NCBI GenBank assembly: GCA_044226015.1
Contig: JBGAHS010000007.1
Location: 448,001-512,000 of the forward strand
Source: Candidatus Obscuribacteraceae bacterium
GTDB taxonomy: Bacteria > Cyanobacteriota > Vampirovibrionia > Obscuribacterales > Obscuribacteraceae
Direction: 5' to 3'
DNA length: 64,000 nucleotides
In this document: piece after piece, positions 1 to 64,000 of the stretch
How the letters are laid out: each line of letters opens with the position of its first letter
How positions within the stretch are numbered: the stretch's first letter is position 1
Notes under the pieces: generated by a model
Seen by the model: the letters and a program-made list of their open reading frames with translations, nothing else
Told to the model about the DNA's origin: nothing
The model's database searches: none
Translations under genes and position numbers: made by a program

Positions 1-600
1 ACCTGCGGGCTAAATCTCGTTGATTTAACAAAATCTGTCGCTGATTCTGTGGTCAAAACTGTTTCTCCAGAGGGCGGTCTTGGAAGCGGATTTATGGTTT
101 CAAACGGTAGAGAAAATTTGATTGTGACTGACGAACACAATCTGGACGAAAACAGCGCTTCCCTGACCATTCTTCACCGTGGAGATACCTACGAGGGCAC
201 AGTTATCGCGCGCGATACTAATAGCGATCTTGCCATTCTCAAGACTGACAGGACTTTGTCGAACCCTCCAGCGCGTGCGCTCGATCCGTACTTGGATATT
301 CCAAAAGCGGGCGACGGAGTTGTTGCTTTTGGTTTTCCTGAGGGTGTTGATGAGATTCAGGTATCTGCTGGGAAAATGAGAGGACGTGATTCCTTCTATA
401 ACGACCAGATAGTATTGAACGCAACGCAGGCTTGCACTTTTGGAAGTTCCGGCAGCATTCAGGTTACTGGTGATGGTCGTTGGTGGGGAATACAACAGTC
501 TATTGGTCCGCATTATGAATGCACATCGTTATCTGCAATCAATGTTGTTGAGCTGATCCATAAAATACCCGGATGGGAGAACTATGCGGTGAAACACTGA
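1..600 (+). CDS. Trypsin-like serine protease (5'-truncated by window edge)
   Basis: Frame is open from base 1. GSGF motif, TDEH (His), DLAIL (Asp) and GSSGS (Ser) give the trypsin/HtrA-like triad. Confidence 0.75.
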   Translation, partial: TCGLNLVDLTKSVADSVVKTVSPEGGLGSGFMVSNGRENLIVTDEHNLDENSASLTILHRGDTYEGTVIARDTNSDLAILKTDRTLSNPPARALDPYLDIPKAGDGVVAFGFPEGVDEIQVSAGKMRGRDSFYNDQIVLNATQACTFGSSGSIQVTGDGRWWGIQQSIGPHYECTSLSAINVVELIHKIPGWENYAVKH

Positions 601-696
601 GCTGTTTCCTTGCAATTTTGCGAAGGCTGCCCTAGTTTTGAGGATTTTTTGGACAATATTTTGTACGGTCCGTAGTTCCAGGCGAGAATTTCTTGC

Positions 697-3600
697 TCAC
701 ACATTTCGTTGTTCACTCTGTTCTTCCGTCTCTAGATTCTCAAGAATTTGCTTATTCGAGTTGAGCATACTGTAAAGCACTGGTAGTACGATCAATGTCA
801 GCACTGTGGAGGTGATGAGACCGCCGATCACTACGGTTGCTAATGGCTTTTGTACTTCTGCGCCTGCTCCATGAGAGAGAGCCATCGGCAAAAATCCGAG
901 CGTTGCCACCATCGCTGTCATCAAGACGGGTCTAAGACGCGTGATAGCTGCGGTTTCTACAGCAGACTTTGTAGCCATTGTTTTGGCATATTCTTGAATA
1001 GAGGAGATCAACACAATACCATTCAAAACTGCAACGCCAAACAGTGCGATGAAGCCGATTGTTGCTGGCACGCTTAAATACATGCCGCGTAACCACAAAG
1101 CCATCAAGCCGCCAATTAGTGCGAATGGAACATTTAGTAGAACTAGCAAAGCAAGTTGAGCAGAGCTGAAGGTCGCGGTGAGCAAGATGAATATTGCCAG
1201 CACAGAGGCTGGCACCACGAAGGCAAATCTTTGCATCGCTCTTTGTTGATTTTCGAACTGTCCGCCCCATTTTATGTAGTAACCTGTGGGCAGTTTTACC
1301 TGTTCTTCAATCAATTTTTGGGAAGCCTGGACGAAGCTGCCGATATCCCTATCTCGAACATTACACTGTACGACTATTTTTCTTTGTCCTGATTCTCGAC
1401 TCAAGACCTCCATTCCGGGTTCTACTTCTATCTGGGCGAGTTGTGACAACGGAATGTTTCTTCCATCAGCAGTTTTTAGCAGAATCTTCCCCAAGCTTGC
1501 TGTGTCGTATTCAGGTTCTGCTGGAAGGCGCAATCTGATTGTAAACCTGCGACGTCCCTCGACTACTTCGGATACTGGGGTTCCAATTACGGCTGATTGC
1601 AACACTGTTCTTATCTGCTCGATTTCCACCCCGTAGCGAGCCAGCTTGAGTCTGTCTGGTTTGATAACCATTTGTCCTGACCCAAAAATGTGCTCCATTT
1701 GAAGGTCAGCGACGCCAGGTACTTTCTTTAGAAGTGCCGTAACCTCTGCTGCTTTTTGCTGAAGTATAGTTACATCATCGCCGAATATTTTTACGGCGAC
1801 CTGTGCTTTCACCCCTGAGACAAGTTCGTCAACTCTCATCGCAATAGGCTGTGTGAAGTTAAAGCTAGAACCAGGAATGGTGTCATTCAGATGTGCTCTG
1901 AGTTCATCAGAAAGCGCATTCTTGTTAAGTCCCTGTCTCCATTCTTGTCTCGGTTTCAAGATGACAAAAACATCAGCCTGGTAAACACCCATTGGGTCGG
2001 TAGCCAGGTCTGGACGTCCAATTCTCGACTCGACTTCAGCCACCTCGGGGGATTTCTTTATCGTCTTTTCTATTAGACCTGAAAGCCGAATGGACTCTTT
2101 CAAGCTAATGGTGGTGGGCATGCGAGCTTGAATTACAAGATCGCCTTCGTCTAACTGAGGAACGAATTCGGTACCGATGAAAGCAAGACTTGCCGCTGAA
2201 GCTAAAAACATTATTGTGCTGCTTCCAACTACAAGGACTGGATGGCGCAGGCACCACTGCAAAATTGGACGATAAGTCCGTTTTGCTAGATTGATGATGA
2301 TGTTTTCTCTTTCTCTAACCTTTCCTCTGAAAACAAAAGATGCCATTGCCGGAATCAATAGTAGTGCTGTTGCAAGCGAACCTAAGAGGGCGAAGCATAC
2401 CGCGAAAACCATCGGAGAAAACATCTTGTACTCCATGCCCTGTAAGCTTAAGATAGGCAGGTACACAATTGTGATGATCAAAATGCCAAAGAGAATAGGG
2501 CGAGCCATTTGTCCGGTGGATTCTTGTATTATCTCGAAGTTTGATAATGCGCCATCTCGTTCGTGAGATAGTCGTCTCACTATGTTCTCCATCATGACTA
2601 TAGATCCGTCTACAATCATGCCAAAATCGATGGCTCCAAGGCTCATTATGTTCACAGAAATTCCTAGCCATTTCATGCCAATGAACGAGAACATCAGCGA
2701 AATTGGTATTACAAGTGCCACCATCAGCGCAGCACGAATGTTTCCCAACATTAGTAGAAGAATTAGAACTACTAGACTTCCGCCTTCGGCTAGATTCGTT
2801 TTGACTGTATTGATGGTTTGCTCTACCAGAGCGGTTTGATCATAAAAGGGTTCAATTTCAATGCCTTTTGGCAAGCCACTCTGAATATGTGAAATTTCCT
2901 TTTTGACTCTGCTGATGACTTCCCGACTGTTCTCACCCTTCAGCATCATCACAATACCAGTAACTACTTCTCCCTCTCCGTCCTTCGTTACCGCACCTTG
3001 TCTGAGCGAACTGTTTATACTCACATCTGCAACGTTCTTGATAGTGATAGGTACACCATTATCGATTTTGATAACCGTGTTTTGCAAGTCGGCGATCTTT
3101 TGAATGCGTCCGACACCGCGCACCAAAAACTGTTCCGAGTTATGGTCCACAATGCCTGCTCCGAAGTTGGCATTGTTGTGCTCGATGCAGCTACTCAAAT
3201 CATCGAGTGTAAGGTTGTATTGTAAAAGCTTGTCAGGAAAAGCAGTTACCGTAAATTCTAGCGAGTGCCCACCCCATGCGTTCACATCAGCTACTCCGGG
3301 CACTGAGCGTAACATGTATTTGATCTCCCAATCATTGAGAGTCTTCAAGTCCATGCTGCTCTGCCCAGCTCCGTGTAGCACGTATTGATAGATTTCTCCC
3401 ATTGCTGTAGATACTGGTCCAAGCTCGGGATTGATGTCTTTGGGAAGCCTTGAACGAGCCGCTTGCAGGCGCTCTGAAACAAGTTGGCGAGCAAAATAGG
3501 TATTCGTTTCGTCGCCAAAAACCACTGTTATAACAGATAGTCCATATTTTGAAATCGAGCGAACTTGCTCTACGTTTGGCAATCCATTAAGTGTTGATTC

Positions 3601-3804
3601 CAGAGGAATAGTTATAAGTTGCTCTGTCTCTTCGGGACCCATTCCTGGGGCTTCCGAAAAGATTTGGACTTGATTGTTTACCAGATCAGGGAAGGCGTCT
3701 ATAGGAATATGCAAGAACGCCATAACTCCTGAAAATATAACCACAGCAAAAATGATGAAGGTCACCACTCGAAACTTTAAACTGCCCGAGAAGAATCTTT
3801 CCAT
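697..3804 (-). CDS. czcA: CusA/CzcA-family heavy-metal efflux RND permease
   Basis: 1035 aa; IDAFPDL, MSLGAIDFG, DGSIVMMEN, EFVPQLDEG and RLRPVLMTA motifs typical of the HME-RND family. Confidence 0.92.
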   Translation of the reverse strand: MERFFSGSLKFRVVTFIIFAVVIFSGVMAFLHIPIDAFPDLVNNQVQIFSEAPGMGPEETEQLITIPLESTLNGLPNVEQVRSISKYGLSVITVVFGDETNTYFARQLVSERLQAARSRLPKDINPELGPVSTAMGEIYQYVLHGAGQSSMDLKTLNDWEIKYMLRSVPGVADVNAWGGHSLEFTVTAFPDKLLQYNLTLDDLSSCIEHNNANFGAGIVDHNSEQFLVRGVGRIQKIADLQNTVIKIDNGVPITIKNVADVSINSSLRQGAVTKDGEGEVVTGIVMMLKGENSREVISRVKKEISHIQSGLPKGIEIEPFYDQTALVEQTINTVKTNLAEGGSLVVLILLLMLGNIRAALMVALVIPISLMFSFIGMKWLGISVNIMSLGAIDFGMIVDGSIVMMENIVRRLSHERDGALSNFEIIQESTGQMARPILFGILIITIVYLPILSLQGMEYKMFSPMVFAVCFALLGSLATALLLIPAMASFVFRGKVRERENIIINLAKRTYRPILQWCLRHPVLVVGSSTIMFLASAASLAFIGTEFVPQLDEGDLVIQARMPTTISLKESIRLSGLIEKTIKKSPEVAEVESRIGRPDLATDPMGVYQADVFVILKPRQEWRQGLNKNALSDELRAHLNDTIPGSSFNFTQPIAMRVDELVSGVKAQVAVKIFGDDVTILQQKAAEVTALLKKVPGVADLQMEHIFGSGQMVIKPDRLKLARYGVEIEQIRTVLQSAVIGTPVSEVVEGRRRFTIRLRLPAEPEYDTASLGKILLKTADGRNIPLSQLAQIEVEPGMEVLSRESGQRKIVVQCNVRDRDIGSFVQASQKLIEEQVKLPTGYYIKWGGQFENQQRAMQRFAFVVPASVLAIFILLTATFSSAQLALLVLLNVPFALIGGLMALWLRGMYLSVPATIGFIALFGVAVLNGIVLISSIQEYAKTMATKSAVETAAITRLRPVLMTAMVATLGFLPMALSHGAGAEVQKPLATVVIGGLITSTVLTLIVLPVLYSMLNSNKQILENLETEEQSEQRNV

Positions 3805-5159
3805 CAGAATTGAACCCCTTCTGTAGGATCATTCGTAAGATGTTCTTTTAAATAGTAGCTACCTTTTGCTGCGATGGTATCACCCGGTACAAGTCCAGAA
3901 CTCACAAAATACCCTGATGTTGTTTGATTGGAAACCTGAATTTGTGTTTTCTTGTAAGTGCCCTTAGCTTGTTTGACAAAGACTACTTTCTTTCCATCGA
4001 TTTCTTGCACCGCTTCTGTAGGAATGAATGGGAATTGAGAACTTCCATTTTGCTCGATTTCGACATGTCCGAACATTCCTGGTTTCAGCGAAAGTTTGTC
4101 ATTGGGAAGAATTGCTCGAGCAACAAAGGTTCTGCTGTCTTGTGCAAGTGGCTTGATGTAGTCTATGTGTCCTTTGAACTGTCTGTTAGGTAAGCTGTCT
4201 GTGGTGAAAGAAATTACCGCACCTTCTTTAATGCTGCCAAGGTCGCGGTCAAAAATCGTTATGTCTAGCCAGACTTTAGACAGGTCAGAAACAATGTAAA
4301 GTTGATCGCTGGGATTTATGACATCGCCCACGGTGATATTTTTCTTGACTATAAATCCACTTCTAGGACATAGAATTGGCGAATGGCGAATAGGCTGATC
4401 GCCCTTAATATCATCTATATTGGCACCATAAGCGGAGAGCATGGCTTTTGCCTCTTCTTTCTGATGACCCAGTTCCTTTTGGGCGGTATCCAAATTCGCT
4501 TCTTCAAGTGCTAACTGTGTCTGTGCTTGAAGATAATCTTTCTCAGCCGCTATTCGTAAATTGAATAGCTTCTCCAGTCGAGCCTTGTTGGCAGTAGCCA
4601 ATTTCAGACGAGTCTGACTCTGCTTTATTTCCAACTCTTTGACATGACTTTCGTGAATGTAATTCGCCGAAATCTTCATGACCTCCAGATTCTCAACGAG
4701 GGCAAGTCTCTGGTGTGTTTTGACATAATCACCCAGGCTGACATAGTCTGCAATTAACTGTCCGCCTACCAGGGAACTTACGTGAAAAACATTGTTTTCA
4801 TCAGACTTGATTTCTCCGGTCGTTTCTACACGCTGATTGGCAGCTTTGATAGCAACTGGAAGATCTTCTAGCTGCGCAGAACTCAGCATGGAGTCGGACA
4901 AGTGAACTGTGCTGCCGTCCGAGCTTATCTTGTTTTCTACTTTTGCTTCAGGAGGTGATGGGTTGGAACTTGCTGAACTTTTAAGTTCAGGTTGGCTGCA
5001 GGAACTCAGCGAGAACATCAGTGCCAGGCTTATTGAAATGTAGCATGCTATTTTCATCAACTTTTCCATGCAAAAGAGCCAGAACTTCATACAACGAGAC
5101 CCCAAATGGAACTCGAAATACGAAGGTCTGGCTCTCAGAATAATATTCATTCTGCTCAC
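3804..5159 (-). CDS. RND efflux periplasmic adaptor (CzcB/CusB-like); true start probably 5057-5090
   Basis: Lipobox-like LSSC, coiled-coil hairpin, DLSKVW and LKPGMF motifs; its stop overlaps the czcA start. Confidence 0.88.
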   Translation of the reverse strand: MSRMNIILRARPSYFEFHLGSRCMKFWLFCMEKLMKIACYISISLALMFSLSSCSQPELKSSASSNPSPPEAKVENKISSDGSTVHLSDSMLSSAQLEDLPVAIKAANQRVETTGEIKSDENNVFHVSSLVGGQLIADYVSLGDYVKTHQRLALVENLEVMKISANYIHESHVKELEIKQSQTRLKLATANKARLEKLFNLRIAAEKDYLQAQTQLALEEANLDTAQKELGHQKEEAKAMLSAYGANIDDIKGDQPIRHSPILCPRSGFIVKKNITVGDVINPSDQLYIVSDLSKVWLDITIFDRDLGSIKEGAVISFTTDSLPNRQFKGHIDYIKPLAQDSRTFVARAILPNDKLSLKPGMFGHVEIEQNGSSQFPFIPTEAVQEIDGKKVVFVKQAKGTYKKTQIQVSNQTTSGYFVSSGLVPGDTIAAKGSYYLKEHLTNDPTEGVQF

Positions 5160-5471
5160 GGACCGGACGCATTAGAGCATCAGTATGTCGATTTCCGCGA
5201 GACCGCTGATGCGGCTGGGCTACTCCCCTTAGTACATTGGATCATAACAGGTGGCGCGGAATTTGAGATCTTTCTTGAGTCAATATTTAGGATCTGACAC
5301 AAGTTGAAATCGTTGCAAGTAGACGATTCAGCGTCTTATAGATTCCCATTGGAAAGTAATGTTGACGCGTCGGCACTTAGGTGGATATCAGTGCTCTTGT
5401 CATTAACGTAGGGCTGGCTTCTAGTTACTCTTCATGCTCTGTGGTATCGTCTCTGGTGACGGAGGACTCAT

Positions 5472-6278
5472 ATGCCACTCAAACCTTATCGCTTTGCCAT
5501 TATTTCTGACATTCATTACGGAACGGACAAACCAGTCGATGGGTACTGCAAGAAGCTGCCATCCCGGGCCATTTCGCTAGTGCGTTATTTCGTCAATCAG
5601 ATGGCAAAACTAAAGCCTGAATTTATTGTTCAACTGGGAAATGCGATTGAAGACGATGATGCGGATGAAGATTTCGATAATTTGGAAAAAGTCGTTGAGG
5701 TCTTGAAAGAAACCACGCTTCCTGTTTATCACGTGGTAGGGTCTCACGAGCAAGTAAATCTAAGTGTTGAGCAAATTAAGTCGGTTTTGAAGAAGGAGTG
5801 TCTGTATTACTCGTGGGAGGGAGGCAACTTCAAGTTCATCGCACTTTTTGCTCAAGATAAAGGCGCTGAGCTCAGTCTTGATCCAGCGCAGATGAGCTGG
5901 TTTGAATTGCAGCTTTCTGAATCGAAATTTCCCATCATCGTCTTTTTGCATTGTCCGGTTGATGAACAAGACCTTTATGAAAACTACTATTTTGATAACA
6001 AGCCCGAACGTTGCTTTCTCAGCGGTAGTGCTGAGTTTCGAAATCTGCTTAGTCGTTCAGGAAAAGTAAAACTTGTTGTTAGTGGACATATTCATCAGAA
6101 CAATATAAACGAGTTCGACGGCGTTCATTATGTGACTTTGCAGTCGCTCGTCGAAAACATGACAAAAACTGGCAAGACGCCCAGCGAATCTTACTCAGTG
6201 GTTACGATAACCGAAAAGGAAATCAGAATTGAGGTGCTCGGGCTGGCTCAGGCGGAGTTCCGAATATCAATAAAGTGA
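5472..6278 (+). CDS. Calcineurin-like metallophosphoesterase
   Basis: ISDIH, LGNAIE (GD variant), GSHE, FLHCP and GHIH motifs; GGAGG SD upstream. Confidence 0.8.
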   Translation: MPLKPYRFAIISDIHYGTDKPVDGYCKKLPSRAISLVRYFVNQMAKLKPEFIVQLGNAIEDDDADEDFDNLEKVVEVLKETTLPVYHVVGSHEQVNLSVEQIKSVLKKECLYYSWEGGNFKFIALFAQDKGAELSLDPAQMSWFELQLSESKFPIIVFLHCPVDEQDLYENYYFDNKPERCFLSGSAEFRNLLSRSGKVKLVVSGHIHQNNINEFDGVHYVTLQSLVENMTKTGKTPSESYSVVTITEKEIRIEVLGLAQAEFRISIK

Positions 6279-6380
6279 ACTCAGTTTATCGCCGAAGGGC
6301 GCAGAGCGGTGTTCGGTCTTCGAGCGAGCACTGCCTCAAACATGGTCTCGGCGCTCTCTTCATAAAAGCAAAGTTTTGAT

Positions 6381-6929
6381 TCAAATGTGCTGACTTAGTC
6401 CAAATTTTCTTGCTATTGTTGCTGAGTCTCCGCCCCAAACTTCTGTGGGAGGAGGTCCGAAATACTTCTCGTATTCAACTAGCGTTTCTAAGTACAGCTC
6501 ACGAAACTGCTTATTCTCTGCATCATCTCCTCTGCCTGGCTCATGATGAAGAAAGTCGATTTCCAATTCATTTCTGCAAAAGCTCTGGTATGATCGCGTG
6601 TAAAGTAAGTGCATGTGCCAGACTGTGTCAATCACTATGGATGGTACCACTCGTCCAGGCTGTCGGCTGGCTAAAAATGCGAATTTGAGGTATTCAGATA
6701 TTGCTAGCCTCGTGAACTCGTCTGACCAATCCATTTCTGCTGCAAGAGATTTTGATAAAGGTAGAACTGCTGACGGATCATCGATTGAAAAATCCAGAAC
6801 TTTCTTCAGTCGTTTGAGTTCTGGCTCAATTAAGTGTTCTGGCTTTGACTTGTCCGGCAGGCAATCTCCCACATTTCTTTTATTTACAGGATCCGCTGCA
6901 ACTGCCACTGCATTTTCCCTCAATTGCAT
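6381..6929 (-). CDS. Glycine-rich-domain (GRDP/DUF1399-like) protein; start uncertain (ATG 6929 or GTG 6872)
   Basis: EYLKFAFL…PSIVIDTVWHMHLLYTRSYQSFC…FLHHEP…YLETLVEYEKYFG.PP.EVW is the bacterial GRDP-like signature. Confidence 0.75.
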   Translation of the reverse strand: MQLRENAVAVAADPVNKRNVGDCLPDKSKPEHLIEPELKRLKKVLDFSIDDPSAVLPLSKSLAAEMDWSDEFTRLAISEYLKFAFLASRQPGRVVPSIVIDTVWHMHLLYTRSYQSFCRNELEIDFLHHEPGRGDDAENKQFRELYLETLVEYEKYFGPPPTEVWGGDSATIARKFGLSQHI

Positions 6930-7053
6930 TGTCTTTCTTGCCGCCTTTTCTCTGCCCGCCAAAGAATTTTCCCCTGCCCGGCCCTGCGACCAGTGTTTCA
7001 AGTTCGCTTTCTTCCGTGCTGGAGGACTTTTCGGTTTTAACTTCTGCGCTCAT
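6880..7053 (-). CDS. Small 57-aa Cys/Ser/Gly-tailed peptide, putative RiPP precursor (not in ORF track)
   Basis: Translated by hand: MSAEVKTEKSSSTEESELETLVAGPGRGKFFGGQRKGGKKDNAIEGKCSGSCSGSCK*; SD-like GAAGAGGG 5 nt upstream of the ATG. Confidence 0.6.
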   Translation of the reverse strand: MSAEVKTEKSSSTEESELETLVAGPGRGKFFGGQRKGGKKDNAIEGKCSGSCSGSCK

Positions 7054-7273
7054 GGCTACCCTCTTCAGAAAGTGACCTAAAGTCTAGCGCATCGTTTCGC
7101 TCGAAATTGCACTCTAGCATTAAATCTTGGGCTCATCCCCTGGGGGAGGTAGGCATGTTTAGAAGTCACTTTTGCGCTTTGCCATGTTTAGTAATGTTCA
7201 GGTAACCCAGCGCGACTATCTTGTATTTACCGAGCTATTCGTAGTTCAGAGGGTATTGGCTGGGGGAAAGACT

Positions 7274-8500
7274 ATGGTTTCCACATTTTCTAGGGCTGTT
7301 TCGGGACGTAATACTGTCGGTGAAACATCTTTGTTGCTTGGTTCTGCTGTCAAGTCCGCGTCGCCGAATATTCAATCTGATAATTCACAAAACGCCGAAC
7401 AGAAGCATCACCCCCTGCTTGTTCAAGCAAAAGCACTTCAAGAGAAGATGAGCATCATAAGGCGAAAAATCCATGCTCATCCCGAGTTAGCGTTCGAAGA
7501 GCAAAGAACTTCTTCTTTGATGAAAGATTGTTTGCGGAGCGCAGGTTTTACCGTTCAGTCGAGTACTGAGAGTACAGGAATAATTGCTGACTTGAACAGG
7601 GGTGCAAAAAGAACCATTGCGATCAAAACCGAGATGGACGCATTGCCGATTACTGAATTGAATCAGGTGATGTATAGATCGCAAATTGCCAATGCCATGC
7701 ATGCCTGCGGCCACGATGCTCATATGGCTGCTGTCTGTGGAGCGGCTGAGATTTTGTCAGCGGGGTCTAATTTCGGGGTGCGCCTGATTGTTCAACCTGG
7801 AGAGCACGCAAGTGATGAATGCGATCATAAAGGGGCTTCGCAAATGATCGCTGACGGAGCCTTGAATGACATTGATGCCATCCTAGGGTTTCACATTGAT
7901 GCCACCATGCCTCTTGGGCAGGTCGGTGTCATGGAGAGCGTCTTTTTCAATTTACGTTCTGAATTCAAAATTCAGTTTGGGCTTGGCTCAGACTCGATGG
8001 AATCTGTAACTACAGTGCTTTCTGGTATTCAGGATCTGAACAAGAAAGGCAAAGGTAATTTTCGGATTCAAAATATCAATGCGCGAAACCAGGAAGCGTC
8101 GATTGAAGGTTTTTTCAATTGCGATGATTTACAAATGCGTGACCAGCAGCTGCGAATGATTCAAGAATTATGTGCTAGCACACATACAAAGTATCAGCTG
8201 TCCGTGTCTTCAAATGACAGCGATCTTGATTTGCATAAGAGTACAATTGCGTGTGCCTATGAAAGCTCTTCCGAAATTTTAGGAGCAGCCAGTACGTATA
8301 CTATTAAGCGAAGAACATGGACTCGTGAGTTTGCTGAATATGCTGCTATTCGCCCCGCTGCCTTTCTTTTATTTGGAACACATGTTCAGGGGCAAAGAAG
8401 CATTCAGCATACTGCAAGCTTCGATTTTGACGAAAGTGTGATGGCTTCGATAGCCGCGGTTATTTCGGGCACGGTGTTAAAACTGCAAAAAGCGCTCTAA
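7274..8500 (+). CDS. M20D-family amidohydrolase (degenerate motifs)
   Basis: IHAHPELAFEE, EMDALP, MHACGHDAH, GFH and HTASFDFDE motifs; ATG 7274 follows GGGGGAAAG. Confidence 0.8.
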   Translation: MVSTFSRAVSGRNTVGETSLLLGSAVKSASPNIQSDNSQNAEQKHHPLLVQAKALQEKMSIIRRKIHAHPELAFEEQRTSSLMKDCLRSAGFTVQSSTESTGIIADLNRGAKRTIAIKTEMDALPITELNQVMYRSQIANAMHACGHDAHMAAVCGAAEILSAGSNFGVRLIVQPGEHASDECDHKGASQMIADGALNDIDAILGFHIDATMPLGQVGVMESVFFNLRSEFKIQFGLGSDSMESVTTVLSGIQDLNKKGKGNFRIQNINARNQEASIEGFFNCDDLQMRDQQLRMIQELCASTHTKYQLSVSSNDSDLDLHKSTIACAYESSSEILGAASTYTIKRRTWTREFAEYAAIRPAAFLLFGTHVQGQRSIQHTASFDFDESVMASIAAVISGTVLKLQKAL

Positions 8501-8537
8501 TTTCAGCGCTACTTTCCGCTTGAATGCCCAAGCAAGA

Positions 8538-9110
8538 TTAATTGCAGTTGCCATTCAATTGGATGGTCTTCTTCGTCGGAGGCGGAAGCGCTTCTAGCTT
8601 TGCCTCAAGCTCTTGAGTGAATGGCTTAGGTGAAACGAACCATCCGAAATGCATTAATTGATCACGCTCAGGCACCAGGAACAAGAACTGTTTCTGTGGT
8701 GGGTGCACAGTGCTTATTGTGAAAGGCTGATTGTTCGTGTTTCCCAAGTAAGATACAACAAGTTCTTTTCCTTTCTTCTTCACTGATACGTCATAAACTA
8801 GGCAACTGTTAGACTTTGCATTTATCTGGACATCTTGATTGAGAGCCAGTTTTGTTGATGATGTGTTTCTATAGATCTTCAAGATTTTGAAGTGCTGTTT
8901 GCGGCATTCCAGCGCCATTGTGTCTGTTTTTACAGTTTGGCCTTCCTTCAAATCGTCATACTCTTGCTTGCCTGATTCGGCAAGCAGAATGATTGGAGCC
9001 GTTGACATGGCGTCTTCCATGCTTGTTCGCATAACGGATTCAGCTTTTGCTCCTATCGTAGAAAAAGCGCAAATGAGTATGCTCGCTAACGTGCACTTTT
9101 TGATTTGCAT
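8538..9110 (-). CDS. Secreted hypothetical protein (paralog of 9124-9693)
   Basis: Signal peptide ending GAKA; shares ECRKQ, KSNSC and GWFVSP with its neighbour. Confidence 0.75.
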   Translation of the reverse strand: MQIKKCTLASILICAFSTIGAKAESVMRTSMEDAMSTAPIILLAESGKQEYDDLKEGQTVKTDTMALECRKQHFKILKIYRNTSSTKLALNQDVQINAKSNSCLVYDVSVKKKGKELVVSYLGNTNNQPFTISTVHPPQKQFLFLVPERDQLMHFGWFVSPKPFTQELEAKLEALPPPTKKTIQLNGNCN

Positions 9111-9123
9111 ACTACCTCATTTG

Positions 9124-9693
9124 CTACTTGCTACAGTCGGGAAGCAATTGGATAACCGACTTGACTGGTTTGTGTGCCACAGAACACTCTCTTTCGATTG
9201 ATTCCTTCCACGGTTGTGGCGAAACGAACCACCCGTAGTGTTCAAGCTGACCTGGCATATATTGCGAGGGAGATAGAAACAGGATTTCTTTTTCGTGCTG
9301 GTTGTATACGTCGACCGTTGTGGGTGCATCCATGTCAGTGCGTGAAATTACAAGTTTGTTGCCTCGTTTGCTTACGATGATGCTGTTTACGATGCAAGAG
9401 TTTGATTTGTGGTTAACCTCGACGCAAGCGTTAGGATTCAATTTGACTTTGCTGTTGTTTCGCAAGACTTTGAGAATCTTGTATTTTTGTTTGCGGCATT
9501 CAAACTCATTGCTCTCCATCTTTCGCTTCTCGCCTTCCTTCATATCATCAAATTGCATTGCCCCTGTTTCTACCACAAGGACAATTTGGGCGTTGGAAAT
9601 AGCTTCATTGAGCGAAGTTGTTGCGACGGGTTTTGAAATTGCAGGAGCTTGCAATAGGATTGCAGCGCATAGAACAAATTTTGTAAGTTTCAT
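9124..9693 (-). CDS. Secreted hypothetical protein (paralog of 8538-9110)
   Basis: Signal peptide; colinear similarity with the downstream gene. Confidence 0.75.
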   Translation of the reverse strand: MKLTKFVLCAAILLQAPAISKPVATTSLNEAISNAQIVLVVETGAMQFDDMKEGEKRKMESNEFECRKQKYKILKVLRNNSKVKLNPNACVEVNHKSNSCIVNSIIVSKRGNKLVISRTDMDAPTTVDVYNQHEKEILFLSPSQYMPGQLEHYGWFVSPQPWKESIERECSVAHKPVKSVIQLLPDCSK

Positions 9694-9799
9694 TGGCGAA
9701 TTGTGGAACTTTTAGATTTCCCGAACATCTTACCAGAACATGGAAGTGTGGCGCTTTAGATTGTTGGAGTAAAACTTTCATTAAACCGCCCCAAAAACA

Positions 9800-9828
9800 T
9801 TGCCAGGGTAGCAGCTACAGCCTATACT
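9800..9828 (+). promoter_or_regulatory. Sigma70-like promoter for the mgtE leader
   Basis: TTGCCA (9800-9805), 17-nt spacer, TATACT (9823-9828). Confidence 0.6.
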
Positions 9829-9858
9829 GAAAAGGTACGGCTTTTTTGGAGAAGCTAT

Positions 9859-9951
9859 ATGTTCATTGTCGAAAAAATCGATGGATATTTGCTGGCAAAG
9901 CTTCTCGCTCAGCCGTTAAGTAGTTCGAGCGTTCGGTCTGCGGCAAATTAA
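9859..9951 (+). CDS. Putative 30-aa leader peptide upstream of mgtE
   Basis: GGAGA SD, then ATG; MFIVEKIDGYLLAKLLAQPLSSSSVRSAAN*; lies between the promoter and a hairpin at 9984-10017. Confidence 0.4.
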   Translation: MFIVEKIDGYLLAKLLAQPLSSSSVRSAAN

Positions 9952-10059
9952 TCCCAATCGACGCTCTTAAAATCAGGTTCAACTCAGCATAGCGTGCGGT
10001 TCTTGCTCGCATGCTGAAAACGTTATAGGTCTGTTTTATATTAACAGGAGGGTCGAGCC

Positions 10060-11373
10060 ATGACGACTGCTACTGCTATTCACACTGATTTGCACAAACT
10101 CTGGGCGAATGATTCACTCAATGAAAAGATTGAACTCTTCAAAGGTTTGCCTCTGGCAGATGCCCAAGAATTCTTCCGAGAGCTAAGCACCAGAAACCAA
10201 TTTGAAATCATCGAAAACTTGCCTGAACGTGAACAGACGGTCTGGCTGCGTTTGCTTGATCCCGATGATGCTGCAGACCTACTTCAAGAGGCGGAGCCTG
10301 CCGACATCGAGCACTACCTTCACTTGCTTGATTCAAACACGCGAGATGATGTGCAGGCTCTACTGATGTATAGAGAAGATGTGGCTGGCGGGCTCATGAG
10401 TCCGCGCTTCGTGCGCGTGCGCCCCGAGATGACAGTGTCTGAGGCCCTGACATACGTGCGTAAACAAGCTCGCGATGCTACCGAAACCATCTATACAATT
10501 TATGTCTTAGACGCCCAGCAAATCCTGCTTGGGGTGACTTCGTTGCGCAGTCTTATAACTGCTGATGCTCTTAAGAAAATCAAAGACGTGATGCGCTCCA
10601 GCGTAATCTCAGCTTCCGATCAAGCAGATCAGGAGGAATTGAGCCGCCTTTTCGCAGAGCATGACTTGATGGCTATTCCAATCGTCGATTCCCAAAACAG
10701 AATGAAAGGAATTGTCACCATCGATGACATAGTTGATGTTGTTGAAGAGGAGGCAACAGAGGATATTCAAAAGATTGGTGGCTCTGAAGTCTTAGGTGCC
10801 CCTTACCTTGATATATCTCTAGCCGAGATGATCAAGAAGCGAGGTGGTTGGCTCGTCATACTGTTCCTCAGTGAAATGCTGACAGCTAACGCCATGGGGC
10901 ACTTTCAAGATCAAATTTCCAAAGCGGTCATCTTGGCTGTTTTCATTCCGCTCGTGATCAGTAGCGGTGGCAACTCTGGCTCTCAGGCTTCAACGTTGAT
11001 CATTCGTGCGATGGCACTTGGCGAAGTGACTTTGCGCGATTGGTTTAAGGTTATGAAGAAAGAGCTAGTGACCGGATTCGCCCTTGGATTACTTTTGGGC
11101 GCGATTGGTTTTGCTCGCGTTATCGTATGGCAGCAGTTTTTTCCTGTTTACGGACCACACTATTTCTTGCTTGCAGCTACCATTGGACTTAGCTTGTTGG
11201 GCATAGTTATGTGGGGCACCCTGTCGGGTTCTCTCTTGCCTCTGATTCTGCGACGAGTTGGATTTGACCCGGCGACCGCATCCACTCCGTTCGTTGCGAC
11301 ACTCGTTGACGTAACAGGGCTGGTAATCTACTTCACCGTAGCTAGTGCCATTCTTCACGGAACCTTGCTTTAA
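10060..11373 (+). CDS. mgtE: Magnesium transporter MgtE
   Basis: N-domain DDAADLL, AGGLM, tandem CBS domains, SGGNSGSQ and DPATASTPFVATLVDVTG. Confidence 0.95.
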   Translation: MTTATAIHTDLHKLWANDSLNEKIELFKGLPLADAQEFFRELSTRNQFEIIENLPEREQTVWLRLLDPDDAADLLQEAEPADIEHYLHLLDSNTRDDVQALLMYREDVAGGLMSPRFVRVRPEMTVSEALTYVRKQARDATETIYTIYVLDAQQILLGVTSLRSLITADALKKIKDVMRSSVISASDQADQEELSRLFAEHDLMAIPIVDSQNRMKGIVTIDDIVDVVEEEATEDIQKIGGSEVLGAPYLDISLAEMIKKRGGWLVILFLSEMLTANAMGHFQDQISKAVILAVFIPLVISSGGNSGSQASTLIIRAMALGEVTLRDWFKVMKKELVTGFALGLLLGAIGFARVIVWQQFFPVYGPHYFLLAATIGLSLLGIVMWGTLSGSLLPLILRRVGFDPATASTPFVATLVDVTGLVIYFTVASAILHGTLL

Positions 11374-11409
11374 GGCAGCGTGATATGCGTTGTTATCAAT
11401 CTGACTTTG

Positions 11410-11440
11410 TGAGGGATCCATCCGCTTGATGGATCCCTCA
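11410..11440. terminator. Hairpin after mgtE
   Basis: Perfect 13-bp inverted repeat TGAGGGATCCATC/GATGGATCCCTCA with a 5-nt loop. Confidence 0.65.
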
Positions 11441-11461
11441 GCTTGCTTATCTTGTTCTTTC

Positions 11462-11612
11462 TGGAGGATCCAGTCTGCTACTGGGGATCCTGATTGCTAC
11501 TGGGGATTCTGAATTGCTACTGAAGGAGCCTGATTGCTACTGCGAATTCTGAATTGCTACTGAAGGATCCTGATTGCTACTGAAAGATCCCGAATGCGCC
11601 AGAAGGATTCTG
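11462..11612. repeat. Degenerate ~20-bp tandem repeat
   Basis: Core TGCTACTG at 11476, 11495, 11515, 11535, 11555 and 11575. Confidence 0.85.
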
Positions 11613-11685
11613 AGCTGTTCCTTCCTGACGTTCTTCGTGCTAATCTTAGGTTCGGTTAGGTTAGGCTTTTCCATCAAGGCGAGTC

Positions 11686-12066
11686 ATGCGTTCAGTTATT
11701 GTCTACCTGAAATCGGCAAGTGATGATGAAGTGCTAGATTTCTTGCAAAGTCATTTTGATTCTTCTGAAGCCCCGCCCTGGTATCTGAAGAGTGGAGACA
11801 ACATCATTTTGACGATCACCGCCTATAGTGACTTCAACGCAGAAAGTTCTGTACAAAATGAACTGGGTTATTCGCCTTCAATCGCCGTGCTTGCTGAGGT
11901 TTCTAAACGCCATCCTGGTGATGCCGAGATTCACTTTTTTGTATCCTCCCTACTCAATCGGTTTGAGGGTCACGCCGGTGATGAGTATTCCAATCACATT
12001 TGGACAATAGAAGAGATCGAATCAGGAACGGAGTTTGACGGTCATAAGTTTTTCGATTATGAGTAG
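11686..12066 (+). CDS. Hypothetical acidic protein
   Basis: 126-aa ORF with ATG and plausible composition; no recognised motif. Confidence 0.6.
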   Translation: MRSVIVYLKSASDDEVLDFLQSHFDSSEAPPWYLKSGDNIILTITAYSDFNAESSVQNELGYSPSIAVLAEVSKRHPGDAEIHFFVSSLLNRFEGHAGDEYSNHIWTIEEIESGTEFDGHKFFDYE

Positions 12067-12130
12067 CTTTGATTACGAGTATTGATCGGCTTTAAGAGCG
12101 GTATGGCGTCCGGCAGGGTATGGCGAAAAA

Positions 12131-13066
12131 ATGGTTGAATTGAATTTATGCGGACTCAAAATTGATTCTATCGTTTTAGCTGAACTAATCGGACAGGGAA
12201 GTTTTGGTCAGGTTTATAGAGGAGTCGATGCTCTGGGTAACTCCTGCGCTGTGAAAGTAGCTCTCAAAAATGAGAGCTTGCAATTGACAGAGGCTCTGGC
12301 TATTTATTCGGGTAGTTACGGTAAAGTGCATCCATTGCCTGAGAAGCTACTCGAAGTCCAGTACAAAAGAGTGTCAGCGGCTCCGGGCTTGTTTCCCCTT
12401 ACAGAATCTACTCAGTATGCTGGAAACTACTCGTATCTGAAAATGAATCTTGTAAATGGAATGACCCTGAGAGCTTTTCTAGCAAAGGGCTTAGAAATCA
12501 CTGGGAAGTTGCAACTTGCTATCAGGCTATACGAGTGCTTTGATCAACTCGTGAAATCAAAGCTAAAGTACCATGGCGACCTCAAGCCAGAGAATATCAT
12601 GGTAACGGAAAAGGAAATAATTCTGCTCGACCCTGGCTACTTTGGCTCAATGTCATGTACTGAAGGACTGATACCAAACGTGGTGATAAGCTCTCCACTC
12701 TATTATCCACGCCTTGAGCCGGACGATACGTTTGCTGCCGGTTCTATTCTGTGGGAAATGTTTGCTGCTAAACCAGTTTTAAGCGTCAGTGAGTCTACTG
12801 AGGACGACCGTGTATTAGTAGCCGCAGAGTCATTGCAATCTGAAATCGCATACCAGGAAATGTTGGGACGCTACTTCCTCTCGCCTTTGAGAAGTCTCGC
12901 CATTCCTGCGGAAGTTTCACAGTTGCCTATCGAGCTGCAGGACATATTGCTCGCTTCCTTAGGTTTGATACTGAAAGACGAGACCTTGTCGTTAGATAAA
13001 GAACAAGCTTCCATTGCGTCGATTTTGTCACGCTTGCAAGCTTGCCAGCTGTCCTCATTGATTTGA
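12131..13066 (+). CDS. Ser/Thr protein kinase (Hanks-type)
   Basis: GQGSFGQVY, CAVK, HGDLKPEN and LLDPG. Confidence 0.8.
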   Translation: MVELNLCGLKIDSIVLAELIGQGSFGQVYRGVDALGNSCAVKVALKNESLQLTEALAIYSGSYGKVHPLPEKLLEVQYKRVSAAPGLFPLTESTQYAGNYSYLKMNLVNGMTLRAFLAKGLEITGKLQLAIRLYECFDQLVKSKLKYHGDLKPENIMVTEKEIILLDPGYFGSMSCTEGLIPNVVISSPLYYPRLEPDDTFAAGSILWEMFAAKPVLSVSESTEDDRVLVAAESLQSEIAYQEMLGRYFLSPLRSLAIPAEVSQLPIELQDILLASLGLILKDETLSLDKEQASIASILSRLQACQLSSLI

Positions 13067-13161
13067 AAGGCTAGCTTTACTTAATCAAGATTCAAGCTAA
13101 TTCAAAAATTGACCCGCTTGAACGCAATTGAGATAGGATCATTAACTGGCGTGCTAGTCGA

Positions 13162-14505
13162 ATGGAGCCAATCTTGACAAGAATCTCATTGAGAACAAAA
13201 AAACTTTGCTGTACTTGGCTTTGCGGGACGCTTGCATTCGTTGCACCATATGCCTCTCTGGCGAGTGACAATGCTCCAGTGGGAAAACCTGCCAGGTTGG
13301 AAAGTATCGAAGCATTCGCCAGCAAATTTCGGGACAGCAACTCCGATCTGGTAACAATGTTTCGTTCTGGGTTGACTAATGCAGAGCAGAAGCAGTCGTT
13401 TGAAGAATTGGACGGAAGTATTTATGTTCAGACCGGCGATATTCCGGCAGAATGGCTGCGAGACAGTAGTGCCCAGGTTCGTCCTTATCTTTATTTTGTG
13501 AACAAAGACGAAAAGGTTCGTGATTATTTGCGCAAAGTAATTGCGCGGCAAGCTGAGTATTTGACCATAGATCCCTATGCTAATGCTTTTCGTGAGGATA
13601 AGTCAGTTTGGGAACAAAAGTATGAGTTGGACTCGTTGTGTTATCCCATAATTCTCGCGTGGACATACTGGAAGCTCAGTGGTGATGCCACTATCTTTAC
13701 CGACACCTTTCAAAAGGCAATGCACCGTGTGATTGAAACGATGCGGACCGAGCAAGATCACGCGAAAAGCTCTCAATATACTCACAAAGAGTTGCTAAAT
13801 GGCAAAGGACGTGAAGTTGGAAAATGTGGCATGGTATGGATGGGCTTCAGACCATCAGACGACGCATGCTATTACAATTATTTGATTCCGTCAGAGATGA
13901 TGGCTGTTGTTGCTTTGCGTGCCTTAATCGAGATTGAAACAAGTGTATTCAAGGACAGAAAATTCCTCGCTGATATCAAAGCACTAAGGAATGAGATTGA
14001 TGCGGGTATCAAGAAATTTGCTATCGTCAACGACAAGAAGTTTGGAAAAGTCTATGCTTTCGAGGTAGATGGGTTAGGCAATTACACCCTGGAGGATGAC
14101 GCGAACATCCCGAGTCTTCTGTCTTTGCCTTATCTCGGTTATGTTTCCAATGATGATCGAGTCTATCTAAACACCAGAAAGATGATTCTCAGCAAGGCCA
14201 ACAAGAATTTTGCGGAAGGGAAAGTTGCTTCGGGAATTGGTAGCGAGCACACGCCTAAGACATACATCTGGCCACTGGCAATGATAATGGATGCGCTTAC
14301 TGAAAACGATAAGCAGCGCTACTCGCTTGTTTTGAAACAAATACTCGCAAGCGACCCTGGTGATCATTTGTTGCATGAATCGTTCGATCCTGATGACCAG
14401 AAGAAATTTACAAGACCAGACTTCGGTTGGCCGAACGCCTTGTTTGCAGAACTGATTTTGCTAAAAAAGGAAAAAATGATGGAATTACCAGTTCCACGAA
14501 AATAA
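13162..14505 (+). CDS. Glycoside hydrolase family 125 (exo-alpha-1,6-mannosidase-like), secreted
   Basis: TGDIPAEWLRDSSAQ, DPYANAF, EQKYELDSL, FRPSDDAC, DDANIPSLLSLPY and FGWPN. Confidence 0.9.
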   Translation: MEPILTRISLRTKKLCCTWLCGTLAFVAPYASLASDNAPVGKPARLESIEAFASKFRDSNSDLVTMFRSGLTNAEQKQSFEELDGSIYVQTGDIPAEWLRDSSAQVRPYLYFVNKDEKVRDYLRKVIARQAEYLTIDPYANAFREDKSVWEQKYELDSLCYPIILAWTYWKLSGDATIFTDTFQKAMHRVIETMRTEQDHAKSSQYTHKELLNGKGREVGKCGMVWMGFRPSDDACYYNYLIPSEMMAVVALRALIEIETSVFKDRKFLADIKALRNEIDAGIKKFAIVNDKKFGKVYAFEVDGLGNYTLEDDANIPSLLSLPYLGYVSNDDRVYLNTRKMILSKANKNFAEGKVASGIGSEHTPKTYIWPLAMIMDALTENDKQRYSLVLKQILASDPGDHLLHESFDPDDQKKFTRPDFGWPNALFAELILLKKEKMMELPVPRK

Positions 14506-14524
14506 CGATTGAAACAATGAAGGC

Positions 14525-15511
14525 ATGAATATGAGAAAGTTGATTTTTGCAGTTGAAGACACACAGGTGGTTCGAAGAGCCACAGAATGGCTTGCCTCAA
14601 GCGGAATTTTCAGTGGCAGTGACATAGCAGTTGTTAACGCGTGTCCTCGAGCTAGCGAAGATGCCCCTATAACCATTGAGTGTAAGAATCGGTTCGAGGA
14701 AGTTTACTCTGACGCTAGATTTCAAGCTATCACTCTGAATGGTGGCACGAACAATTTGCTCGACTTTGCTTCCAATAACAACTGTGAGCTATTGGTCGTT
14801 GCAAAAACTGAGCGTTCCAGTCTGGATAAATTACTCCATGGCAGCGTGAGCCAGCAATTACTTGAGCATTCCAACTGTCCAGTGCTTCTTGCCAAGGACT
14901 GTATTCCGGAAGCCGCAGGCAACGTGATTATTGCTGTTGATGATTCGTCAAACTCTGCAGCGGCTTTAGAATGGGCATCGAGGCAGCTATGGCTAAAACA
15001 AAAAAGAGTACTTTTGCTTTCGGTAATTAGACCTGCTTCTGCGGGTATCAACTCGTTTACGAGTACAGCTCAAGCCGCTGAGACCTTGCTTAAGAGGCAG
15101 GTTGAAGAATCGGTTTTGAGTTTGCTTCTCGAAGCGTGGGGAGACTTGCTAGCGCAGCGCCTCGATAGAGCAAGCGTGCCATTCATGATTCCTGAAGGTG
15201 AAGCGAAGGATGCAATTCTTGAGACTGCAAGAATGTGGCCAGCCGAACTAATCGTCATGGGAACACACGGGCGTTCCGGACTAAACAAGCTCATGCTAGG
15301 AAGTGTTTCACAATCTGTTTCGGTGTCGGCCCCATGTTCTTGCCTGGTCATCCGCACTGACGAATCGCTGGATGGTGACTTCAATAAAGTGAGAACTGAA
15401 ATAGAGAACTCAAGTGAATTATTCCGTGCCAGAAAAGAAAAGCCGCACCCAGCAAGGGTGTCGTCTTCGTGTGTGGGGACAGACTTGAATGGTTTCTTTA
15501 TTAATTTCTAA
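14525..15511 (+). CDS. Tandem universal stress protein
   Basis: Two USP domains: LLHGSVSQQLL..SNCPVL and IVMGTHGRSGL.KLMLGSVS. Confidence 0.88.
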   Translation: MNMRKLIFAVEDTQVVRRATEWLASSGIFSGSDIAVVNACPRASEDAPITIECKNRFEEVYSDARFQAITLNGGTNNLLDFASNNNCELLVVAKTERSSLDKLLHGSVSQQLLEHSNCPVLLAKDCIPEAAGNVIIAVDDSSNSAAALEWASRQLWLKQKRVLLLSVIRPASAGINSFTSTAQAAETLLKRQVEESVLSLLLEAWGDLLAQRLDRASVPFMIPEGEAKDAILETARMWPAELIVMGTHGRSGLNKLMLGSVSQSVSVSAPCSCLVIRTDESLDGDFNKVRTEIENSSELFRARKEKPHPARVSSSCVGTDLNGFFINF

Positions 15512-15560
15512 AAATTGAGTTTAGTCTACGTTTCTTTCTGTTTACTCATCAACCAATAGA

Positions 15561-16433
15561 TTGATGGGTAGAGAATTTGAACTTGATAAAATCTGCAAGC
15601 TCATCAATGTGAGGTATACCTTGGAACTTTTTATCCTTTCTTTTATAGTCTTCTACTTTTACCATACACAGGGTATCACTCTCGGCTATCACCGCTTGCT
15701 TTCGCACAAGTCGTACAAAGTTCCGAAGTGGTTAGAGTACTTCATTGTTTCAGGGGCCTACCTCGCTGTTGAGGGGGCACCAATCTTTTGGGTGACCACT
15801 CACAGGCTGCATCATCGCTTCTCTGACCATAAGGGCGATCCGCATTCACCACTTGATGGGCTCTGGCATGCATTCATTGAATGGATGTGGAAGCCGAATG
15901 TAGCCATCTCCGAAAAAGACAGCAAGGAGATTGCACCTGATTTATATCGCGACCCTGTTTACAGATTCTTGCATTGCAATCACTCAAATAAAGATGGGTA
16001 TCTCTGCTTAGCAATCGCTATTGCATTTCGTGTTGCTATTTATTTCTTGTTTGGACCAGTGGTTCTAGCAGCTAATATTCTGGCTACAGTTATGGGTTTC
16101 CTTGGTCCTTTGCTCGTTAATTCGATCTGTCATTTGCGCCAATATGGCTATGAGACCTACCCTTGTGGTGATAACAGTCGCAATGTCTGGTTTGTTGCCG
16201 CTTTGAGTATGGGTGAAGGTTGGCACAACAACCATCATGCGTTTCCTCAATCTGCGCGTCACGGTCTTAAGCCATCAGAAATTGATCCTACATGGATCAC
16301 TATTTCGATTCTCAAGGCATTGGGCCTGGCGACGGATATTCGCTATGCCAAGAATGTTTCAGTGATGACACACTTGATGGATGAGGAATCGGAGGAGACT
16401 CCAACACCTGAGCCCGAAAAGGTACTCAAATAA
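15561..16433 (+). CDS. Delta-9 acyl-lipid/acyl-CoA desaturase (DesC-like)
   Basis: His boxes GYHRLLSH, HRLHH and GEGWHNNHH; VPKWLEYF as in cyanobacterial DesC. Confidence 0.9.
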   Translation: MMGREFELDKICKLINVRYTLELFILSFIVFYFYHTQGITLGYHRLLSHKSYKVPKWLEYFIVSGAYLAVEGAPIFWVTTHRLHHRFSDHKGDPHSPLDGLWHAFIEWMWKPNVAISEKDSKEIAPDLYRDPVYRFLHCNHSNKDGYLCLAIAIAFRVAIYFLFGPVVLAANILATVMGFLGPLLVNSICHLRQYGYETYPCGDNSRNVWFVAALSMGEGWHNNHHAFPQSARHGLKPSEIDPTWITISILKALGLATDIRYAKNVSVMTHLMDEESEETPTPEPEKVLK

Positions 16434-16471
16434 ATTTTCAGGACTGCTCAACAGTCATCCAAACTTGCAAC

Positions 16472-16518
16472 GCACGATAAGGCTCGCTTCCCCTACCTGA
16501 TGCGAGCCTCGTGCTTTT
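16472..16518 (+). terminator. Putative intrinsic terminator of the desaturase
   Basis: GCACGA..GGCTCGC / GCGAGCC.TCGTGC stem followed by TTTT. Confidence 0.5.
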
Positions 16519-16735
16519 GATGCATTTTCTCGATGGGGGTGATTCGGATTCTTGAGTTTGTATAATTGTGCAAATAGAGTTTTCATTTTCGAGCCGATCA
16601 AATAAAAGTGATTCATTAAGTGTGGTGGTGGTAGTTATTGTTGCTGATCGATCGTGTACATTTCGAACTAAATGTAGGTGATGATCAGGTGACAAATTGT
16701 AGAATCTGCGACCATGTGGCAAGTAGCGGTGTAAT

Positions 16736-16769
16736 AAAAACGTCCCATCCGCGTTCGGAAGGGACGTTT
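16736..16769 (-). terminator. Intrinsic terminator of the otsA-like gene
   Basis: AAACGTCCC…GGGACGTTT inverted repeat with a U-tract on the minus strand. Confidence 0.6.
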
Positions 16770-16824
16770 GAAGGAGAACGGGCGTCAGTAAAAGTTTTGA
16801 ACGAACTTGGCATTCGGAGCTGAT

Positions 16825-18159
16825 TTACGCTGAATTCTCGAGTAAATTTCGAGTAGGGAGCGCGTTGGAACTGCACTCTTTGTTCAGATTCTTCCACCAG
16901 GAATCTAGCGAACAGCTGCGCAAGATGCGCTTGGAGTGTCTCAAGTTTGTACTATGTTGGTCGTTGGATGTTGCAACTAGGACAGAAAGTGCCTTTGCAA
17001 TATGCTCCGACTGATGCCCGTCAATCGTGAGTACATGCTCTTTCAGTTCGTGCCAGGCCCCAGTTCCTTTCGATAAAACGAGCGCTGCGTGGGGGTTGAC
17101 AGTCGATGCAATAAATTCCTTTGCTGTCAGGTTCAAACCGTCAACCCGAGCATTGATCAACATTGCCTTGGCATGGGCGTACCATGATGCCAACTCTTCC
17201 ATTTCGAGAGGGTCTTCTATCCATCTTATCGGTTCCCAATCAGCAAACGCCAAGTTGCGAGTAATCGATTCATACAGCTCTCTGCATTCTTGCCAGTATT
17301 GGTCGAAAGCTGAAAGACCTGTGCGAGTTTTTTGGCAAAGGAATACAAATTGTATTTTTCCTAACTGCTCTGGATTTTGTGCATAGAATAATTGAATGGC
17401 ATGAAGACGCTCCAAAATACCTTTTGAATAGTCTGCTCGATCAACAGAAAGAATGTAAGGAACATCATGTCCGGGCGCGACAGACCGCCTGCCGAGCCTG
17501 TTCCAGCGATGATAATCAATTTGTGCTGGGTTGCTTATCAGCTCAGTAAACTGGGTTGCACTTTGAACGATGACTGCACCCTCTACATAGTGAACTTTGG
17601 CTTCAGGAATAAACTCCTCTACGAAGTTACAGAAGTTTTGCACGTATTGTTGGGTGTGGAAGCCAACTCTATCATTGTGCAAGATTCCCTGGGCAATTTG
17701 TATCAAAGGCTCTGCCATTGATTGCAAGCATGTTGTTGGCCAGGGAATATGCCAGAAATGGGTCAGTTTGGCTGGACGGTTTTTCAGGAACGCTGGCAGT
17801 ATTGCAAATTGATAGTCGTTTGTGAAAACATGTTCGCTATCACTCATTTCAGCCTTCAAATTGACTGCTAGAGCCAGGTTCATTGAGACATAAGCGTCGT
17901 GTGCCCTTTTGTCATATTGAACAAGATCAAATCGCTCGTGCATCAACGGCCACAAAAATTCATTTGCATATTTGTAATGACCATCCACGACTTCAGCTGA
18001 AATACTTGCACTAGTCTTAGCTTGCTTATTCTCACGAACTTGAAGCAGATTCCGATTGATGTGCCACCACTTTGTTTTGCTTTCACCTTTAAGACCGTGC
18101 TGAATCAGCTTCGATACGCCTCCAGCCTGTGATGGTCCTCTGTAGGAAACAATATGCAT
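16825..18159 (-). CDS. otsA: Trehalose-6-phosphate synthase (GT20)
   Basis: AGG loop, LWPLMH, NDYQF, HFWHIPWP, VDRADYSKG and DGLNLTAKEF. Confidence 0.8.
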   Translation of the reverse strand: MHIVSYRGPSQAGGVSKLIQHGLKGESKTKWWHINRNLLQVRENKQAKTSASISAEVVDGHYKYANEFLWPLMHERFDLVQYDKRAHDAYVSMNLALAVNLKAEMSDSEHVFTNDYQFAILPAFLKNRPAKLTHFWHIPWPTTCLQSMAEPLIQIAQGILHNDRVGFHTQQYVQNFCNFVEEFIPEAKVHYVEGAVIVQSATQFTELISNPAQIDYHRWNRLGRRSVAPGHDVPYILSVDRADYSKGILERLHAIQLFYAQNPEQLGKIQFVFLCQKTRTGLSAFDQYWQECRELYESITRNLAFADWEPIRWIEDPLEMEELASWYAHAKAMLINARVDGLNLTAKEFIASTVNPHAALVLSKGTGAWHELKEHVLTIDGHQSEHIAKALSVLVATSNDQHSTNLRHSKRILRSCSLDSWWKNLNKECSSNALPTRNLLENSA

Positions 18160-18262
18160 AATCTCTCCTCAGCATTTCTTGACTCGATGATTTGAGATTA
18201 GCTGTTCGATTCTTTCGGATCTCTTTCAGCGAAATGAATCGCTGGAGTGCTAAATTGAATAT

Positions 18263-18922
18263 ATGAAGTTACTTTTGATTGAAGACGACAATCAAGTCGC
18301 GGATGCCTTATTGCTGGCTCTCAGAGCCAGCGATTACCTTGTAGACCGGGTTGCCGATGGATCCAGCGCAGAGATATTTGCGTCGACCAATCCCTACGAC
18401 GCTTTTATTTTAGACCTTGGTCTACCTGATATGAATGGCCTCGATTTCTTAAAACGTATCAGGCGAAAGAATATATCGACTCCAGTCCTCATTCTCACAG
18501 CAAAAGACAGTTACGAAGAGCGCATTGAAGGACTAAACTCTGGCGCAAATGATTATGTCGTTAAGCCGTTCCATTTTGGTGAGCTCGAAGCCAGAATACG
18601 TGCTATTTTGCGCACGACATGCAACAACGCGACTCACATAAATGTCGGTGAACTTGTGTTTGATACCGTAGGTAGAGTGCTACGCCGAGGAGAGCACTTA
18701 ATTGATTTGTCTCCTCGTGAGCTCTCTGTCCTGGAAATATTGCTTTTGAATTTGGGAAATCTGGTGACGAAACAGCGCTTGTCGTCGCAATTGAGCGATT
18801 GGGATGAGCCTGTCACCTACAACGCTATAGATATTATTGTGTATCGCCTGCGCAAGAAATTAGAACCGTATGGACTCAGACTTCAGACAATTCGGGGGTT
18901 GGGTTTTCTTGCAGAGCAATGA
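18263..18922 (+). CDS. OmpR-family response regulator (QseB/TctD-like)
   Basis: LLIEDD, LDLGLPD, KPF and a winged-helix TIRGLGF. Confidence 0.92.
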   Translation: MKLLLIEDDNQVADALLLALRASDYLVDRVADGSSAEIFASTNPYDAFILDLGLPDMNGLDFLKRIRRKNISTPVLILTAKDSYEERIEGLNSGANDYVVKPFHFGELEARIRAILRTTCNNATHINVGELVFDTVGRVLRRGEHLIDLSPRELSVLEILLLNLGNLVTKQRLSSQLSDWDEPVTYNAIDIIVYRLRKKLEPYGLRLQTIRGLGFLAEQ

Positions 18923-20369
18923 TAATAAAAACAAACACGGCGTTGAGTCGCCAATTCTCCGGGGAATTGCGATACGCCATCAGTTACTGCTCTGGGTGCT
19001 TACGCCACTGATCAGTTTATGCTCTCTTTCAACCTTTTTTGCATACAACCTGGCTTCCAAGTATGCGACAGAGTGGCATGATTCTTACCTGTTAAATTCA
19101 GCTGACTCGATAGCCGCAAGGTTGTATAGAAACAATGAGGGAATTGCGTTGGCGGACATTCCGTCAGCTGCTAAAGCAGTTTTGAAGCATAACGGACAAG
19201 ACACGTTCTATTTTCAGATTGTCGATAGCAGCGGTCACAGGCTGATGGGTGACGCAATTTTGCCGTTGCCACAAAATCTAAATGCACAGGGGGCTAGCTT
19301 TAGGTATTTCAAAATGGAGGGGCAGACACTTCGCATGTGTCGTGTTCCTGTGAATCTCGGACCAACGCCAAACGGTATCTGGGTGCAGGTTGCTGAGACC
19401 ACTAATAGTAAACGGCGCTTACTGAATCAAATTCTGTTTAGCATAATGGCTCCGCAAATTGCGCTGGTTGCTCTTGCCAGTTTTTCCGTATGGCTTGGTA
19501 TCAAATATGGTTTGCGGCCTTTAACACAGTTAGGTGTTCGAATCAAATCGAAAAAGCCCTTCGATTTGACGCCAGTTGACATAGGTGCACCGCCGGCAGA
19601 ATTGCAACCTGTCGTAGAGGAGCTAAATTCCCTGCTAGTTGCTACAGGAAAATTTGTGACTGCTCAGAGGCAATTCACCGGCAACGCTGCCCATCAGTTA
19701 CGCACGCCGATTACTGCGCTAATAACCTACGTTGAATGCGCTGAAAAGCTCAATAAAGACCCAGAGGTCGCAGCTGTTCTTGCGCACATTGCTTCTGTCG
19801 CAGATAGAACAAGCCACATTGTAGGGCGGCTCTTGGCGCTGGCTCGGTCCGAGGGGAAAATGCTAAACATTGAACCTGTAGATCTGGTCGAATTGGTAAC
19901 AGATGTTGCTCAAATCCTGGTTCCTCAGGGAATCAAGAAGAATCTGGAAATATCCTTTGAGATGCCGAATGATGGTGTGTCGGTTATGGCAAATCGCGGC
20001 GATCTGGAGGAACTGCTCTTTAATCTACTGGAGAACGCCATCACGTATACGCCCTCAGGCGGTGCTGTGTGTCTGGAAATTCGGCAGGAGAAAGGAGAAG
20101 TTGTTTTGAGCATAGAAGACTCTGGTCCTGGCATTCCTAATTCGGAAAAAGAGAAGATTTTTGAGCGCTTCTACCGTATGCCTGGTGTGTCTTCTACCGG
20201 ATGTGGGCTTGGCTTGTCCATAGTTTACGAGGTCGCCAAAACTCTTAACACAGAAGTCAGAGTATCTGATAGCTCCAAGGGTGGTGCGTGTTTTACCGTG
20301 AGTTTTCCATCTGTAGAAATGAAAATTGATCCAAAGCCTGAGGTCGTTGCCAGTCCTCTTTCTGTATAG
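18870..20369 (+). CDS. Sensor histidine kinase (QseC/TctE-like)
   Basis: Two TMs; AAHQLRTP, NLLENA, DSGPGI, FERFYR and GCGLGLSIV. Start uncertain. Confidence 0.9.
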   Translation: MDSDFRQFGGWVFLQSNDNKNKHGVESPILRGIAIRHQLLLWVLTPLISLCSLSTFFAYNLASKYATEWHDSYLLNSADSIAARLYRNNEGIALADIPSAAKAVLKHNGQDTFYFQIVDSSGHRLMGDAILPLPQNLNAQGASFRYFKMEGQTLRMCRVPVNLGPTPNGIWVQVAETTNSKRRLLNQILFSIMAPQIALVALASFSVWLGIKYGLRPLTQLGVRIKSKKPFDLTPVDIGAPPAELQPVVEELNSLLVATGKFVTAQRQFTGNAAHQLRTPITALITYVECAEKLNKDPEVAAVLAHIASVADRTSHIVGRLLALARSEGKMLNIEPVDLVELVTDVAQILVPQGIKKNLEISFEMPNDGVSVMANRGDLEELLFNLLENAITYTPSGGAVCLEIRQEKGEVVLSIEDSGPGIPNSEKEKIFERFYRMPGVSSTGCGLGLSIVYEVAKTLNTEVRVSDSSKGGACFTVSFPSVEMKIDPKPEVVASPLSV

Positions 20370-20622
20370 TGAATAAAGACAAAGCCCATGTCTTCAATGT
20401 ATTGAAGTGGTGGCGCGATTGCTAGTATTTTTCTCAACTTGTCTCAGGCAAGTCGTCCTGTGTTTTCTTATCATAAATGCAGCAGTGCCTTCGCAGTTTA
20501 TTGCAGCGACCTGGAAACTAAGAGTTTCTCCAAAAGAAAAACGGTCTGACTTTGTTAGTGTGTGTCTAACTCAATCGAGACCATTTTTTAGATCAATTTT
20601 GTTTAGGAGATTTAGTATGTGA

Positions 20623-22029
20623 TTACTTCTGTCCAATCGTTCGTGTTACGTTAGCGAAAGTTTTCAGTTCGGTTAGCTTGGTGTTTGTTGTACCAAATGC
20701 ACCTGTGGTGCCATCGAACTTATGTTTCATGTTGTAGAGTTCATCTCTGATTTCGCCCTGTGTTTGGTTTAAGAGCCATGAGCCCCAGGACACTTCATTC
20801 ACTGTTGCGCCCTCAGCAATCAGCTTAAATGCTCTTGCTGGGTTGCGGTTCCATCTGTATCCGGCTCTTGCAACCATAGTTCCCCATGCAATCTGAGGAC
20901 CGCCTTCGATGGCATAAGCAACGAAATCTTCGATTGCCTGGCTCTTATTGCGTTTTTTCTCTTGAGCCAAATAGTCCTGTCTTTCGGCTAGAAGATCACT
21001 TAATTGACGGTAGGAAGAAACTCTAGCTGCAGTCGTGGTTGAAGCTGCATCAATTCTTACTGTAGCTAGCTTGTCGACGTCTTCTTTCAGTTGAGATGCC
21101 ATCTTACATTCGAGGGCACCTAGTGTTTTCGAAAGATTTTTTTGCGTCCAGGCTCCGCCCAATTGAGCACCGCCATGTATTAGTAAAGGAGCACCAGCTA
21201 AGGTGGCGCCTGATACAAGGAAGCCTATGCCACCACCACCAATCATTTTGAGGTTAACTTCCTGAATTCCTCTGATTACTCCGAGAGCGCCAGGAAATGC
21301 ACCGGTAGCGCAAACAGCTATGGTTCCCAATGTTGTAACGTCACGCTTGATGCGCTTCTTTCTTGCGTCCACGTAGAGCTTGCTGAACTCCAGCAAGACC
21401 AGGTCTCTGCAGTCTTGCAGAACTTTGTTCTCTTGTGCCAGCAATGTGCGTTCTGAATCGTTCAGGCTGCTGTCGCTGGAAAGGGCAGCTTTTCTGGCTG
21501 ACAGAGCCTGGTCGATTTCAGCTTTTAGATCTTCCGCTCTCTTCAACACATTCTTTGAGTCGAAGCCTTTGCGTTTGGCAAGGTAATCGTTGAAAAGGTC
21601 ATGAGCACCTTCTGCTGCGTACAAGCCACCCAAAGTAAGATATGCCACCATAACGGTGATAACGCCAGACTCAAGGCTGCCTTTATGTTTGAGTCCGCCA
21701 CCGACGTTGCGATAGTAATTCCAGAAATGGCTCATGATAGTAATGTCGCCAGCATTAGCGATTCCGCCAGCGGCCATCTGGTAAAATTTGACCCTTCTAT
21801 TACGCCACTTGTTGGGCTGCATGTAATGTGTTCTGAAGTCAGAGTTCAATGCAGCCAGCTCAATCTCTTTTTGAACTGTCTTCATTGCCAGTTCATCCAT
21901 TGAAACGTTGCCGCGTAGTACCGGTGTCTCCTCACTCAAAGCTGGAGTGATTGATACTGCATTTAACAAGGACATACTAAGTAATAACGAAAGTGCCGCT
22001 TTCTGCTTTATTTTCCAAATAGATCTCAT
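20623..22029 (-). CDS. Secreted hypothetical protein with coiled coils and Gly-rich hydrophobic helices
   Basis: Signal peptide (…PALS); 468-aa ORF. Confidence 0.7.
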   Translation of the reverse strand: MRSIWKIKQKAALSLLLSMSLLNAVSITPALSEETPVLRGNVSMDELAMKTVQKEIELAALNSDFRTHYMQPNKWRNRRVKFYQMAAGGIANAGDITIMSHFWNYYRNVGGGLKHKGSLESGVITVMVAYLTLGGLYAAEGAHDLFNDYLAKRKGFDSKNVLKRAEDLKAEIDQALSARKAALSSDSSLNDSERTLLAQENKVLQDCRDLVLLEFSKLYVDARKKRIKRDVTTLGTIAVCATGAFPGALGVIRGIQEVNLKMIGGGGIGFLVSGATLAGAPLLIHGGAQLGGAWTQKNLSKTLGALECKMASQLKEDVDKLATVRIDAASTTTAARVSSYRQLSDLLAERQDYLAQEKKRNKSQAIEDFVAYAIEGGPQIAWGTMVARAGYRWNRNPARAFKLIAEGATVNEVSWGSWLLNQTQGEIRDELYNMKHKFDGTTGAFGTTNTKLTELKTFANVTRTIGQK

Positions 22030-22495
22030 TTACCGGTTCCCTTTTTTCGCAGACAAAACGGATTATCGACGGATGGCAGGTTGAGAGTCTTCGGTCATTT
22101 GATTGATAACGCTTAAGTAAGCATTGCTGCGGTTGTCGAGCGGTGGGGCTCTTCTGGACAAAAATGTAGTGATATCATATGTGGTGTCACTAAAGATCAC
22201 GAGATCACAACTGATGCCTATTTCAAGATCTGGGTGCAATCACTTCTAAAATAGGAAAATTAGACCTGTTTATCCCATTTTCGATGCTAGCAACGATCTT
22301 CGAACTCTCGCCTGCGATCTCTAAGCGAACCATTTCGCGCGCGAATAACTGGCCAATTGGTTTGTAATTGAGTTAAAACGTAGTTAAAATCATCCTTTCG
22401 GATGAGTGGAAAGACTCAGAGTACCAATAAGGATTGATCAAACATTTCTGGACATCTGGGATTATTAATGAACGACCCTTATTGGATATCCAAGA

Positions 22496-23284
22496 ATGAA
22501 GACATACGAGAACACCGACAGTTTGCCTGCTGAATATCGCGCTGCGTTGATCGATTTGCTTAGCTTTCAAGCTGACTCTGAGTTTGCTGGAGGTCAGCGT
22601 GTTTCAGAAAACCTTCGCTTTGCTACCCGACCTGAGGAAGCATATCGCTTGACCAAAAAGTTTATGGAGGAGTGCGGTCATGGTTGGTATTGTTGGCAAG
22701 TTCTTGAAGAACTAGGGGTAGACGTGAATGTGCGCGTACAGCATCTCGTGCAAAACCCAGACAATCCATCTCCGAAGGTTGTTCGAATCATCAATGGATT
22801 TCGTAAGGAAAACTGGAGCAAGTTCTTCGATGAGTGGGCTGATGTAGCGATGTTCTCAACTGTTGTTACACCAGCTGCGGTGGCATTCTTAGGACAATAT
22901 CGTGAGTCATCTTATCTCCCGTGGAGAAGAATAAGCGAGAGAATTTGGCAAGAAGAAAAGGGACATCTAGCTTTTGGTGTGTGGGCAGCAAAGCGTGTTA
23001 TCGAATTCGATGGCGACGCTGGTCGGGCTCGCTTGCAAGCTGCGGTGCCTAAATTCATGCAGATGGGTCTCGGCTTTTCCGGAAGACCAGATGATGAAAG
23101 CAAGCACTTCGCAAAATATTTTGAGATGGGACTCAAGCTGAAAGACTCTCGTCAATTGCAAGCTGAATATCTCGAAATCGTATCCAAGCGTCTTGCTGAG
23201 CTTGGTTTGGAAATGCCCAAGGATATTCAACCTGATTACGATATGCGAGTCGGTTATCAGCTAGAAGAAGCTGCTGCAATCTAG
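22496..23284 (+). CDS. PaaA-like ferritin-fold di-iron aryl-CoA epoxidase subunit
   Basis: ADSEFAG, EECGH, WAD, SSYLPW and EEKGH motifs of the PaaA/PaaC/BoxB family. Confidence 0.75.
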   Translation: MKTYENTDSLPAEYRAALIDLLSFQADSEFAGGQRVSENLRFATRPEEAYRLTKKFMEECGHGWYCWQVLEELGVDVNVRVQHLVQNPDNPSPKVVRIINGFRKENWSKFFDEWADVAMFSTVVTPAAVAFLGQYRESSYLPWRRISERIWQEEKGHLAFGVWAAKRVIEFDGDAGRARLQAAVPKFMQMGLGFSGRPDDESKHFAKYFEMGLKLKDSRQLQAEYLEIVSKRLAELGLEMPKDIQPDYDMRVGYQLEEAAAI

Positions 23285-23294
23285 AGAGGAAGTA

Positions 23295-24077
23295 ATGGGA
23301 ACTGTTGATGTCCTGTCGGAGTCTGACCGCGCATTGCTTGCAACAATAGTTGAAGGTAAGTCGGTTACAAATTTGCAGAACAGCTCAAGCAAATATCGGG
23401 AGCTAGTTATCGGCATACTCTTGCAGTATGCCGACTCTGAAATGGCCGGCGGAGTTGGCTTCGCTGGTGCGCTTTCGCTGGCTCCGAGTCTTGCTGAGAA
23501 AACAGCACTTGCTAAGATTGCATACGAGAAGCTTGCTTTGGCTGACAAGACTTATCAGCTAGCAGCACAAACTGGAATTAACATGGACAAGTACATTGCG
23601 TCTCATTGCTGGGACGCAAGGCTTGCCCGAAGCGCATCTCTGGGCTACAAACGTATATCGGCGGACAAGCGTCTTAACGCGCTTCATTTCCCAATTCAAA
23701 GCTGGTCAGATTTAGCGGTATTCACTTATATGATGGCCAGTGTTGCTTGCCTGCAACTAGAAGATTTCTGTTCATCAAGTTTTGAGCCATGGGCAGAGCT
23801 AGCTAGTGCACATTTGCCCGTCGAAAAATCACACAAGGATTTTGGACTAAACGCTTTGAAGAAGGCATCTCACAGCGACTCTGAGCTAGCTGCAATTAAA
23901 TTGTCACTTGCATATTGGTATGATAAAGTTCTGGCTTGTTGTGGTCCACCAGCGTCTGATCGCAACGCGTTGTTTCAAGAGTTCAAACTCAAAGCAAGCA
24001 AGAATGAAGATATCGCAAAACGATGGCAAGCTGAGGTCTCTGCGAGCTTTGCAGAAATGAATGTGACTCTGGGATAA
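23295..24077 (+). CDS. PaaC-like (probably non-catalytic) partner subunit
   Basis: ADSEMAG, APSLAEK, DKRLNA, SWSD and SSFEPW; first ExxH lost (EKLAL), second is VEKSH. Confidence 0.7.
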   Translation: MGTVDVLSESDRALLATIVEGKSVTNLQNSSSKYRELVIGILLQYADSEMAGGVGFAGALSLAPSLAEKTALAKIAYEKLALADKTYQLAAQTGINMDKYIASHCWDARLARSASLGYKRISADKRLNALHFPIQSWSDLAVFTYMMASVACLQLEDFCSSSFEPWAELASAHLPVEKSHKDFGLNALKKASHSDSELAAIKLSLAYWYDKVLACCGPPASDRNALFQEFKLKASKNEDIAKRWQAEVSASFAEMNVTLG

Positions 24078-24082
24078 GTGCA

Positions 24083-24340
24083 ATGCAGCAGCACGTAGTT
24101 GATCCTGAAATGTGCATTCAGTGCTCTGCCTGTGAAATGGCTTGCCCGCTAAAAGCAATTGCTTGTATTGCGGGGCGGTTTTGCGTGGATTTCGATAAAT
24201 GCAAGGACTGTGCCAAGTGCATCGAAGATTGCCCCACTGGAGCCTGCGATTGTTTCATCGAAGTTGCTAAGCCTCATACCCAAATGGAACAGGCTGAGTG
24301 GACCGCTTTGCCGAGTTCACCTGTGATCAGTTCCGACTAA
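24083..24340 (+). CDS. 2x[4Fe-4S] ferredoxin resembling the BoxA N-terminal domain
   Basis: Two CxxCxxCxxxCP motifs; QHVVDPEMC start and PH…Q..W..LP end. Confidence 0.85.
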   Translation: MQQHVVDPEMCIQCSACEMACPLKAIACIAGRFCVDFDKCKDCAKCIEDCPTGACDCFIEVAKPHTQMEQAEWTALPSSPVISSD

Positions 24341-24420
24341 GTCTGATTGATGATTTGCAATGGGAATGTGACGACGCTTGTGAGCTTCGCCCCCTAACCT
24401 GACCTCAGCTTCATCGAAAA

Positions 24421-25716
24421 TTAATTGCAAAATTGCTCTGCGGTGTGCGCAAATGTTCGCTGCTTTATTTGCGGAAGGTTTCCCTTGTATGCTTCGCCGT
24501 CTTTTAAGACCTCTATCAGCGAACCTTCTCCGAGTAGTTCAGGTTTGTTGATAACGTCACCCTTGCAGATAAGGAGATCTGCTCGTTTGCCCGCAACCAA
24601 CGTTCCTGTGTCGTCCTGTCCTATCTCATCTGCTGCAAGTCCAGTAGATCCATACCAAGCTTTTAATGGCGAAAGACCATCTAAGATGAGGTTTGTAATT
24701 TCCAAATAGTTTTTTCCATGCATTCCTGGAAGAACCGCGTCGGTTCCAGCTAGTATTTTAAGACCACCCTTGGCTGCGTATTGAACTGCTTTGGTGTGCA
24801 CTTCAGCAACTTTTTTCACTTTCTCTCTGACAAATGCTGAAAGGTCGTTGGATTTTTGCAATGCATTGATTACCCATGACGTGGGAGTAACAGTACATTT
24901 TCTTGCGAAGGCTTCTTCGACTAATCGTTCGTCCATAAACGAAATATGCTGTATGTCGTGAACGCCATTGTTGATAGCAAGCGCAATACCGCTTTGGCTA
25001 TGAGCATGCGCTGCCACTTTCAGCCCTCTTGCTGCGGCTTCGTCGCAAATGGCTTTTATTTCTTCTGCGGTGAAATCTTGGTGTTCTAATTTATCTGATG
25101 GAGATGCGACACCAGGGCTGGTGCACAACTTGATGAAATCAGCCCCGCATGCTGCAATCTCTCGCACTCGCTTGCGGCATTCCCAGGGCCCATCCACTAT
25201 GCTAGATGGTCGGCCAGGTCCTTCGATTAGCAATTTTGATAATTGCGCATGGCAGCGATCTGGACCGCGGAAATCAGCATGTCCGCCAGTTGTCGAAAGA
25301 ATGCAGATCGCGATCTTCAATCTCGGTCCAATCATCAATCCTTGATCAACTAATCTCTTCATTGCTAGAGTGGCGCCGCCTATGTCTCTAAGTGTTGTGA
25401 CGCCTCCATTAACCAATGTCGTGTAGAGAATTTTCTCCACGTAGATGAACGAAGCTGGCGCGTTCATCCGGTCTATTTCTGCTTCGCTGAAACCTAAGAT
25501 TGTGATATGACCGTGGCAATCAATTAGACCTGGCGTCACTGTGTATTCTGAACAATCTACAATCGTGTGGGCATCTCCGATTGATTGCTCTTTCTGGTGC
25601 GGAACCATCTTTTCAATCTTGCCGTTTTCAATCCAGAGGTCGACGTTCTTGTGCATGCTCGTCGAAGACTCGGACGTGCCATCGTATAGGCTAGAAATGT
25701 TGGACAAGATAAGCAT
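24421..25716 (-). CDS. Metal-dependent amidohydrolase (Xaa-Pro dipeptidase-like)
   Basis: PGLIDCHGH, GVTTLRDIG, TGGHAD, GADFIK, AAHAH and AGTDA. Confidence 0.88.
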   Translation of the reverse strand: MLILSNISSLYDGTSESSTSMHKNVDLWIENGKIEKMVPHQKEQSIGDAHTIVDCSEYTVTPGLIDCHGHITILGFSEAEIDRMNAPASFIYVEKILYTTLVNGGVTTLRDIGGATLAMKRLVDQGLMIGPRLKIAICILSTTGGHADFRGPDRCHAQLSKLLIEGPGRPSSIVDGPWECRKRVREIAACGADFIKLCTSPGVASPSDKLEHQDFTAEEIKAICDEAAARGLKVAAHAHSQSGIALAINNGVHDIQHISFMDERLVEEAFARKCTVTPTSWVINALQKSNDLSAFVREKVKKVAEVHTKAVQYAAKGGLKILAGTDAVLPGMHGKNYLEITNLILDGLSPLKAWYGSTGLAADEIGQDDTGTLVAGKRADLLICKGDVINKPELLGEGSLIEVLKDGEAYKGNLPQIKQRTFAHTAEQFCN

Positions 25717-25894
25717 AGCTAACTCCGTGCAGAAGATTGATTCGGTCGGAACATTATATCAACCGTGCAATATTAAAGCGCCGTCTATCCCCATGAGCTG
25801 ACTGTGGAAAAGCCTGTTGACATCCTTGGGCAGAGAAGTATACTCTTTGTTTGGTTTATTTCCCCCAACGTTTTTACTAACTAGCTTCCCAAAT

Positions 25895-28708
25895 ATGTTA
25901 AATCAACAGAAACGAAGTGCCCGCAAGGGGCTTAGCTTCGGCTCGCTCGAGCATGCGAATCTCAAAAGATATATAGAATCAGTTGAATTAAAAGTAGCGT
26001 CCGACAATCAAGTTGAGGAGCCGCTGTCGGCTCCGTTGCCAGCACAGTCGTCAGCTCCGTCGTCGGCTCCGTTGCCAGCTCCGTCGTCGGCTCCGTTGCC
26101 AGCTCCGTCGTCGGCTCCGTTGCCAGCACAGTCGTCAGCTCTGTCGCCAGGGCAGTCGCCAGGAGCGCAGTCCGTACCAATTTCGGCACCACAAGCCGCA
26201 CCCGAGAACTGTCACGTCTTTGCGCCTGTTGCGCCCCTGGAGAGGGCCGGGAGGCATTCGCAAGCCGATGATTCTGACGCTTCCTCAAGAACTCGTCAGT
26301 CCATCGGACCTAAACCGACTGGCAGAACCGAGTTTGGGAATTACAAATTGATTTGGGAGCACTCTCGGGATGCGTTGAGCACCTCCTATGTTGCTCAACG
26401 AGACGGCATAGACGGAACATTCTTGATTCGTATTTATAACGCTCGTTCGGTAAATGCTATTCAACTGAGGATGATTCAGCAAGCTGCAAAGCAATCATCG
26501 AGTCTGACCCACCCTAACCATATTACAGTTTACGAGAATGGTGTATCGGAAGACGGTGAACCATACGTGGTGACAGATTACGTTGAAGGCGAGAGTCTTG
26601 CACAACTGTTTCCTGTTGTTAAACGCTTGAATATCGCACGGTTTCTCCATATCTTTAATCAAGTCTGCGATGTTTTGCAAGAGGCGCATTCACATCAATT
26701 GATCCACGCAAATTTATGCCCATCGAAAATTCTTCTTGCCAGTGAACAGCTTGACGAAGACATTGTGAAGGTCGTGGATTTTGGCTTGCCACCAGACCCA
26801 GTGCAAAACGCGTTTTACTTGAGCCCTGAGCAAGCACTAGATCGTGCCAAAATTGACGCGCGAACTGATATTTATTCTTTGGGCTGCATCATGTATGAGG
26901 CGCTCTGCGGTAGCCCTCCCTTCGTGGGTAGTAAGGTGAGCAGCGCATCCTTGAATTATTTACATGAGCTTGCGAATCAATATAGCCCTGATGCACCTGA
27001 GCATAATGCACTTAAGTTGCTCGATTGTATTATCGTTAAATGCTTGCAGAAGAAGCCTTCAAAGCGGTTTCGAAACATTCACGAACTGACAGATGCACTG
27101 CGTTTCGTCAACGATTGCATTTGCGGTGATAGTCGCAAAAAGCTTCCCCGTAAGGCCGAGAAACTGTTGCTGTTTCGCTTCCTTGATTACTTTGATCGGA
27201 AGATCTTTGTTTGTTTATTTGCCTATCTTTTACTTGGGCTTTGTTCTGTAAAATTCATCAGTGAATTGCAGCTGCAGAAAGAAATTGATTTAGCTCAGCT
27301 AGCCTCAATTAATGGTGATGCAGAGAGCGCGTGCGATCATTGGAACAAAGCGATATGGCAAGCTACAGTTTCTAGCAAGCCAGCTGGACTTCTGGCTGAT
27401 ATGCAGTGGGAGCTTGCTAATTCCAAGCAACGCCTTTGTTGGAAATGGAAGCTTGATGCAAAACAGAGGAATAGTGCAAGCCAGAATGCCCTTGCAAAAG
27501 AAGCTATCGGCAATTATGAACAGGCGCTGCGGTATTTTCGACATGGTGATAATTCGCGTTCGAGTGCCATACTTTTGCTGAACAATATTGCCGGTCTTTG
27601 GAATTTCATTTCTGTCAATGATCACGACGAAACACCTGCACAAAGGCGTGATGCCGCTAAGGTTGCTCTGGAAAGAGTGCGGACGCTCTATAACAAGAAG
27701 CAATACAAAGAGTGTACTGATGCTGTAAGGCAATACATGCTTGAGCACAAGCTCTACGGCAGTTTTCGTTATGATAATTTTTCGGATTTAGCTGATAACA
27801 AACGCATCGCATATTATGCGGCATGCGCATTCAATGAGCTGGGACGCTTTCAAGATCCCGCCCAGGGAATTAGAGAATTCGAAAAGGCGTATTTATACTT
27901 TAGGTTATCTGGGCATGAAGACCGCGGGCTTATCAATCTAAAGACATGTTATTCGAAGCTCGGCGCTGACATGGGAGAAGCGTACAGTAATCTCTATGCG
28001 CATCGTGCAATTCAGCATGGCGACTGGGAGGCAGCTTTAGGCGAAGTCGCTCGATTACCTTTCCGCCAGTTTAACTTCGACGAGAATATCAAACTGGCAT
28101 TCGAAGAACTCGATGCTGCTCGCCAGGAAGTGTTGGTAGCCTCGCCAAAGGAAATAACTCCGCTCCTGGAAGCTTTGAGCATCGAGGAAAAGGCGTATGG
28201 GTCGCATTCAGAGCACTTATGTTCAACACTTTCACAACTCGCTCGCTGCTTTAATCACGCCGGTGATACAGTCACTGCGAAGCGTTACTACGAACGCCTA
28301 TTCGAGAATGTACCGAACCTCGCGAGCTATTCTAGTGCAGGTATTGGCGTACACCCTGGAGAATCTAATAACCAATTCTCCTCCGATTTATTGGAGTACG
28401 TCCGCCTCCTGAGCAACGACGGCGAGAAGAAAAAGGCACTAGCCTTACTTGAAAAGTTCCATTTAGATCAATTTGATATCCAGCAGAACCGTGCATACTG
28501 CCAGGGAAACAATGCAACCTTTCTTACGCTAATCAAACTCTATCAAGACTTGCACATGACTGAACAAGTAAAAAAGAGCACTGAATTATTCGTGGGTGAA
28601 GAGCCGACAATCGCGACTGGCGAGGGGAATGAGTCTGCTGATGAGAATGTCTCATCTGCTGGCAATTTGTATTATCCTCGTGGAAATGACGAGTTTGAGA
28701 GTAACTGA
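25895..28708 (+). CDS. Membrane pseudokinase with C-terminal TPR-like region
   Basis: Kinase fold (HPN, DYVEGESL, VVDFG, YLSPEQ, DIYSLG) but HANLCPSK replaces HRDLKPxN; one TM, then helical repeats. Confidence 0.8.
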   Translation: MLNQQKRSARKGLSFGSLEHANLKRYIESVELKVASDNQVEEPLSAPLPAQSSAPSSAPLPAPSSAPLPAPSSAPLPAQSSALSPGQSPGAQSVPISAPQAAPENCHVFAPVAPLERAGRHSQADDSDASSRTRQSIGPKPTGRTEFGNYKLIWEHSRDALSTSYVAQRDGIDGTFLIRIYNARSVNAIQLRMIQQAAKQSSSLTHPNHITVYENGVSEDGEPYVVTDYVEGESLAQLFPVVKRLNIARFLHIFNQVCDVLQEAHSHQLIHANLCPSKILLASEQLDEDIVKVVDFGLPPDPVQNAFYLSPEQALDRAKIDARTDIYSLGCIMYEALCGSPPFVGSKVSSASLNYLHELANQYSPDAPEHNALKLLDCIIVKCLQKKPSKRFRNIHELTDALRFVNDCICGDSRKKLPRKAEKLLLFRFLDYFDRKIFVCLFAYLLLGLCSVKFISELQLQKEIDLAQLASINGDAESACDHWNKAIWQATVSSKPAGLLADMQWELANSKQRLCWKWKLDAKQRNSASQNALAKEAIGNYEQALRYFRHGDNSRSSAILLLNNIAGLWNFISVNDHDETPAQRRDAAKVALERVRTLYNKKQYKECTDAVRQYMLEHKLYGSFRYDNFSDLADNKRIAYYAACAFNELGRFQDPAQGIREFEKAYLYFRLSGHEDRGLINLKTCYSKLGADMGEAYSNLYAHRAIQHGDWEAALGEVARLPFRQFNFDENIKLAFEELDAARQEVLVASPKEITPLLEALSIEEKAYGSHSEHLCSTLSQLARCFNHAGDTVTAKRYYERLFENVPNLASYSSAGIGVHPGESNNQFSSDLLEYVRLLSNDGEKKKALALLEKFHLDQFDIQQNRAYCQGNNATFLTLIKLYQDLHMTEQVKKSTELFVGEEPTIATGEGNESADENVSSAGNLYYPRGNDEFESN
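26023..26150 (+). repeat. In-frame 12/24-bp tandem repeat encoding (SAPLPAPS)n
   Basis: Repeated GTCGTCGGCTCCGTTGCCAGCTCC units. Confidence 0.85.
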
Positions 28709-28710
28709 TC

Positions 28711-30804
28711 TTATTTTCCTTGAGGGTATTTTCCCAAGAGTTTTTGTACTTGCGTTGCATCAAGCTCCGGGTTTGCCTTGAGCATTTGCCCAATAGCGTG
28801 TGTTATTTCTGGCGTCCTGAATGACACGGGGCCATTTCCCGGTAGGAGGACGTCTGGCTTTGCTCCCAGAGTGGTTTGTGAGGGCGAGTAGCTCATATCT
28901 TTGATGCCGACAGAAACAACGTGCGGGAAAACGGCTGGTTCAGAAATCAGCTCAGGGTTGATGTGATTCTTGAAGGTCGCGTTTCCTTCCTGCACGAAAA
29001 AATCAAAACTAAGTGGTCTCGGGTCGGCGCCCGTGCGCTGCAACACGAAGCGTGTGTCTGGGTTGTCTATCCAGCTTCGGAATGTTACCTGTTGCCGGTT
29101 ATTCCAGAAATTTGGCTCAAGCTGCTTGCCATCGACTGCGTGAATAAGCCTTCGTCCTTCATACACACTAAGGCTCCAGTCCCTGGGCGCATTCTTACCC
29201 ATCCAAAGATTGAATGCTGCTTCACCATTTTGACTTATGCTTACTTCCCCACTCTTTCCTGCTTCAACTACTCCTGATGCATGGCGGGCTACTCCTGTGC
29301 CAGGACCTGTAGCTGCAACAAGAACATGACCTTGTTTGCCGGCTCCAACTGCATGGCTGAGTTGAAAACTCTCCCATCCTGTTCCATCCATGGCGTGCGT
29401 AAATTCACCGAAACTGCAGTTCCCGACTGAAGGAAGCTTGTGTTGTTTTGCCAGGGCAACAGCTTCAAGGTAAGCTTCAGTCCAACCTGGCTTTGCGATT
29501 TGTCCATTCTCAAAGCGTGTTTGAGCAAGATTATTAGCACCATCGTAGGCCTTGATCAGCATGAACTTCGCTTGCGGGTCTGCTTCTCTTAGTTTGGAGA
29601 GAACAATGCTTCCGTGGTTTAGCGGATCATTGAATACGCCCTCTCCGGTCGGATCCCACGTACCTAAAATGTTGTGTTTTGCAGGTAAAGACTCGGGAGA
29701 AAAGCCGCTGTCCACAACGATGTATACTACATCTCCCTTGCGATCCGCTGGCTCTGCTACATTCGCTTTCGCTGTAGGATTGTCGGCTCTGACTAAATTC
29801 ACCGGGGCACTGCGCTGGGCCAGTAGCCCTTTTGTTGGAATGTCTGGATTTACTGCATCTGCTGCTTCTGCTTCTGCTCTGCGAACTTCCATTGAAGTGA
29901 TTGGTTCTGGATGTGCTGTTCTTGCAGGAGTGCCGGTATCGCGTGCGGTGGCACCCATGTCCTGTTTGGGTTCAGTCTGTGTGGTAGCAGTATTATTCTG
30001 CTTTTGCTCGAGCCGCGCGGGAATTTTCTCTGCTGAGTTGCCTGCGGTCGTATTTTTTACTTCCTGCTGCGGATTACGCGCTTCTGCGTTCTTTGTTTGA
30101 GAAGCCGAGGGTAGGCGATCTTGAACCAACCCCATGCTGAAGTTAAGTGATGCGCCGGAAATTCCGCTTTGCATAAGCATGTCCGTTCGGGCGTGCTTAT
30201 GTTGCGAGATGAGGCTTGCAAGTTCAACTTGTGTGACACCACCTGCAAAACCAGTACCAAGCCTCAATACTGATCGTGTAGCAAAAGATTGTTTGAACTG
30301 TGGAAGCTTAGCCAGGCTATTTCCACTTTCGAAAACGGCAAAAGCCGCTACTGTTCCGACGGCATTGCCCAGCCTTGTCTCGCCCTCATTTGGACGTTTC
30401 AGAGCTGCGTAGGCGCCAGCCCCGCTCAGCATGGCTGTTTTCTCGCTATTTAGAATGGCTGCGCTTGTTCCTCTCAGTTCAAAGCGACTTGCAGTACCCT
30501 TGAGAGCACACCCTGCCAACTTCCCACTTATAAGGAAGGGCAGCATGCTTCCTGCGCCACTGGCGGCTGATTCAACAAACCAGTCTGTTGTATAGGGTTG
30601 AGCCTTCTTTGTTGCAAGGGCTTTGATTTCGCAGCGGTTGCTACGCCCAGAAGCATCAGATATCGCATTGCTGACCGTGTTGCAGGGCTCTATCAGCGCT
30701 GCATTCAATAGCGGGTGAATGACAGTGTCTTTGACCCAGTCATAGGCTGCAGGTGCAGCATTCTTGTTTGTTTCAATTAATTCAGAGCGTGAAAGTTCAG
30801 GCAA
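28711..30804 (-). CDS. Divergent subtilase (S8) with long N-terminal hydrophobic/low-complexity region
   Basis: VVDSG (Asp), NHGSIV (His), KPDV and GPVSFRTP (Ser). Confidence 0.65.
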   Translation of the reverse strand: MPELSRSELIETNKNAAPAAYDWVKDTVIHPLLNAALIEPCNTVSNAISDASGRSNRCEIKALATKKAQPYTTDWFVESAASGAGSMLPFLISGKLAGCALKGTASRFELRGTSAAILNSEKTAMLSGAGAYAALKRPNEGETRLGNAVGTVAAFAVFESGNSLAKLPQFKQSFATRSVLRLGTGFAGGVTQVELASLISQHKHARTDMLMQSGISGASLNFSMGLVQDRLPSASQTKNAEARNPQQEVKNTTAGNSAEKIPARLEQKQNNTATTQTEPKQDMGATARDTGTPARTAHPEPITSMEVRRAEAEAADAVNPDIPTKGLLAQRSAPVNLVRADNPTAKANVAEPADRKGDVVYIVVDSGFSPESLPAKHNILGTWDPTGEGVFNDPLNHGSIVLSKLREADPQAKFMLIKAYDGANNLAQTRFENGQIAKPGWTEAYLEAVALAKQHKLPSVGNCSFGEFTHAMDGTGWESFQLSHAVGAGKQGHVLVAATGPGTGVARHASGVVEAGKSGEVSISQNGEAAFNLWMGKNAPRDWSLSVYEGRRLIHAVDGKQLEPNFWNNRQQVTFRSWIDNPDTRFVLQRTGADPRPLSFDFFVQEGNATFKNHINPELISEPAVFPHVVSVGIKDMSYSPSQTTLGAKPDVLLPGNGPVSFRTPEITHAIGQMLKANPELDATQVQKLLGKYPQGK

Positions 30805-31105
30805 GGCGACCCAGAGCCTCTAATCAACAAATCCCTTTTTCAGAATACGAAGGGTGTCGAACTTGCAAAAGGGTGAAAGCACGCCTGCACAAGGTTTGCG
30901 AAGCTAGCGATCACTTTTAAGCATGTTAAATTGTGGATGAACACATTGTATCGAAAATGCTTGTACCGCCAAGGTTCCTAGGCTTTTTTGCATTTTGGAC
31001 TGTCTGCATGGGGAATTACACCATGGACCGAAGGACAGCTTACATCTATTTTATTTAAGCAGGGTTGGATTATTGCTTCTTTTATTTGTCCGAGGTTGTT
31101 TGCTG

Positions 31106-32269
31106 GTGAATCATCATGAAATTTTCTCTCCGCTACCGGCGGAGCATGCTCCTGCTGCGTCCGACGCGTTGCGTTCCGATTTTTTTCAGTCGGTAATTGA
31201 CAGAACACTCAAGTCTGGCGCTTCCGCTGCTCCGAGTGATGCAGCACCTATGGATGCACCATCTGCTCCAGGAGCTGTAGCCGCTCCGGTGGAGATGCCG
31301 GCTCCGGTACAAGCCGCTATCGAAAATGGCACACCAATTACATTCAGCAGCTCTGGGGAGAACCAGGCTGCAAACCGTCAACCTGATTATTTTATGACTC
31401 CTCAAGGGCAGCTTGTGAAAAATGAGCTGGCAACGCCGAGCCCCGATGGCAGCATCAATATTGAAATTCAAAGTCCGAAGCAAGACGACAATAAGAGCCT
31501 TCGAGATGCGATTACGCACCAAACTGATATGCAAAAGCAGGCGGCGAAGGAAATGATTCGCCTCTGGCAGAAGAACCATCCTGGGCAGGCGGTGCCGGGC
31601 TGGATGAACGACCTCGCGAATGCTAAACCCAATTTGCCAGATTTTGTTCCGACATCGACACAGAGTGCAAACCCGGCGCCAGCCCCAGAGAATGGTTTTG
31701 TAAATCGTGGTGTCTCAAATGGCATCGGTGGTTTTGCAAATAATGGTGGATTTGATGGAAATGGTATGTTCCGCGGCAACGGCAGCAACGGTGATGGTTC
31801 GCTGAACACTGGAGGAACTGACAGCCATGGCAAGCCGCTAGGTCCTGGTGAAACAGTTCAAGCAAAACAGATTTATGATTACATGACTCAGCAGCATGGT
31901 CTATCGCCTGCGGTTGCTTCGGGAATTTTGGGCAACATGATGACCGAGTCTAGTTTTAAGACAAACGCTTACAACGCTGGTGAAGGTGCTATCGGACTCT
32001 GCCAATGGGAAGGCGGGCGCCGCACTCAGCTAGAGCGCTTCGCAGCATCGGAAGGTAAGCCAGTAACCGACTGGCATGTACAGGTTGACTTCATGATGAA
32101 GGAATTGAAGGGCAGCGAATCTGGTGCGTTTGCTAAATTGCAATCAGCTCAAACGCCGAGAGAGGCAGCGGCTATTTTCGACAAATACTATGAGCGCAGT
32201 TCAGGAGCCGCTCGTGGAGAACGTATGGCCAATGCTGATAACATTTATCAAAAGGTTGCTCAAGCTTAG
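31106..32269 (+). CDS. Protein with C-terminal phage-tail-type lysozyme domain
   Basis: ASGILGNMMTES…GAIGLCQW.GGRR…QVDFMMKEL…F.KYYER; start estimated at GTG 31106. Confidence 0.8.
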   Translation: MNHHEIFSPLPAEHAPAASDALRSDFFQSVIDRTLKSGASAAPSDAAPMDAPSAPGAVAAPVEMPAPVQAAIENGTPITFSSSGENQAANRQPDYFMTPQGQLVKNELATPSPDGSINIEIQSPKQDDNKSLRDAITHQTDMQKQAAKEMIRLWQKNHPGQAVPGWMNDLANAKPNLPDFVPTSTQSANPAPAPENGFVNRGVSNGIGGFANNGGFDGNGMFRGNGSNGDGSLNTGGTDSHGKPLGPGETVQAKQIYDYMTQQHGLSPAVASGILGNMMTESSFKTNAYNAGEGAIGLCQWEGGRRTQLERFAASEGKPVTDWHVQVDFMMKELKGSESGAFAKLQSAQTPREAAAIFDKYYERSSGAARGERMANADNIYQKVAQA

Positions 32270-32280
32270 TAGCTGATTGG

Positions 32281-32533
32281 CAAGAGTGTTGTGCGGATTC
32301 GCCCGTGTGCTGAAGCGGAGCGAGATCACTGCGCAGATCAGTGAATTGCGTTTGTGCGCTGAAGTAGTGCAAGATTATAGTGCGGATCCGTAATGTGTAT
32401 GTGCGCTGAAGCATGCAAGACTGTAGTGCGGATCCGTAATGTGCATGTGCGCTGAAGATGTGCAAGATTGTTGTGCGGATCCGTAATGTGCATGAGCGCT
32501 TAAGATGAGCGAGATTGTTGTGCGAATCCCTAA
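32281..32533. repeat. Degenerate 46-47-bp tandem repeat between convergent genes
   Basis: GTGCGGATCCGTAATGTG at 32380, 32426 and 32473, with variants at 32291 and 32520. Confidence 0.85.
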
Positions 32534-32559
32534 TTTGCTGTAATTTGCATGTGAGCTAT

Positions 32560-33513
32560 TCAGTAACCACGCTGAAGGTCGACCAATCCCCGTAGTGCTT
32601 GCCCGTTTTTATATCGGCTGAGATTTTCCATGAAACATGCAGTAATCTCTTCTGGAATGCTTGGACCTCCAATGTGAGGTGTCACAATACAGTTCTCCAG
32701 AGACCAGAAGGGATGCTCTGGCGGAAGGGGCTCGACTGCAAAAACGTCAAGTATTGCGCCTGCTATTTTTTTTGATTTCAGGCAATTTACCAGAGACTCG
32801 TCGTCAATGAGAGCGCCTCTTCCAACATTTATTATCCAGGAATCTGGTCTTAGCTTTTGCAGGACCCGTTCATTGAACATTCCTCTAGTTTCACTCGTTA
32901 GCGGAAGTGTCAGCACCAAGACGTCGGTTCCCGACACGAATTCGTCCAGTTGTTTTGTCGAAAAGGTTTGGTCTGCGGTTGCATTTGGCGTACCGCTTCG
33001 ATTCAGTCCCCAGACTTGCATATCGAATGCTCTTGCTACTCGTGCTAGTTCGCTTCCGATGTCCCCGATGCCAGCAATGCCTATCGTTTTTTTCGATATT
33101 TTTTCTATCTGATAAGGTTTCCAATGCTTCTGCTGTTGCTGTTCTTTGCCGGTAAATGCTTTTATTTTGTGCGCTAGAAGATTGCCGAAAACGTAGTGCG
33201 ACAGAAACGAGCCAAACACTCCCCAGGGCTTAGTAATTTTTGGAGTCTGCAAAAATTCAGCGTTCACCAAACCTTCTACACCTGCCCACATAGATTGAAT
33301 CCATTTGAGTTTGCGCGCATTTTTGTATGCGCCAGGTGGTAGATGAACACCGAATATGATGTCAGCTTCCGCAATGCTATTCTCGACTTCTTCGGTTGTT
33401 TGGCAGACGATGAGATGCTCGTCTAGTCCAGATTTTTCCAGAGCCATCGCGTAGGCTTCCGCCTCTGAAGTCCGGTTTGAGTAAAGCAATATTGTTTGTT
33501 TCGACATCTGCAT
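32560..33513 (-). CDS. D-2-hydroxyacid dehydrogenase
   Basis: GIGDIG, LPLTSET, NVGRG, LDVFAVEPLP and TPHIGG. Confidence 0.9.
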   Translation of the reverse strand: MQMSKQTILLYSNRTSEAEAYAMALEKSGLDEHLIVCQTTEEVENSIAEADIIFGVHLPPGAYKNARKLKWIQSMWAGVEGLVNAEFLQTPKITKPWGVFGSFLSHYVFGNLLAHKIKAFTGKEQQQQKHWKPYQIEKISKKTIGIAGIGDIGSELARVARAFDMQVWGLNRSGTPNATADQTFSTKQLDEFVSGTDVLVLTLPLTSETRGMFNERVLQKLRPDSWIINVGRGALIDDESLVNCLKSKKIAGAILDVFAVEPLPPEHPFWSLENCIVTPHIGGPSIPEEITACFMENLSRYKNGQALRGLVDLQRGY

Positions 33514-33618
33514 AGTCCGACTCTGAAGAGCAGATTTTACAAAATCAGGAGAGCCGATTCAATCTTGAAATGCCAGGCATTTCAGTGGATGATGTGGAAG
33601 TAAGTCAGGGGAGGAGAA

Positions 33619-33879
33619 ATGACGGAACCTAAATCATGGCGTAGTTGTCCATTTGTGAAAGGTCGTTTATATCGTGTTGTCAATTCCTTCTCGGCGTTGC
33701 GCAGTGAGTTTGCTGAAGGGCAACTGCTCACTTTTGAACGCGAGACGTACAGCATTTATGACAGCTGTACGGGGTATTTTTTCATTTGCAAAGCGAGTGG
33801 AGAATTGTGTTCCCTCGACATTTATGATGATGACGAGACAGGGAAGGCTTTTGGAAATTTTGAGCCGATAGCAGAGTAA
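33619..33879 (+). CDS. Small hypothetical protein (possibly DUF3601-like)
   Basis: Strong GGAGGAG SD; GRLYRVVNSF…YDSCTGYFF pattern. Confidence 0.55.
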   Translation: MTEPKSWRSCPFVKGRLYRVVNSFSALRSEFAEGQLLTFERETYSIYDSCTGYFFICKASGELCSLDIYDDDETGKAFGNFEPIAE

Positions 33880-33891
33880 GGAATTCGTCTC

Positions 33892-35139
33892 GTGAGCCCT
33901 GATTTAAATGAAGATGCTAACTCGCCATCGGTAGATTCTACTTTAGTAGGAAAACAAAATGGAGCACCATCTTTGGTGTCATTGATTCCCCTTTTCCTTA
34001 CTCTGGGGTGTACGGCTTTTGGCGGACCAGCTGCGCACATTACAATGATGCGTAAAGAATTCGTCGAGAGAAGAAAGGTACTTGGTGAGGATGAGTTCTT
34101 AGACCTTATCAGCGCTTGCAATCTGATTCCCGGACCAAATTCGACTGAGCTTGCCATCCATCTCGGATATAGATTCGGTGGATACAGGGGGCTCTTTATT
34201 TCAGGCTTATGTTTCATTTTACCAGCTTTTTTCATGGTACTCCTGCTTGCATACATGTATGTCGGGGCTGCATTTCTTCCTGAAGTGAAAGTGATTTTTG
34301 ACGGTGTCAAACCGGTTGTTGTTGCTCTTGTGCTAGATGCTCTGCTGGGTTTATCCAGGACGGTCATGAAGACAAAATTGCAGATTTTTTGTGTTGCTTT
34401 GGCAATTTTGCTTTGCTATTTTGTACGGAACGAACTCTTTGTGCTTTTACTTGCTGGCGCCGTGTCTTTGCTATATGCCTGGAGTGATAAGCATAATTTG
34501 CTACGCCAACAAACGAAATTGACATGCATAACGATATTCGTTTTGAGCTTACTGATGCTGGTTAGCTTTATAAATCCGTTGACGGGAAGTGCCAGCAGTA
34601 TGAATGTTGCACCTTCTTCCATCTTCTTCTATTTTCTGAAATTGGGATCTGTTCTTTATGGTAGTGGCTATGTGTTGTTGGCTTTTCTGCAAGCCGATCT
34701 TGTCCAGAATCTGCATTGGATAAGCTCGCAACAACTTTTTGATGCAATCAGCATAGGGCAGATAACACCTGGTCCGGTGTTTACCACTGCAACATTTATC
34801 GGCTTTCTATTGGGCGGTGTTTCGGGCGCTGTTCTTGCAACCGTGGGGATTTTTGCACCAGCCTTTATTTTCGTGGCAATCACTGCACCTATCTTTCGGC
34901 AGTTGAGAGAAAACGAAGTGTTCGCGACTCTATTGAAAGGCGTTAACCTGGCTTCTTTAGCGCTTATGTTTTTTGTTTTGATTCAATTGTTTTTGGTGGC
35001 TGCTAGCACTGCATATGGTGTAGTAGTGTTTGCCGCTTCTTTTATTCTTTTGCGCTGGGCTAAGGTAAATGTGACCATTTTGATGCTGGCTTCTGCTATC
35101 TTAAGTGTCATATTAAAGCAGTTCTTTTATTCAATATGA
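33892..35139 (+). CDS. chrA: Chromate efflux transporter
   Basis: FGGPAAHI, PGPNSTELAIH, LYGSGYVL and GQITPGP. Confidence 0.93.
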   Translation: MSPDLNEDANSPSVDSTLVGKQNGAPSLVSLIPLFLTLGCTAFGGPAAHITMMRKEFVERRKVLGEDEFLDLISACNLIPGPNSTELAIHLGYRFGGYRGLFISGLCFILPAFFMVLLLAYMYVGAAFLPEVKVIFDGVKPVVVALVLDALLGLSRTVMKTKLQIFCVALAILLCYFVRNELFVLLLAGAVSLLYAWSDKHNLLRQQTKLTCITIFVLSLLMLVSFINPLTGSASSMNVAPSSIFFYFLKLGSVLYGSGYVLLAFLQADLVQNLHWISSQQLFDAISIGQITPGPVFTTATFIGFLLGGVSGAVLATVGIFAPAFIFVAITAPIFRQLRENEVFATLLKGVNLASLALMFFVLIQLFLVAASTAYGVVVFAASFILLRWAKVNVTILMLASAILSVILKQFFYSI

Positions 35140-36317
35140 TTCTCGCGTTCTTTATTCTTTAATTGTAGGAGTGCCCCCAGTGCGAGCTTTATCTCCTCAT
35201 CCAGCGGGAATAATTGTGACACAAGCGCCATTTCTACTATTGCTTCATCGAGGCGCTGTGTTTTGGCAAGTTGTAGTGCCAGGGCTCGTTGAATTCTGAT
35301 GTTTTTTGGTCGAAGCATCCTTGAGATTTTGTATTCATTGGCGGCTCTGTCATGGTCTCCAATTTTTATATATAGAACTGCCAGCGCGTTGTGTACATCG
35401 ACATCGTTAGGTGCAAGCAACGCTGCCCTCTGGCAAAATCGAATTGCTTCATCAGTTTTGTCCTGATTAGAAAGCACCCATGCCATTACCATGGTGGCAT
35501 CAGAATAGTTGGGATCTAACTCCAGTGCTCTGGCGATTTCTGCTTTTGCTTCGGTCCACCTTTTTAGAGTGCCGAGAGATTGTCCATATCTAAAATGGAC
35601 GTAAGGGTCATCAGGCGCCGCAGCCACTGCGGCTTCGTATTCTTGAACGGCTAACTCAGCTTTTTCTTGCTGCAAATATGTGTTGGCCAGAACTGTGTGT
35701 GCTAGAGGATATGTCGGGTGCGCCTTTAGAATTTCGCTGCATTCAGCACTTGCTCTCCAGAGATTTCCCTGCATTCTGTAGCATTCCGCAGTGAAGACTT
35801 GGGCTGCAGTAGAATCTGGGCTCAATTTGAAACAGGTCTGATATTGGTTGATGGCATCCTCATAATGTCCGCTCAGCCGATATGCTTGCCCAAGCATGAA
35901 ATGTGCTTCTGAGAAATTAGGGTCCACATTAATGGCTTCATTTAGCTGTGTTATGGCTGAATTGAAGTCAGATAGTGCCACCATTGCTGCGCCCAGTAGA
36001 TAGTAGGAACTCGCGACTTTCGGCTCTTCCTTGCGGCACTCAGATGCTTCCAGGTAAGCGTTGGTAAAATCTCTGTTTTGCAAGTAAATAAAGTAATTCT
36101 CTATTCGCCGAGCCAGTTCGCTTTTTGCGTCAATGCTTTGGGATATTGGTTTTGGTATGAGCGCAACAAGAGTGTAAGAGCTGCTTGGTTTTGATTTGCG
36201 CATCGGCGTTAGTACATGAGCTCTAACAGTGTATGAGCTGTACTGGCAAGTTGCACATACTACCTGGAGAGACAAGCAAAGAATGACCGCGAAGATTAGA
36301 TTAGTTGATTGAGGCAT
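35127..36317 (-). CDS. TPR-repeat protein with N-terminal signal/TM
   Basis: Multiple 34-aa TPR units (e.g. AHFMLGQAYRLSGHYEDAINQY). Confidence 0.85.
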   Translation of the reverse strand: MPQSTNLIFAVILCLSLQVVCATCQYSSYTVRAHVLTPMRKSKPSSSYTLVALIPKPISQSIDAKSELARRIENYFIYLQNRDFTNAYLEASECRKEEPKVASSYYLLGAAMVALSDFNSAITQLNEAINVDPNFSEAHFMLGQAYRLSGHYEDAINQYQTCFKLSPDSTAAQVFTAECYRMQGNLWRASAECSEILKAHPTYPLAHTVLANTYLQQEKAELAVQEYEAAVAAAPDDPYVHFRYGQSLGTLKRWTEAKAEIARALELDPNYSDATMVMAWVLSNQDKTDEAIRFCQRAALLAPNDVDVHNALAVLYIKIGDHDRAANEYKISRMLRPKNIRIQRALALQLAKTQRLDEAIVEMALVSQLFPLDEEIKLALGALLQLKNKERENHIE

Positions 36318-36418
36318 GCCAGGCGCTTTGTGAATTCAAGACTGATTATACAACGATTTAAACTTGCCACAGCTTTACTGTATAATCGTGATGGCTAGGC
36401 TTTCGGGTTATTCGCAAA

Positions 36419-37876
36419 GTGAGATTTACTCCCAGCGCTCTGCTTTTTCGGGCTTATCTAATGCTTTGCGTTCTCAATTTTGTGTTTTCCTGGCTATACG
36501 GATTGTTTTCTCTGTGCTCGCCTGACATTAAGTACTTTCAGAAGGATGTGGCGGCGCAACTAAGCTCTATTGAGCGCCGGCTGGCAGAGGGCGGAGCCAA
36601 CTGGCAAGGACAATTTCAGCCAGAAGGTAAAATTTTTTCCTATGGCTTTTACGGTTTGAGCTTGATTAATATTGCTGTTGAGAGGAGGGCTGACTCTCAA
36701 GCTATTGCCACTACCCTGGCAAAGTTGGAGCTGCTGATTCCTCAACTTGAGACATGTGAAAGCGAATATCCTTTCACTTCTTGTTCCAAGCTGAGCCCTA
36801 AGGGTGGTGTCATAGCTGCTGGAATTACTAATTTGGTACGAGCCGGTTATGTTTTTCTTGGCGGGAAAAATCAAAGGGTCATTGAGTCGTTTCACGGACG
36901 CTCAGCCGCTCTGGCGGCTGCGTTCTCGGAATCGAAATTACCATTCCTTGAGAGCTTTCCCGGGCTGCGCTGGCCGGTGGACAACTGCTGTGCCATCGAA
37001 TCGCTTCGGTATCATGATAATCTGTTTTCCTCTGACTATGCCAGGTTGCCTTCGCAACGTTGGGAACAATGGCTAAGAGCAAATGCCGACACTAGCACCG
37101 GAATGATGATTGCTCAAGTCAGTGCAGATGGGCATACCATTGATGTTCCCAGAGGTTGTGCGCTTTCGTGGACGCTTTCGTTTAGTCCTGGATTTGCTCC
37201 TGAGTATGATAAAGAGCAGTACTCTCGATTTCAAAAATATTGGTTTTTGCCCGTGATGGGTACCCTCGGCATAAGAGAGTGGTCAGAGGGGCAAGAGAAA
37301 TTTTCGAAAATACAGGAGGGGCCAGTCTTGTTCGGAGTTGGCGCTGCAGCAAGCGGACTCGGCATAGCTGCGACCCATGCGCATTCTGATGGACAAGCAT
37401 TTGTCTGTCTCTTGCGTGGATTAGAATCGATTGGCTTTCCCAGCATAAATTTGCAAGGAGAGAAATCCTATTTTGGTCAGCTCTTCTTGCTCGGTGACAT
37501 TCTTGCATTGTGGGGAAAGACCTGTATTGTTTGGGACCGTGCTCAAGATAGTGCTTCCTTCTGGCATGATGCGTCGAGCCTGCCAGATTTTTCAAAGCCT
37601 CTCATTCTCGCTGTATTAATAAGTGTTGTTCTGACTATGTCATGTTTTGCCTATTTCTTTGGGGGCATTCGTCTGTTTCGTTCGAGATTTCAGAGTTTAG
37701 AAAGGCGCGATTGGAAGCTTGCATCAGTTGCATTGCTCGCCATTCTTTCAAACCTTTGCTTTCCTGGCTTCCTTTGGATATGGACTGTCCTGGTCTTGGT
37801 GTGCATTCTGTGGGTGGAAAAGTGGAACGCCACCATCAGGAAATTCTCTTCTTCAAGTTCAGCAGAGCGCACATGA
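36419..37876 (+). CDS. Membrane-anchored hypothetical protein, possibly (alpha/alpha)6 linalool dehydratase-like fold
   Basis: LESFPG..WPVDN, PRGC, IREW and GPV..G.G.AAS motifs; N- and C-terminal TMs. Confidence 0.55.
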   Translation: MRFTPSALLFRAYLMLCVLNFVFSWLYGLFSLCSPDIKYFQKDVAAQLSSIERRLAEGGANWQGQFQPEGKIFSYGFYGLSLINIAVERRADSQAIATTLAKLELLIPQLETCESEYPFTSCSKLSPKGGVIAAGITNLVRAGYVFLGGKNQRVIESFHGRSAALAAAFSESKLPFLESFPGLRWPVDNCCAIESLRYHDNLFSSDYARLPSQRWEQWLRANADTSTGMMIAQVSADGHTIDVPRGCALSWTLSFSPGFAPEYDKEQYSRFQKYWFLPVMGTLGIREWSEGQEKFSKIQEGPVLFGVGAAASGLGIAATHAHSDGQAFVCLLRGLESIGFPSINLQGEKSYFGQLFLLGDILALWGKTCIVWDRAQDSASFWHDASSLPDFSKPLILAVLISVVLTMSCFAYFFGGIRLFRSRFQSLERRDWKLASVALLAILSNLCFPGFLWIWTVLVLVCILWVEKWNATIRKFSSSSSAERT

Positions 37877-37877
37877 G

Positions 37878-38357
37878 CTACTCTGTTTTTGCAATCGCGT
37901 CTTTTGTTGCTATTTCAGGACCATTTGGTTTTACTCTGCAAACAACGTGAGCTAGCCCCGTTATACCCAACCTTTTAGCTGCTGCTTTCGAAAGGTCGAT
38001 TATGCGTTTTCCATGAAAGGGTCCTCTGTCCGTTACTCGCACATTGACGGTGGCTCCTGTATCAGGATTTGTGACTAACAGATGGGTGCCGAAAGGTAGT
38101 GTTCTATGAGCACAGGTGTACTGGTTCGGATCATAAAGGCTTCCCGAAGCAGTGCGGCGTCCTTTGAATCGATCCGCATAAAATGAGGCGATTCCTTTAA
38201 TTGGTGCTCTAAGGGTCTTTGTCAACGTATGTTTGACTTTGTTGGGCATTGATTCTTCGTTTGCAAGGGCATCGCCTGTGGTGCAACATATCAATGCCAA
38301 TGAAAATAATAAGGGGATTGCTTTTTTCATTGTTACTGTGCCCATGTAAGATTCCAT
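37878..38357 (-). CDS. rlpA: RlpA-family lytic transglycosylase
   Basis: GIASFY, TASG, AHRTLPFGT, VTDRGPF and IIDLSKAAA. Confidence 0.9.
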   Translation of the reverse strand: MESYMGTVTMKKAIPLLFSLALICCTTGDALANEESMPNKVKHTLTKTLRAPIKGIASFYADRFKGRRTASGSLYDPNQYTCAHRTLPFGTHLLVTNPDTGATVNVRVTDRGPFHGKRIIDLSKAAAKRLGITGLAHVVCRVKPNGPEIATKDAIAKTE

Positions 38358-38547
38358 CTGAGAGGACGGGCTGAGTCGATGTCAGTTCCCACATATAGCG
38401 CAGCTGAAATCCCCGATATTGCAGACCAAAGCAAGCCTCTCTCAGAAGCGAAAATGCGCCATTACCGTGCCGGGTCGAGGCTAATCGCTGAGTTGAGTCT
38501 GCGATATCGCAGCTCAATAACATTCGCGAGGCGTATTTCTAGATGGT

Positions 38548-40203
38548 CTAGACCTCTTCGGAAATCATTGAAGAGAGTTCGTTGTAGCGCGATTGAAGAA
38601 CCTTCAAGTTCATACTGAAGACAGGGTCCACGAGCTCCTCATTGCGTAACTGGTCAAGCAGCTTTATTGAGTGCTTGATGGAAATGCGCAAACCTTCATT
38701 TATTTCTGAACTACCAACCTCTGCAACTTCATATAACGGAATGCTTGCATCAAGAAGTGAGGCAAGGGTCTCGGCTGCTACGACTTCCGCATCGCTCCAT
38801 CGTTTTGATTGTCCGGCAACTTGCTCTTTCCATGCCTCGAATGATTTCCGCGGGTGCAATTTGTTGGGTGAACTTACTGAAACTGCTTTTTCCGGATTTC
38901 CGCCCCATGTCAGAGTCTGTTTGTATTCTGGGCGGAAAATCAGCAAATAGCCATGCAGCATTTTTATTGCAATTAGACCTGAGGCTTTCTCTTCGTTGCC
39001 CTTGAAGATCTCAAAGGTGGCTGGCAAACGATTGGTAAAAAATATACTCGACCGCTTCTCTTCTCGGAGACTTTGCACCAGGCTCTGGATTGTTGCTGTA
39101 GCAATTATTTCGCCGCACTGTCCCTCAGTATTTCCATCTTCGGAAGCGTAAATCACAGCGCTTGCATCGAATAAACGAAGGGACTTCTCGCCAATCGAAT
39201 CAAAGAGAGAGAGCCTGTTTTTTGACTCTAGAATCTTTTGACCTATGCTGGAAAATTGCGACACCAGTTGTAGTGCATCCTTCTTTATAATGCTGGCAAG
39301 ATGCTCTGAGGCAAATTTGCCTATGAACTCACATACAGAACGAATCCAGTAGTTCGTGTATTTTGCAGTGCTGTGATGACCGGCAATTAGCCCCCATAGA
39401 CGACCATTAACAATAAGCGAAATTGTCAGGCTCGCGCCGACATTCATGTTCTTCAGGTACTCAATGTGAATCGGCGACGCTTGTCTCAAAGCACTAAGAG
39501 TCATATTGATTGGGCGTCCCCTTCCAGCCGAATGTGAGGGAACCAGCGGAATCGATGGACTGTTTACATCAGCAATCAGGCGGGTCCAATTTGCCGTAAA
39601 GAGCTTTCTTGCAGGCTCTGGAATATCGCTGGCCGGGAAATGATTTCCCATGTAACTGTCCATGCCAGGTCTGAGGTCCTCACCGACGACCTCACCATGC
39701 CAATCTTCATGAAATTTATACAGCATGACCCGTTCTAACCCAGTGACCTTTCTGACACAGCGAACAAGTTCTTCCGCAAATTCCTTGACCGTATTTGTTT
39801 TAGATAAAGTTACGATGCATTCCTGAAGTCCAGAAGCAGCGTTGTCTGCATCATGCATGTCTGTTGACTCATCTCTAGGCTCGAGTTCAATAATCATGCA
39901 GCCGTCGCTAATGTGGGCAATTGCGTTTGCTTTGATTTTGCTTCCAACAACTCCAACAGGCACCAGTGCCCTGTCCTTGTTACTCGCAAACGAATTTAGT
40001 GTTTCAAGTTGTCTTTCCGAAAAAAAGGCGGAACAATGTTCGCCAATAATGCTCTCGGTACTCTCTTCCAGCCAATCAGAAATGTTTGCAGAAGTTTGCA
40101 CTACGTACATTGAACCATCAAGTACCAACAAAGCACCGTAACTCTGAATTTCATTTATGTATGCCACCGGCTCTCTGTCACAATTCGACTCGTCTACTTG
40201 CAC
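38548..40203 (-). CDS. Bacteriophytochrome photosensory module (PAS-GAF-PHY) without an output kinase
   Basis: N-terminal NCDREP Cys, RVMLYKF, ASDIP, SPIHIEYL, LWGLI and PRKSF..W. Confidence 0.92.
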   Translation of the reverse strand: MQVDESNCDREPVAYINEIQSYGALLVLDGSMYVVQTSANISDWLEESTESIIGEHCSAFFSERQLETLNSFASNKDRALVPVGVVGSKIKANAIAHISDGCMIIELEPRDESTDMHDADNAASGLQECIVTLSKTNTVKEFAEELVRCVRKVTGLERVMLYKFHEDWHGEVVGEDLRPGMDSYMGNHFPASDIPEPARKLFTANWTRLIADVNSPSIPLVPSHSAGRGRPINMTLSALRQASPIHIEYLKNMNVGASLTISLIVNGRLWGLIAGHHSTAKYTNYWIRSVCEFIGKFASEHLASIIKKDALQLVSQFSSIGQKILESKNRLSLFDSIGEKSLRLFDASAVIYASEDGNTEGQCGEIIATATIQSLVQSLREEKRSSIFFTNRLPATFEIFKGNEEKASGLIAIKMLHGYLLIFRPEYKQTLTWGGNPEKAVSVSSPNKLHPRKSFEAWKEQVAGQSKRWSDAEVVAAETLASLLDASIPLYEVAEVGSSEINEGLRISIKHSIKLLDQLRNEELVDPVFSMNLKVLQSRYNELSSMISEEV

Positions 40204-40206
40204 GCT

Positions 40207-41646
40207 TTACACCTGTTCTTTCTTAATGGGGATTCTGAGTATGAAAGTTGAGCCTTTCCCGTACTCACTTTGGCAAGTCAGTGAACCATTAAGGGCTTTT
40301 GCGAGTTGGCTGCAAATTGATAAACCTAGTCCTGTGCCACCAGGTTGTCTGCCCGTGGCTTTTCCTCCTTGTACGAATGGTTGAAATATAAGGTTCAATT
40401 CGCTCTCTTCAATTCCGATTCCTGAATCGCTAATCGAGAACTGTAAGAACATATCATCGTATGGAACGGCTTTGATGGTGACATTGCCTTTCTCTGTGAA
40501 TTTCAGAGCATTGTGTATCAGGTTCGTGAGTATTTGTCGCACTTTAACCTGGTCACCGGTGTACAAGGGCTCTAGTGCTGGGGAAAGCTCCAAATCAAGT
40601 TGAAGATTCTTTTGCTCAGCCAGAGGTGCCATCTGTGTCTTCACATCATTGAGCATTTCTGAAACAGAGAATTTGTTGTCAGAAATGGTGAACTCACCTC
40701 GTTCAATCTTTGCAAAATCGAGAATTTCATTGACCAGTGCCAGCAAATTTTTTGCAGACTTGAAAATCATCGGTGCTAGTTCTTCGGTCGTTTGAGTATC
40801 TGGAGCCTGACAAAGAAGCTCAGCACCCGATACAATGCCCGAGAGAGGTGTTCGAATTTCATGGCTGACATTTGCAATGAATTGGGAACGCATTTGTACC
40901 GCTTGCTCCGAAACACGGTACATTTTCAACAGCTGCGTAGTAACGGCTTCAAGTGCTGAAGTTCTTTCTTCAACCTTGCGTTCTAGCATTTCTTCATTAA
41001 GCTTTCGTTCGGTCACGTCTCGCAGAATAGCAAGGCAAGCAGGCTTACCGCTCCATTGAATTTCTGTTACCCGCATTTCTGCAATCGAGCGATCTCCCTT
41101 AAGGTTAAGAAGATCAATTTCAGTTATGTCCCCACTCACAGCCGGGTAGCCAAAGTCTTCATTCAATTCGAGTTTATTTTGAAAGAATGCGGTAGCGGCT
41201 GGGTTCATATACAAAAGTTTGCCGTCTTCGTCTATCACGAGTATGCAGTCAGTGCATTTCTCGATAATGTTACGAACCTCTCCATCGCGCTGTCTAAGTG
41301 CTTTGCTGAGATTCTGCCGTTCAGCCAAATCACTTACTCTGGTTTCCAAAGTCTCAATTATGTTCAAAACCGACTCTTTGCTTTCTGTCGATTCCGTGAT
41401 TTTTAGAACAGGAATGTTCTTTCCACCAGTTAGAAGGTCTTTTCTGAGTTCCCATTGCTCACCAATAGCGGTGCTTAGAATGACTGCGTTGTAAGAATTG
41501 CTATCGAGATTTAAGGAGCCGTTGTGAAGCTGCTCTTCCGTGATGACATCGGCCAAAATATTCGCCGTTGCTGATAGCCGATCTCGAATCAGCCGCGCGT
41601 TACGCGCGTCAGCAGTCACTACAATCACTTTGTATGGTGAATTCAT
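40207..41646 (-). CDS. Histidine kinase with degenerate receiver + PAS + HisKA/HATPase
   Basis: VSHEIRTPL, NLIHNALKFT, DSGIGI and GGTGLGL; PAS segment ILVID.DGKLLYMNPAA; receiver-like N-terminus. Confidence 0.88.
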   Translation of the reverse strand: MNSPYKVIVVTADARNARLIRDRLSATANILADVITEEQLHNGSLNLDSNSYNAVILSTAIGEQWELRKDLLTGGKNIPVLKITESTESKESVLNIIETLETRVSDLAERQNLSKALRQRDGEVRNIIEKCTDCILVIDEDGKLLYMNPAATAFFQNKLELNEDFGYPAVSGDITEIDLLNLKGDRSIAEMRVTEIQWSGKPACLAILRDVTERKLNEEMLERKVEERTSALEAVTTQLLKMYRVSEQAVQMRSQFIANVSHEIRTPLSGIVSGAELLCQAPDTQTTEELAPMIFKSAKNLLALVNEILDFAKIERGEFTISDNKFSVSEMLNDVKTQMAPLAEQKNLQLDLELSPALEPLYTGDQVKVRQILTNLIHNALKFTEKGNVTIKAVPYDDMFLQFSISDSGIGIEESELNLIFQPFVQGGKATGRQPGGTGLGLSICSQLAKALNGSLTCQSEYGKGSTFILRIPIKKEQV

Positions 41647-41656
41647 AGTGAGACCC

Positions 41657-43150
41657 TTACTCATCAAACATGTGGTCAAGTCGCGTGAGTTCATTTTGTG
41701 AGTGTTGAACCGGATTACCCGCCAGGATTCCCGTAACATTGAGGAATGGATCGCCGATGTGCATTCCATCATGATCAATGCTGAATTTTCTGATTTGTTT
41801 GTCGTGCATTGAACCTCGCATCTTCAGAACTGTGATGCCTCTCTGCATTTCTCCATTCAACTCAACGTAACGCAATAGAATGATGCTATCCGTGATTGTG
41901 GAAATGTGTGATTCCGTTATCGATGGTCCACCTAACAATGACGGAGTCGTCGAAGTGAGCAAACCTGCAATTTCTTTTTCTTTTAAGAATGAACTCAAAC
42001 TCAACACGAATTCTCTAAATGCCTTCGGCAGTGAGATTCGCTCGAGAGCTGAGAGGCTGTCTACAGCTACGCGGCTGGGCTTGAATTCTTTGATTGATTT
42101 TTGCATGTTATACAGATGTTCTTCGAGACTCGATGTTTCTGGATATTGGCATCGGACGGACAAAAGATTTTTCTGTTCCAATTCTTCAAAGTGCATTCCC
42201 CATCCGGTCGCGTTTCGGAAAAATTGGTCTTTACTTTCTTCAAAAGCGAAGACCATTGCTCTTTCACCTTTTACTGCAGCGCCATTAGCGAAGTGATTTA
42301 CCGTAAGCGATTTGCCTGTTCCGGTAGCTCCTGAAACTAATATGATGGAGTCTCGGAAGAAGCCGCCACCACACATAGAATCGAGCTCATCTACCCCACT
42401 GTGAATTCTCGTTGTGGAAGACCTCTGTGTAAGAGACATTGAAGAGAGTGGGCTAAATGTTAATCCTATGTCCTCGAGAATAGTGAAAGGGCATTCTCCC
42501 TTTTCGTGGTTAGAACCGCGAAACTTCAATATTTCGATTGTGCGCCTTCTTTTCTCCAAATCCAGCGGGTTGCGCAAGAGCACCACGTTGTCTGCGACAA
42601 ACTCCTCCACCCCAAACTGCGAAATGGCTCCGTAATCACTATTGCGTTCTGCTGTGACTATGGAAGTGACCCCGAGCTTTTTCAGCGCTGACACAATAGA
42701 GAAGAGCTCGCGTCTGACGAGCTGATTATTGTCCAGCTGTGAAAACAAAGCTCCCAGGGAATCAAAAGATAGTCTGGTGGCGTTAACTTCTTGTACCGCG
42801 TATTTTATTCGCGCGATAATTGCGGAGAGTTCAAAGTCACCGCTGATGTGGGTTTCCTCATCTAAGATTGGCGATATATCCACAAACGCCCACCTCTTTT
42901 CCTCTTCCCACTTCTTAATATCCCATCCGAAGGCGGCGAGATTATCGCGAATATCTTCAGGCGTCTCTTCAAATGTGACGAAAACACCATTCTCGTTAAA
43001 TCGTTCAATTCCCATAGCTAGAAACTGCGCAGCAAAAAGTGTCTTGGCACTGCCCGCAGTGCCTGCAACAAGAGTGGCTCTGTTGCGCGGCAAACCGCCA
43101 TGCGAAATATGATCAAAGCCCTCAATACCAGTCTTGAGTTTATTCGTCAT
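41657..43150 (-). CDS. kaiC: Circadian clock ATPase/autokinase KaiC
   Basis: Two RecA domains (GTAGSAKT, GATGTGKS), FEE catalytic pairs, ITESHISTITD phospho-site loop and KMRGS.HDK. Confidence 0.95.
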   Translation of the reverse strand: MTNKLKTGIEGFDHISHGGLPRNRATLVAGTAGSAKTLFAAQFLAMGIERFNENGVFVTFEETPEDIRDNLAAFGWDIKKWEEEKRWAFVDISPILDEETHISGDFELSAIIARIKYAVQEVNATRLSFDSLGALFSQLDNNQLVRRELFSIVSALKKLGVTSIVTAERNSDYGAISQFGVEEFVADNVVLLRNPLDLEKRRRTIEILKFRGSNHEKGECPFTILEDIGLTFSPLSSMSLTQRSSTTRIHSGVDELDSMCGGGFFRDSIILVSGATGTGKSLTVNHFANGAAVKGERAMVFAFEESKDQFFRNATGWGMHFEELEQKNLLSVRCQYPETSSLEEHLYNMQKSIKEFKPSRVAVDSLSALERISLPKAFREFVLSLSSFLKEKEIAGLLTSTTPSLLGGPSITESHISTITDSIILLRYVELNGEMQRGITVLKMRGSMHDKQIRKFSIDHDGMHIGDPFLNVTGILAGNPVQHSQNELTRLDHMFDE

Positions 43151-43158
43151 TCAGCACC

Positions 43159-43494
43159 CTATGAATTTCCTGTACCATCATTTTCAGAGCAAAGGTCTAG
43201 CCTCTGTCTGATGAAATCCGTATCTCTGAGGTCACCAACTATTCGCCGCTTCGGTAGAGGTAGTGTTCTAACCAGCATTGGAGTAGCAAAAACCTTTTCC
43301 TTTTCGGCAATGTCCGGATTTTGAATTATGTCTACGATTTCGAACTCTATTGAGTCGCCATCGCAAATTGTTTTTAGATGATCAATAGCCCGGGCCGTCC
43401 GACTGGACGTCCCCGCGACATAAAGAATTAAGCGCTTTTTGCCTACCATAATCATCAGGACACTTTTCCAAATATCCGCTAAATAGTACTCCAT
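43159..43494 (-). CDS. kaiB: KaiB (start possibly 43449)
   Basis: LYVAG, EIVDI..NP..AE, ATPML…P.P.RRIVGDL. Confidence 0.93.
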   Translation of the reverse strand: MEYYLADIWKSVLMIMVGKKRLILYVAGTSSRTARAIDHLKTICDGDSIEFEIVDIIQNPDIAEKEKVFATPMLVRTLPLPKRRIVGDLRDTDFIRQRLDLCSENDGTGNS

Positions 43495-43622
43495 CGTTGA
43501 TGCAATTTTTTTGAATCGGTTCCGACTCTTTTATGCGTTTTTCATAAAACTTCGGCTAAGTTACTACAATCTATTAATAGGTAATTCTGATTGCTAAAAT
43601 TGAATAGTCTGAGCCCAAGCCA

Positions 43623-44432
43623 TTGATGTTTAAAGAAAACGATTCCTACCAACTCTCAGTTTTAATAGTTGATTCTGATTCATCAGATAGACGAGCGATT
43701 GTGCGCACCCTCGCTCAACTTGCGGATGAAGTCCAAATCACTGAGGGACAAACATGTCGTGAAGCCTATGAGCTACTCGTGTCAAAGCAATTCGACATTG
43801 CGTTAATTTGCCAGGACCTTCCAGATGAACTTGGTACCGATCTGCTCGTGCGTTTGAAAGATGAAGGACGATTAGATGCGCCTGTGATCTTGCTAACAAG
43901 TACAGATGACATTGGTGAGGAAGTTATTCGGCTAGGTGCCCATGAATTCATCAGCAAGCAGTCTCGAAGTTTACAGCAGTTCAAGAAATCCATTCGATAC
44001 GCTATTGAGAGGCACCGTCTGTGGCGCGAATTGGTGGAAACTAAATTGCGTTCCGCCAGAGAACGCGAGCTAAGCTCGTTTGAAGCACCTGACTCGAATG
44101 TAACCGTTCAACCTGATCAGAATGCGTTTGAAGAACAGTTTGATAATCTTGTCTCAGAGTATTCGCGAATATTTGAGGAATTTTCGTTGGATAATTCGTA
44201 CAAGAGAGAGCTGAAGGCATCGGCAGCTCTGGTACGAGCGTTCGCGGAGCGAGTAGGGCAAATTGGCTTGGGTCCAAAAGAACTTGTGAGTATACATAGG
44301 AAATATTTGCAGCAAGCTGTAGAAGGCAAATCTTCTTTGCGTGAACAATCGTTGATGAATGAGACGCGCTTTTTTCTACTTCAATTAATGGGAGAGTTGC
44401 TTCTGTATTATCGTGATCGCAAGAAGGACTAG
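43623..44432 (+). CDS. KaiA3-like protein: (pseudo)receiver + KaiA C-terminal-like helical domain
   Basis: N-terminal receiver fold. The C-terminal Y..I…F.E…..ELVSIH…NETRFFLLQLMGELLLYYR parallels KaiA's VVEIH…DYRLTLIDVIAHLCEMYR. Divergent from kaiBC. Confidence 0.75.
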   Translation: MMFKENDSYQLSVLIVDSDSSDRRAIVRTLAQLADEVQITEGQTCREAYELLVSKQFDIALICQDLPDELGTDLLVRLKDEGRLDAPVILLTSTDDIGEEVIRLGAHEFISKQSRSLQQFKKSIRYAIERHRLWRELVETKLRSARERELSSFEAPDSNVTVQPDQNAFEEQFDNLVSEYSRIFEEFSLDNSYKRELKASAALVRAFAERVGQIGLGPKELVSIHRKYLQQAVEGKSSLREQSLMNETRFFLLQLMGELLLYYRDRKKD

Positions 44433-44524
44433 CCGGAGTGTTGAACAAGCTGTTTTTGTTCCTGAAGTGAAATTTCTTGCAAGCAAGGTATGCTGTCCAA
44501 AAGTAACTGAGCAGTAGCCGCGGC

Positions 44525-45733
44525 TTGAAATCCGTTGCAGAAATTGGTACAACCACGTTTTGCCACTCGAGAGGCTGGGACCCGACTTTGAACATTTTCA
44601 AGATATGTTTGCTTTCCGCATCGATTCTATTTCTGCAAAATCAAGTTCCTTCATGGGCCGATGACACGTCTCCTGATGCTCCCGCCTCCGCAGAGAATGG
44701 CCCGCCGACTACGACAGATTCGAGTTCCATGAACCCGAATGAGCAAAATTCCGATGATGCCACTGCCGCTGCGTCTGCCCCAGATAATCCGGCTGATGTT
44801 GCGGCTTACTCTGGCGACCTGGGAACTTTAGAGAACCAGTTGTTTCACGCTAATTTTGCCTCTGAATCGATGCAATCGAGGCTTGATAGAATTGAGCGGT
44901 TAATTTATGGTACTGCTAAGAGTGGCACAGTAGCTGAGCGAATGAAAGAACTGCTCACTGATGTTCACATGCAGGCTCCGACTGCGAGCCCGCCTGCAAG
45001 CTCAGGGCCTGTCGCTGCTGCCCCCAGCTCAGCACCTGACGCCCCGTCTCAGAACACCCAGAATTACGAGACACAGTCCGAACAGCCGGAAAGTTCTCAA
45101 GGTAGCCAGTCTTATTATTATCCGTCCCAGAATGCTGCCGCTGGAGCCAATGGCTATCAAAACAGTGCTCAGGCTAATTCTATGACTGGGCAAGCCACTA
45201 TCAAGGGACCGCAAAAATCCTCATCTCTAAAGGCTGAAGTTTCGGCTATGGAAATGCAGGTATATCAAAAGACTTACAATGACAGTCTTAACAGTCGTGT
45301 CGCGCGCCTGGAACAAACAGTTTTCGCCAATCAGCCGCCCCAGCATTTTTCATCCTTACCGCTTCGAGTCAACAATTTGGCTTCTGCACTGCAACCGGCT
45401 TTTGCTCATCCTCAAAATCTATATGAAAGCACTCCTGTGCTGGCGACTTCCAAAGAATCAAAAAAGAGCGATGAAGAGAAGCAAAAGAATGGACATCCTT
45501 TCTTAAAGAAGTTGGGGGCTGAGTTAGCCAGGGGCGCTATGATGGCTGGTTCAATGGCTGGAAGCATGGCTGTATCAAGTATGATGAACGGTGGCTATAG
45601 CAATGGCTATGGTGGCTATGGCGGCGGCTATGGTGGCTACGGTGGCGGTTATGGAAACTACGGTGGCTATGGCGGTTACCCTCCGTTTGGCGGCGTGAGC
45701 AATTTTTCAGGACTGGCAGGAATGCATTTCTAA
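44525..45733 (+). CDS. Secreted protein with repeated helical motif and Gly/Tyr-rich tail
   Basis: Signal peptide (…PSWA); LE..LF…SRLDRIE motif twice; C-terminal (GGY)n. Confidence 0.7.
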   Translation: MKSVAEIGTTTFCHSRGWDPTLNIFKICLLSASILFLQNQVPSWADDTSPDAPASAENGPPTTTDSSSMNPNEQNSDDATAAASAPDNPADVAAYSGDLGTLENQLFHANFASESMQSRLDRIERLIYGTAKSGTVAERMKELLTDVHMQAPTASPPASSGPVAAAPSSAPDAPSQNTQNYETQSEQPESSQGSQSYYYPSQNAAAGANGYQNSAQANSMTGQATIKGPQKSSSLKAEVSAMEMQVYQKTYNDSLNSRVARLEQTVFANQPPQHFSSLPLRVNNLASALQPAFAHPQNLYESTPVLATSKESKKSDEEKQKNGHPFLKKLGAELARGAMMAGSMAGSMAVSSMMNGGYSNGYGGYGGGYGGYGGGYGNYGGYGGYPPFGGVSNFSGLAGMHF

Positions 45734-45794
45734 AAGCTTGCTAGATTTTCATACGCCACCCACCTAATTTTCTTAGCGTCTGTCTATTTGCTTG

Positions 45795-45822
45795 GGGACA
45801 TTTTAGGGACAAAGTAGGGACA
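45795..45822 (+). promoter_or_regulatory. Three phased GGGACA direct repeats (11-bp period)
   Basis: GGGACA at 45795, 45806 and 45817, upstream of the TPR-tad cluster. Confidence 0.4.
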
Positions 45823-45878
45823 AGCTCGGCTCGTAGCTTCGATAACCTTTAAGCAGGTTAGTTAAGTGAGTTACGAAC

Positions 45879-46427
45879 ATGAATCTCAGGTCCACAACTT
45901 TAGCTTTTATTTTGAGTGCTCTGTCTTTGGCACCAGCACTTGCCTCAGGACAGGAATTTTGCCAGGCTGCTGTGATTTCTAATTTGGAAGCATGCATCCG
46001 AAAGAATCCGACCGATCTTCAAATGCGAAGACAATATGTACTCGAACTGGTCAAAGTCGGTAAGGCCAGGCAGGCTTCTGCTGAAATGGATGGGCTAATA
46101 AGAGCTGGACTTCGCAGCTCGGATGATTTTCGCTTGCTGGCTGATTGTTGCCGTTTTAGTGGCGAGCAGAGTAAAGCGATTCGCTACTACCAGGAGAGTC
46201 TGAGTCTGAATGCCGCTGATTCTCATGCATCAGCAGGAATGGCATTGAGCTACCTGTTAGCTGGTCAATCGCAAATTGCTTTGAAGGTTTGCAAAGATGC
46301 TCTTCCTCACTCGGTTGAAACTCAGGGACGTCGTGATTTGTTGAACGCTATGTCAAAAATAAATGAGTTTCAAAGAGAACGGACCATTGCTAAGCAGCCA
46401 AACAAGGCTGATGGTGTCAGTTTCTAG
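45879..46427 (+). CDS. Secreted TPR protein
   Basis: Signal peptide plus TPR-like helices. Confidence 0.7.
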   Translation: MNLRSTTLAFILSALSLAPALASGQEFCQAAVISNLEACIRKNPTDLQMRRQYVLELVKVGKARQASAEMDGLIRAGLRSSDDFRLLADCCRFSGEQSKAIRYYQESLSLNAADSHASAGMALSYLLAGQSQIALKVCKDALPHSVETQGRRDLLNAMSKINEFQRERTIAKQPNKADGVSF

Positions 46428-46470
46428 GTCGTCTAATAGTTTCCGGGTCTAATAAGTAGGAGTTTGAAAA

Positions 46471-48090
46471 ATGATTGCTGTTACGCAAAAGCAAAGAAGT
46501 GAAAGAGGGCAAGCCGTCGCGCTTCCTATGCTGATGTTAGGGCTGATGGTGGTAATGGTTGTTGGCATGTTTTCGTTTGAGTTGGCCAGAACTGCGGTGG
46601 CTAGAGAGCAGCTTCGCACAGCCACCGAGGCGGCAGCACTTGCCGGAGCCGCCACCCTGGCTGGTTCGCCATCCACTGATATTTCCATTTCGCAGAAGAA
46701 TGCAATTTCGGCTGCCAAAGCGATGTTCAAGCAAAATGAAATCTTTGGTACTTCGTTAAAAAATACCACCGAAGGTTCAAGCAAGTTGCAAGCTGAACAA
46801 GCGAATTTGACTTTTCAATTCATAGACCCACAGAACAATAATGCACCAGTTGCCGCAGGTGACCCAAAGGGAAAAGCTCTCGAAGTGAAATCGGCTTATG
46901 GACTGCCATCAGTGGCTGGAAAGTTGATCGGATTGGGTAATGCAACTCTCCCTCTCGAATCAAGAGCCACCGGTGGCGTCGGGCAGCTCGACGTTGTGTT
47001 CTGTTTTGATTGTTCTGGTTCAATGAGATTTCACACTTTCACAACATCAGTTAAGAGAACATGGAATGCGACTACCGGAAAGATTGATTATGTCGAAACT
47101 TCGCATACCAGTTATAGTCCGAGTGGTGGCATGGAGCCACAACAACTTTACTCGTTAAACGCAGCGCTTCGTGGCGAAAACGATAATGCTAAACCTGGTA
47201 ATTTTCCTCCTGGAGTTGCAACAGACGATGGTTTCACCGATCAGGTCGTTAACTTCAATGAGCAAAACAGCTTTTCGAGTACATCTGAAGGTGGTTTTGA
47301 TTTCCCTAATGTGGCGGTTCTTGTCGAAGCTTCGAGGGGAAATCTTGAGAGCGATGCCGTTTTTCAATCCAGCGGTGCCAACACAACCCTTCGTGGAATA
47401 GTCACACCAAAAGCCGGTTACCAGGCTAAGTATTTCGAATTGGCTCGCAAGCACACGCATCCATGGGCAGAGGCTGAGTCTGCTGCACAAGAGTTCTTTT
47501 CTCTGATGAGCAATAACACCAGAGCTCATTTTGGTCTGGTGGCATTTAACCAGGCTGCTGGTCAAAACGAACAAACAAAATTTAATGACATGCGTGTCGG
47601 ATCTGGCTATCCACAAGGTGGCGCTAAAGATTTCCCCTTGCCTGCAATCTCGTTGAAACCTGAGCAAGATAAAACAAATGCTAATGAAGTAAAGGCTGCA
47701 GTCGGAACCCTTGTTCCAGACGGTAATACCAATATTGGTGCCTCGATAGAAAGAGCAAATAGAATGTTTGAAGATAAGACAAGCCGTCCTAATGCGAAGC
47801 GCGCAATCGTATTATTTACAGATGGAACTCCATCACAAGGACAACCTCTAAGTGGAGACCCTCTACAAAATTGCCGACTAGCTGCTCAGCAGTCAAAACA
47901 AAAGGGCGTTGCGATTTACTCTGTTGGTTTAGCGCTTGACCCTTCCGAACTCCAGAGTCAGAAAAGTGTTTTGACAATGATCACCAATACAGCAGGAAAT
48001 GGCGGTCAATTCTTTCAAGTAACCAACGCATCGAATTTGAATAGAGCGTTCGGCGCAATCGCAAGAAATCTAACCCAAATTGTTCAGTAG
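46471..48090 (+). CDS. TadG-like pilus protein with VWA domain
   Basis: RSERGQAV pilin-like N-terminus, L..ATEAAALAGA, DCSGSM MIDAS, TNIG and LFTDG. Confidence 0.82.
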   Translation: MIAVTQKQRSERGQAVALPMLMLGLMVVMVVGMFSFELARTAVAREQLRTATEAAALAGAATLAGSPSTDISISQKNAISAAKAMFKQNEIFGTSLKNTTEGSSKLQAEQANLTFQFIDPQNNNAPVAAGDPKGKALEVKSAYGLPSVAGKLIGLGNATLPLESRATGGVGQLDVVFCFDCSGSMRFHTFTTSVKRTWNATTGKIDYVETSHTSYSPSGGMEPQQLYSLNAALRGENDNAKPGNFPPGVATDDGFTDQVVNFNEQNSFSSTSEGGFDFPNVAVLVEASRGNLESDAVFQSSGANTTLRGIVTPKAGYQAKYFELARKHTHPWAEAESAAQEFFSLMSNNTRAHFGLVAFNQAAGQNEQTKFNDMRVGSGYPQGGAKDFPLPAISLKPEQDKTNANEVKAAVGTLVPDGNTNIGASIERANRMFEDKTSRPNAKRAIVLFTDGTPSQGQPLSGDPLQNCRLAAQQSKQKGVAIYSVGLALDPSELQSQKSVLTMITNTAGNGGQFFQVTNASNLNRAFGAIARNLTQIVQ

Positions 48091-48118
48091 TTTGAAATAC
48101 ACCAAAAGGAATTACAAA

Positions 48119-48646
48119 ATGTTCAGTCGCAAGAGAAATTCAAAAGGGAGTTCGATTCTGGAATTGCCAGCAGCATTGTGGTTAACATTGGTTGTCTTCC
48201 TATTGCCCCTCATGTCCCTCGCTTCCATAACCTTGCGTTGTACGCTTTTGAATGTGGCAGTTCTAGAGTCGGTTCATGCAGCATCAAAGGCACGGACATT
48301 CGAACAAAGCAGTGACGAGGGTGCTTCCGCTATTCAGTTAGCAGACCAAGCCTTCGAAAGATATGTCAAAGCTTTTCCAGGACTTGATGCGGACAAAGTA
48401 AAGTTGCGCATCGTCAGCACCGATATTAAGTCTGGTGCAATAAGCAGCACTAATGAGAAGCTAAAGAACCCAGCTGACAGTTCTGGTTTTGTGTATCAAG
48501 TCGAAGGTGATTGCACAGGAAAAATTGAGCCCGTGTTTGCCATGAGTCGGGACATACTCGGTGATATTCCGGGACTGTCCTCGGCAATGAAAGTTAGCTT
48601 CAGTGCTAGAGAAATGTGTGAGAACCCCCAGGGGTTAAATCGTTAA
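48119..48646 (+). CDS. TadE-like pseudopilin
   Basis: RNSKG/SSILE followed by a hydrophobic helix; AAGGA SD. Confidence 0.7.
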   Translation: MFSRKRNSKGSSILELPAALWLTLVVFLLPLMSLASITLRCTLLNVAVLESVHAASKARTFEQSSDEGASAIQLADQAFERYVKAFPGLDADKVKLRIVSTDIKSGAISSTNEKLKNPADSSGFVYQVEGDCTGKIEPVFAMSRDILGDIPGLSSAMKVSFSAREMCENPQGLNR

Positions 48647-48704
48647 AAGAATGACTGATTGTATTCGAAAGAGTTTTGGAAAAAAGATTGAAAGGAATTT
48701 TGAA

Positions 48705-49175
48705 ATGAAAAGACGTGTTATGAAAGTGAATCGGAAGAACTCTCGTGGATCTGTTGCGATCGAGATTGCAGCTGGAGCACTTGTTTCGATAGGGTTGATG
48801 GCATTGGCACTCAATGTTTGTTTCGGTATGTTGGCTTATGGCGTCAATGATCGCGCTTGTCGCGAAGCTGCTCGAGCTGCAGCGCAGCAAAGTACACTGG
48901 CTTCAGCCAGCAGCATTGCAAAATACGTTGTGAATGGCTTCAATCAGAATAACTCATACATGAATAAAATTCAGGTTACACGCGTTGTGTTCACCGACTT
49001 CAATGGTCTTCCGCCTGAAGATCAAAGTCCATTTGTTTCTGTCACCACAAGCTCCTCGGTAGCCACACCTGCACCTATCGCTTTCTTCGGTCAAAAAGTG
49101 TTTGGCGAATCGATTCCTGTTCAGAAGACTTATACGTTTCCAATCGTTCGTCTGAATGTAAACACCAACTCCTGA
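48705..49175 (+). CDS. TadE-like pseudopilin
   Basis: SRG/SVAIE, hydrophobic helix and ACREAARAAA. Confidence 0.75.
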   Translation: MKRRVMKVNRKNSRGSVAIEIAAGALVSIGLMALALNVCFGMLAYGVNDRACREAARAAAQQSTLASASSIAKYVVNGFNQNNSYMNKIQVTRVVFTDFNGLPPEDQSPFVSVTTSSSVATPAPIAFFGQKVFGESIPVQKTYTFPIVRLNVNTNS

Positions 49176-49239
49176 AATTCTGCAATGAAGCGCAATCAAG
49201 CTTCACTGTCATTTTGAGAAGGCAAGCGGAGCAGGAAAA

Positions 49240-49485
49240 TTAGCCGCGTGGTTTGAAGGTTCGCACATTAGTGTCGCTGGGGCGAGATTCCTGATCATCA
49301 CCAGGCAGTCTTTGCCAGCTCAAAACAGCGACAGGAGAGTCTGCCCTTAACCCATTCGTCAGGCGAATTTGTTTTTGAAATTCCATCACGTCTTTTGTGC
49401 TACTGACCTCTTCTGATTCGAGCCAGAAAGTGGCTGAGGCAATTGCGCCGTCGAAAGAATAAGCAACGTGATAACCGTATCGCAA
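49240..49485 (-). CDS. Small hypothetical protein
   Basis: AGGAG SD before a TTG start; 81 aa. Confidence 0.5.
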   Translation of the reverse strand: MRYGYHVAYSFDGAIASATFWLESEEVSSTKDVMEFQKQIRLTNGLRADSPVAVLSWQRLPGDDQESRPSDTNVRTFKPRG

Positions 49486-49652
49486 CTTGATAACTCCTGA
49501 GCAGACTTTGTGATTATAGTCCTCAAGACTAAATTAGTGGTGAATTTTTGCCAACGTGACGTTCTAGCAGCGATACGCGCCAGAAGCGATTGTCGCTCCA
49601 GTTCCTGAAATGGTCGGTTTGCTTGTGAATTCCGGTTCCAATTTGTCAAAGT

Positions 49653-49681
49653 AAAACGGAGCAGTGCGGGCTGCTCCGTTT
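49653..49681 (-). terminator. Intrinsic terminator
   Basis: AAACGGAGCAG/CTGCTCCGTTT stem with a U-tract on the minus strand, just after the 49702 stop. Confidence 0.65.
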
Positions 49682-49701
49682 AAGATAAGGCATTATTATT
49701 C

Positions 49702-50418
49702 TTATTCTTTCTCGCTCTTGAAACGTGGGTCGATGTGACCCAGTCCTGGCTTGAATGGAAATGGTTTTTCTAAATATGGCATCAGCTTAACTTCTTTGAT
49801 CTTCACTGTGTGACCATCGCGTGTGACTGACTGAATACCGCCATCGTTGAATTTGACAACGGCACCATCCTTAAATTCTACAGTCGTGTTTCCGTTTCTG
49901 TCTGTGGTGGACTTTGAAACATCACCATCAATCTTGTACGTTCCATCAGGGTTTACTGTGATGCTGTCACCATCTTTTGAGATGAAACCATGTGTATCGC
50001 CTTTTTTCACTACATAGTCACCAGTCGATAGCTTCTCAACACCATCTTTGTGAATGAACTTCAGCTCGGAGTCGAGGTCTTTAAGCATTCCCTCAGAGCC
50101 TTTGCCGAATGGGTTATTTGGTTTTTGGTTATCACCGACACGCGGAATAGGTCCGTGGCAATCGGAGGTTGCATTTCCATTTTCATCATATGTAGTGATG
50201 ATGCCATGCTTTTCGCCACTGTTCCCAATCGACAAGCCAGGCAAATGCTCCATACTACTCATGCTGCCGCTCTTAGATAATGAGTCTGCAATGCCACCAA
50301 CTTTTGATGCTGCGTTCATTGCGTCATTTGTCAGAGCTTCTCTTGCTGAAGCATTAGGATTTTCGTTTCTTGCTTCGTTCTTAGCTTCTTGTTTCTCTTG
50401 TACATTCTCAGCTGCCAT
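49702..50418 (-). CDS. Hypothetical protein with beta-hairpin repeats
   Basis: AAGGAG SD; repeated DG/NG turn motifs; no signal peptide. Confidence 0.7.
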   Translation of the reverse strand: MAAENVQEKQEAKNEARNENPNASAREALTNDAMNAASKVGGIADSLSKSGSMSSMEHLPGLSIGNSGEKHGIITTYDENGNATSDCHGPIPRVGDNQKPNNPFGKGSEGMLKDLDSELKFIHKDGVEKLSTGDYVVKKGDTHGFISKDGDSITVNPDGTYKIDGDVSKSTTDRNGNTTVEFKDGAVVKFNDGGIQSVTRDGHTVKIKEVKLMPYLEKPFPFKPGLGHIDPRFKSEKE

Positions 50419-50798
50419 AGTAATGCGCTCCTTCCGATTTGGGAACCAAATTCAATTCCCTGCCCATGAAAATATTATGTTGTGTTTGACTAAATGACTC
50501 CACAAGGACCCGCGTAAACAGACTGCGTAATTCCGCAAAGCTTTGGGGGACAACATGTTTGTGCATTGTTGAAGTTCGGGGGCCACACCTTTGTGCAGTT
50601 TGTATTTTTTTTTGTTGCATATTAGTGCAATCTCTACTGGTATTCATTTCGGAAGCGAAAAAAGTATAAGAATTGAAGACGATACCCCACAAAATTCGGG
50701 TTTTTGCCAGCAGCTTGGGGGAACCCTTTATAGTCGCCTGTTGCTCACTCCTATAAAATTAGGAGTGAGGCAAGTATCTTCGGTAATTCATCATTTCT

Positions 50799-51482
50799 TT
50801 GATTATGTTAGAGGCGAATATAAACTCTTTTTCTGGAGTTGAAGGAACTTTGGTTCCGGCATCGTTTGCTGCGATTCCGACGTCGGAATTGCTGAGTCAG
50901 GCAAAGAATCAGAATGAGTTGGCGTTTTCTGAGTTGATGAAGCGCCATAAGAGTTTCATAGATTGCAAGGTACAGAAGTTCGCCCCAGACTGGAATTCTC
51001 GCGTTGAACTCACTGATAAAGTGAACGAGCAAGTTCGTTTGTTGATATCTGAAGTCAGTGCTGTTTCTGATTTGAAGGTTTGGCTGGAGAAGTTGATTCA
51101 ACGTGTATTTTTCGATGAGTTGAAGAGAAAAGAGGCGATGGATCGAGCTGACGGCAATAGTTTGACTGGTACAGAGTTGGTTCGTGCTAGAACTCGCACG
51201 AGCATGTGCAGTATCGAGCCGGATTACGCTGGGGAAGACAGCAAGCTCTGTGATGAAGTGTTTCGCAAGAAGGCTCTCGTGGTGTCGATGATATCGAAGC
51301 TTGAAGATGTTCCTGAGAAGCTGAAAAAGGCTCAGTTTTTGCATGATATAGAAGGATTGTCCTACGAAGAAATTTCTGAGCTCACCCATATTGACACTGA
51401 GACGCTCCAACAGAATATATGCAGTGCACGTGAAAAAATACGAGAGGGGTTGGCACCATTCTTGAGGAATGCTGCTGAGTAG
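50799..51482 (+). CDS. ECF sigma factor-like protein (SigG-like, degenerate)
   Basis: AFSELMKRH…APDW…WL..L…FFDELKR, and L.DIEGLSYEEISEL. Confidence 0.7.
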   Translation: MIMLEANINSFSGVEGTLVPASFAAIPTSELLSQAKNQNELAFSELMKRHKSFIDCKVQKFAPDWNSRVELTDKVNEQVRLLISEVSAVSDLKVWLEKLIQRVFFDELKRKEAMDRADGNSLTGTELVRARTRTSMCSIEPDYAGEDSKLCDEVFRKKALVVSMISKLEDVPEKLKKAQFLHDIEGLSYEEISELTHIDTETLQQNICSAREKIREGLAPFLRNAAE

Positions 51483-51781
51483 TTCTAATTCTCTCGAGCA
51501 TGTGGCTATCCGTGGTTGCACTGATTTTTAGCAGAACGTTTGTTTTGAGCAAGCGTTTGTTTTGAGCAAGACGTCAACGCCGTCGAGTATGGTGCGAAAT
51601 CTGAATAGTCTCCGCGCATTTGAGACGGCATCAAGCAAAATCGCTGTTGATTGGCGCAGTGCTTAAATAACAATTTTCTAGCACAAGCTGAGGAACTGCT
51701 CCGAATATTTTGAGTCTCATATGCAACTGTCGGTGACAGTATCTTGCGTACAGATATTTAGTTGCAATAAAGGAGAGCCGT

Positions 51782-51991
51782 ATGAACTGGGACCAAGTCA
51801 AAGGTGACTGGAAAACGTTTTCTGGAAAAGTAAAACAGGAGTGGGGCAAGCTCACTGACGATGATTTGCAGCAAATCGATGGAAAGCGTGAAGAGTTGGT
51901 TGGACGCGTGCAAAAAGCATACGGTCAAACAAAAGAAGAAGTGGAAAAAGGTGTGGACAGCTTTTTGAACAAGTGTTCAGGAAACTGCTAG
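51782..51991 (+). CDS. csbD: CsbD-family stress protein
   Basis: MNWDQVKGDWK..GKVKQEWGKLTDDDL..IDGKREEL.G..Q..YG. Confidence 0.92.
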   Translation: MNWDQVKGDWKTFSGKVKQEWGKLTDDDLQQIDGKREELVGRVQKAYGQTKEEVEKGVDSFLNKCSGNC

Positions 51992-52006
51992 AGTCGAGCT
52001 TAAAGC

Positions 52007-52044
52007 GAAGAGCCGAAGCATGTCAGCTTCGGCTCTTCCTTTTT
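52007..52044 (+). terminator. Intrinsic terminator after csbD
   Basis: GAAGAGCCGAAGC/GCTTCGGCTCTTC stem followed by CTTTTT. Confidence 0.8.
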
Positions 52045-52130
52045 CCAGAGTTGAAACTAGTTTCTGGTTGATCTAGTTTCTGGTTGAATTCTTTTTCCAG
52101 AGTTGAGATCAACTTTCTAGTTGAATCTAG
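52040..52130. repeat. Short degenerate repeats (TTTTTCCAGAGTTGA x2; CTAGTTTCTGGTTGA x2)
   Basis: Read directly from the sequence. Confidence 0.6.
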
Positions 52131-52216
52131 TGAGCCGTTCGAATGTCAGACTCAATTCGGTCCCATTTTGTGAAACCTGAGAATGTGTATCTTGTTTCGG
52201 TCACACATTCTTTGTG

Positions 52217-53197
52217 TTATTTCGCCTGTTGTTCGAGATATGCGTCCAGTTTGTCGAACGAACCAGTGAATCCTTGCGTCATGCCACCACGAGACTTGAT
52301 GAACGTATCCACTTCCTCCTGGTTGAAATTGCCCCATGGCTGCCAATTAATTGTTACGCGTGTCTGGTTGGGACCTTCAGCAGTGAAATAAACTATTGTC
52401 TTCATTGATTCTGGCCAGGTGGGCGCGAAAGGATGGCGAGAGATGTTTCCCTTTTCGTCGAGAAACTCCTGCGTGTAAATCATTTTTGTTGGTTTGTGGA
52501 ACTCAAGATAGTGGCACTGTCCATACATCGTGACACCAGCGCCATTGCTCATTTCGTACACCGACGTTCCACCCTCTTTCACTTCTGCGCGCTTGTAAGT
52601 CATTGTGAAACCGGTTGGTGCCAGCCATTGTGCAATGTGTTTTGGATCAACCCACATCTCCCACATAAGTTCGATGGGTGCCTCGAAAGATCTGTTAATG
52701 ACAAAAAAGTCTTTGCCCGATCGTGTTTTTTCGAGGAATTCTGCGAGTCGATCCCACGTAGTATCGCCACCAGCTTTCTTGATGAAGGCTCTTGTGTTCT
52801 CTGCAGCTTCGGGAGATGACAGGGTCATCGTCATATCCATTTTTGTTTTTCCGTTTGATTCGGAAAAAAGAACCGTGACGCGAAACATTGGTTCTGTTGT
52901 CTCGGTTGCACCGTGGTCATAAACCATTTTCTTGTGTTGTTCGATCTCGAGGTATTTTGTGAGGTTTGGATAATCCTTGCCATCTGGACCGTGCATCACA
53001 TACTTCCATGTGCCACCAACCCTGAAATCCTTACTTTCGGTCGTGATTGTAAATCCTCTTGGACCCCACCATTTAGCAACTTGTTCGGGGTCGGCCCATG
53101 CATCCCACACCAGATTTAGTGGCGCATCAAATTCACGCAATAGTTTGATGTCTGCTGATTTATTCATCGTTGGCATTACTTTTTCCTTTTGCTGCAT
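52217..53197 (-). CDS. Tandem SRPBCC/AHSA1-domain protein
   Basis: Two domains: REFDAP..LVWDAW.DP….WWGP and RSFEAP…MW.DP.HI.QW..P. Confidence 0.88.
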   Translation of the reverse strand: MQQKEKVMPTMNKSADIKLLREFDAPLNLVWDAWADPEQVAKWWGPRGFTITTESKDFRVGGTWKYVMHGPDGKDYPNLTKYLEIEQHKKMVYDHGATETTEPMFRVTVLFSESNGKTKMDMTMTLSSPEAAENTRAFIKKAGGDTTWDRLAEFLEKTRSGKDFFVINRSFEAPIELMWEMWVDPKHIAQWLAPTGFTMTYKRAEVKEGGTSVYEMSNGAGVTMYGQCHYLEFHKPTKMIYTQEFLDEKGNISRHPFAPTWPESMKTIVYFTAEGPNQTRVTINWQPWGNFNQEEVDTFIKSRGGMTQGFTGSFDKLDAYLEQQAK

Positions 53198-53525
53198 TTT
53201 CCGACATGATTTGTTTTAGATGGGCATCGAGTCTATCGAAACTCTCTTCCCAGAACACTTTGTATTCCTCGAGCCATTCAGCGACTTCTTGAAACCCAGC
53301 TTGATTGAGTTTGCATTGGCGCCACTGAGCTTCGCGAGTCTTACTTATAAGACCTGCATTTTCCAGTACCTTTAGATGCTTAGTTATCGCTGGCAAGCTC
53401 ATATCATTTAAGAACGGCTCCGCAAGCTCTGAGACACTGGCTTCCCCATTTGAAAGACGAGCAATAATTGCTCGTCTGGTTGGATCGGCGAGTGCTGAGA
53501 AAACTAGGCTTAATTGATCTTGCAC
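53160..53525 (-). CDS. ArsR/SmtB-family transcriptional regulator
   Basis: FSALADPTRRAI, SLPAITKHLKVLE.AGLI and FWEESFDRL. Confidence 0.92.
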   Translation of the reverse strand: MQDQLSLVFSALADPTRRAIIARLSNGEASVSELAEPFLNDMSLPAITKHLKVLENAGLISKTREAQWRQCKLNQAGFQEVAEWLEEYKVFWEESFDRLDAHLKQIMSENAAKGKSNANDE

Positions 53526-53530
53526 GGTAT

Positions 53531-53591
53531 TTAACCTGGCGGTTAATTAACTCATAGGTTTAATATACGATCTTTAGAGGGTTTCTGTCAA
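53531..53591 (-). promoter_or_regulatory. arsR promoter with palindromic operator
   Basis: Minus strand TTGACA (53591-53586), 18 nt, TATATT (53567-53562); palindrome TTAACC-N4-GGTTAA at 53531-53546. Confidence 0.65.
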
Positions 53592-53632
53592 GAAAGTTTT
53601 GAGAACATTGTGTGTGTTGGCCTTCAAGATTC

Positions 53633-53930
53633 TGACTCCCGAACCCGAACCCGAACCCGAACCCGAACCCGAACCCGAACCCGAACCCGAGTGGTGAACC
53701 CCATCCCGAGATTCCGACCCGAACCCGAGTGATGAACAGAATCCCGAGACCCCGACTCCGTACCAGAGTGATTAACCCGAATCCCGAGATTCCGACTTCC
53801 GAACCCGAGTGATGAACAGAATCCCGAGACCCCGACTCCGTACCAGAGTGATTAACCCGAATCCCGAGATCCCGACTCCCGAACCCGAATCTCGATGCCG
53901 CGACTCCCGAACCCGAGTGATGAACCTGAG
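53633..53930. repeat. (CCCGAA)8 microsatellite followed by ~40-bp units forming an 80-bp higher-order repeat
   Basis: Eight perfect hexamers at 53638-53685; 53719-53798 is nearly identical to 53799-53878. Confidence 0.92.
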
Positions 53931-54017
53931 TCCCTATGCCCGATTGCCTGGTCCTGGGCTGAGAGTGTCGACGATGCTCTCGTCACTAAAGATATCGCCG
54001 CATCCACCCGTGGAGGC

Positions 54018-55316
54018 TTACTTCTTCTCTTCAGGTTTGAGATCTTCAGCGCTTGCTGGAATCGGATTGACTTTCGTTCCAGGCTGTAATGAATCATCGC
54101 CTTTTACCGTGATGGTATCACCTTCATGAATATCGCCAAAAATTTCGACCATATTACCCATGAGCTGTCCGCGCTGTACCTTTACCCACTCAATTTCGTT
54201 GTTTGCGTTTATTTTGTCCACGAATGTCTCAAGTGTTGAAGTGGTATCAACTGCCTGTGTTGGAACGAAGCAGGATGCGTTTTTGCGTTTACTTGGCCAG
54301 AATACTTCGCAGAACATGCCCGGCATAATTTTGCCATCAGTGTTCCAATAATTCAGCTCGACCGGCATGGTGCGTGTTTTCTCTTCCAGATAATTGCCGA
54401 TTCTTGCAACTGTTCCGACAAACTTTTCTCCCGGGTGCGTTGAAACTGTGAATTCAACTTTTGCGCCTGGCTCAACTGCACTAACCACCACTTCTGGAAC
54501 CGGCGTGACTATACGCAGTAAATCGAGTTGCTGGACGTGAATAATAGGAGGGTATGCCGAGTCACCTCGTGGACCGACGAAGCTTCCGACGTGCATATTG
54601 CGGTCAGTTACGTAGCCATCGAATGGAGCTTTGATAACCAAATAGTCATTGATGTCTTTGTAGTTTTTTGCGCTCGATTTTGCTGCCAGCAAGGACTTCT
54701 TTTGCACTTCGAGCTGCTTCTCTTCAGCGGCTACATTTTGTTGCCATGCCCTGACTTTCTCTTTGTCAGCGTTCACTTTTTGTTCGAGGACAATCACTTC
54801 ATTTGCAGAGACAACACCGGGTGTTTTCGATGCTTCCTTAGTTCTCTGGTAGGTGTCATTATCACCGTCGAGTTGTGCCTGCGCTTCCAGCAATGTCGCT
54901 TTTGAAGCCGCCAGCCGCGACTCTGCCTCGGCTACACGTCCACTTGCTGCGTCTGCAGCGGAGCGTGCCTCATCTTGTCTGGCGCCCAATTCTGGTGCCA
55001 CCAAGCGAACCATTACCTGCCCTTTCTTGACTGTCGACCCTCGGTCAACTCCGATCCATTCGATGAATCCAGCAACCTTAGGATAGACTGCGACATCCTG
55101 GTATGCTCGAATTTCTCCGGGAAATTGGTCCACTCGGTTGAGCAAGTTCTTGCTCACTTTGATGACTTTAACATCAATAGGACCGTTGCTCGTCTCAGTC
55201 TCTGCACTCGGCTTCTCTTCCTTGCTGCAACCCGATAGCAGGGCGGCGGCAATGACGATTGTAAAAGCTAGTTTGCTGCTCTGGTTTTTCACGCTGCCTC
55301 TACTCTCCTCGATCAT
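54018..55316 (-). CDS. RND efflux periplasmic adaptor
   Basis: Lipobox LSGC; KVAGFI…VDRGS.VKKGQ, IKAPFDG and IMPGMF. Confidence 0.9.
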   Translation of the reverse strand: MIEESRGSVKNQSSKLAFTIVIAAALLSGCSKEEKPSAETETSNGPIDVKVIKVSKNLLNRVDQFPGEIRAYQDVAVYPKVAGFIEWIGVDRGSTVKKGQVMVRLVAPELGARQDEARSAADAASGRVAEAESRLAASKATLLEAQAQLDGDNDTYQRTKEASKTPGVVSANEVIVLEQKVNADKEKVRAWQQNVAAEEKQLEVQKKSLLAAKSSAKNYKDINDYLVIKAPFDGYVTDRNMHVGSFVGPRGDSAYPPIIHVQQLDLLRIVTPVPEVVVSAVEPGAKVEFTVSTHPGEKFVGTVARIGNYLEEKTRTMPVELNYWNTDGKIMPGMFCEVFWPSKRKNASCFVPTQAVDTTSTLETFVDKINANNEIEWVKVQRGQLMGNMVEIFGDIHEGDTITVKGDDSLQPGTKVNPIPASAEDLKPEEKK

Positions 55317-58300
55317 CCGGGTAAACTGATGGTGAGCTGATCGGACTCTTGTTTTGAATCACCGCGAACACCAGGGGCAATACCGTCAAAGCTGCAAGTG
55401 TTGACATAATGAGCCCGCCAATTACCGCTCTTCCGAGAGGTGCACTGGTCTGTCCGCCTTCGCTTAGCGCCAGTGCCATTGGTATCATACCTGCCACCAT
55501 CGCGCTCGATGTCATAAGAATTGGGCGAAGTCTCTCTTGAGCTCCTTCCAAGCCTGCTTCAAAAGATGTTTTGCCCTCAACGCGGTTCTTTTCTGCAAAG
55601 ACAACAAGCAAAATTGCGTTTGATACTCCGACACCTATGGACATAATCGCGCCCATGAATGACTCTACATTGATTGTTGTGTGAGTGAGGAAGAGAGAAA
55701 GCAATACACCGCATGTGATGGCAGGTAGAGTTGAAAGTACAATTGCTGCGACTCTCAGCGATTGGAAATAACCAGTCAGCATCAAGAAGATAACGCCGAC
55801 TGCCAGACCCAAGCCTGTGAAGAGGTGTGTGAATGTCTCATGCAAAACCGGTACCTGCCCTGCGAGTTTGACTCTGACGCTGCGGGGTGGTTTTCCTGCT
55901 CGTTTCATTGCGGCTTCGACTTCATCGCCGACTTTGCCGAGGTCCATACCTGAAATGTTTGCAGTCAGAGAGACAAGGCGCATCATGTTGTCGCGGTCGT
56001 ATTCACCTATGCACTCACCATAATTCACGCTGGCCACGTCACCAAGCAAGGGGTGCAGATTCTTTTCTGTCAACATGGTCGGGAAGTTTTTCAGCGACTC
56101 AATGGTCTGCATTTGGTTTTGTGGAACCTGAACCTGCACCTGGTAAGCTACGCCGGTTTTGCGATCCATCCAGTAATTTTGCAGAATGTAGCGACTTGAA
56201 GATGTTGCAGGAACGATAGAGTCACCAACTTGATGTGGTGTCAGTTTATATTGCCCTGCAAGCTCTCTATCGATGTTTATATCGACTGTGGGGTAGTGCA
56301 AAGGTTGCCCATATTGAAGGTCGCGAAGATACTTGATTTTCTCAAGTTCAACGCGCAACTTTTCAGCATAGGTTCGGCAAACTTCGATATCAGGTCCTTT
56401 AACTAGCACCGAAATTGGTGTCGTCGAACCAAAGTTCATAATCTGGCTTACGAGGTCACCTGGCTCGAATGAGAAGCGCATGTCTGGAAGTTCTTTGCCA
56501 AAAACGTCACGCAGTTTGTTTTTGAAAACTTCGAGATCTATCTTCGCCTCATCACGAAGTTTTACGTCCATAACAGCTTCATGCGGGCCGCTGGTCCACA
56601 AAAACGCAGAGTTAAGTACGAATTGCACTGGTTGTTGACCGGCATAGCCAAGGCTTGCCAGAACATTGCCTGGACCTGCCTCGCGTTTGATTATGTCGAG
56701 TACTTGAAGCACCTTCTTTTCGGTTACTTCAACACGTGTACCGGTTTGGCAGCGAATGCGCACGCGGAATTCATCTGTGTCCGAATTTGGGAACATCTCT
56801 CTTCCGATTAGTGGGAAAAGAAGCACGCTGAGGCTGATGAACACGGCAAGATATATCGCAATCACTATCTTCGGAAACTTCATCAGTGCTTTTACAATCG
56901 ATGCATGGAAGTTCTTCAGATGGGTGAATGGTCCCTCTTTTTCCTCTTCTTCCTTGTGCTTGATGAGATAAACAGATAAGACCGGAACCAGCGAGCTGGA
57001 CATAATAAATGACCAGATCATACAGAAGCCAACGGATAGAGAGAGCGGCACAAACAGTGAGCGAACGATGCCCGTCATAAAGAATGAAGGCACGAAAACT
57101 GCAATGATTGATAACATCGCTAGCAATCGCGGAACGCGAGTTTCAATACCTGCCATCAAGGTTGCACGAGTGATTTTTTCGCCACGCGCAAGATGAGAGT
57201 GAATGTTCTCAATGTCTACTGTCGCTTCGTCGACGAGAATACCAATCGCCAGTGACAAACCAGACAGCGTTTGGATGTTAATTGTTTGTCCAGTTAAGTA
57301 GAGGCTCAAGCATGCGCCAAGCAACACGCAGGGAATTGTGGTTACAACTATTATTGTGCTGCGTATGTCGCGCAAGAAAAGGAAGATCATTATGCCTGGC
57401 AATATGGCGCCTAGCGCGCCTTCCATTAATAGACCAGCGATAGAATTGGTTACGTGCTTAGATTGGTCAAAGTGATAGCTCAAGTTGACGTTTTTTGGAA
57501 GCAAGTCTTGCATTGAAGGCAAGTGATCTTTCAGCGCATTGACCACAGACACAGTGGATGCATCAGCTCGTTTGATAAGAGGAACGTAAACGGTTCGCCT
57601 TCCATTATATAGAGCGTAGCCTGCCAGAATGTCGCTGGCGTCTGAGACGGTCGCAATGTCTCTGAGAAACACTGTAGGACCTGGTCCCATTTTAATGGGC
57701 AAATAATCTAATTGATGGATGTCAGGCAGGTCTGTGTTTATTGGCGTTATTTGCATATAATCGCCAATACGCACGTTTCCGGCGGGAGTCACCATGTTTC
57801 CAGTGGCAAGGGCGTTAACTATCATGTCACCAGAAATGTTGTACTGTCGCAGCTTCTCGGCATTGACATTGATGACAATGGTTCGGGCGTTGCCTCCGAA
57901 CGGTGGTGGCGCAGTTGCACCGGGAATGGTGCCCAGGTCGGGGCGCACACGCACGAAAGCAAGGTCTTGCAACCTATCAATACTTGCGTCTTTGCTATCT
58001 AAGACTAACTGTCCGACGGGCAAGCTACCCGCGTCAAATCTCAAGACGAAGGGTTCCAGTACGCCAGGTGGCATCAATGACCGCGCGCGTGACACCATTG
58101 CGACGCAAGTGGAGAGTGCTTCCGCCATATCTGTGCCGGGGTGGAAGAACACTTTCATCATCGCTACGTTTTGAATTGATTGCGACTCGATGTGGTCGAT
58201 TCCTGGAATGTACAGGAAGTGCACTTCGTAAGTCGAAACGATGTAACCTTCCATCTGGTTGGGTGCCATACCGCCGTAGCCCTGTACCACGTAAATTACT

Positions 58301-58428
58301 GGTAGATTCAGGTCTGGGAAGATGTCTTGCTTCATCGAGCCAATGCCAAAAATTGACACCAGCATGATGCTAACGATAGCAACAAACACGGTTATAGGGT
58401 GTTTCATCGAAACGATTTGCAACCACAT
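55300..58428 (-). CDS. RND efflux permease (AcrB/NolG-like)
   Basis: DIFPDLNLPVIYV, LAIGILVDEATV.IEN and RLRPILMT. Confidence 0.92.
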   Translation of the reverse strand: MWLQIVSMKHPITVFVAIVSIMLVSIFGIGSMKQDIFPDLNLPVIYVVQGYGGMAPNQMEGYIVSTYEVHFLYIPGIDHIESQSIQNVAMMKVFFHPGTDMAEALSTCVAMVSRARSLMPPGVLEPFVLRFDAGSLPVGQLVLDSKDASIDRLQDLAFVRVRPDLGTIPGATAPPPFGGNARTIVINVNAEKLRQYNISGDMIVNALATGNMVTPAGNVRIGDYMQITPINTDLPDIHQLDYLPIKMGPGPTVFLRDIATVSDASDILAGYALYNGRRTVYVPLIKRADASTVSVVNALKDHLPSMQDLLPKNVNLSYHFDQSKHVTNSIAGLLMEGALGAILPGIMIFLFLRDIRSTIIVVTTIPCVLLGACLSLYLTGQTINIQTLSGLSLAIGILVDEATVDIENIHSHLARGEKITRATLMAGIETRVPRLLAMLSIIAVFVPSFFMTGIVRSLFVPLSLSVGFCMIWSFIMSSSLVPVLSVYLIKHKEEEEKEGPFTHLKNFHASIVKALMKFPKIVIAIYLAVFISLSVLLFPLIGREMFPNSDTDEFRVRIRCQTGTRVEVTEKKVLQVLDIIKREAGPGNVLASLGYAGQQPVQFVLNSAFLWTSGPHEAVMDVKLRDEAKIDLEVFKNKLRDVFGKELPDMRFSFEPGDLVSQIMNFGSTTPISVLVKGPDIEVCRTYAEKLRVELEKIKYLRDLQYGQPLHYPTVDINIDRELAGQYKLTPHQVGDSIVPATSSSRYILQNYWMDRKTGVAYQVQVQVPQNQMQTIESLKNFPTMLTEKNLHPLLGDVASVNYGECIGEYDRDNMMRLVSLTANISGMDLGKVGDEVEAAMKRAGKPPRSVRVKLAGQVPVLHETFTHLFTGLGLAVGVIFLMLTGYFQSLRVAAIVLSTLPAITCGVLLSLFLTHTTINVESFMGAIMSIGVGVSNAILLVVFAEKNRVEGKTSFEAGLEGAQERLRPILMTSSAMVAGMIPMALALSEGGQTSAPLGRAVIGGLIMSTLAALTVLPLVFAVIQNKSPISSPSVYPDDRGE

Positions 58429-58429
58429 A

Positions 58430-59953
58430 CTACTGGCTCGTTGCCTCCGCTTCTCTTACTAAATCCATGAATGGCTTAAGGTCGCCGTTCGCATATGACA
58501 CCGATAATAGTGCCCGCCAGATTCTCACTTGGGCTACTGCATCTTGCACCAGTGCATTTTGCAAGATTCGCTGTGCTTCAGCAACTTCAAGAACATTTGA
58601 AAGACCTACCCTATATCTTTCTGTTGCTTTAAGTTCATTCTCTTTTGCTGCAGTTACCAGCGCTGGCGTTTCATCAGCGAGCCTGTGTGCCTTGTTTAGC
58701 AGCACCATAGCTCGTGCATCTTTCTTCAAAATCTTCTGAACGGCGAGGTCATAGTTCGCCTTCTCATCGGCTTCTGATTGTTGGGCGATACGCTCTTTCG
58801 CTTTAATTTCGTAGTAACTCAGGAATGGAAAGTCTATGCCAAAGCCAGCGATGTAGTTTGCGTTTTGTGGCAGTATTCCTGCCGCAACAGGGGTGGAATC
58901 TACTCTTGAGCCACTGCCGCGCGCCCAGATGCCAGAGTGAAACCACAATCGCGGTCTATACATCTTCTGAACCTGTATCACCTGCGAATGTGCAGTCGAG
59001 ACGATTGCCGCATGATGCATTACAAACGGGTGGTCTTCAGGAGGTTTGCGTGCATTTACATCGCGCTTTGGCGAACGTATCCACGGGGCACCATCGACGG
59101 TGACTATCTTGCCCGCTATGCCCATCGCCTCTGCGAGGTCGACAACAGCAAGTTCCTCTGCGCTTTCTGCATCAATTAATGCCATCTTTGCTGCTGCCAG
59201 GTCGGCATCTGCTCTTGATGCATCTACACCCGGTCGCAAGCCTTTATCAACTAGCGTGTGAACGATCAAGTCGTAAGCTTTCATTCGGTCAACAATGGCT
59301 TGCTGAGCCCTTATCACTTCTCGTGTTTCAACAACTGTAAGAAAGGAATCGGCAGCGGTGCTGGCTACATCTAAGGCCATCAACTTCATACCGGCGTTAG
59401 ATTGAGCGACCATCGAGCGTGCCACCATTACTCGCGAATGGCGCTGCCCCCAGTCATAGATAAGCCAGGAGAAGTTGACACCGAAATCGTTTGAGAAAAT
59501 GCTTTTGAAAGTGGAAGTGTTATTCGCTGGACCAGTTTGAGTTGGAATAACATTAAGTGGCTGCGGAAAAATGGTTCCAGCAATGTTGTTGGTCGTCGAG
59601 CGCATCTCCTGCGCTAACACATCGAAAGTCGGTAGATAAGCGGTTTTCGCAAGTGTGACTTCGTTGCTGCTTCGATTGATCTTCGCTTGCGCTGCACGCA
59701 ACGTCGGGAAGTTGCGAATGGCTGTATCAACCGATGCACTCAGCTTATACACCGGCTTTGGTGGCTCACGCAAAATCGGAGCTTCGACGCTCAATGGTGA
59801 ATCTGTTGCTGCAAAAACCTGCTGCTGGCAAAAGGCTAGCCAGAGCCAGAGCAAAGAAAGCAGAAGTCCACGTATGTTGGTTGCCATTAGTAAGATGCTG
59901 AATGCAGTACGAGCGAACGAGCAATGCCGGTTCGTCAGGAAATCCTGAAGCAT
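58430..59953 (-). CDS. TolC-family outer membrane factor
   Basis: AYLP, YDWGQR, GLRPGVD and RYRVGLS..LEV.EAQ; first gene of the tripartite operon. Confidence 0.88.
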   Translation of the reverse strand: MLQDFLTNRHCSFARTAFSILLMATNIRGLLLSLLWLWLAFCQQQVFAATDSPLSVEAPILREPPKPVYKLSASVDTAIRNFPTLRAAQAKINRSSNEVTLAKTAYLPTFDVLAQEMRSTTNNIAGTIFPQPLNVIPTQTGPANNTSTFKSIFSNDFGVNFSWLIYDWGQRHSRVMVARSMVAQSNAGMKLMALDVASTAADSFLTVVETREVIRAQQAIVDRMKAYDLIVHTLVDKGLRPGVDASRADADLAAAKMALIDAESAEELAVVDLAEAMGIAGKIVTVDGAPWIRSPKRDVNARKPPEDHPFVMHHAAIVSTAHSQVIQVQKMYRPRLWFHSGIWARGSGSRVDSTPVAAGILPQNANYIAGFGIDFPFLSYYEIKAKERIAQQSEADEKANYDLAVQKILKKDARAMVLLNKAHRLADETPALVTAAKENELKATERYRVGLSNVLEVAEAQRILQNALVQDAVAQVRIWRALLSVSYANGDLKPFMDLVREAEATSQ

Positions 59954-60053
59954 TCAGATTATCATATTAAAGTTAGCGATTCCTGACAGGATGCCAATCT
60001 GCAAGGTCTTTTAACGGAATTTGATCTGAAGTGTTCTTGACTAGGGAATCAAG

Positions 60054-61244
60054 TTAGCTGAACTTCGATTTCAATCTGAGAAACGGCTGTTCGATGACGT
60101 AATAGGACAAAGCTGACGCCGCAAATATTGCGGCGAATTCAGCCAGCTCGGCTGGACCAGGGTGCCTGGCGACGAATGCCGCGAAGCATAAAAAGAATGC
60201 ACCATGTACCAGAGTGTGCCAAAGATAGATGCTGTAAGAGAGTCGCCCAACGGCAACCGCCAGCGGGTTCGACAAAAACTTCGCAATGAGCCCATATGGG
60301 GCCGTGAGTATTGAGCATATGCTCAAACAAATTAAGCTCAGGCTAGCAGGCATTTTAACTGCCCAGAAAAATAACTGCCCTGACTTGCCGCCATCTTGAG
60401 GATGTCCCAAATAGATGAATGATATTGCAGTAAGAGTGAACAAGACAATTTGGGCGAATGTTGAGCCCAAGATCTTGCGAGTTTTTTCGCGGAAGTCTTC
60501 GTTAACGAATAAAAGCGCGAGCAGTACGCCTAGCATTATGGTATCAAGTTTGGTATCGAAGCCTGCCGTCAATCTCAGCCATGGTGCCCCTGAATTAACC
60601 AGGTAGATTCGCCAGAAGTAGACTGTTGCGATGATTACTGTTACTGCTTTTGCCGCGTGTTGCTTTAGATATTTCAAGCTCGCCGGCCAGAGCAAATAAA
60701 ACTGTTCTTCCATTGCTAGCGACCACAAATGATTCAGCCCTATGTTTAGTGGTATCACCCCCCAATCAAAAGCCATATTCAAGTTCGTCAGATAGAGCGC
60801 CGCATAGACATACGGTGCTGCATGATGATTGCCTGTGAAGCATTGGAATGCTAGCGCGACGACCAAGAAAGTGTAGTAAGCAGGTGCGATTCTCAAGGAT
60901 CGACGTATGTAGAATTTCTTCAAGCTGAAGGAGCCATCGGCACTTTGAGTTGACTCTTTCAGCAATATTGACGTGATGAGATAGCCGCTTATGACGAAGA
61001 AAACGTCGACGCCGACCCAACCATTGAAGAATTTTCCGATTTGCGCGCTAACCGGGCCAATGCTGTGAAAACCAAGAACGAGCAATATCGAAATTGCTCT
61101 GAGACCATCGAGCGCTGGCAGGTAGCTGATTGCTTGTTTCGCACTGTGAGCTGACTGCGAAGCTGCTTTTCGCGCAACTGCGACCGACGAAGTTTTTGCT
61201 TCGAATGCATTCTCTTCTTCGATTATGGTGCTATGGTTGCTCAA
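60054..61244 (-). CDS. Acyltransferase family 3 (OafA-like)
   Basis: LDGLRAI, GVDVFFVISGYLIT, FYIRR..RI.P, HLWSLAMEEQFY and GRLSYSIYLWH. Confidence 0.92.
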   Translation of the reverse strand: MSNHSTIIEEENAFEAKTSSVAVARKAASQSAHSAKQAISYLPALDGLRAISILLVLGFHSIGPVSAQIGKFFNGWVGVDVFFVISGYLITSILLKESTQSADGSFSLKKFYIRRSLRIAPAYYTFLVVALAFQCFTGNHHAAPYVYAALYLTNLNMAFDWGVIPLNIGLNHLWSLAMEEQFYLLWPASLKYLKQHAAKAVTVIIATVYFWRIYLVNSGAPWLRLTAGFDTKLDTIMLGVLLALLFVNEDFREKTRKILGSTFAQIVLFTLTAISFIYLGHPQDGGKSGQLFFWAVKMPASLSLICLSICSILTAPYGLIAKFLSNPLAVAVGRLSYSIYLWHTLVHGAFFLCFAAFVARHPGPAELAEFAAIFAASALSYYVIEQPFLRLKSKFS

Positions 61245-61671
61245 TTGCTTCCGTTTGTCAGGCTGTGTAGCGAACGCGAGTGAGAAACCTGTTGCCGGGT
61301 TTCTCCCGCTGCTGTCTTTCGCAGTTCACAAAATGCTGGAAAGTCAGACTGTAGAATCTTAGAGCCAATTTGCCAAGAGTTCATTAGGAGGATCTTACGC
61401 CGGTCGTACACACCCGAAGAAACAGTTAAAGTCTTACTCACGGGCGGAAACCTGTTCGAGATAGGTTTCTTAGGGTGCGCAATAGGACGTTTGCGCATTA
61501 AATTGAACTAAGTCACACTTGCAAAGATAAGGCGGTTGCTTGCGGATGCTGGGTTGGTCTCCCAAACTTCTCTCTGCTTGCTGATGCTGCAGTCGGGATC
61601 GGGTGCTGCGAGACTCAGGCTACGATGTCGGCGGACCGGGGAGCGGCGCAGTTACAGACATCCGGGGCGAT

Positions 61672-61751
61672 CGGGGCTCGGGAGGGGCGCACGGGGCTCG
61701 GGAGGGGCGCACGGGGCTCGGGAGGGGCGCACGGGGCTCGGGAGGGGTGCA
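61672..61751. repeat. 20-bp G-rich tandem repeat x4
   Basis: CGGGGCTCGGGAGGGGCGCA at 61672, 61692, 61712 and 61732 (last copy has one mismatch). Confidence 0.92.
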
Positions 61752-61803
61752 GTTAAAGACATTCGGGTCGATCGGGGCTCGTGAGGGACGCCAGGACGGC
61801 GCG

Positions 61804-61912
61804 CCAGCACGGACCTCCAGTACGGACCTCCAGTACGGACCTCCAGCACGGACCTCCAGCACGGACCTCCAGTACGGACCTCCAGCACGGACCTCCAGCA
61901 CGGACCTCCAGT
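61804..61912. repeat. 13-bp tandem repeat x8
   Basis: CCAGYACGGACCT eight times from 61804. Confidence 0.92.
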
Positions 61913-62072
61913 GCCTTGTGACTTACTTCAAAAGGAAACTCGTCAGAAAGAGTCCACAATGTAGTGCAGGGGTGTCTTTTGAGGTTATTTAAGCATCGAA
62001 CTGGGTATGAAAACTGTGTCCGCATTAGCTTGCGGTCGCAGTCGCGAAATCGTTCAATTTCAGGAGTCGATT

Positions 62073-63080
62073 ATGGCACAGCCAGCTGATAAGCCCGATG
62101 AGCAACCAAAAGAGAAATCACTGGGTGGACCATTTGACCCGCCGGGGCAGAAGGTTGATGTGATAGGCGATTTCGTGCAGCAGTTGAATTCTGCCAGCCC
62201 AGACTGCAAAGCCTTGTATAAGTCCAACAAGACTGCTCAAGATATCACAGCATTACAATTTGATTCCTGCTACTACGGTCAAACTAACAAAGCTGGACGA
62301 TCACTCGAACTCACGGCACCTGTTATGAAGCCTGGTGCTGATGGGACGCCACGCCCCGAGCCGGAAAAACTCACAACTGAGGGGCTGACGAAAGACAGCC
62401 GAAGACTTGATGTATATGTACATGCACTGCCTGCGGTGCGTCCTGTGTCATTTGCTATGCCTGATGGTAAGACGGTGGCTGGCACCGCTGCGATGATCAC
62501 ACAAGATGGATTGATGGTCACAAACAAGCATGTAACCGACGGCTCCAACGGTACGTTGCAAGTGAAAATGTTGCGCCCTGATGGCACAGAAGAGCTGCGC
62601 AATGCCAGAGTCGTCAAGGAAAACCCTGGGCAAGACCTTGCACTTTTGCAAGTAGATCGAGCTGTTGGTGAAACTTTCGCTGCGCTGCCTCTAAGTAAGT
62701 CTACTTCATGGCGAAAAGATGAGCCGCTCGTCGAGATGGGGAACGCGAACGGCGAAGGCAAAATCAGCATGGCGAAAGCCACTTACGGACGAATGTTAAA
62801 CCAGAGCGATATCAATTTTAAAGACCCACCTGCTGATGTGCTCCCCGGAAGAACAGTTTTCCAACTTGGTGCGACTGTACCGCATGGTTATTCGGGTGGT
62901 GTTCTGTTGAGTCTGCCTGGCTCTGATAAGGATAGTAATGGTGTGGTGCATAGAAACGGCACTTCTGCAATACGCGGAGTGACTGTTTACAGCGACCTGG
63001 ACCACAAGTCTTACATCATTCCTGCAGCCCGCGTTCAGTTTATGCTTGACCAGTACCTAAAAGAGAGAGACAAGAAGTAG
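62073..63080 (+). CDS. Trypsin-like serine protease
   Basis: VTNKHV, DLALL and GYSGG triad; AGGAG SD before ATG 62073. Confidence 0.82.
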   Translation: MAQPADKPDEQPKEKSLGGPFDPPGQKVDVIGDFVQQLNSASPDCKALYKSNKTAQDITALQFDSCYYGQTNKAGRSLELTAPVMKPGADGTPRPEPEKLTTEGLTKDSRRLDVYVHALPAVRPVSFAMPDGKTVAGTAAMITQDGLMVTNKHVTDGSNGTLQVKMLRPDGTEELRNARVVKENPGQDLALLQVDRAVGETFAALPLSKSTSWRKDEPLVEMGNANGEGKISMAKATYGRMLNQSDINFKDPPADVLPGRTVFQLGATVPHGYSGGVLLSLPGSDKDSNGVVHRNGTSAIRGVTVYSDLDHKSYIIPAARVQFMLDQYLKERDKK

Positions 63081-64000
63081 TGCTAAGTTCAGGTGCTAGA
63101 GGAATTCTTTCACTTGTTCTAATTTCTTTCCTCGCTTATTGTCCAGCTTTTGCTGAGGAAAAAAAATTGAGTGAATCTGAGCAAGCAGAGTCTCTAATTG
63201 AACTGGCAAAACAATTTCGAGAAAAGAGTGGTTCTGTAGGTTTGTTGCAGGAATATTCGCTTGCAGAGCTGATAAAAGGTAAGCTCTCTGACGACGCTGA
63301 CCCGACGGGGTTCTGGCAAGACTTTGCAAATCGTGCATGTTTTTGGGGCGATATAAAAGGATGCGAATTCGCTTATGACCAGGTTAGCCACCGCAGCTGG
63401 TGCCCTCCTGGTCCGTTGTTAGACTGCGAATTGTCAAAATACCGTTCAGCCGATGCAATTGACTTCATCGTTCGAAACGCTGATTCTCACAATGTCATTA
63501 TGATTGGCGAAGAACACATGATGCCACAATCGCGATGCTTGATGCTGCCGATATTGCGTGAATTGAAGAAAAAGGGCTACGAATACTTTGCTGCCGAAAC
63601 CTTCTCTGATGAAATTTCAGTTTCAGCAGAGAGCAAGTACGTAAAGAGACATGCTGGCTATTACACTGAAGACCCTGTATTTGCCGAAGCAGTGAATGAG
63701 GCATTGAAGCTTGGCTACAAATTGGTCTCCTATGAATGTGTGACATTGCCTGAGGACTCTGAGAAAATGAGCCCTACGCAGAAGACCAATTATCGAGAAA
63801 AACAGCAAGCTTCTCGGCTTTTCGCTAAGACGCTTGAAAAGAATGCAGCAGCGAAAGTTCTTGTTTGGGCGGGTCGAGGGCACGTGTACACGGAGATTCC
63901 TGAGTTCACAAAGAAGAGCGATGATCAATGGTGCCCAATGGGTTATTGCTTCTCGCAGCTTGCTGGCTCCAAGCCACTATCGCTGATTTTGCGAGAATTT
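63080..64000 (+). CDS. Secreted protein, EreA/ChaN/Tiki-superfamily-like (3'-truncated; not in ORF track)
   Basis: GTG overlaps the preceding TAG and the frame is open to the window end. Signal peptide …CPAFA; VIMIGEEH, GYEYFAAETF, GYYTEDP, RE..QA and WAGRGHV. Confidence 0.7.
   Translation, partial: MLSSGARGILSLVLISFLAYCPAFAEEKKLSESEQAESLIELAKQFREKSGSVGLLQEYSLAELIKGKLSDDADPTGFWQDFANRACFWGDIKGCEFAYDQVSHRSWCPPGPLLDCELSKYRSADAIDFIVRNADSHNVIMIGEEHMMPQSRCLMLPILRELKKKGYEYFAAETFSDEISVSAESKYVKRHAGYYTEDPVFAEAVNEALKLGYKLVSYECVTLPEDSEKMSPTQKTNYREKQQASRLFAKTLEKNAAAKVLVWAGRGHVYTEIPEFTKKSDDQWCPMGYCFSQLAGSKPLSLILREF

Follow-up and report, generated by a model that had tools for sequence, protein, structure and literature searches.

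A bacteriophytochrome gene linked to a kaiA3-like, kaiB and kaiC3 locus in a non-photosynthetic bacterium of the Obscuribacterales lineage

In a bacterium of the Obscuribacterales lineage that lacks photosystems, the gene for a bacteriophytochrome-type photoreceptor lies in one array with kaiB, a KaiC3-type kaiC and a histidine kinase gene, divergent from a gene for a KaiA3-like protein. The parts, their motifs and their repeated linkage are established from comparison of sequences, predicted structures and gene order. On the evidence of gene order across the family, the association of phytochrome with kai genes is not due to chance, and on that of the phytochrome tree it arose more than once there. 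The new part is the phytochrome link; kaiA3-kaiB-kaiC with a kinase is common in non-phototrophs. The reading that we prefer, tentatively and at slightly less than even confidence, is of a KaiA3-KaiB-KaiC3 timer, probably damped, that light resets through protein contacts.

The locus and its host

The window is the whole 64,000-nucleotide stretch of DNA that was analysed. Its features of interest are:

38548..40203, minus strand: bphP, bacteriophytochrome-type photoreceptor, 551 aa, PAS-GAF-PHY plus a tail of ~50 residues (Pfam)
40207..41646, minus strand: histidine kinase, 479 aa, degenerate receiver-PAS-HisKA-HATPase, candidate output (domain scan)
41657..43150, minus strand: kaiC, KaiC3 type, 497 aa (NCBIfam, motifs, tree)
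43159..43494, minus strand: kaiB, longest ORF 111 aa, alignment placing the probable start at ATG 43449 (96 aa) (Pfam, alignment)
43495..43622, no strand: divergent intergenic region between kaiB and kaiA3 (gene order)
43623..44432, plus strand: kaiA3-like gene, 268-269 aa, pseudo-receiver, long helix and KaiA-type four-helix bundle (structure prediction)

All five open reading frames lie where the initial annotation had put them, separated by the gaps that it gave (8 nt kaiB-kaiC, 10 nt kaiC-kinase, 3 nt kinase-bphP), and an ORF check confirms the anatomy that it described: kaiA3/kaiB/kaiC with kinase and phytochrome, the kaiA3-like gene divergent. For the kinase, ATG 41646 is the most fitting start, close homologues being 477-481 aa long. 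A single metagenome contig from a 2016 study, itself a possible source of the window DNA, covers positions 36500-46000 with 39 letters differing; the gene order is therefore not an assembly artefact. The kaiB product matches Pfam KaiB (E 1.4e-18) and falls under the NCBIfam KaiB equivalog cut-offs. In sister genomes a phytochrome-kinase gene or its remnant stands upstream of kaiA3, where the window has the intergenic region 43495..43622; a promoter scan of that region gave nothing above chance.

The host is non-photosynthetic, as had been supposed: no photosystem or RuBisCO matches were found in its genome (92% complete, Obscuribacterales lineage), and the proposed Melainabacteria-type placement agrees with its membership of the class once so called. 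The genome has a single gene each of kaiA3-like, kaiB and KaiC3 type; KaiA1B1C1 was not found in it, and the cassette is its only Kai set. The best metagenome holders of the locus DNA are from a bioreactor and activated sludge, a habitat that counts against a light-reset timer and does not support the tracking of phototrophs by a predator that the initial annotation had raised. Two early genome papers on the lineage mention rpaA, rpaB and nblS; kai genes do not figure in the available portions of their text.

KaiC and the KaiA3-like protein

The motifs first ascribed to KaiC are all there: both Walker A motifs (GTAGSAKT, residues 30-37; GATGTGKS, 274-281), both EE pairs (61-62 and 304-305) and, in HISTIT, the codons of Ser417-Thr418 at 41902-41897. 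An A-loop region is followed by a short tail terminating in NELTRLDHMFDE, and there is no KaiC2-type C-terminal extension. The protein exceeds the NCBIfam cut-offs (circ_KaiC 620.6 vs 546.25; PRK09302 684.7 vs 408). Identity is 63-64% to cyanobacterial KaiC3 (second-copy KaiCs of about 505 aa), 51-55% to KaiC1 and 33-40% to KaiC2; quick trees, in which the KaiC1/2/3 labels were set by length and neighbours and the upstream KaiA of KaiC1 was checked at 2 loci, support the KaiC3 grouping at 81 with KaiC2 included and at 100 against KaiC1 only. The KaiC phylogeny suggested at the outset, together with identity, thus yields KaiC3, apart from KaiC1 and KaiC2. The window KaiC and cyanobacterial KaiC3 have the same CI Walker A sequence.

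In the family, KaiC3 is patchy (21 of 104 genomes, and 1 of 297 other genomes of the class), and quick trees did not recover the window-family KaiC3 as sister of the cyanobacterial one; the bearing on clock evolution foreseen in the initial annotation is not supported. A tail motif, E-x-x-R-x-x-x-x-F, is present in 9/9 KaiA3-bearing members and absent from 10 of the 12 that lack KaiA3, as scored by eye and with 9 of those 10 probably forming a single clade.

The divergent gene adjoins kaiB-kaiC, the synteny by which KaiA3 is recognised. Its product begins with a receiver (Pfam Response_reg E 5.6e-12), modelled at pLDDT 91 with five strands and helices and with receivers as its Foldseek matches, and ends in a KaiA-type four-helix bundle at about residues 166-268. 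This C-terminus has no Pfam KaiA match; its predicted structure, compared with 48,161 chains, finds KaiA best (Z 12.3, rmsd 2.3, 91 aligned). The top three VIA matches are KaiA, at Z 12.3, 12.2 and 11.2, followed by RsbR at 9.9, in a range (below about 13) that can be common among helical bundles. The nine highest Foldseek matches are also KaiA (E 0.07-0.4). A family profile of the C-terminus recovers, at E 1e-34 to 1e-40, ORFs that stand upstream of kaiB3-kaiC3 in cyanobacteria; Pfam-KaiA proteins come next (E 6e-4 to 5e-3), and no unrelated protein ranks above them. The top Atlas cluster stands at 0.91, with KaiA on 26% of its members. KaiC identities and trees, the profile search and the KaiA fold match thus support the KaiA3/KaiB/KaiC3 identity first assigned, and by sequence and model the protein is KaiA3-like, of a pseudo-receiver variant.

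Cys63 fills the phospho-Asp column of its receiver, in which 48 of 69 aligned rows have Asp. The phospho-Asp is absent from all 11 KaiA3-like proteins of the window type (P0001-P0011); KaiA3 at large keeps it in most members, with exceptions in Pleurocapsa and Microcystis.

Complex prediction of KaiC CII with two KaiA3 C-termini lends weak support to contact between them: it scores 0.41 against 0.00 for the best control, with contact agreement of at least 78% and partner pLDDT of at least 75. Among 157 solved complexes 116 reach the mark, and among 215 mismatches 2 do; scores of 0.60 or under account for 18 of the 157 and for both mismatches. Since a like KaiA-KaiC complex is already solved, the prediction may be memory.

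The phytochrome and the kinase

Biliverdin-type phytochromes are marked by an N-terminal Cys, DIP, the GAF His, a PRxSF tongue and no Cys before the GAF His. The bphP product (Pfam PAS_2, GAF, PHY) keeps Cys8, PASDIP (D193), His246 and PRKSF, and so has the motifs of a biliverdin-type bacteriophytochrome in its PAS-GAF-PHY module, with binding predicted. The window genome has one heme oxygenase; a bilin reductase was not found in it. In the domain scan HisKA and HATPase, the canonical kinase output, are both absent from bphP. The locus differs from the canonical bphO-bphP-RR arrangement in this lack of a kinase domain, in having no adjacent heme oxygenase and in its kai neighbours.

The protein belongs to a distinct subfamily of 544-556 aa (clade SH-aLRT 99), with 8 other clusters of equal length at 38-83% identity, in which the ~50-residue C-terminal tail is conserved. 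The tail was considered as a dead DHp domain and rejected: 0 of 111 kinase-bearing phytochromes matched it at the DHp (hhalign probability 0.1). This failure counts against the light-reset reading, which needs a route from phytochrome to KaiA3.

The kinase has intact N, G1, F and G2 boxes in its HATPase domain and His262 in HisKA; most related loci likewise have a kinase gene after kaiC. Its N-terminus aligns with receivers and is a degenerate one, with Ser in the Asp position. A SasA-type assignment was discarded (PRK09303 120.6 vs 342 bits; a receiver, and no KaiB-like N-terminal domain), and no protein of the window genome passes the PRK09303 cut-off. There being no phosphorylatable receiver in the cassette, the target of the kinase lies elsewhere; with a phytochrome that has no kinase of its own, the earlier description of a self-contained input-oscillator-output unit is not supported.

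Phytochrome-kai linkage in the family

The synteny search that the initial annotation proposed finds an intact phytochrome in the kai locus of 4/9 KaiA3-bearing family genomes (G000, G076, G228, G148) and remnants in two more (G296, G298). At the KaiC3 loci of the 12 family genomes without KaiA3, several on short contigs (G108, G151, G196, G274), there is no intact phytochrome (0/12), and 9 of these genomes have one elsewhere; in one of the 12, G178, a 5' remnant is left where phytochrome and kaiA3 are both gone. The 62 metagenomic KaiC3 loci yielded no phytochrome; within the family, phytochromes occur in 51/104 genomes. The kai-linked ones fall into three separate lineages in the tree. Fisher's test of linkage gives p 0.005 (4/5 vs 0/9), an overstatement because kin are not independent. 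Five of six close KaiA3 homologues on contigs >6 kb are matched with members of the phytochrome subfamily (54-73% and 50-83% identity in the pairs) by equal longest-contig size, from which the shared contig is inferred, DNA and gene order themselves being unseen.

In G076 and G228 a phytochrome with histidine kinase output shares an operon with an Asp-bearing KaiA3, and by sequence this phytochrome-kinase is a candidate KaiA3 kinase; in the window a kinase-less phytochrome goes with an Asp-less KaiA3. That a photoreceptor has been wired into the Kai timer at least twice, by phytochrome-kinase in G076 and G228 and by kinase-free binding in the window, is possible and somewhat doubtful. G184 (KaiC 78%), the nearest relative to share the kaiA3|kaiB-kaiC-kinase layout of the window, lacks a phytochrome in a genome that is 91% complete, and 3 of 5 sister-clade genomes have lost theirs; light input is therefore dispensable.

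Light may instead gate the output. The bphP gene follows that of the kinase, at 3 nt, and not kaiA3, so that the partner of the phytochrome may be the kinase, which would integrate KaiC state with red light. A subfamily member (P0285) and a kinase homologue (P0289) share a longest-contig size of 5448 nt, and for input to KaiA3 both phytochrome and KaiA3 are without a phospho-site. We regard this as unlikely, with some share of the probability: the sister-clade phytochrome is in the kaiA3 operon, on the opposite side of kaiBC from the kinase, and 11 of the 12 KaiA3-less loci, all without intact phytochrome, show a kinase-like gene beside kaiC.

A proposed light-reset Kai timer

In the preferred reading, that of a light-reset and probably damped timer, the phytochrome would bind biliverdin, supplied by the heme oxygenase encoded elsewhere, at Cys8 and photoswitch, and its state would alter how active or how available KaiA3 is. 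The proposed means in G076 and G228 is phosphotransfer from phytochrome-kinase to the KaiA3 Asp. Without a kinase domain in the phytochrome, and with Cys63 in KaiA3, the input in the window cannot be ordinary phosphotransfer; in this lineage it may be light-dependent binding through the conserved tail. KaiA3 would engage the KaiC tail and promote phosphorylation of Ser417/Thr418, with KaiB opposing, and the pseudo-receiver-PAS kinase would read the state of KaiC and phosphorylate a regulator encoded elsewhere. The absence of KaiA1B1C1 from the genome makes a damped or hourglass timer with daily light reset most likely.

The initial annotation went further, to a self-sustained circadian oscillator entrained directly by red/far-red light. 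The A-B-C set is complete with intact motifs and is the only one in the genome, and in Synechocystis cells KaiC3 phosphorylation is of high amplitude and free-running. That rhythm coexists, however, with KaiA1B1C1, and the A3B3C3 mixture in vitro is low-amplitude and damped, according to the sections bearing on it in PMC11372060. Ancestral KaiC-beta, the closest PDB sequence to the window KaiC, gave no oscillation with the KaiA and KaiB partners tried, and ancestral reconstructions place the origin of sustained cycling on the KaiC1 branch; SasA is not found over cut-off. The word oscillator is thus not sustained, and such a clock is very unlikely here.

The proteins might also form a hub outside timekeeping, for stress or dark survival, in which KaiC3 is an ATPase/phosphorylation switch and the phytochrome an interchangeable sensor or merely co-regulated. 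At 50% identity the KaiA3-type domain is spread over 1,749 clusters, and in the 56 longer ones scanned it is fused to REC, PAS, GAF or MEDS; the published account describes kaiBC with a kinase behind it as a general context (PMC3164672, in part); parts are often lost in the family, and KaiC-beta, as said, did not oscillate. This is decidedly unlikely all the same: KaiC retains all its clock motifs, its tail and both phospho-sites, the tail tracks KaiA3, Synechocystis A3B3C3 does cycle in vitro at ~24 h (damped), and phytochromes of three lineages have been recruited as light input.

Relation to known systems

As portrayed in the relevant parts of PMC11372060, KaiA3-KaiB3-KaiC3 of Synechocystis sp. 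PCC 6803 is like the window in having a receiver with a KaiA four-helix bundle encoded beside kaiB and KaiC3. The window differs in its non-phototrophic host without KaiA1B1C1, its divergent kaiA3, its Asp-less receiver and an operon that includes kinase and phytochrome. The same paper (Köbler 2024) relates KaiA3 in five non-cyanobacterial genera and, in the passage concerned, a cognate kinase of KaiA3 not yet identified; its main text contains neither 'phytochrome' (at word start) nor 'Melainabacteria' nor 'Vampirovibri' (PMC11372060).

A PAS kinase after kaiB-kaiC, as here, is described in portions of De Luca 2011 (PMC3164672) and for Bradyrhizobium BRADO1478-1481 (PMC3899966); those clusters, as laid out there, have no photoreceptor or KaiA-like gene, unlike the window. 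In Ramlibacter, by the locus tags given in part of the source, phytochromes are distant from kaiC. The Myxococcus macrosporus BphP (PMC11832031) shares PAS-GAF-PHY, an N-terminal Cys and a non-photosynthetic host with KaiC homologues, and a connection to rhythms is proposed in the sections on it; none of the four genes of its HO-BphP-RR-HK operon is a kai gene, and those sections report no KaiA. Light anticipation in Pseudomonas syringae depends on BphP1, independently of kaiC (PMC10515139, in its part on this subject), which counts against the light-reset reading.

Cyanobacteria have in CikA a phytochrome-related protein that acts on the Kai clock. The window bphP differs from it as a full knotted-type PAS-GAF-PHY module in a kai operon. 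CikA of S. elongatus senses quinone redox and not light, and the role of the chromophore-binding Synechocystis CikA is unclear, per the relevant passages of Köbler 2024 (PMC11372060). The Rhodobacter KaiB2C2 hourglass (PDB 8DB3/8DBA/8FWI) resembles what is proposed for the window in its daily external reset, as summarised in Köbler 2024; it is a KaiC2 system (324 bits, against 575 for KaiC1), has no KaiA, carries a long C-terminal extension and is reset by ATP/ADP, unlike the window. A review names bacteriophytochrome, in the section at issue, as a candidate light input for the clocks of non-photosynthetic bacteria (PMC6627678).

Significance

Kai systems and phytochromes are now placed in the Obscuribacterales lineage, and the locus with its relatives offers a small protein set for studying time-cue input to Kai proteins beyond S. 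elongatus. Engineered clocks, too, would profit from a Kai input that light can switch. If a photoreceptor has indeed been wired into the Kai timer at least twice, the system could be reconstituted from four or five proteins and would supply the missing KaiA3 input kinase, and a Kai timer would be reset by photons, not by metabolism, in a non-photosynthetic sister lineage of the cyanobacteria.

The cassette and its host

Rechecking on the window sequence returned the five ORFs, the gaps of 8, 10 and 3 nt and the Ser-Thr codons where the initial annotation had placed them. Pfam/NCBIfam scans assign the products as follows.

38548-40203, minus strand: PAS-GAF-PHY protein (phytochrome)
40207-41646, minus strand: PAS-HisKA-HATPase protein (histidine kinase, HK)
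41657-43150, minus strand: KaiC, above two curated cut-offs
43159-43494, minus strand: KaiB
43623-44432, plus strand: receiver with a weak RsbU_N match (KaiA3-like)

Two sequencing runs, both possible sources of the same DNA, each cover the region in a single contig: 36913-46000 in run X1 and, with 39 differences, 36500-46000 in a 20,910-nt contig of run X2. An Rfam scan of 36000-47000 gave no match; predicted promoters number 6 vs 9.1 expected and terminators 11 vs 6.6 ± 2.8, and no clear island signal was found in GC content (cassette 43-47%, contig 47%). An RlpA-like lytic transglycosylase gene (Pfam; 37878-38357) lies directly downstream of the phytochrome gene. Farther out are a secreted-looking protein with a phage-tail-lysozyme domain (Pfam; 30995-32269) and, at 46471-49175, a Tad/VWA protein (Pfam Tad, VWA) followed by two short ORFs, TadE-like by eye.

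The host is, as had been supposed, non-photosynthetic and falls in what used to be named the class Melainabacteria, since its genome (8.19 Mb, 13 contigs, completeness 92.2%, contamination 3.04%) yielded no Photo_RC, PsaA/B, PSII or RuBisCO_large in searches whose Synechococcus control was positive every time, and since canonical kaiA-kaiB-kaiC is found in genomes of the phylum sample. It encodes one KaiA3-like protein, one KaiB and one full KaiC; RpaB is above cut-off and no SasA is. The single heme oxygenase lies outside the cassette, and no bilin reductase was found in the genome. A second kinase-less phytochrome of 499 aa, stopping right after PHY, is encoded on contig C6 (L035:7513-9012); output-less phytochromes of ~500 aa are common to many genomes of the family. 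The genome also has a blue-light system, a histidine kinase with a LOV motif (GQNCRFLQ) and an adjacent response regulator (L219, G000:C4:258447-259577); a rhodopsin search of it was without match, as was its control. The metagenomes containing window DNA are from bioreactor, sludge and wastewater, and no RNA datasets are listed among those containing it.

KaiA3 and KaiC3

The C-terminal domain of the divergent gene's product is KaiA-like by four tests: two profiles, structural matches and an Atlas search. The first profile, from whose alignment cyanobacterial rows were absent, retrieves ORFs lying upstream of kaiB3-kaiC3 in cyanobacteria (E 1e-34 to 1e-40), followed by true KaiA (E 6e-4 to 5e-3); with the second, KaiA comes top in the PDB, but its E of 0.14 is not significant. 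The best structural matches of the predicted C-terminal model are KaiA (the full model retrieves receivers only in Foldseek), and the Atlas search of the C-terminus agrees. The receiver has Cys63 in place of the phospho-Asp, which is missing in all 11 proteins P0001-P0011. The KaiA3-type domain is present in at least 1,749 clusters; Pfam has no model of its own for it, and in P0025-P0162 it is modular, fused to REC, PAS, GAF or MEDS. At two loci (L050:8586-10363 in genome G208, L051:7024-8834 in G112) it occurs in proteins of 214-225 aa without a receiver match, beside two kaiB genes, one of them fused to an N-terminal extension of ~120 residues.

KaiC phylogeny, which the initial annotation had proposed as a check, places the window KaiC in the KaiC3 type: it clusters with second-copy cyanobacterial KaiCs (~505 aa; 63-64% identity, as against 51-55% to KaiC1 and 33-40% to KaiC2), with which it has in common the GTAGSAKT Walker A and a short tail. 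The class lengths used for typing are values that we take to be typical. Its best PDB match is reconstructed KaiC-beta (665 bits vs 575 for S. elongatus KaiC). The tail motif E-x-x-R-x-x-x-x-F, read by eye, is kept in 9/9 KaiA3-bearing family members and missing in 10 of the 12 that lack KaiA3, and a predicted KaiC CII-KaiA3 complex scores 0.41 vs 0.00 for its control, weak support for an association of which a like complex has already been solved. Set beside this retention, a signalling hub without a clock role, which the modular domain would suit, strikes us as improbable.

A Kai core with a kinase is nothing unusual among KaiA3-class systems, and PMC3164672 already describes a kinase gene next after kaiBC. 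Two other family members have KaiC2-type kaiC-kaiB(-kaiB)-kinase clusters (L093 in G220, L094 in G308), and at L117, L119, L121-L123 and L142 a conserved ORF of ~300 aa with a GVNCR motif, the full LOV motif being absent, lies immediately upstream of a stand-alone kaiC3.

Photoreceptor and kinase

The built-in red-light sensor and kinase of the initial annotation survive in part: the phytochrome retains Cys8, PASDIP, His246 and PRKSF and the kinase its catalytic boxes, but domain searches find no kinase domain in the phytochrome, and the Asp is gone from KaiA3. (Phytochrome, receiver and kinase motifs are named against lists that we take to be canonical.) MAFFT alignments hinted that the phytochrome tail is a dead DHp; profile tests ruled against this. 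An Atlas search with the tail gave no match, an outcome that speaks neither for the idea nor against it. The receiver at the N-terminus of the kinase is degenerate as well, so the cassette comprises an active-looking kinase without a phospho-acceptor inside it, plus a photoreceptor without an enzyme. That light gates the adjacent kinase, 3 nt away, is a conceivable but unlikely use of this pair; in G076 and G228 it is kaiA3 that adjoins the photoreceptor gene.

Phytochromes at kai loci of the family

Of the family's 104 genomes, this KaiC3 occurs in 21, KaiA3 in nine and a PHY domain in 51; four of the nine with KaiA3 have an intact phytochrome inside the kai locus. In G076 (L045:11087-14042) and G228 (L049:6791-10017) a phytochrome-kinase gene is followed by an overlapping, co-oriented REC-kaiA3 that bears the Asp, with kaiB-kaiC-HK divergent; these loci would allow phosphotransfer from light sensor to KaiA3 to be tested more cleanly than the window does. 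The G148 locus (short phytochrome, PAS kinase, kaiA3 with Glu in the Asp column, kaiB, kaiC) is the weakest case, 2.5 kb separating phytochrome and kaiA3. Broken phytochrome remnants persist at the G076-equivalent position in three genomes: G296 (63%, E 1.5e-9), G298 (69%, E 1.4e-6; a piece of the 3' end is left as well) and G178 (54%, E 1.3e-9), the last of which has lost kaiA3 too. The gene is thus present now, or was once, in each of the five genomes of the G076 KaiC clade. In G184 (of the host's genus), G112 and G208, KaiA3 is encoded but no phytochrome is linked to it. At the 12 KaiA3-less KaiC3 loci, several on short contigs, no intact phytochrome was found; nine of these genomes have one elsewhere. 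The G298 locus (L047:7743-10541) is eroded, with kaiA3 and kaiC intact, just pieces of the 5' and 3' ends of the phytochrome-kinase gene left, kaiB not found and the kinase after kaiC absent.

The window phytochrome falls in a separate subfamily (544-556 aa, 9 clusters), not found in the other genomes among the 104, where the best match is 39% over part of its length. In the protein collection, where contig sizes rather than DNA were compared for homologues on contigs >6 kb, five of six close KaiA3 homologues share their exact longest-contig size with a subfamily member (16834, 68590, 14075, 10321 and 22704); the sixth, P0011, has no such match, and four more were left out, their contigs being too short for the cassette. 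In the phytochrome tree the window subfamily and the G076/G228 pair form separate groups (support 99 each), and the G148 protein stands apart from both, so phytochromes were recruited to kai loci at least twice, possibly three times.

Phytochrome linkage as a general KaiA3 trait was rejected: metagenomes gave 62 KaiC3-type loci without a single case; 41 of these have KaiA3, and just 23 have flanks of 3.5 kb at either end. Nor was a phytochrome found at four kaiA3BC loci drawn from two further phyla or at 10 wide loci, cyanobacterial and other, many of the loci being short; none is annotated nearby in two of the three plasmid KaiC records found, and for none of 56 longer KaiA3-domain proteins among 150 listed is PHY among the top 5 families given. 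The synteny check on kaiBC, HK and BphP proposed in the initial annotation finds phytochromes at kai loci inside the family (four of nine KaiA3-bearing loci) and none at the 62, 4 and 10 loci outside it. The paired states, kinase with Asp as against neither kinase nor Asp, suggest, from two lineages only, that phytochrome and KaiA3 are partners.

History of the locus

KaiC3 is patchy (21/104 family genomes, 1/297 other class genomes sampled). In quick trees, vertical descent with cyanobacterial KaiC3 was rejected by a one-clade test (p-AU 0.003), a result that may be driven by L135, a metagenomic row of unassigned taxon that is sister to cyanobacterial KaiC3; a single KaiC3 origin within the class was not rejected (p 0.44). 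Horizontal gain with frequent loss is the more likely history, judged from these sequences, over inheritance from the ancestor that this lineage has in common with phototrophs. The locus therefore says little on the origin of the cyanobacterial clock, on which it had been thought to bear.

A tentative model and its meaning

The reading that we favor, tentatively and at somewhat less than even confidence, is that red/far-red light would act through the phytochrome on the activity of KaiA3. The route would be phosphotransfer in G076/G228 and binding in the lineage of the window; a KaiC phosphorylation cycle would be driven by KaiA3 together with KaiB, with the histidine kinase as its reporter. 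A damped or hourglass timer is expected, because the Synechocystis KaiA3-KaiB3-KaiC3 set is damped in vitro (parts of PMC11372060), KaiC-beta with KaiA1-type partners did not oscillate (parts of PMC12081879) and no second oscillator was found in the host genome. A self-sustained clock entrained by light, as initially proposed for this complete Kai set, is accordingly the least probable of the readings considered. This account draws on parts of PMC11372060, PMC12081879, PMC11832031, PMC3164672, PMC8113500, PMC10515139, PMC3787301, PMC4040986, PMC3899966 and PMC6627678.

In the open-access literature (supplements, such as the Köbler synteny data, and subscription papers lie outside this scope) we found neither a phytochrome inside a kai cluster nor a report of kai genes in Obscuribacterales. 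As far as searched, what is new is the repeated, family-specific coupling of a phytochrome to the Kai locus, for which the phytochrome-kinases of G076 and G228 provide ready, directly testable candidates for the input kinase of KaiA3.
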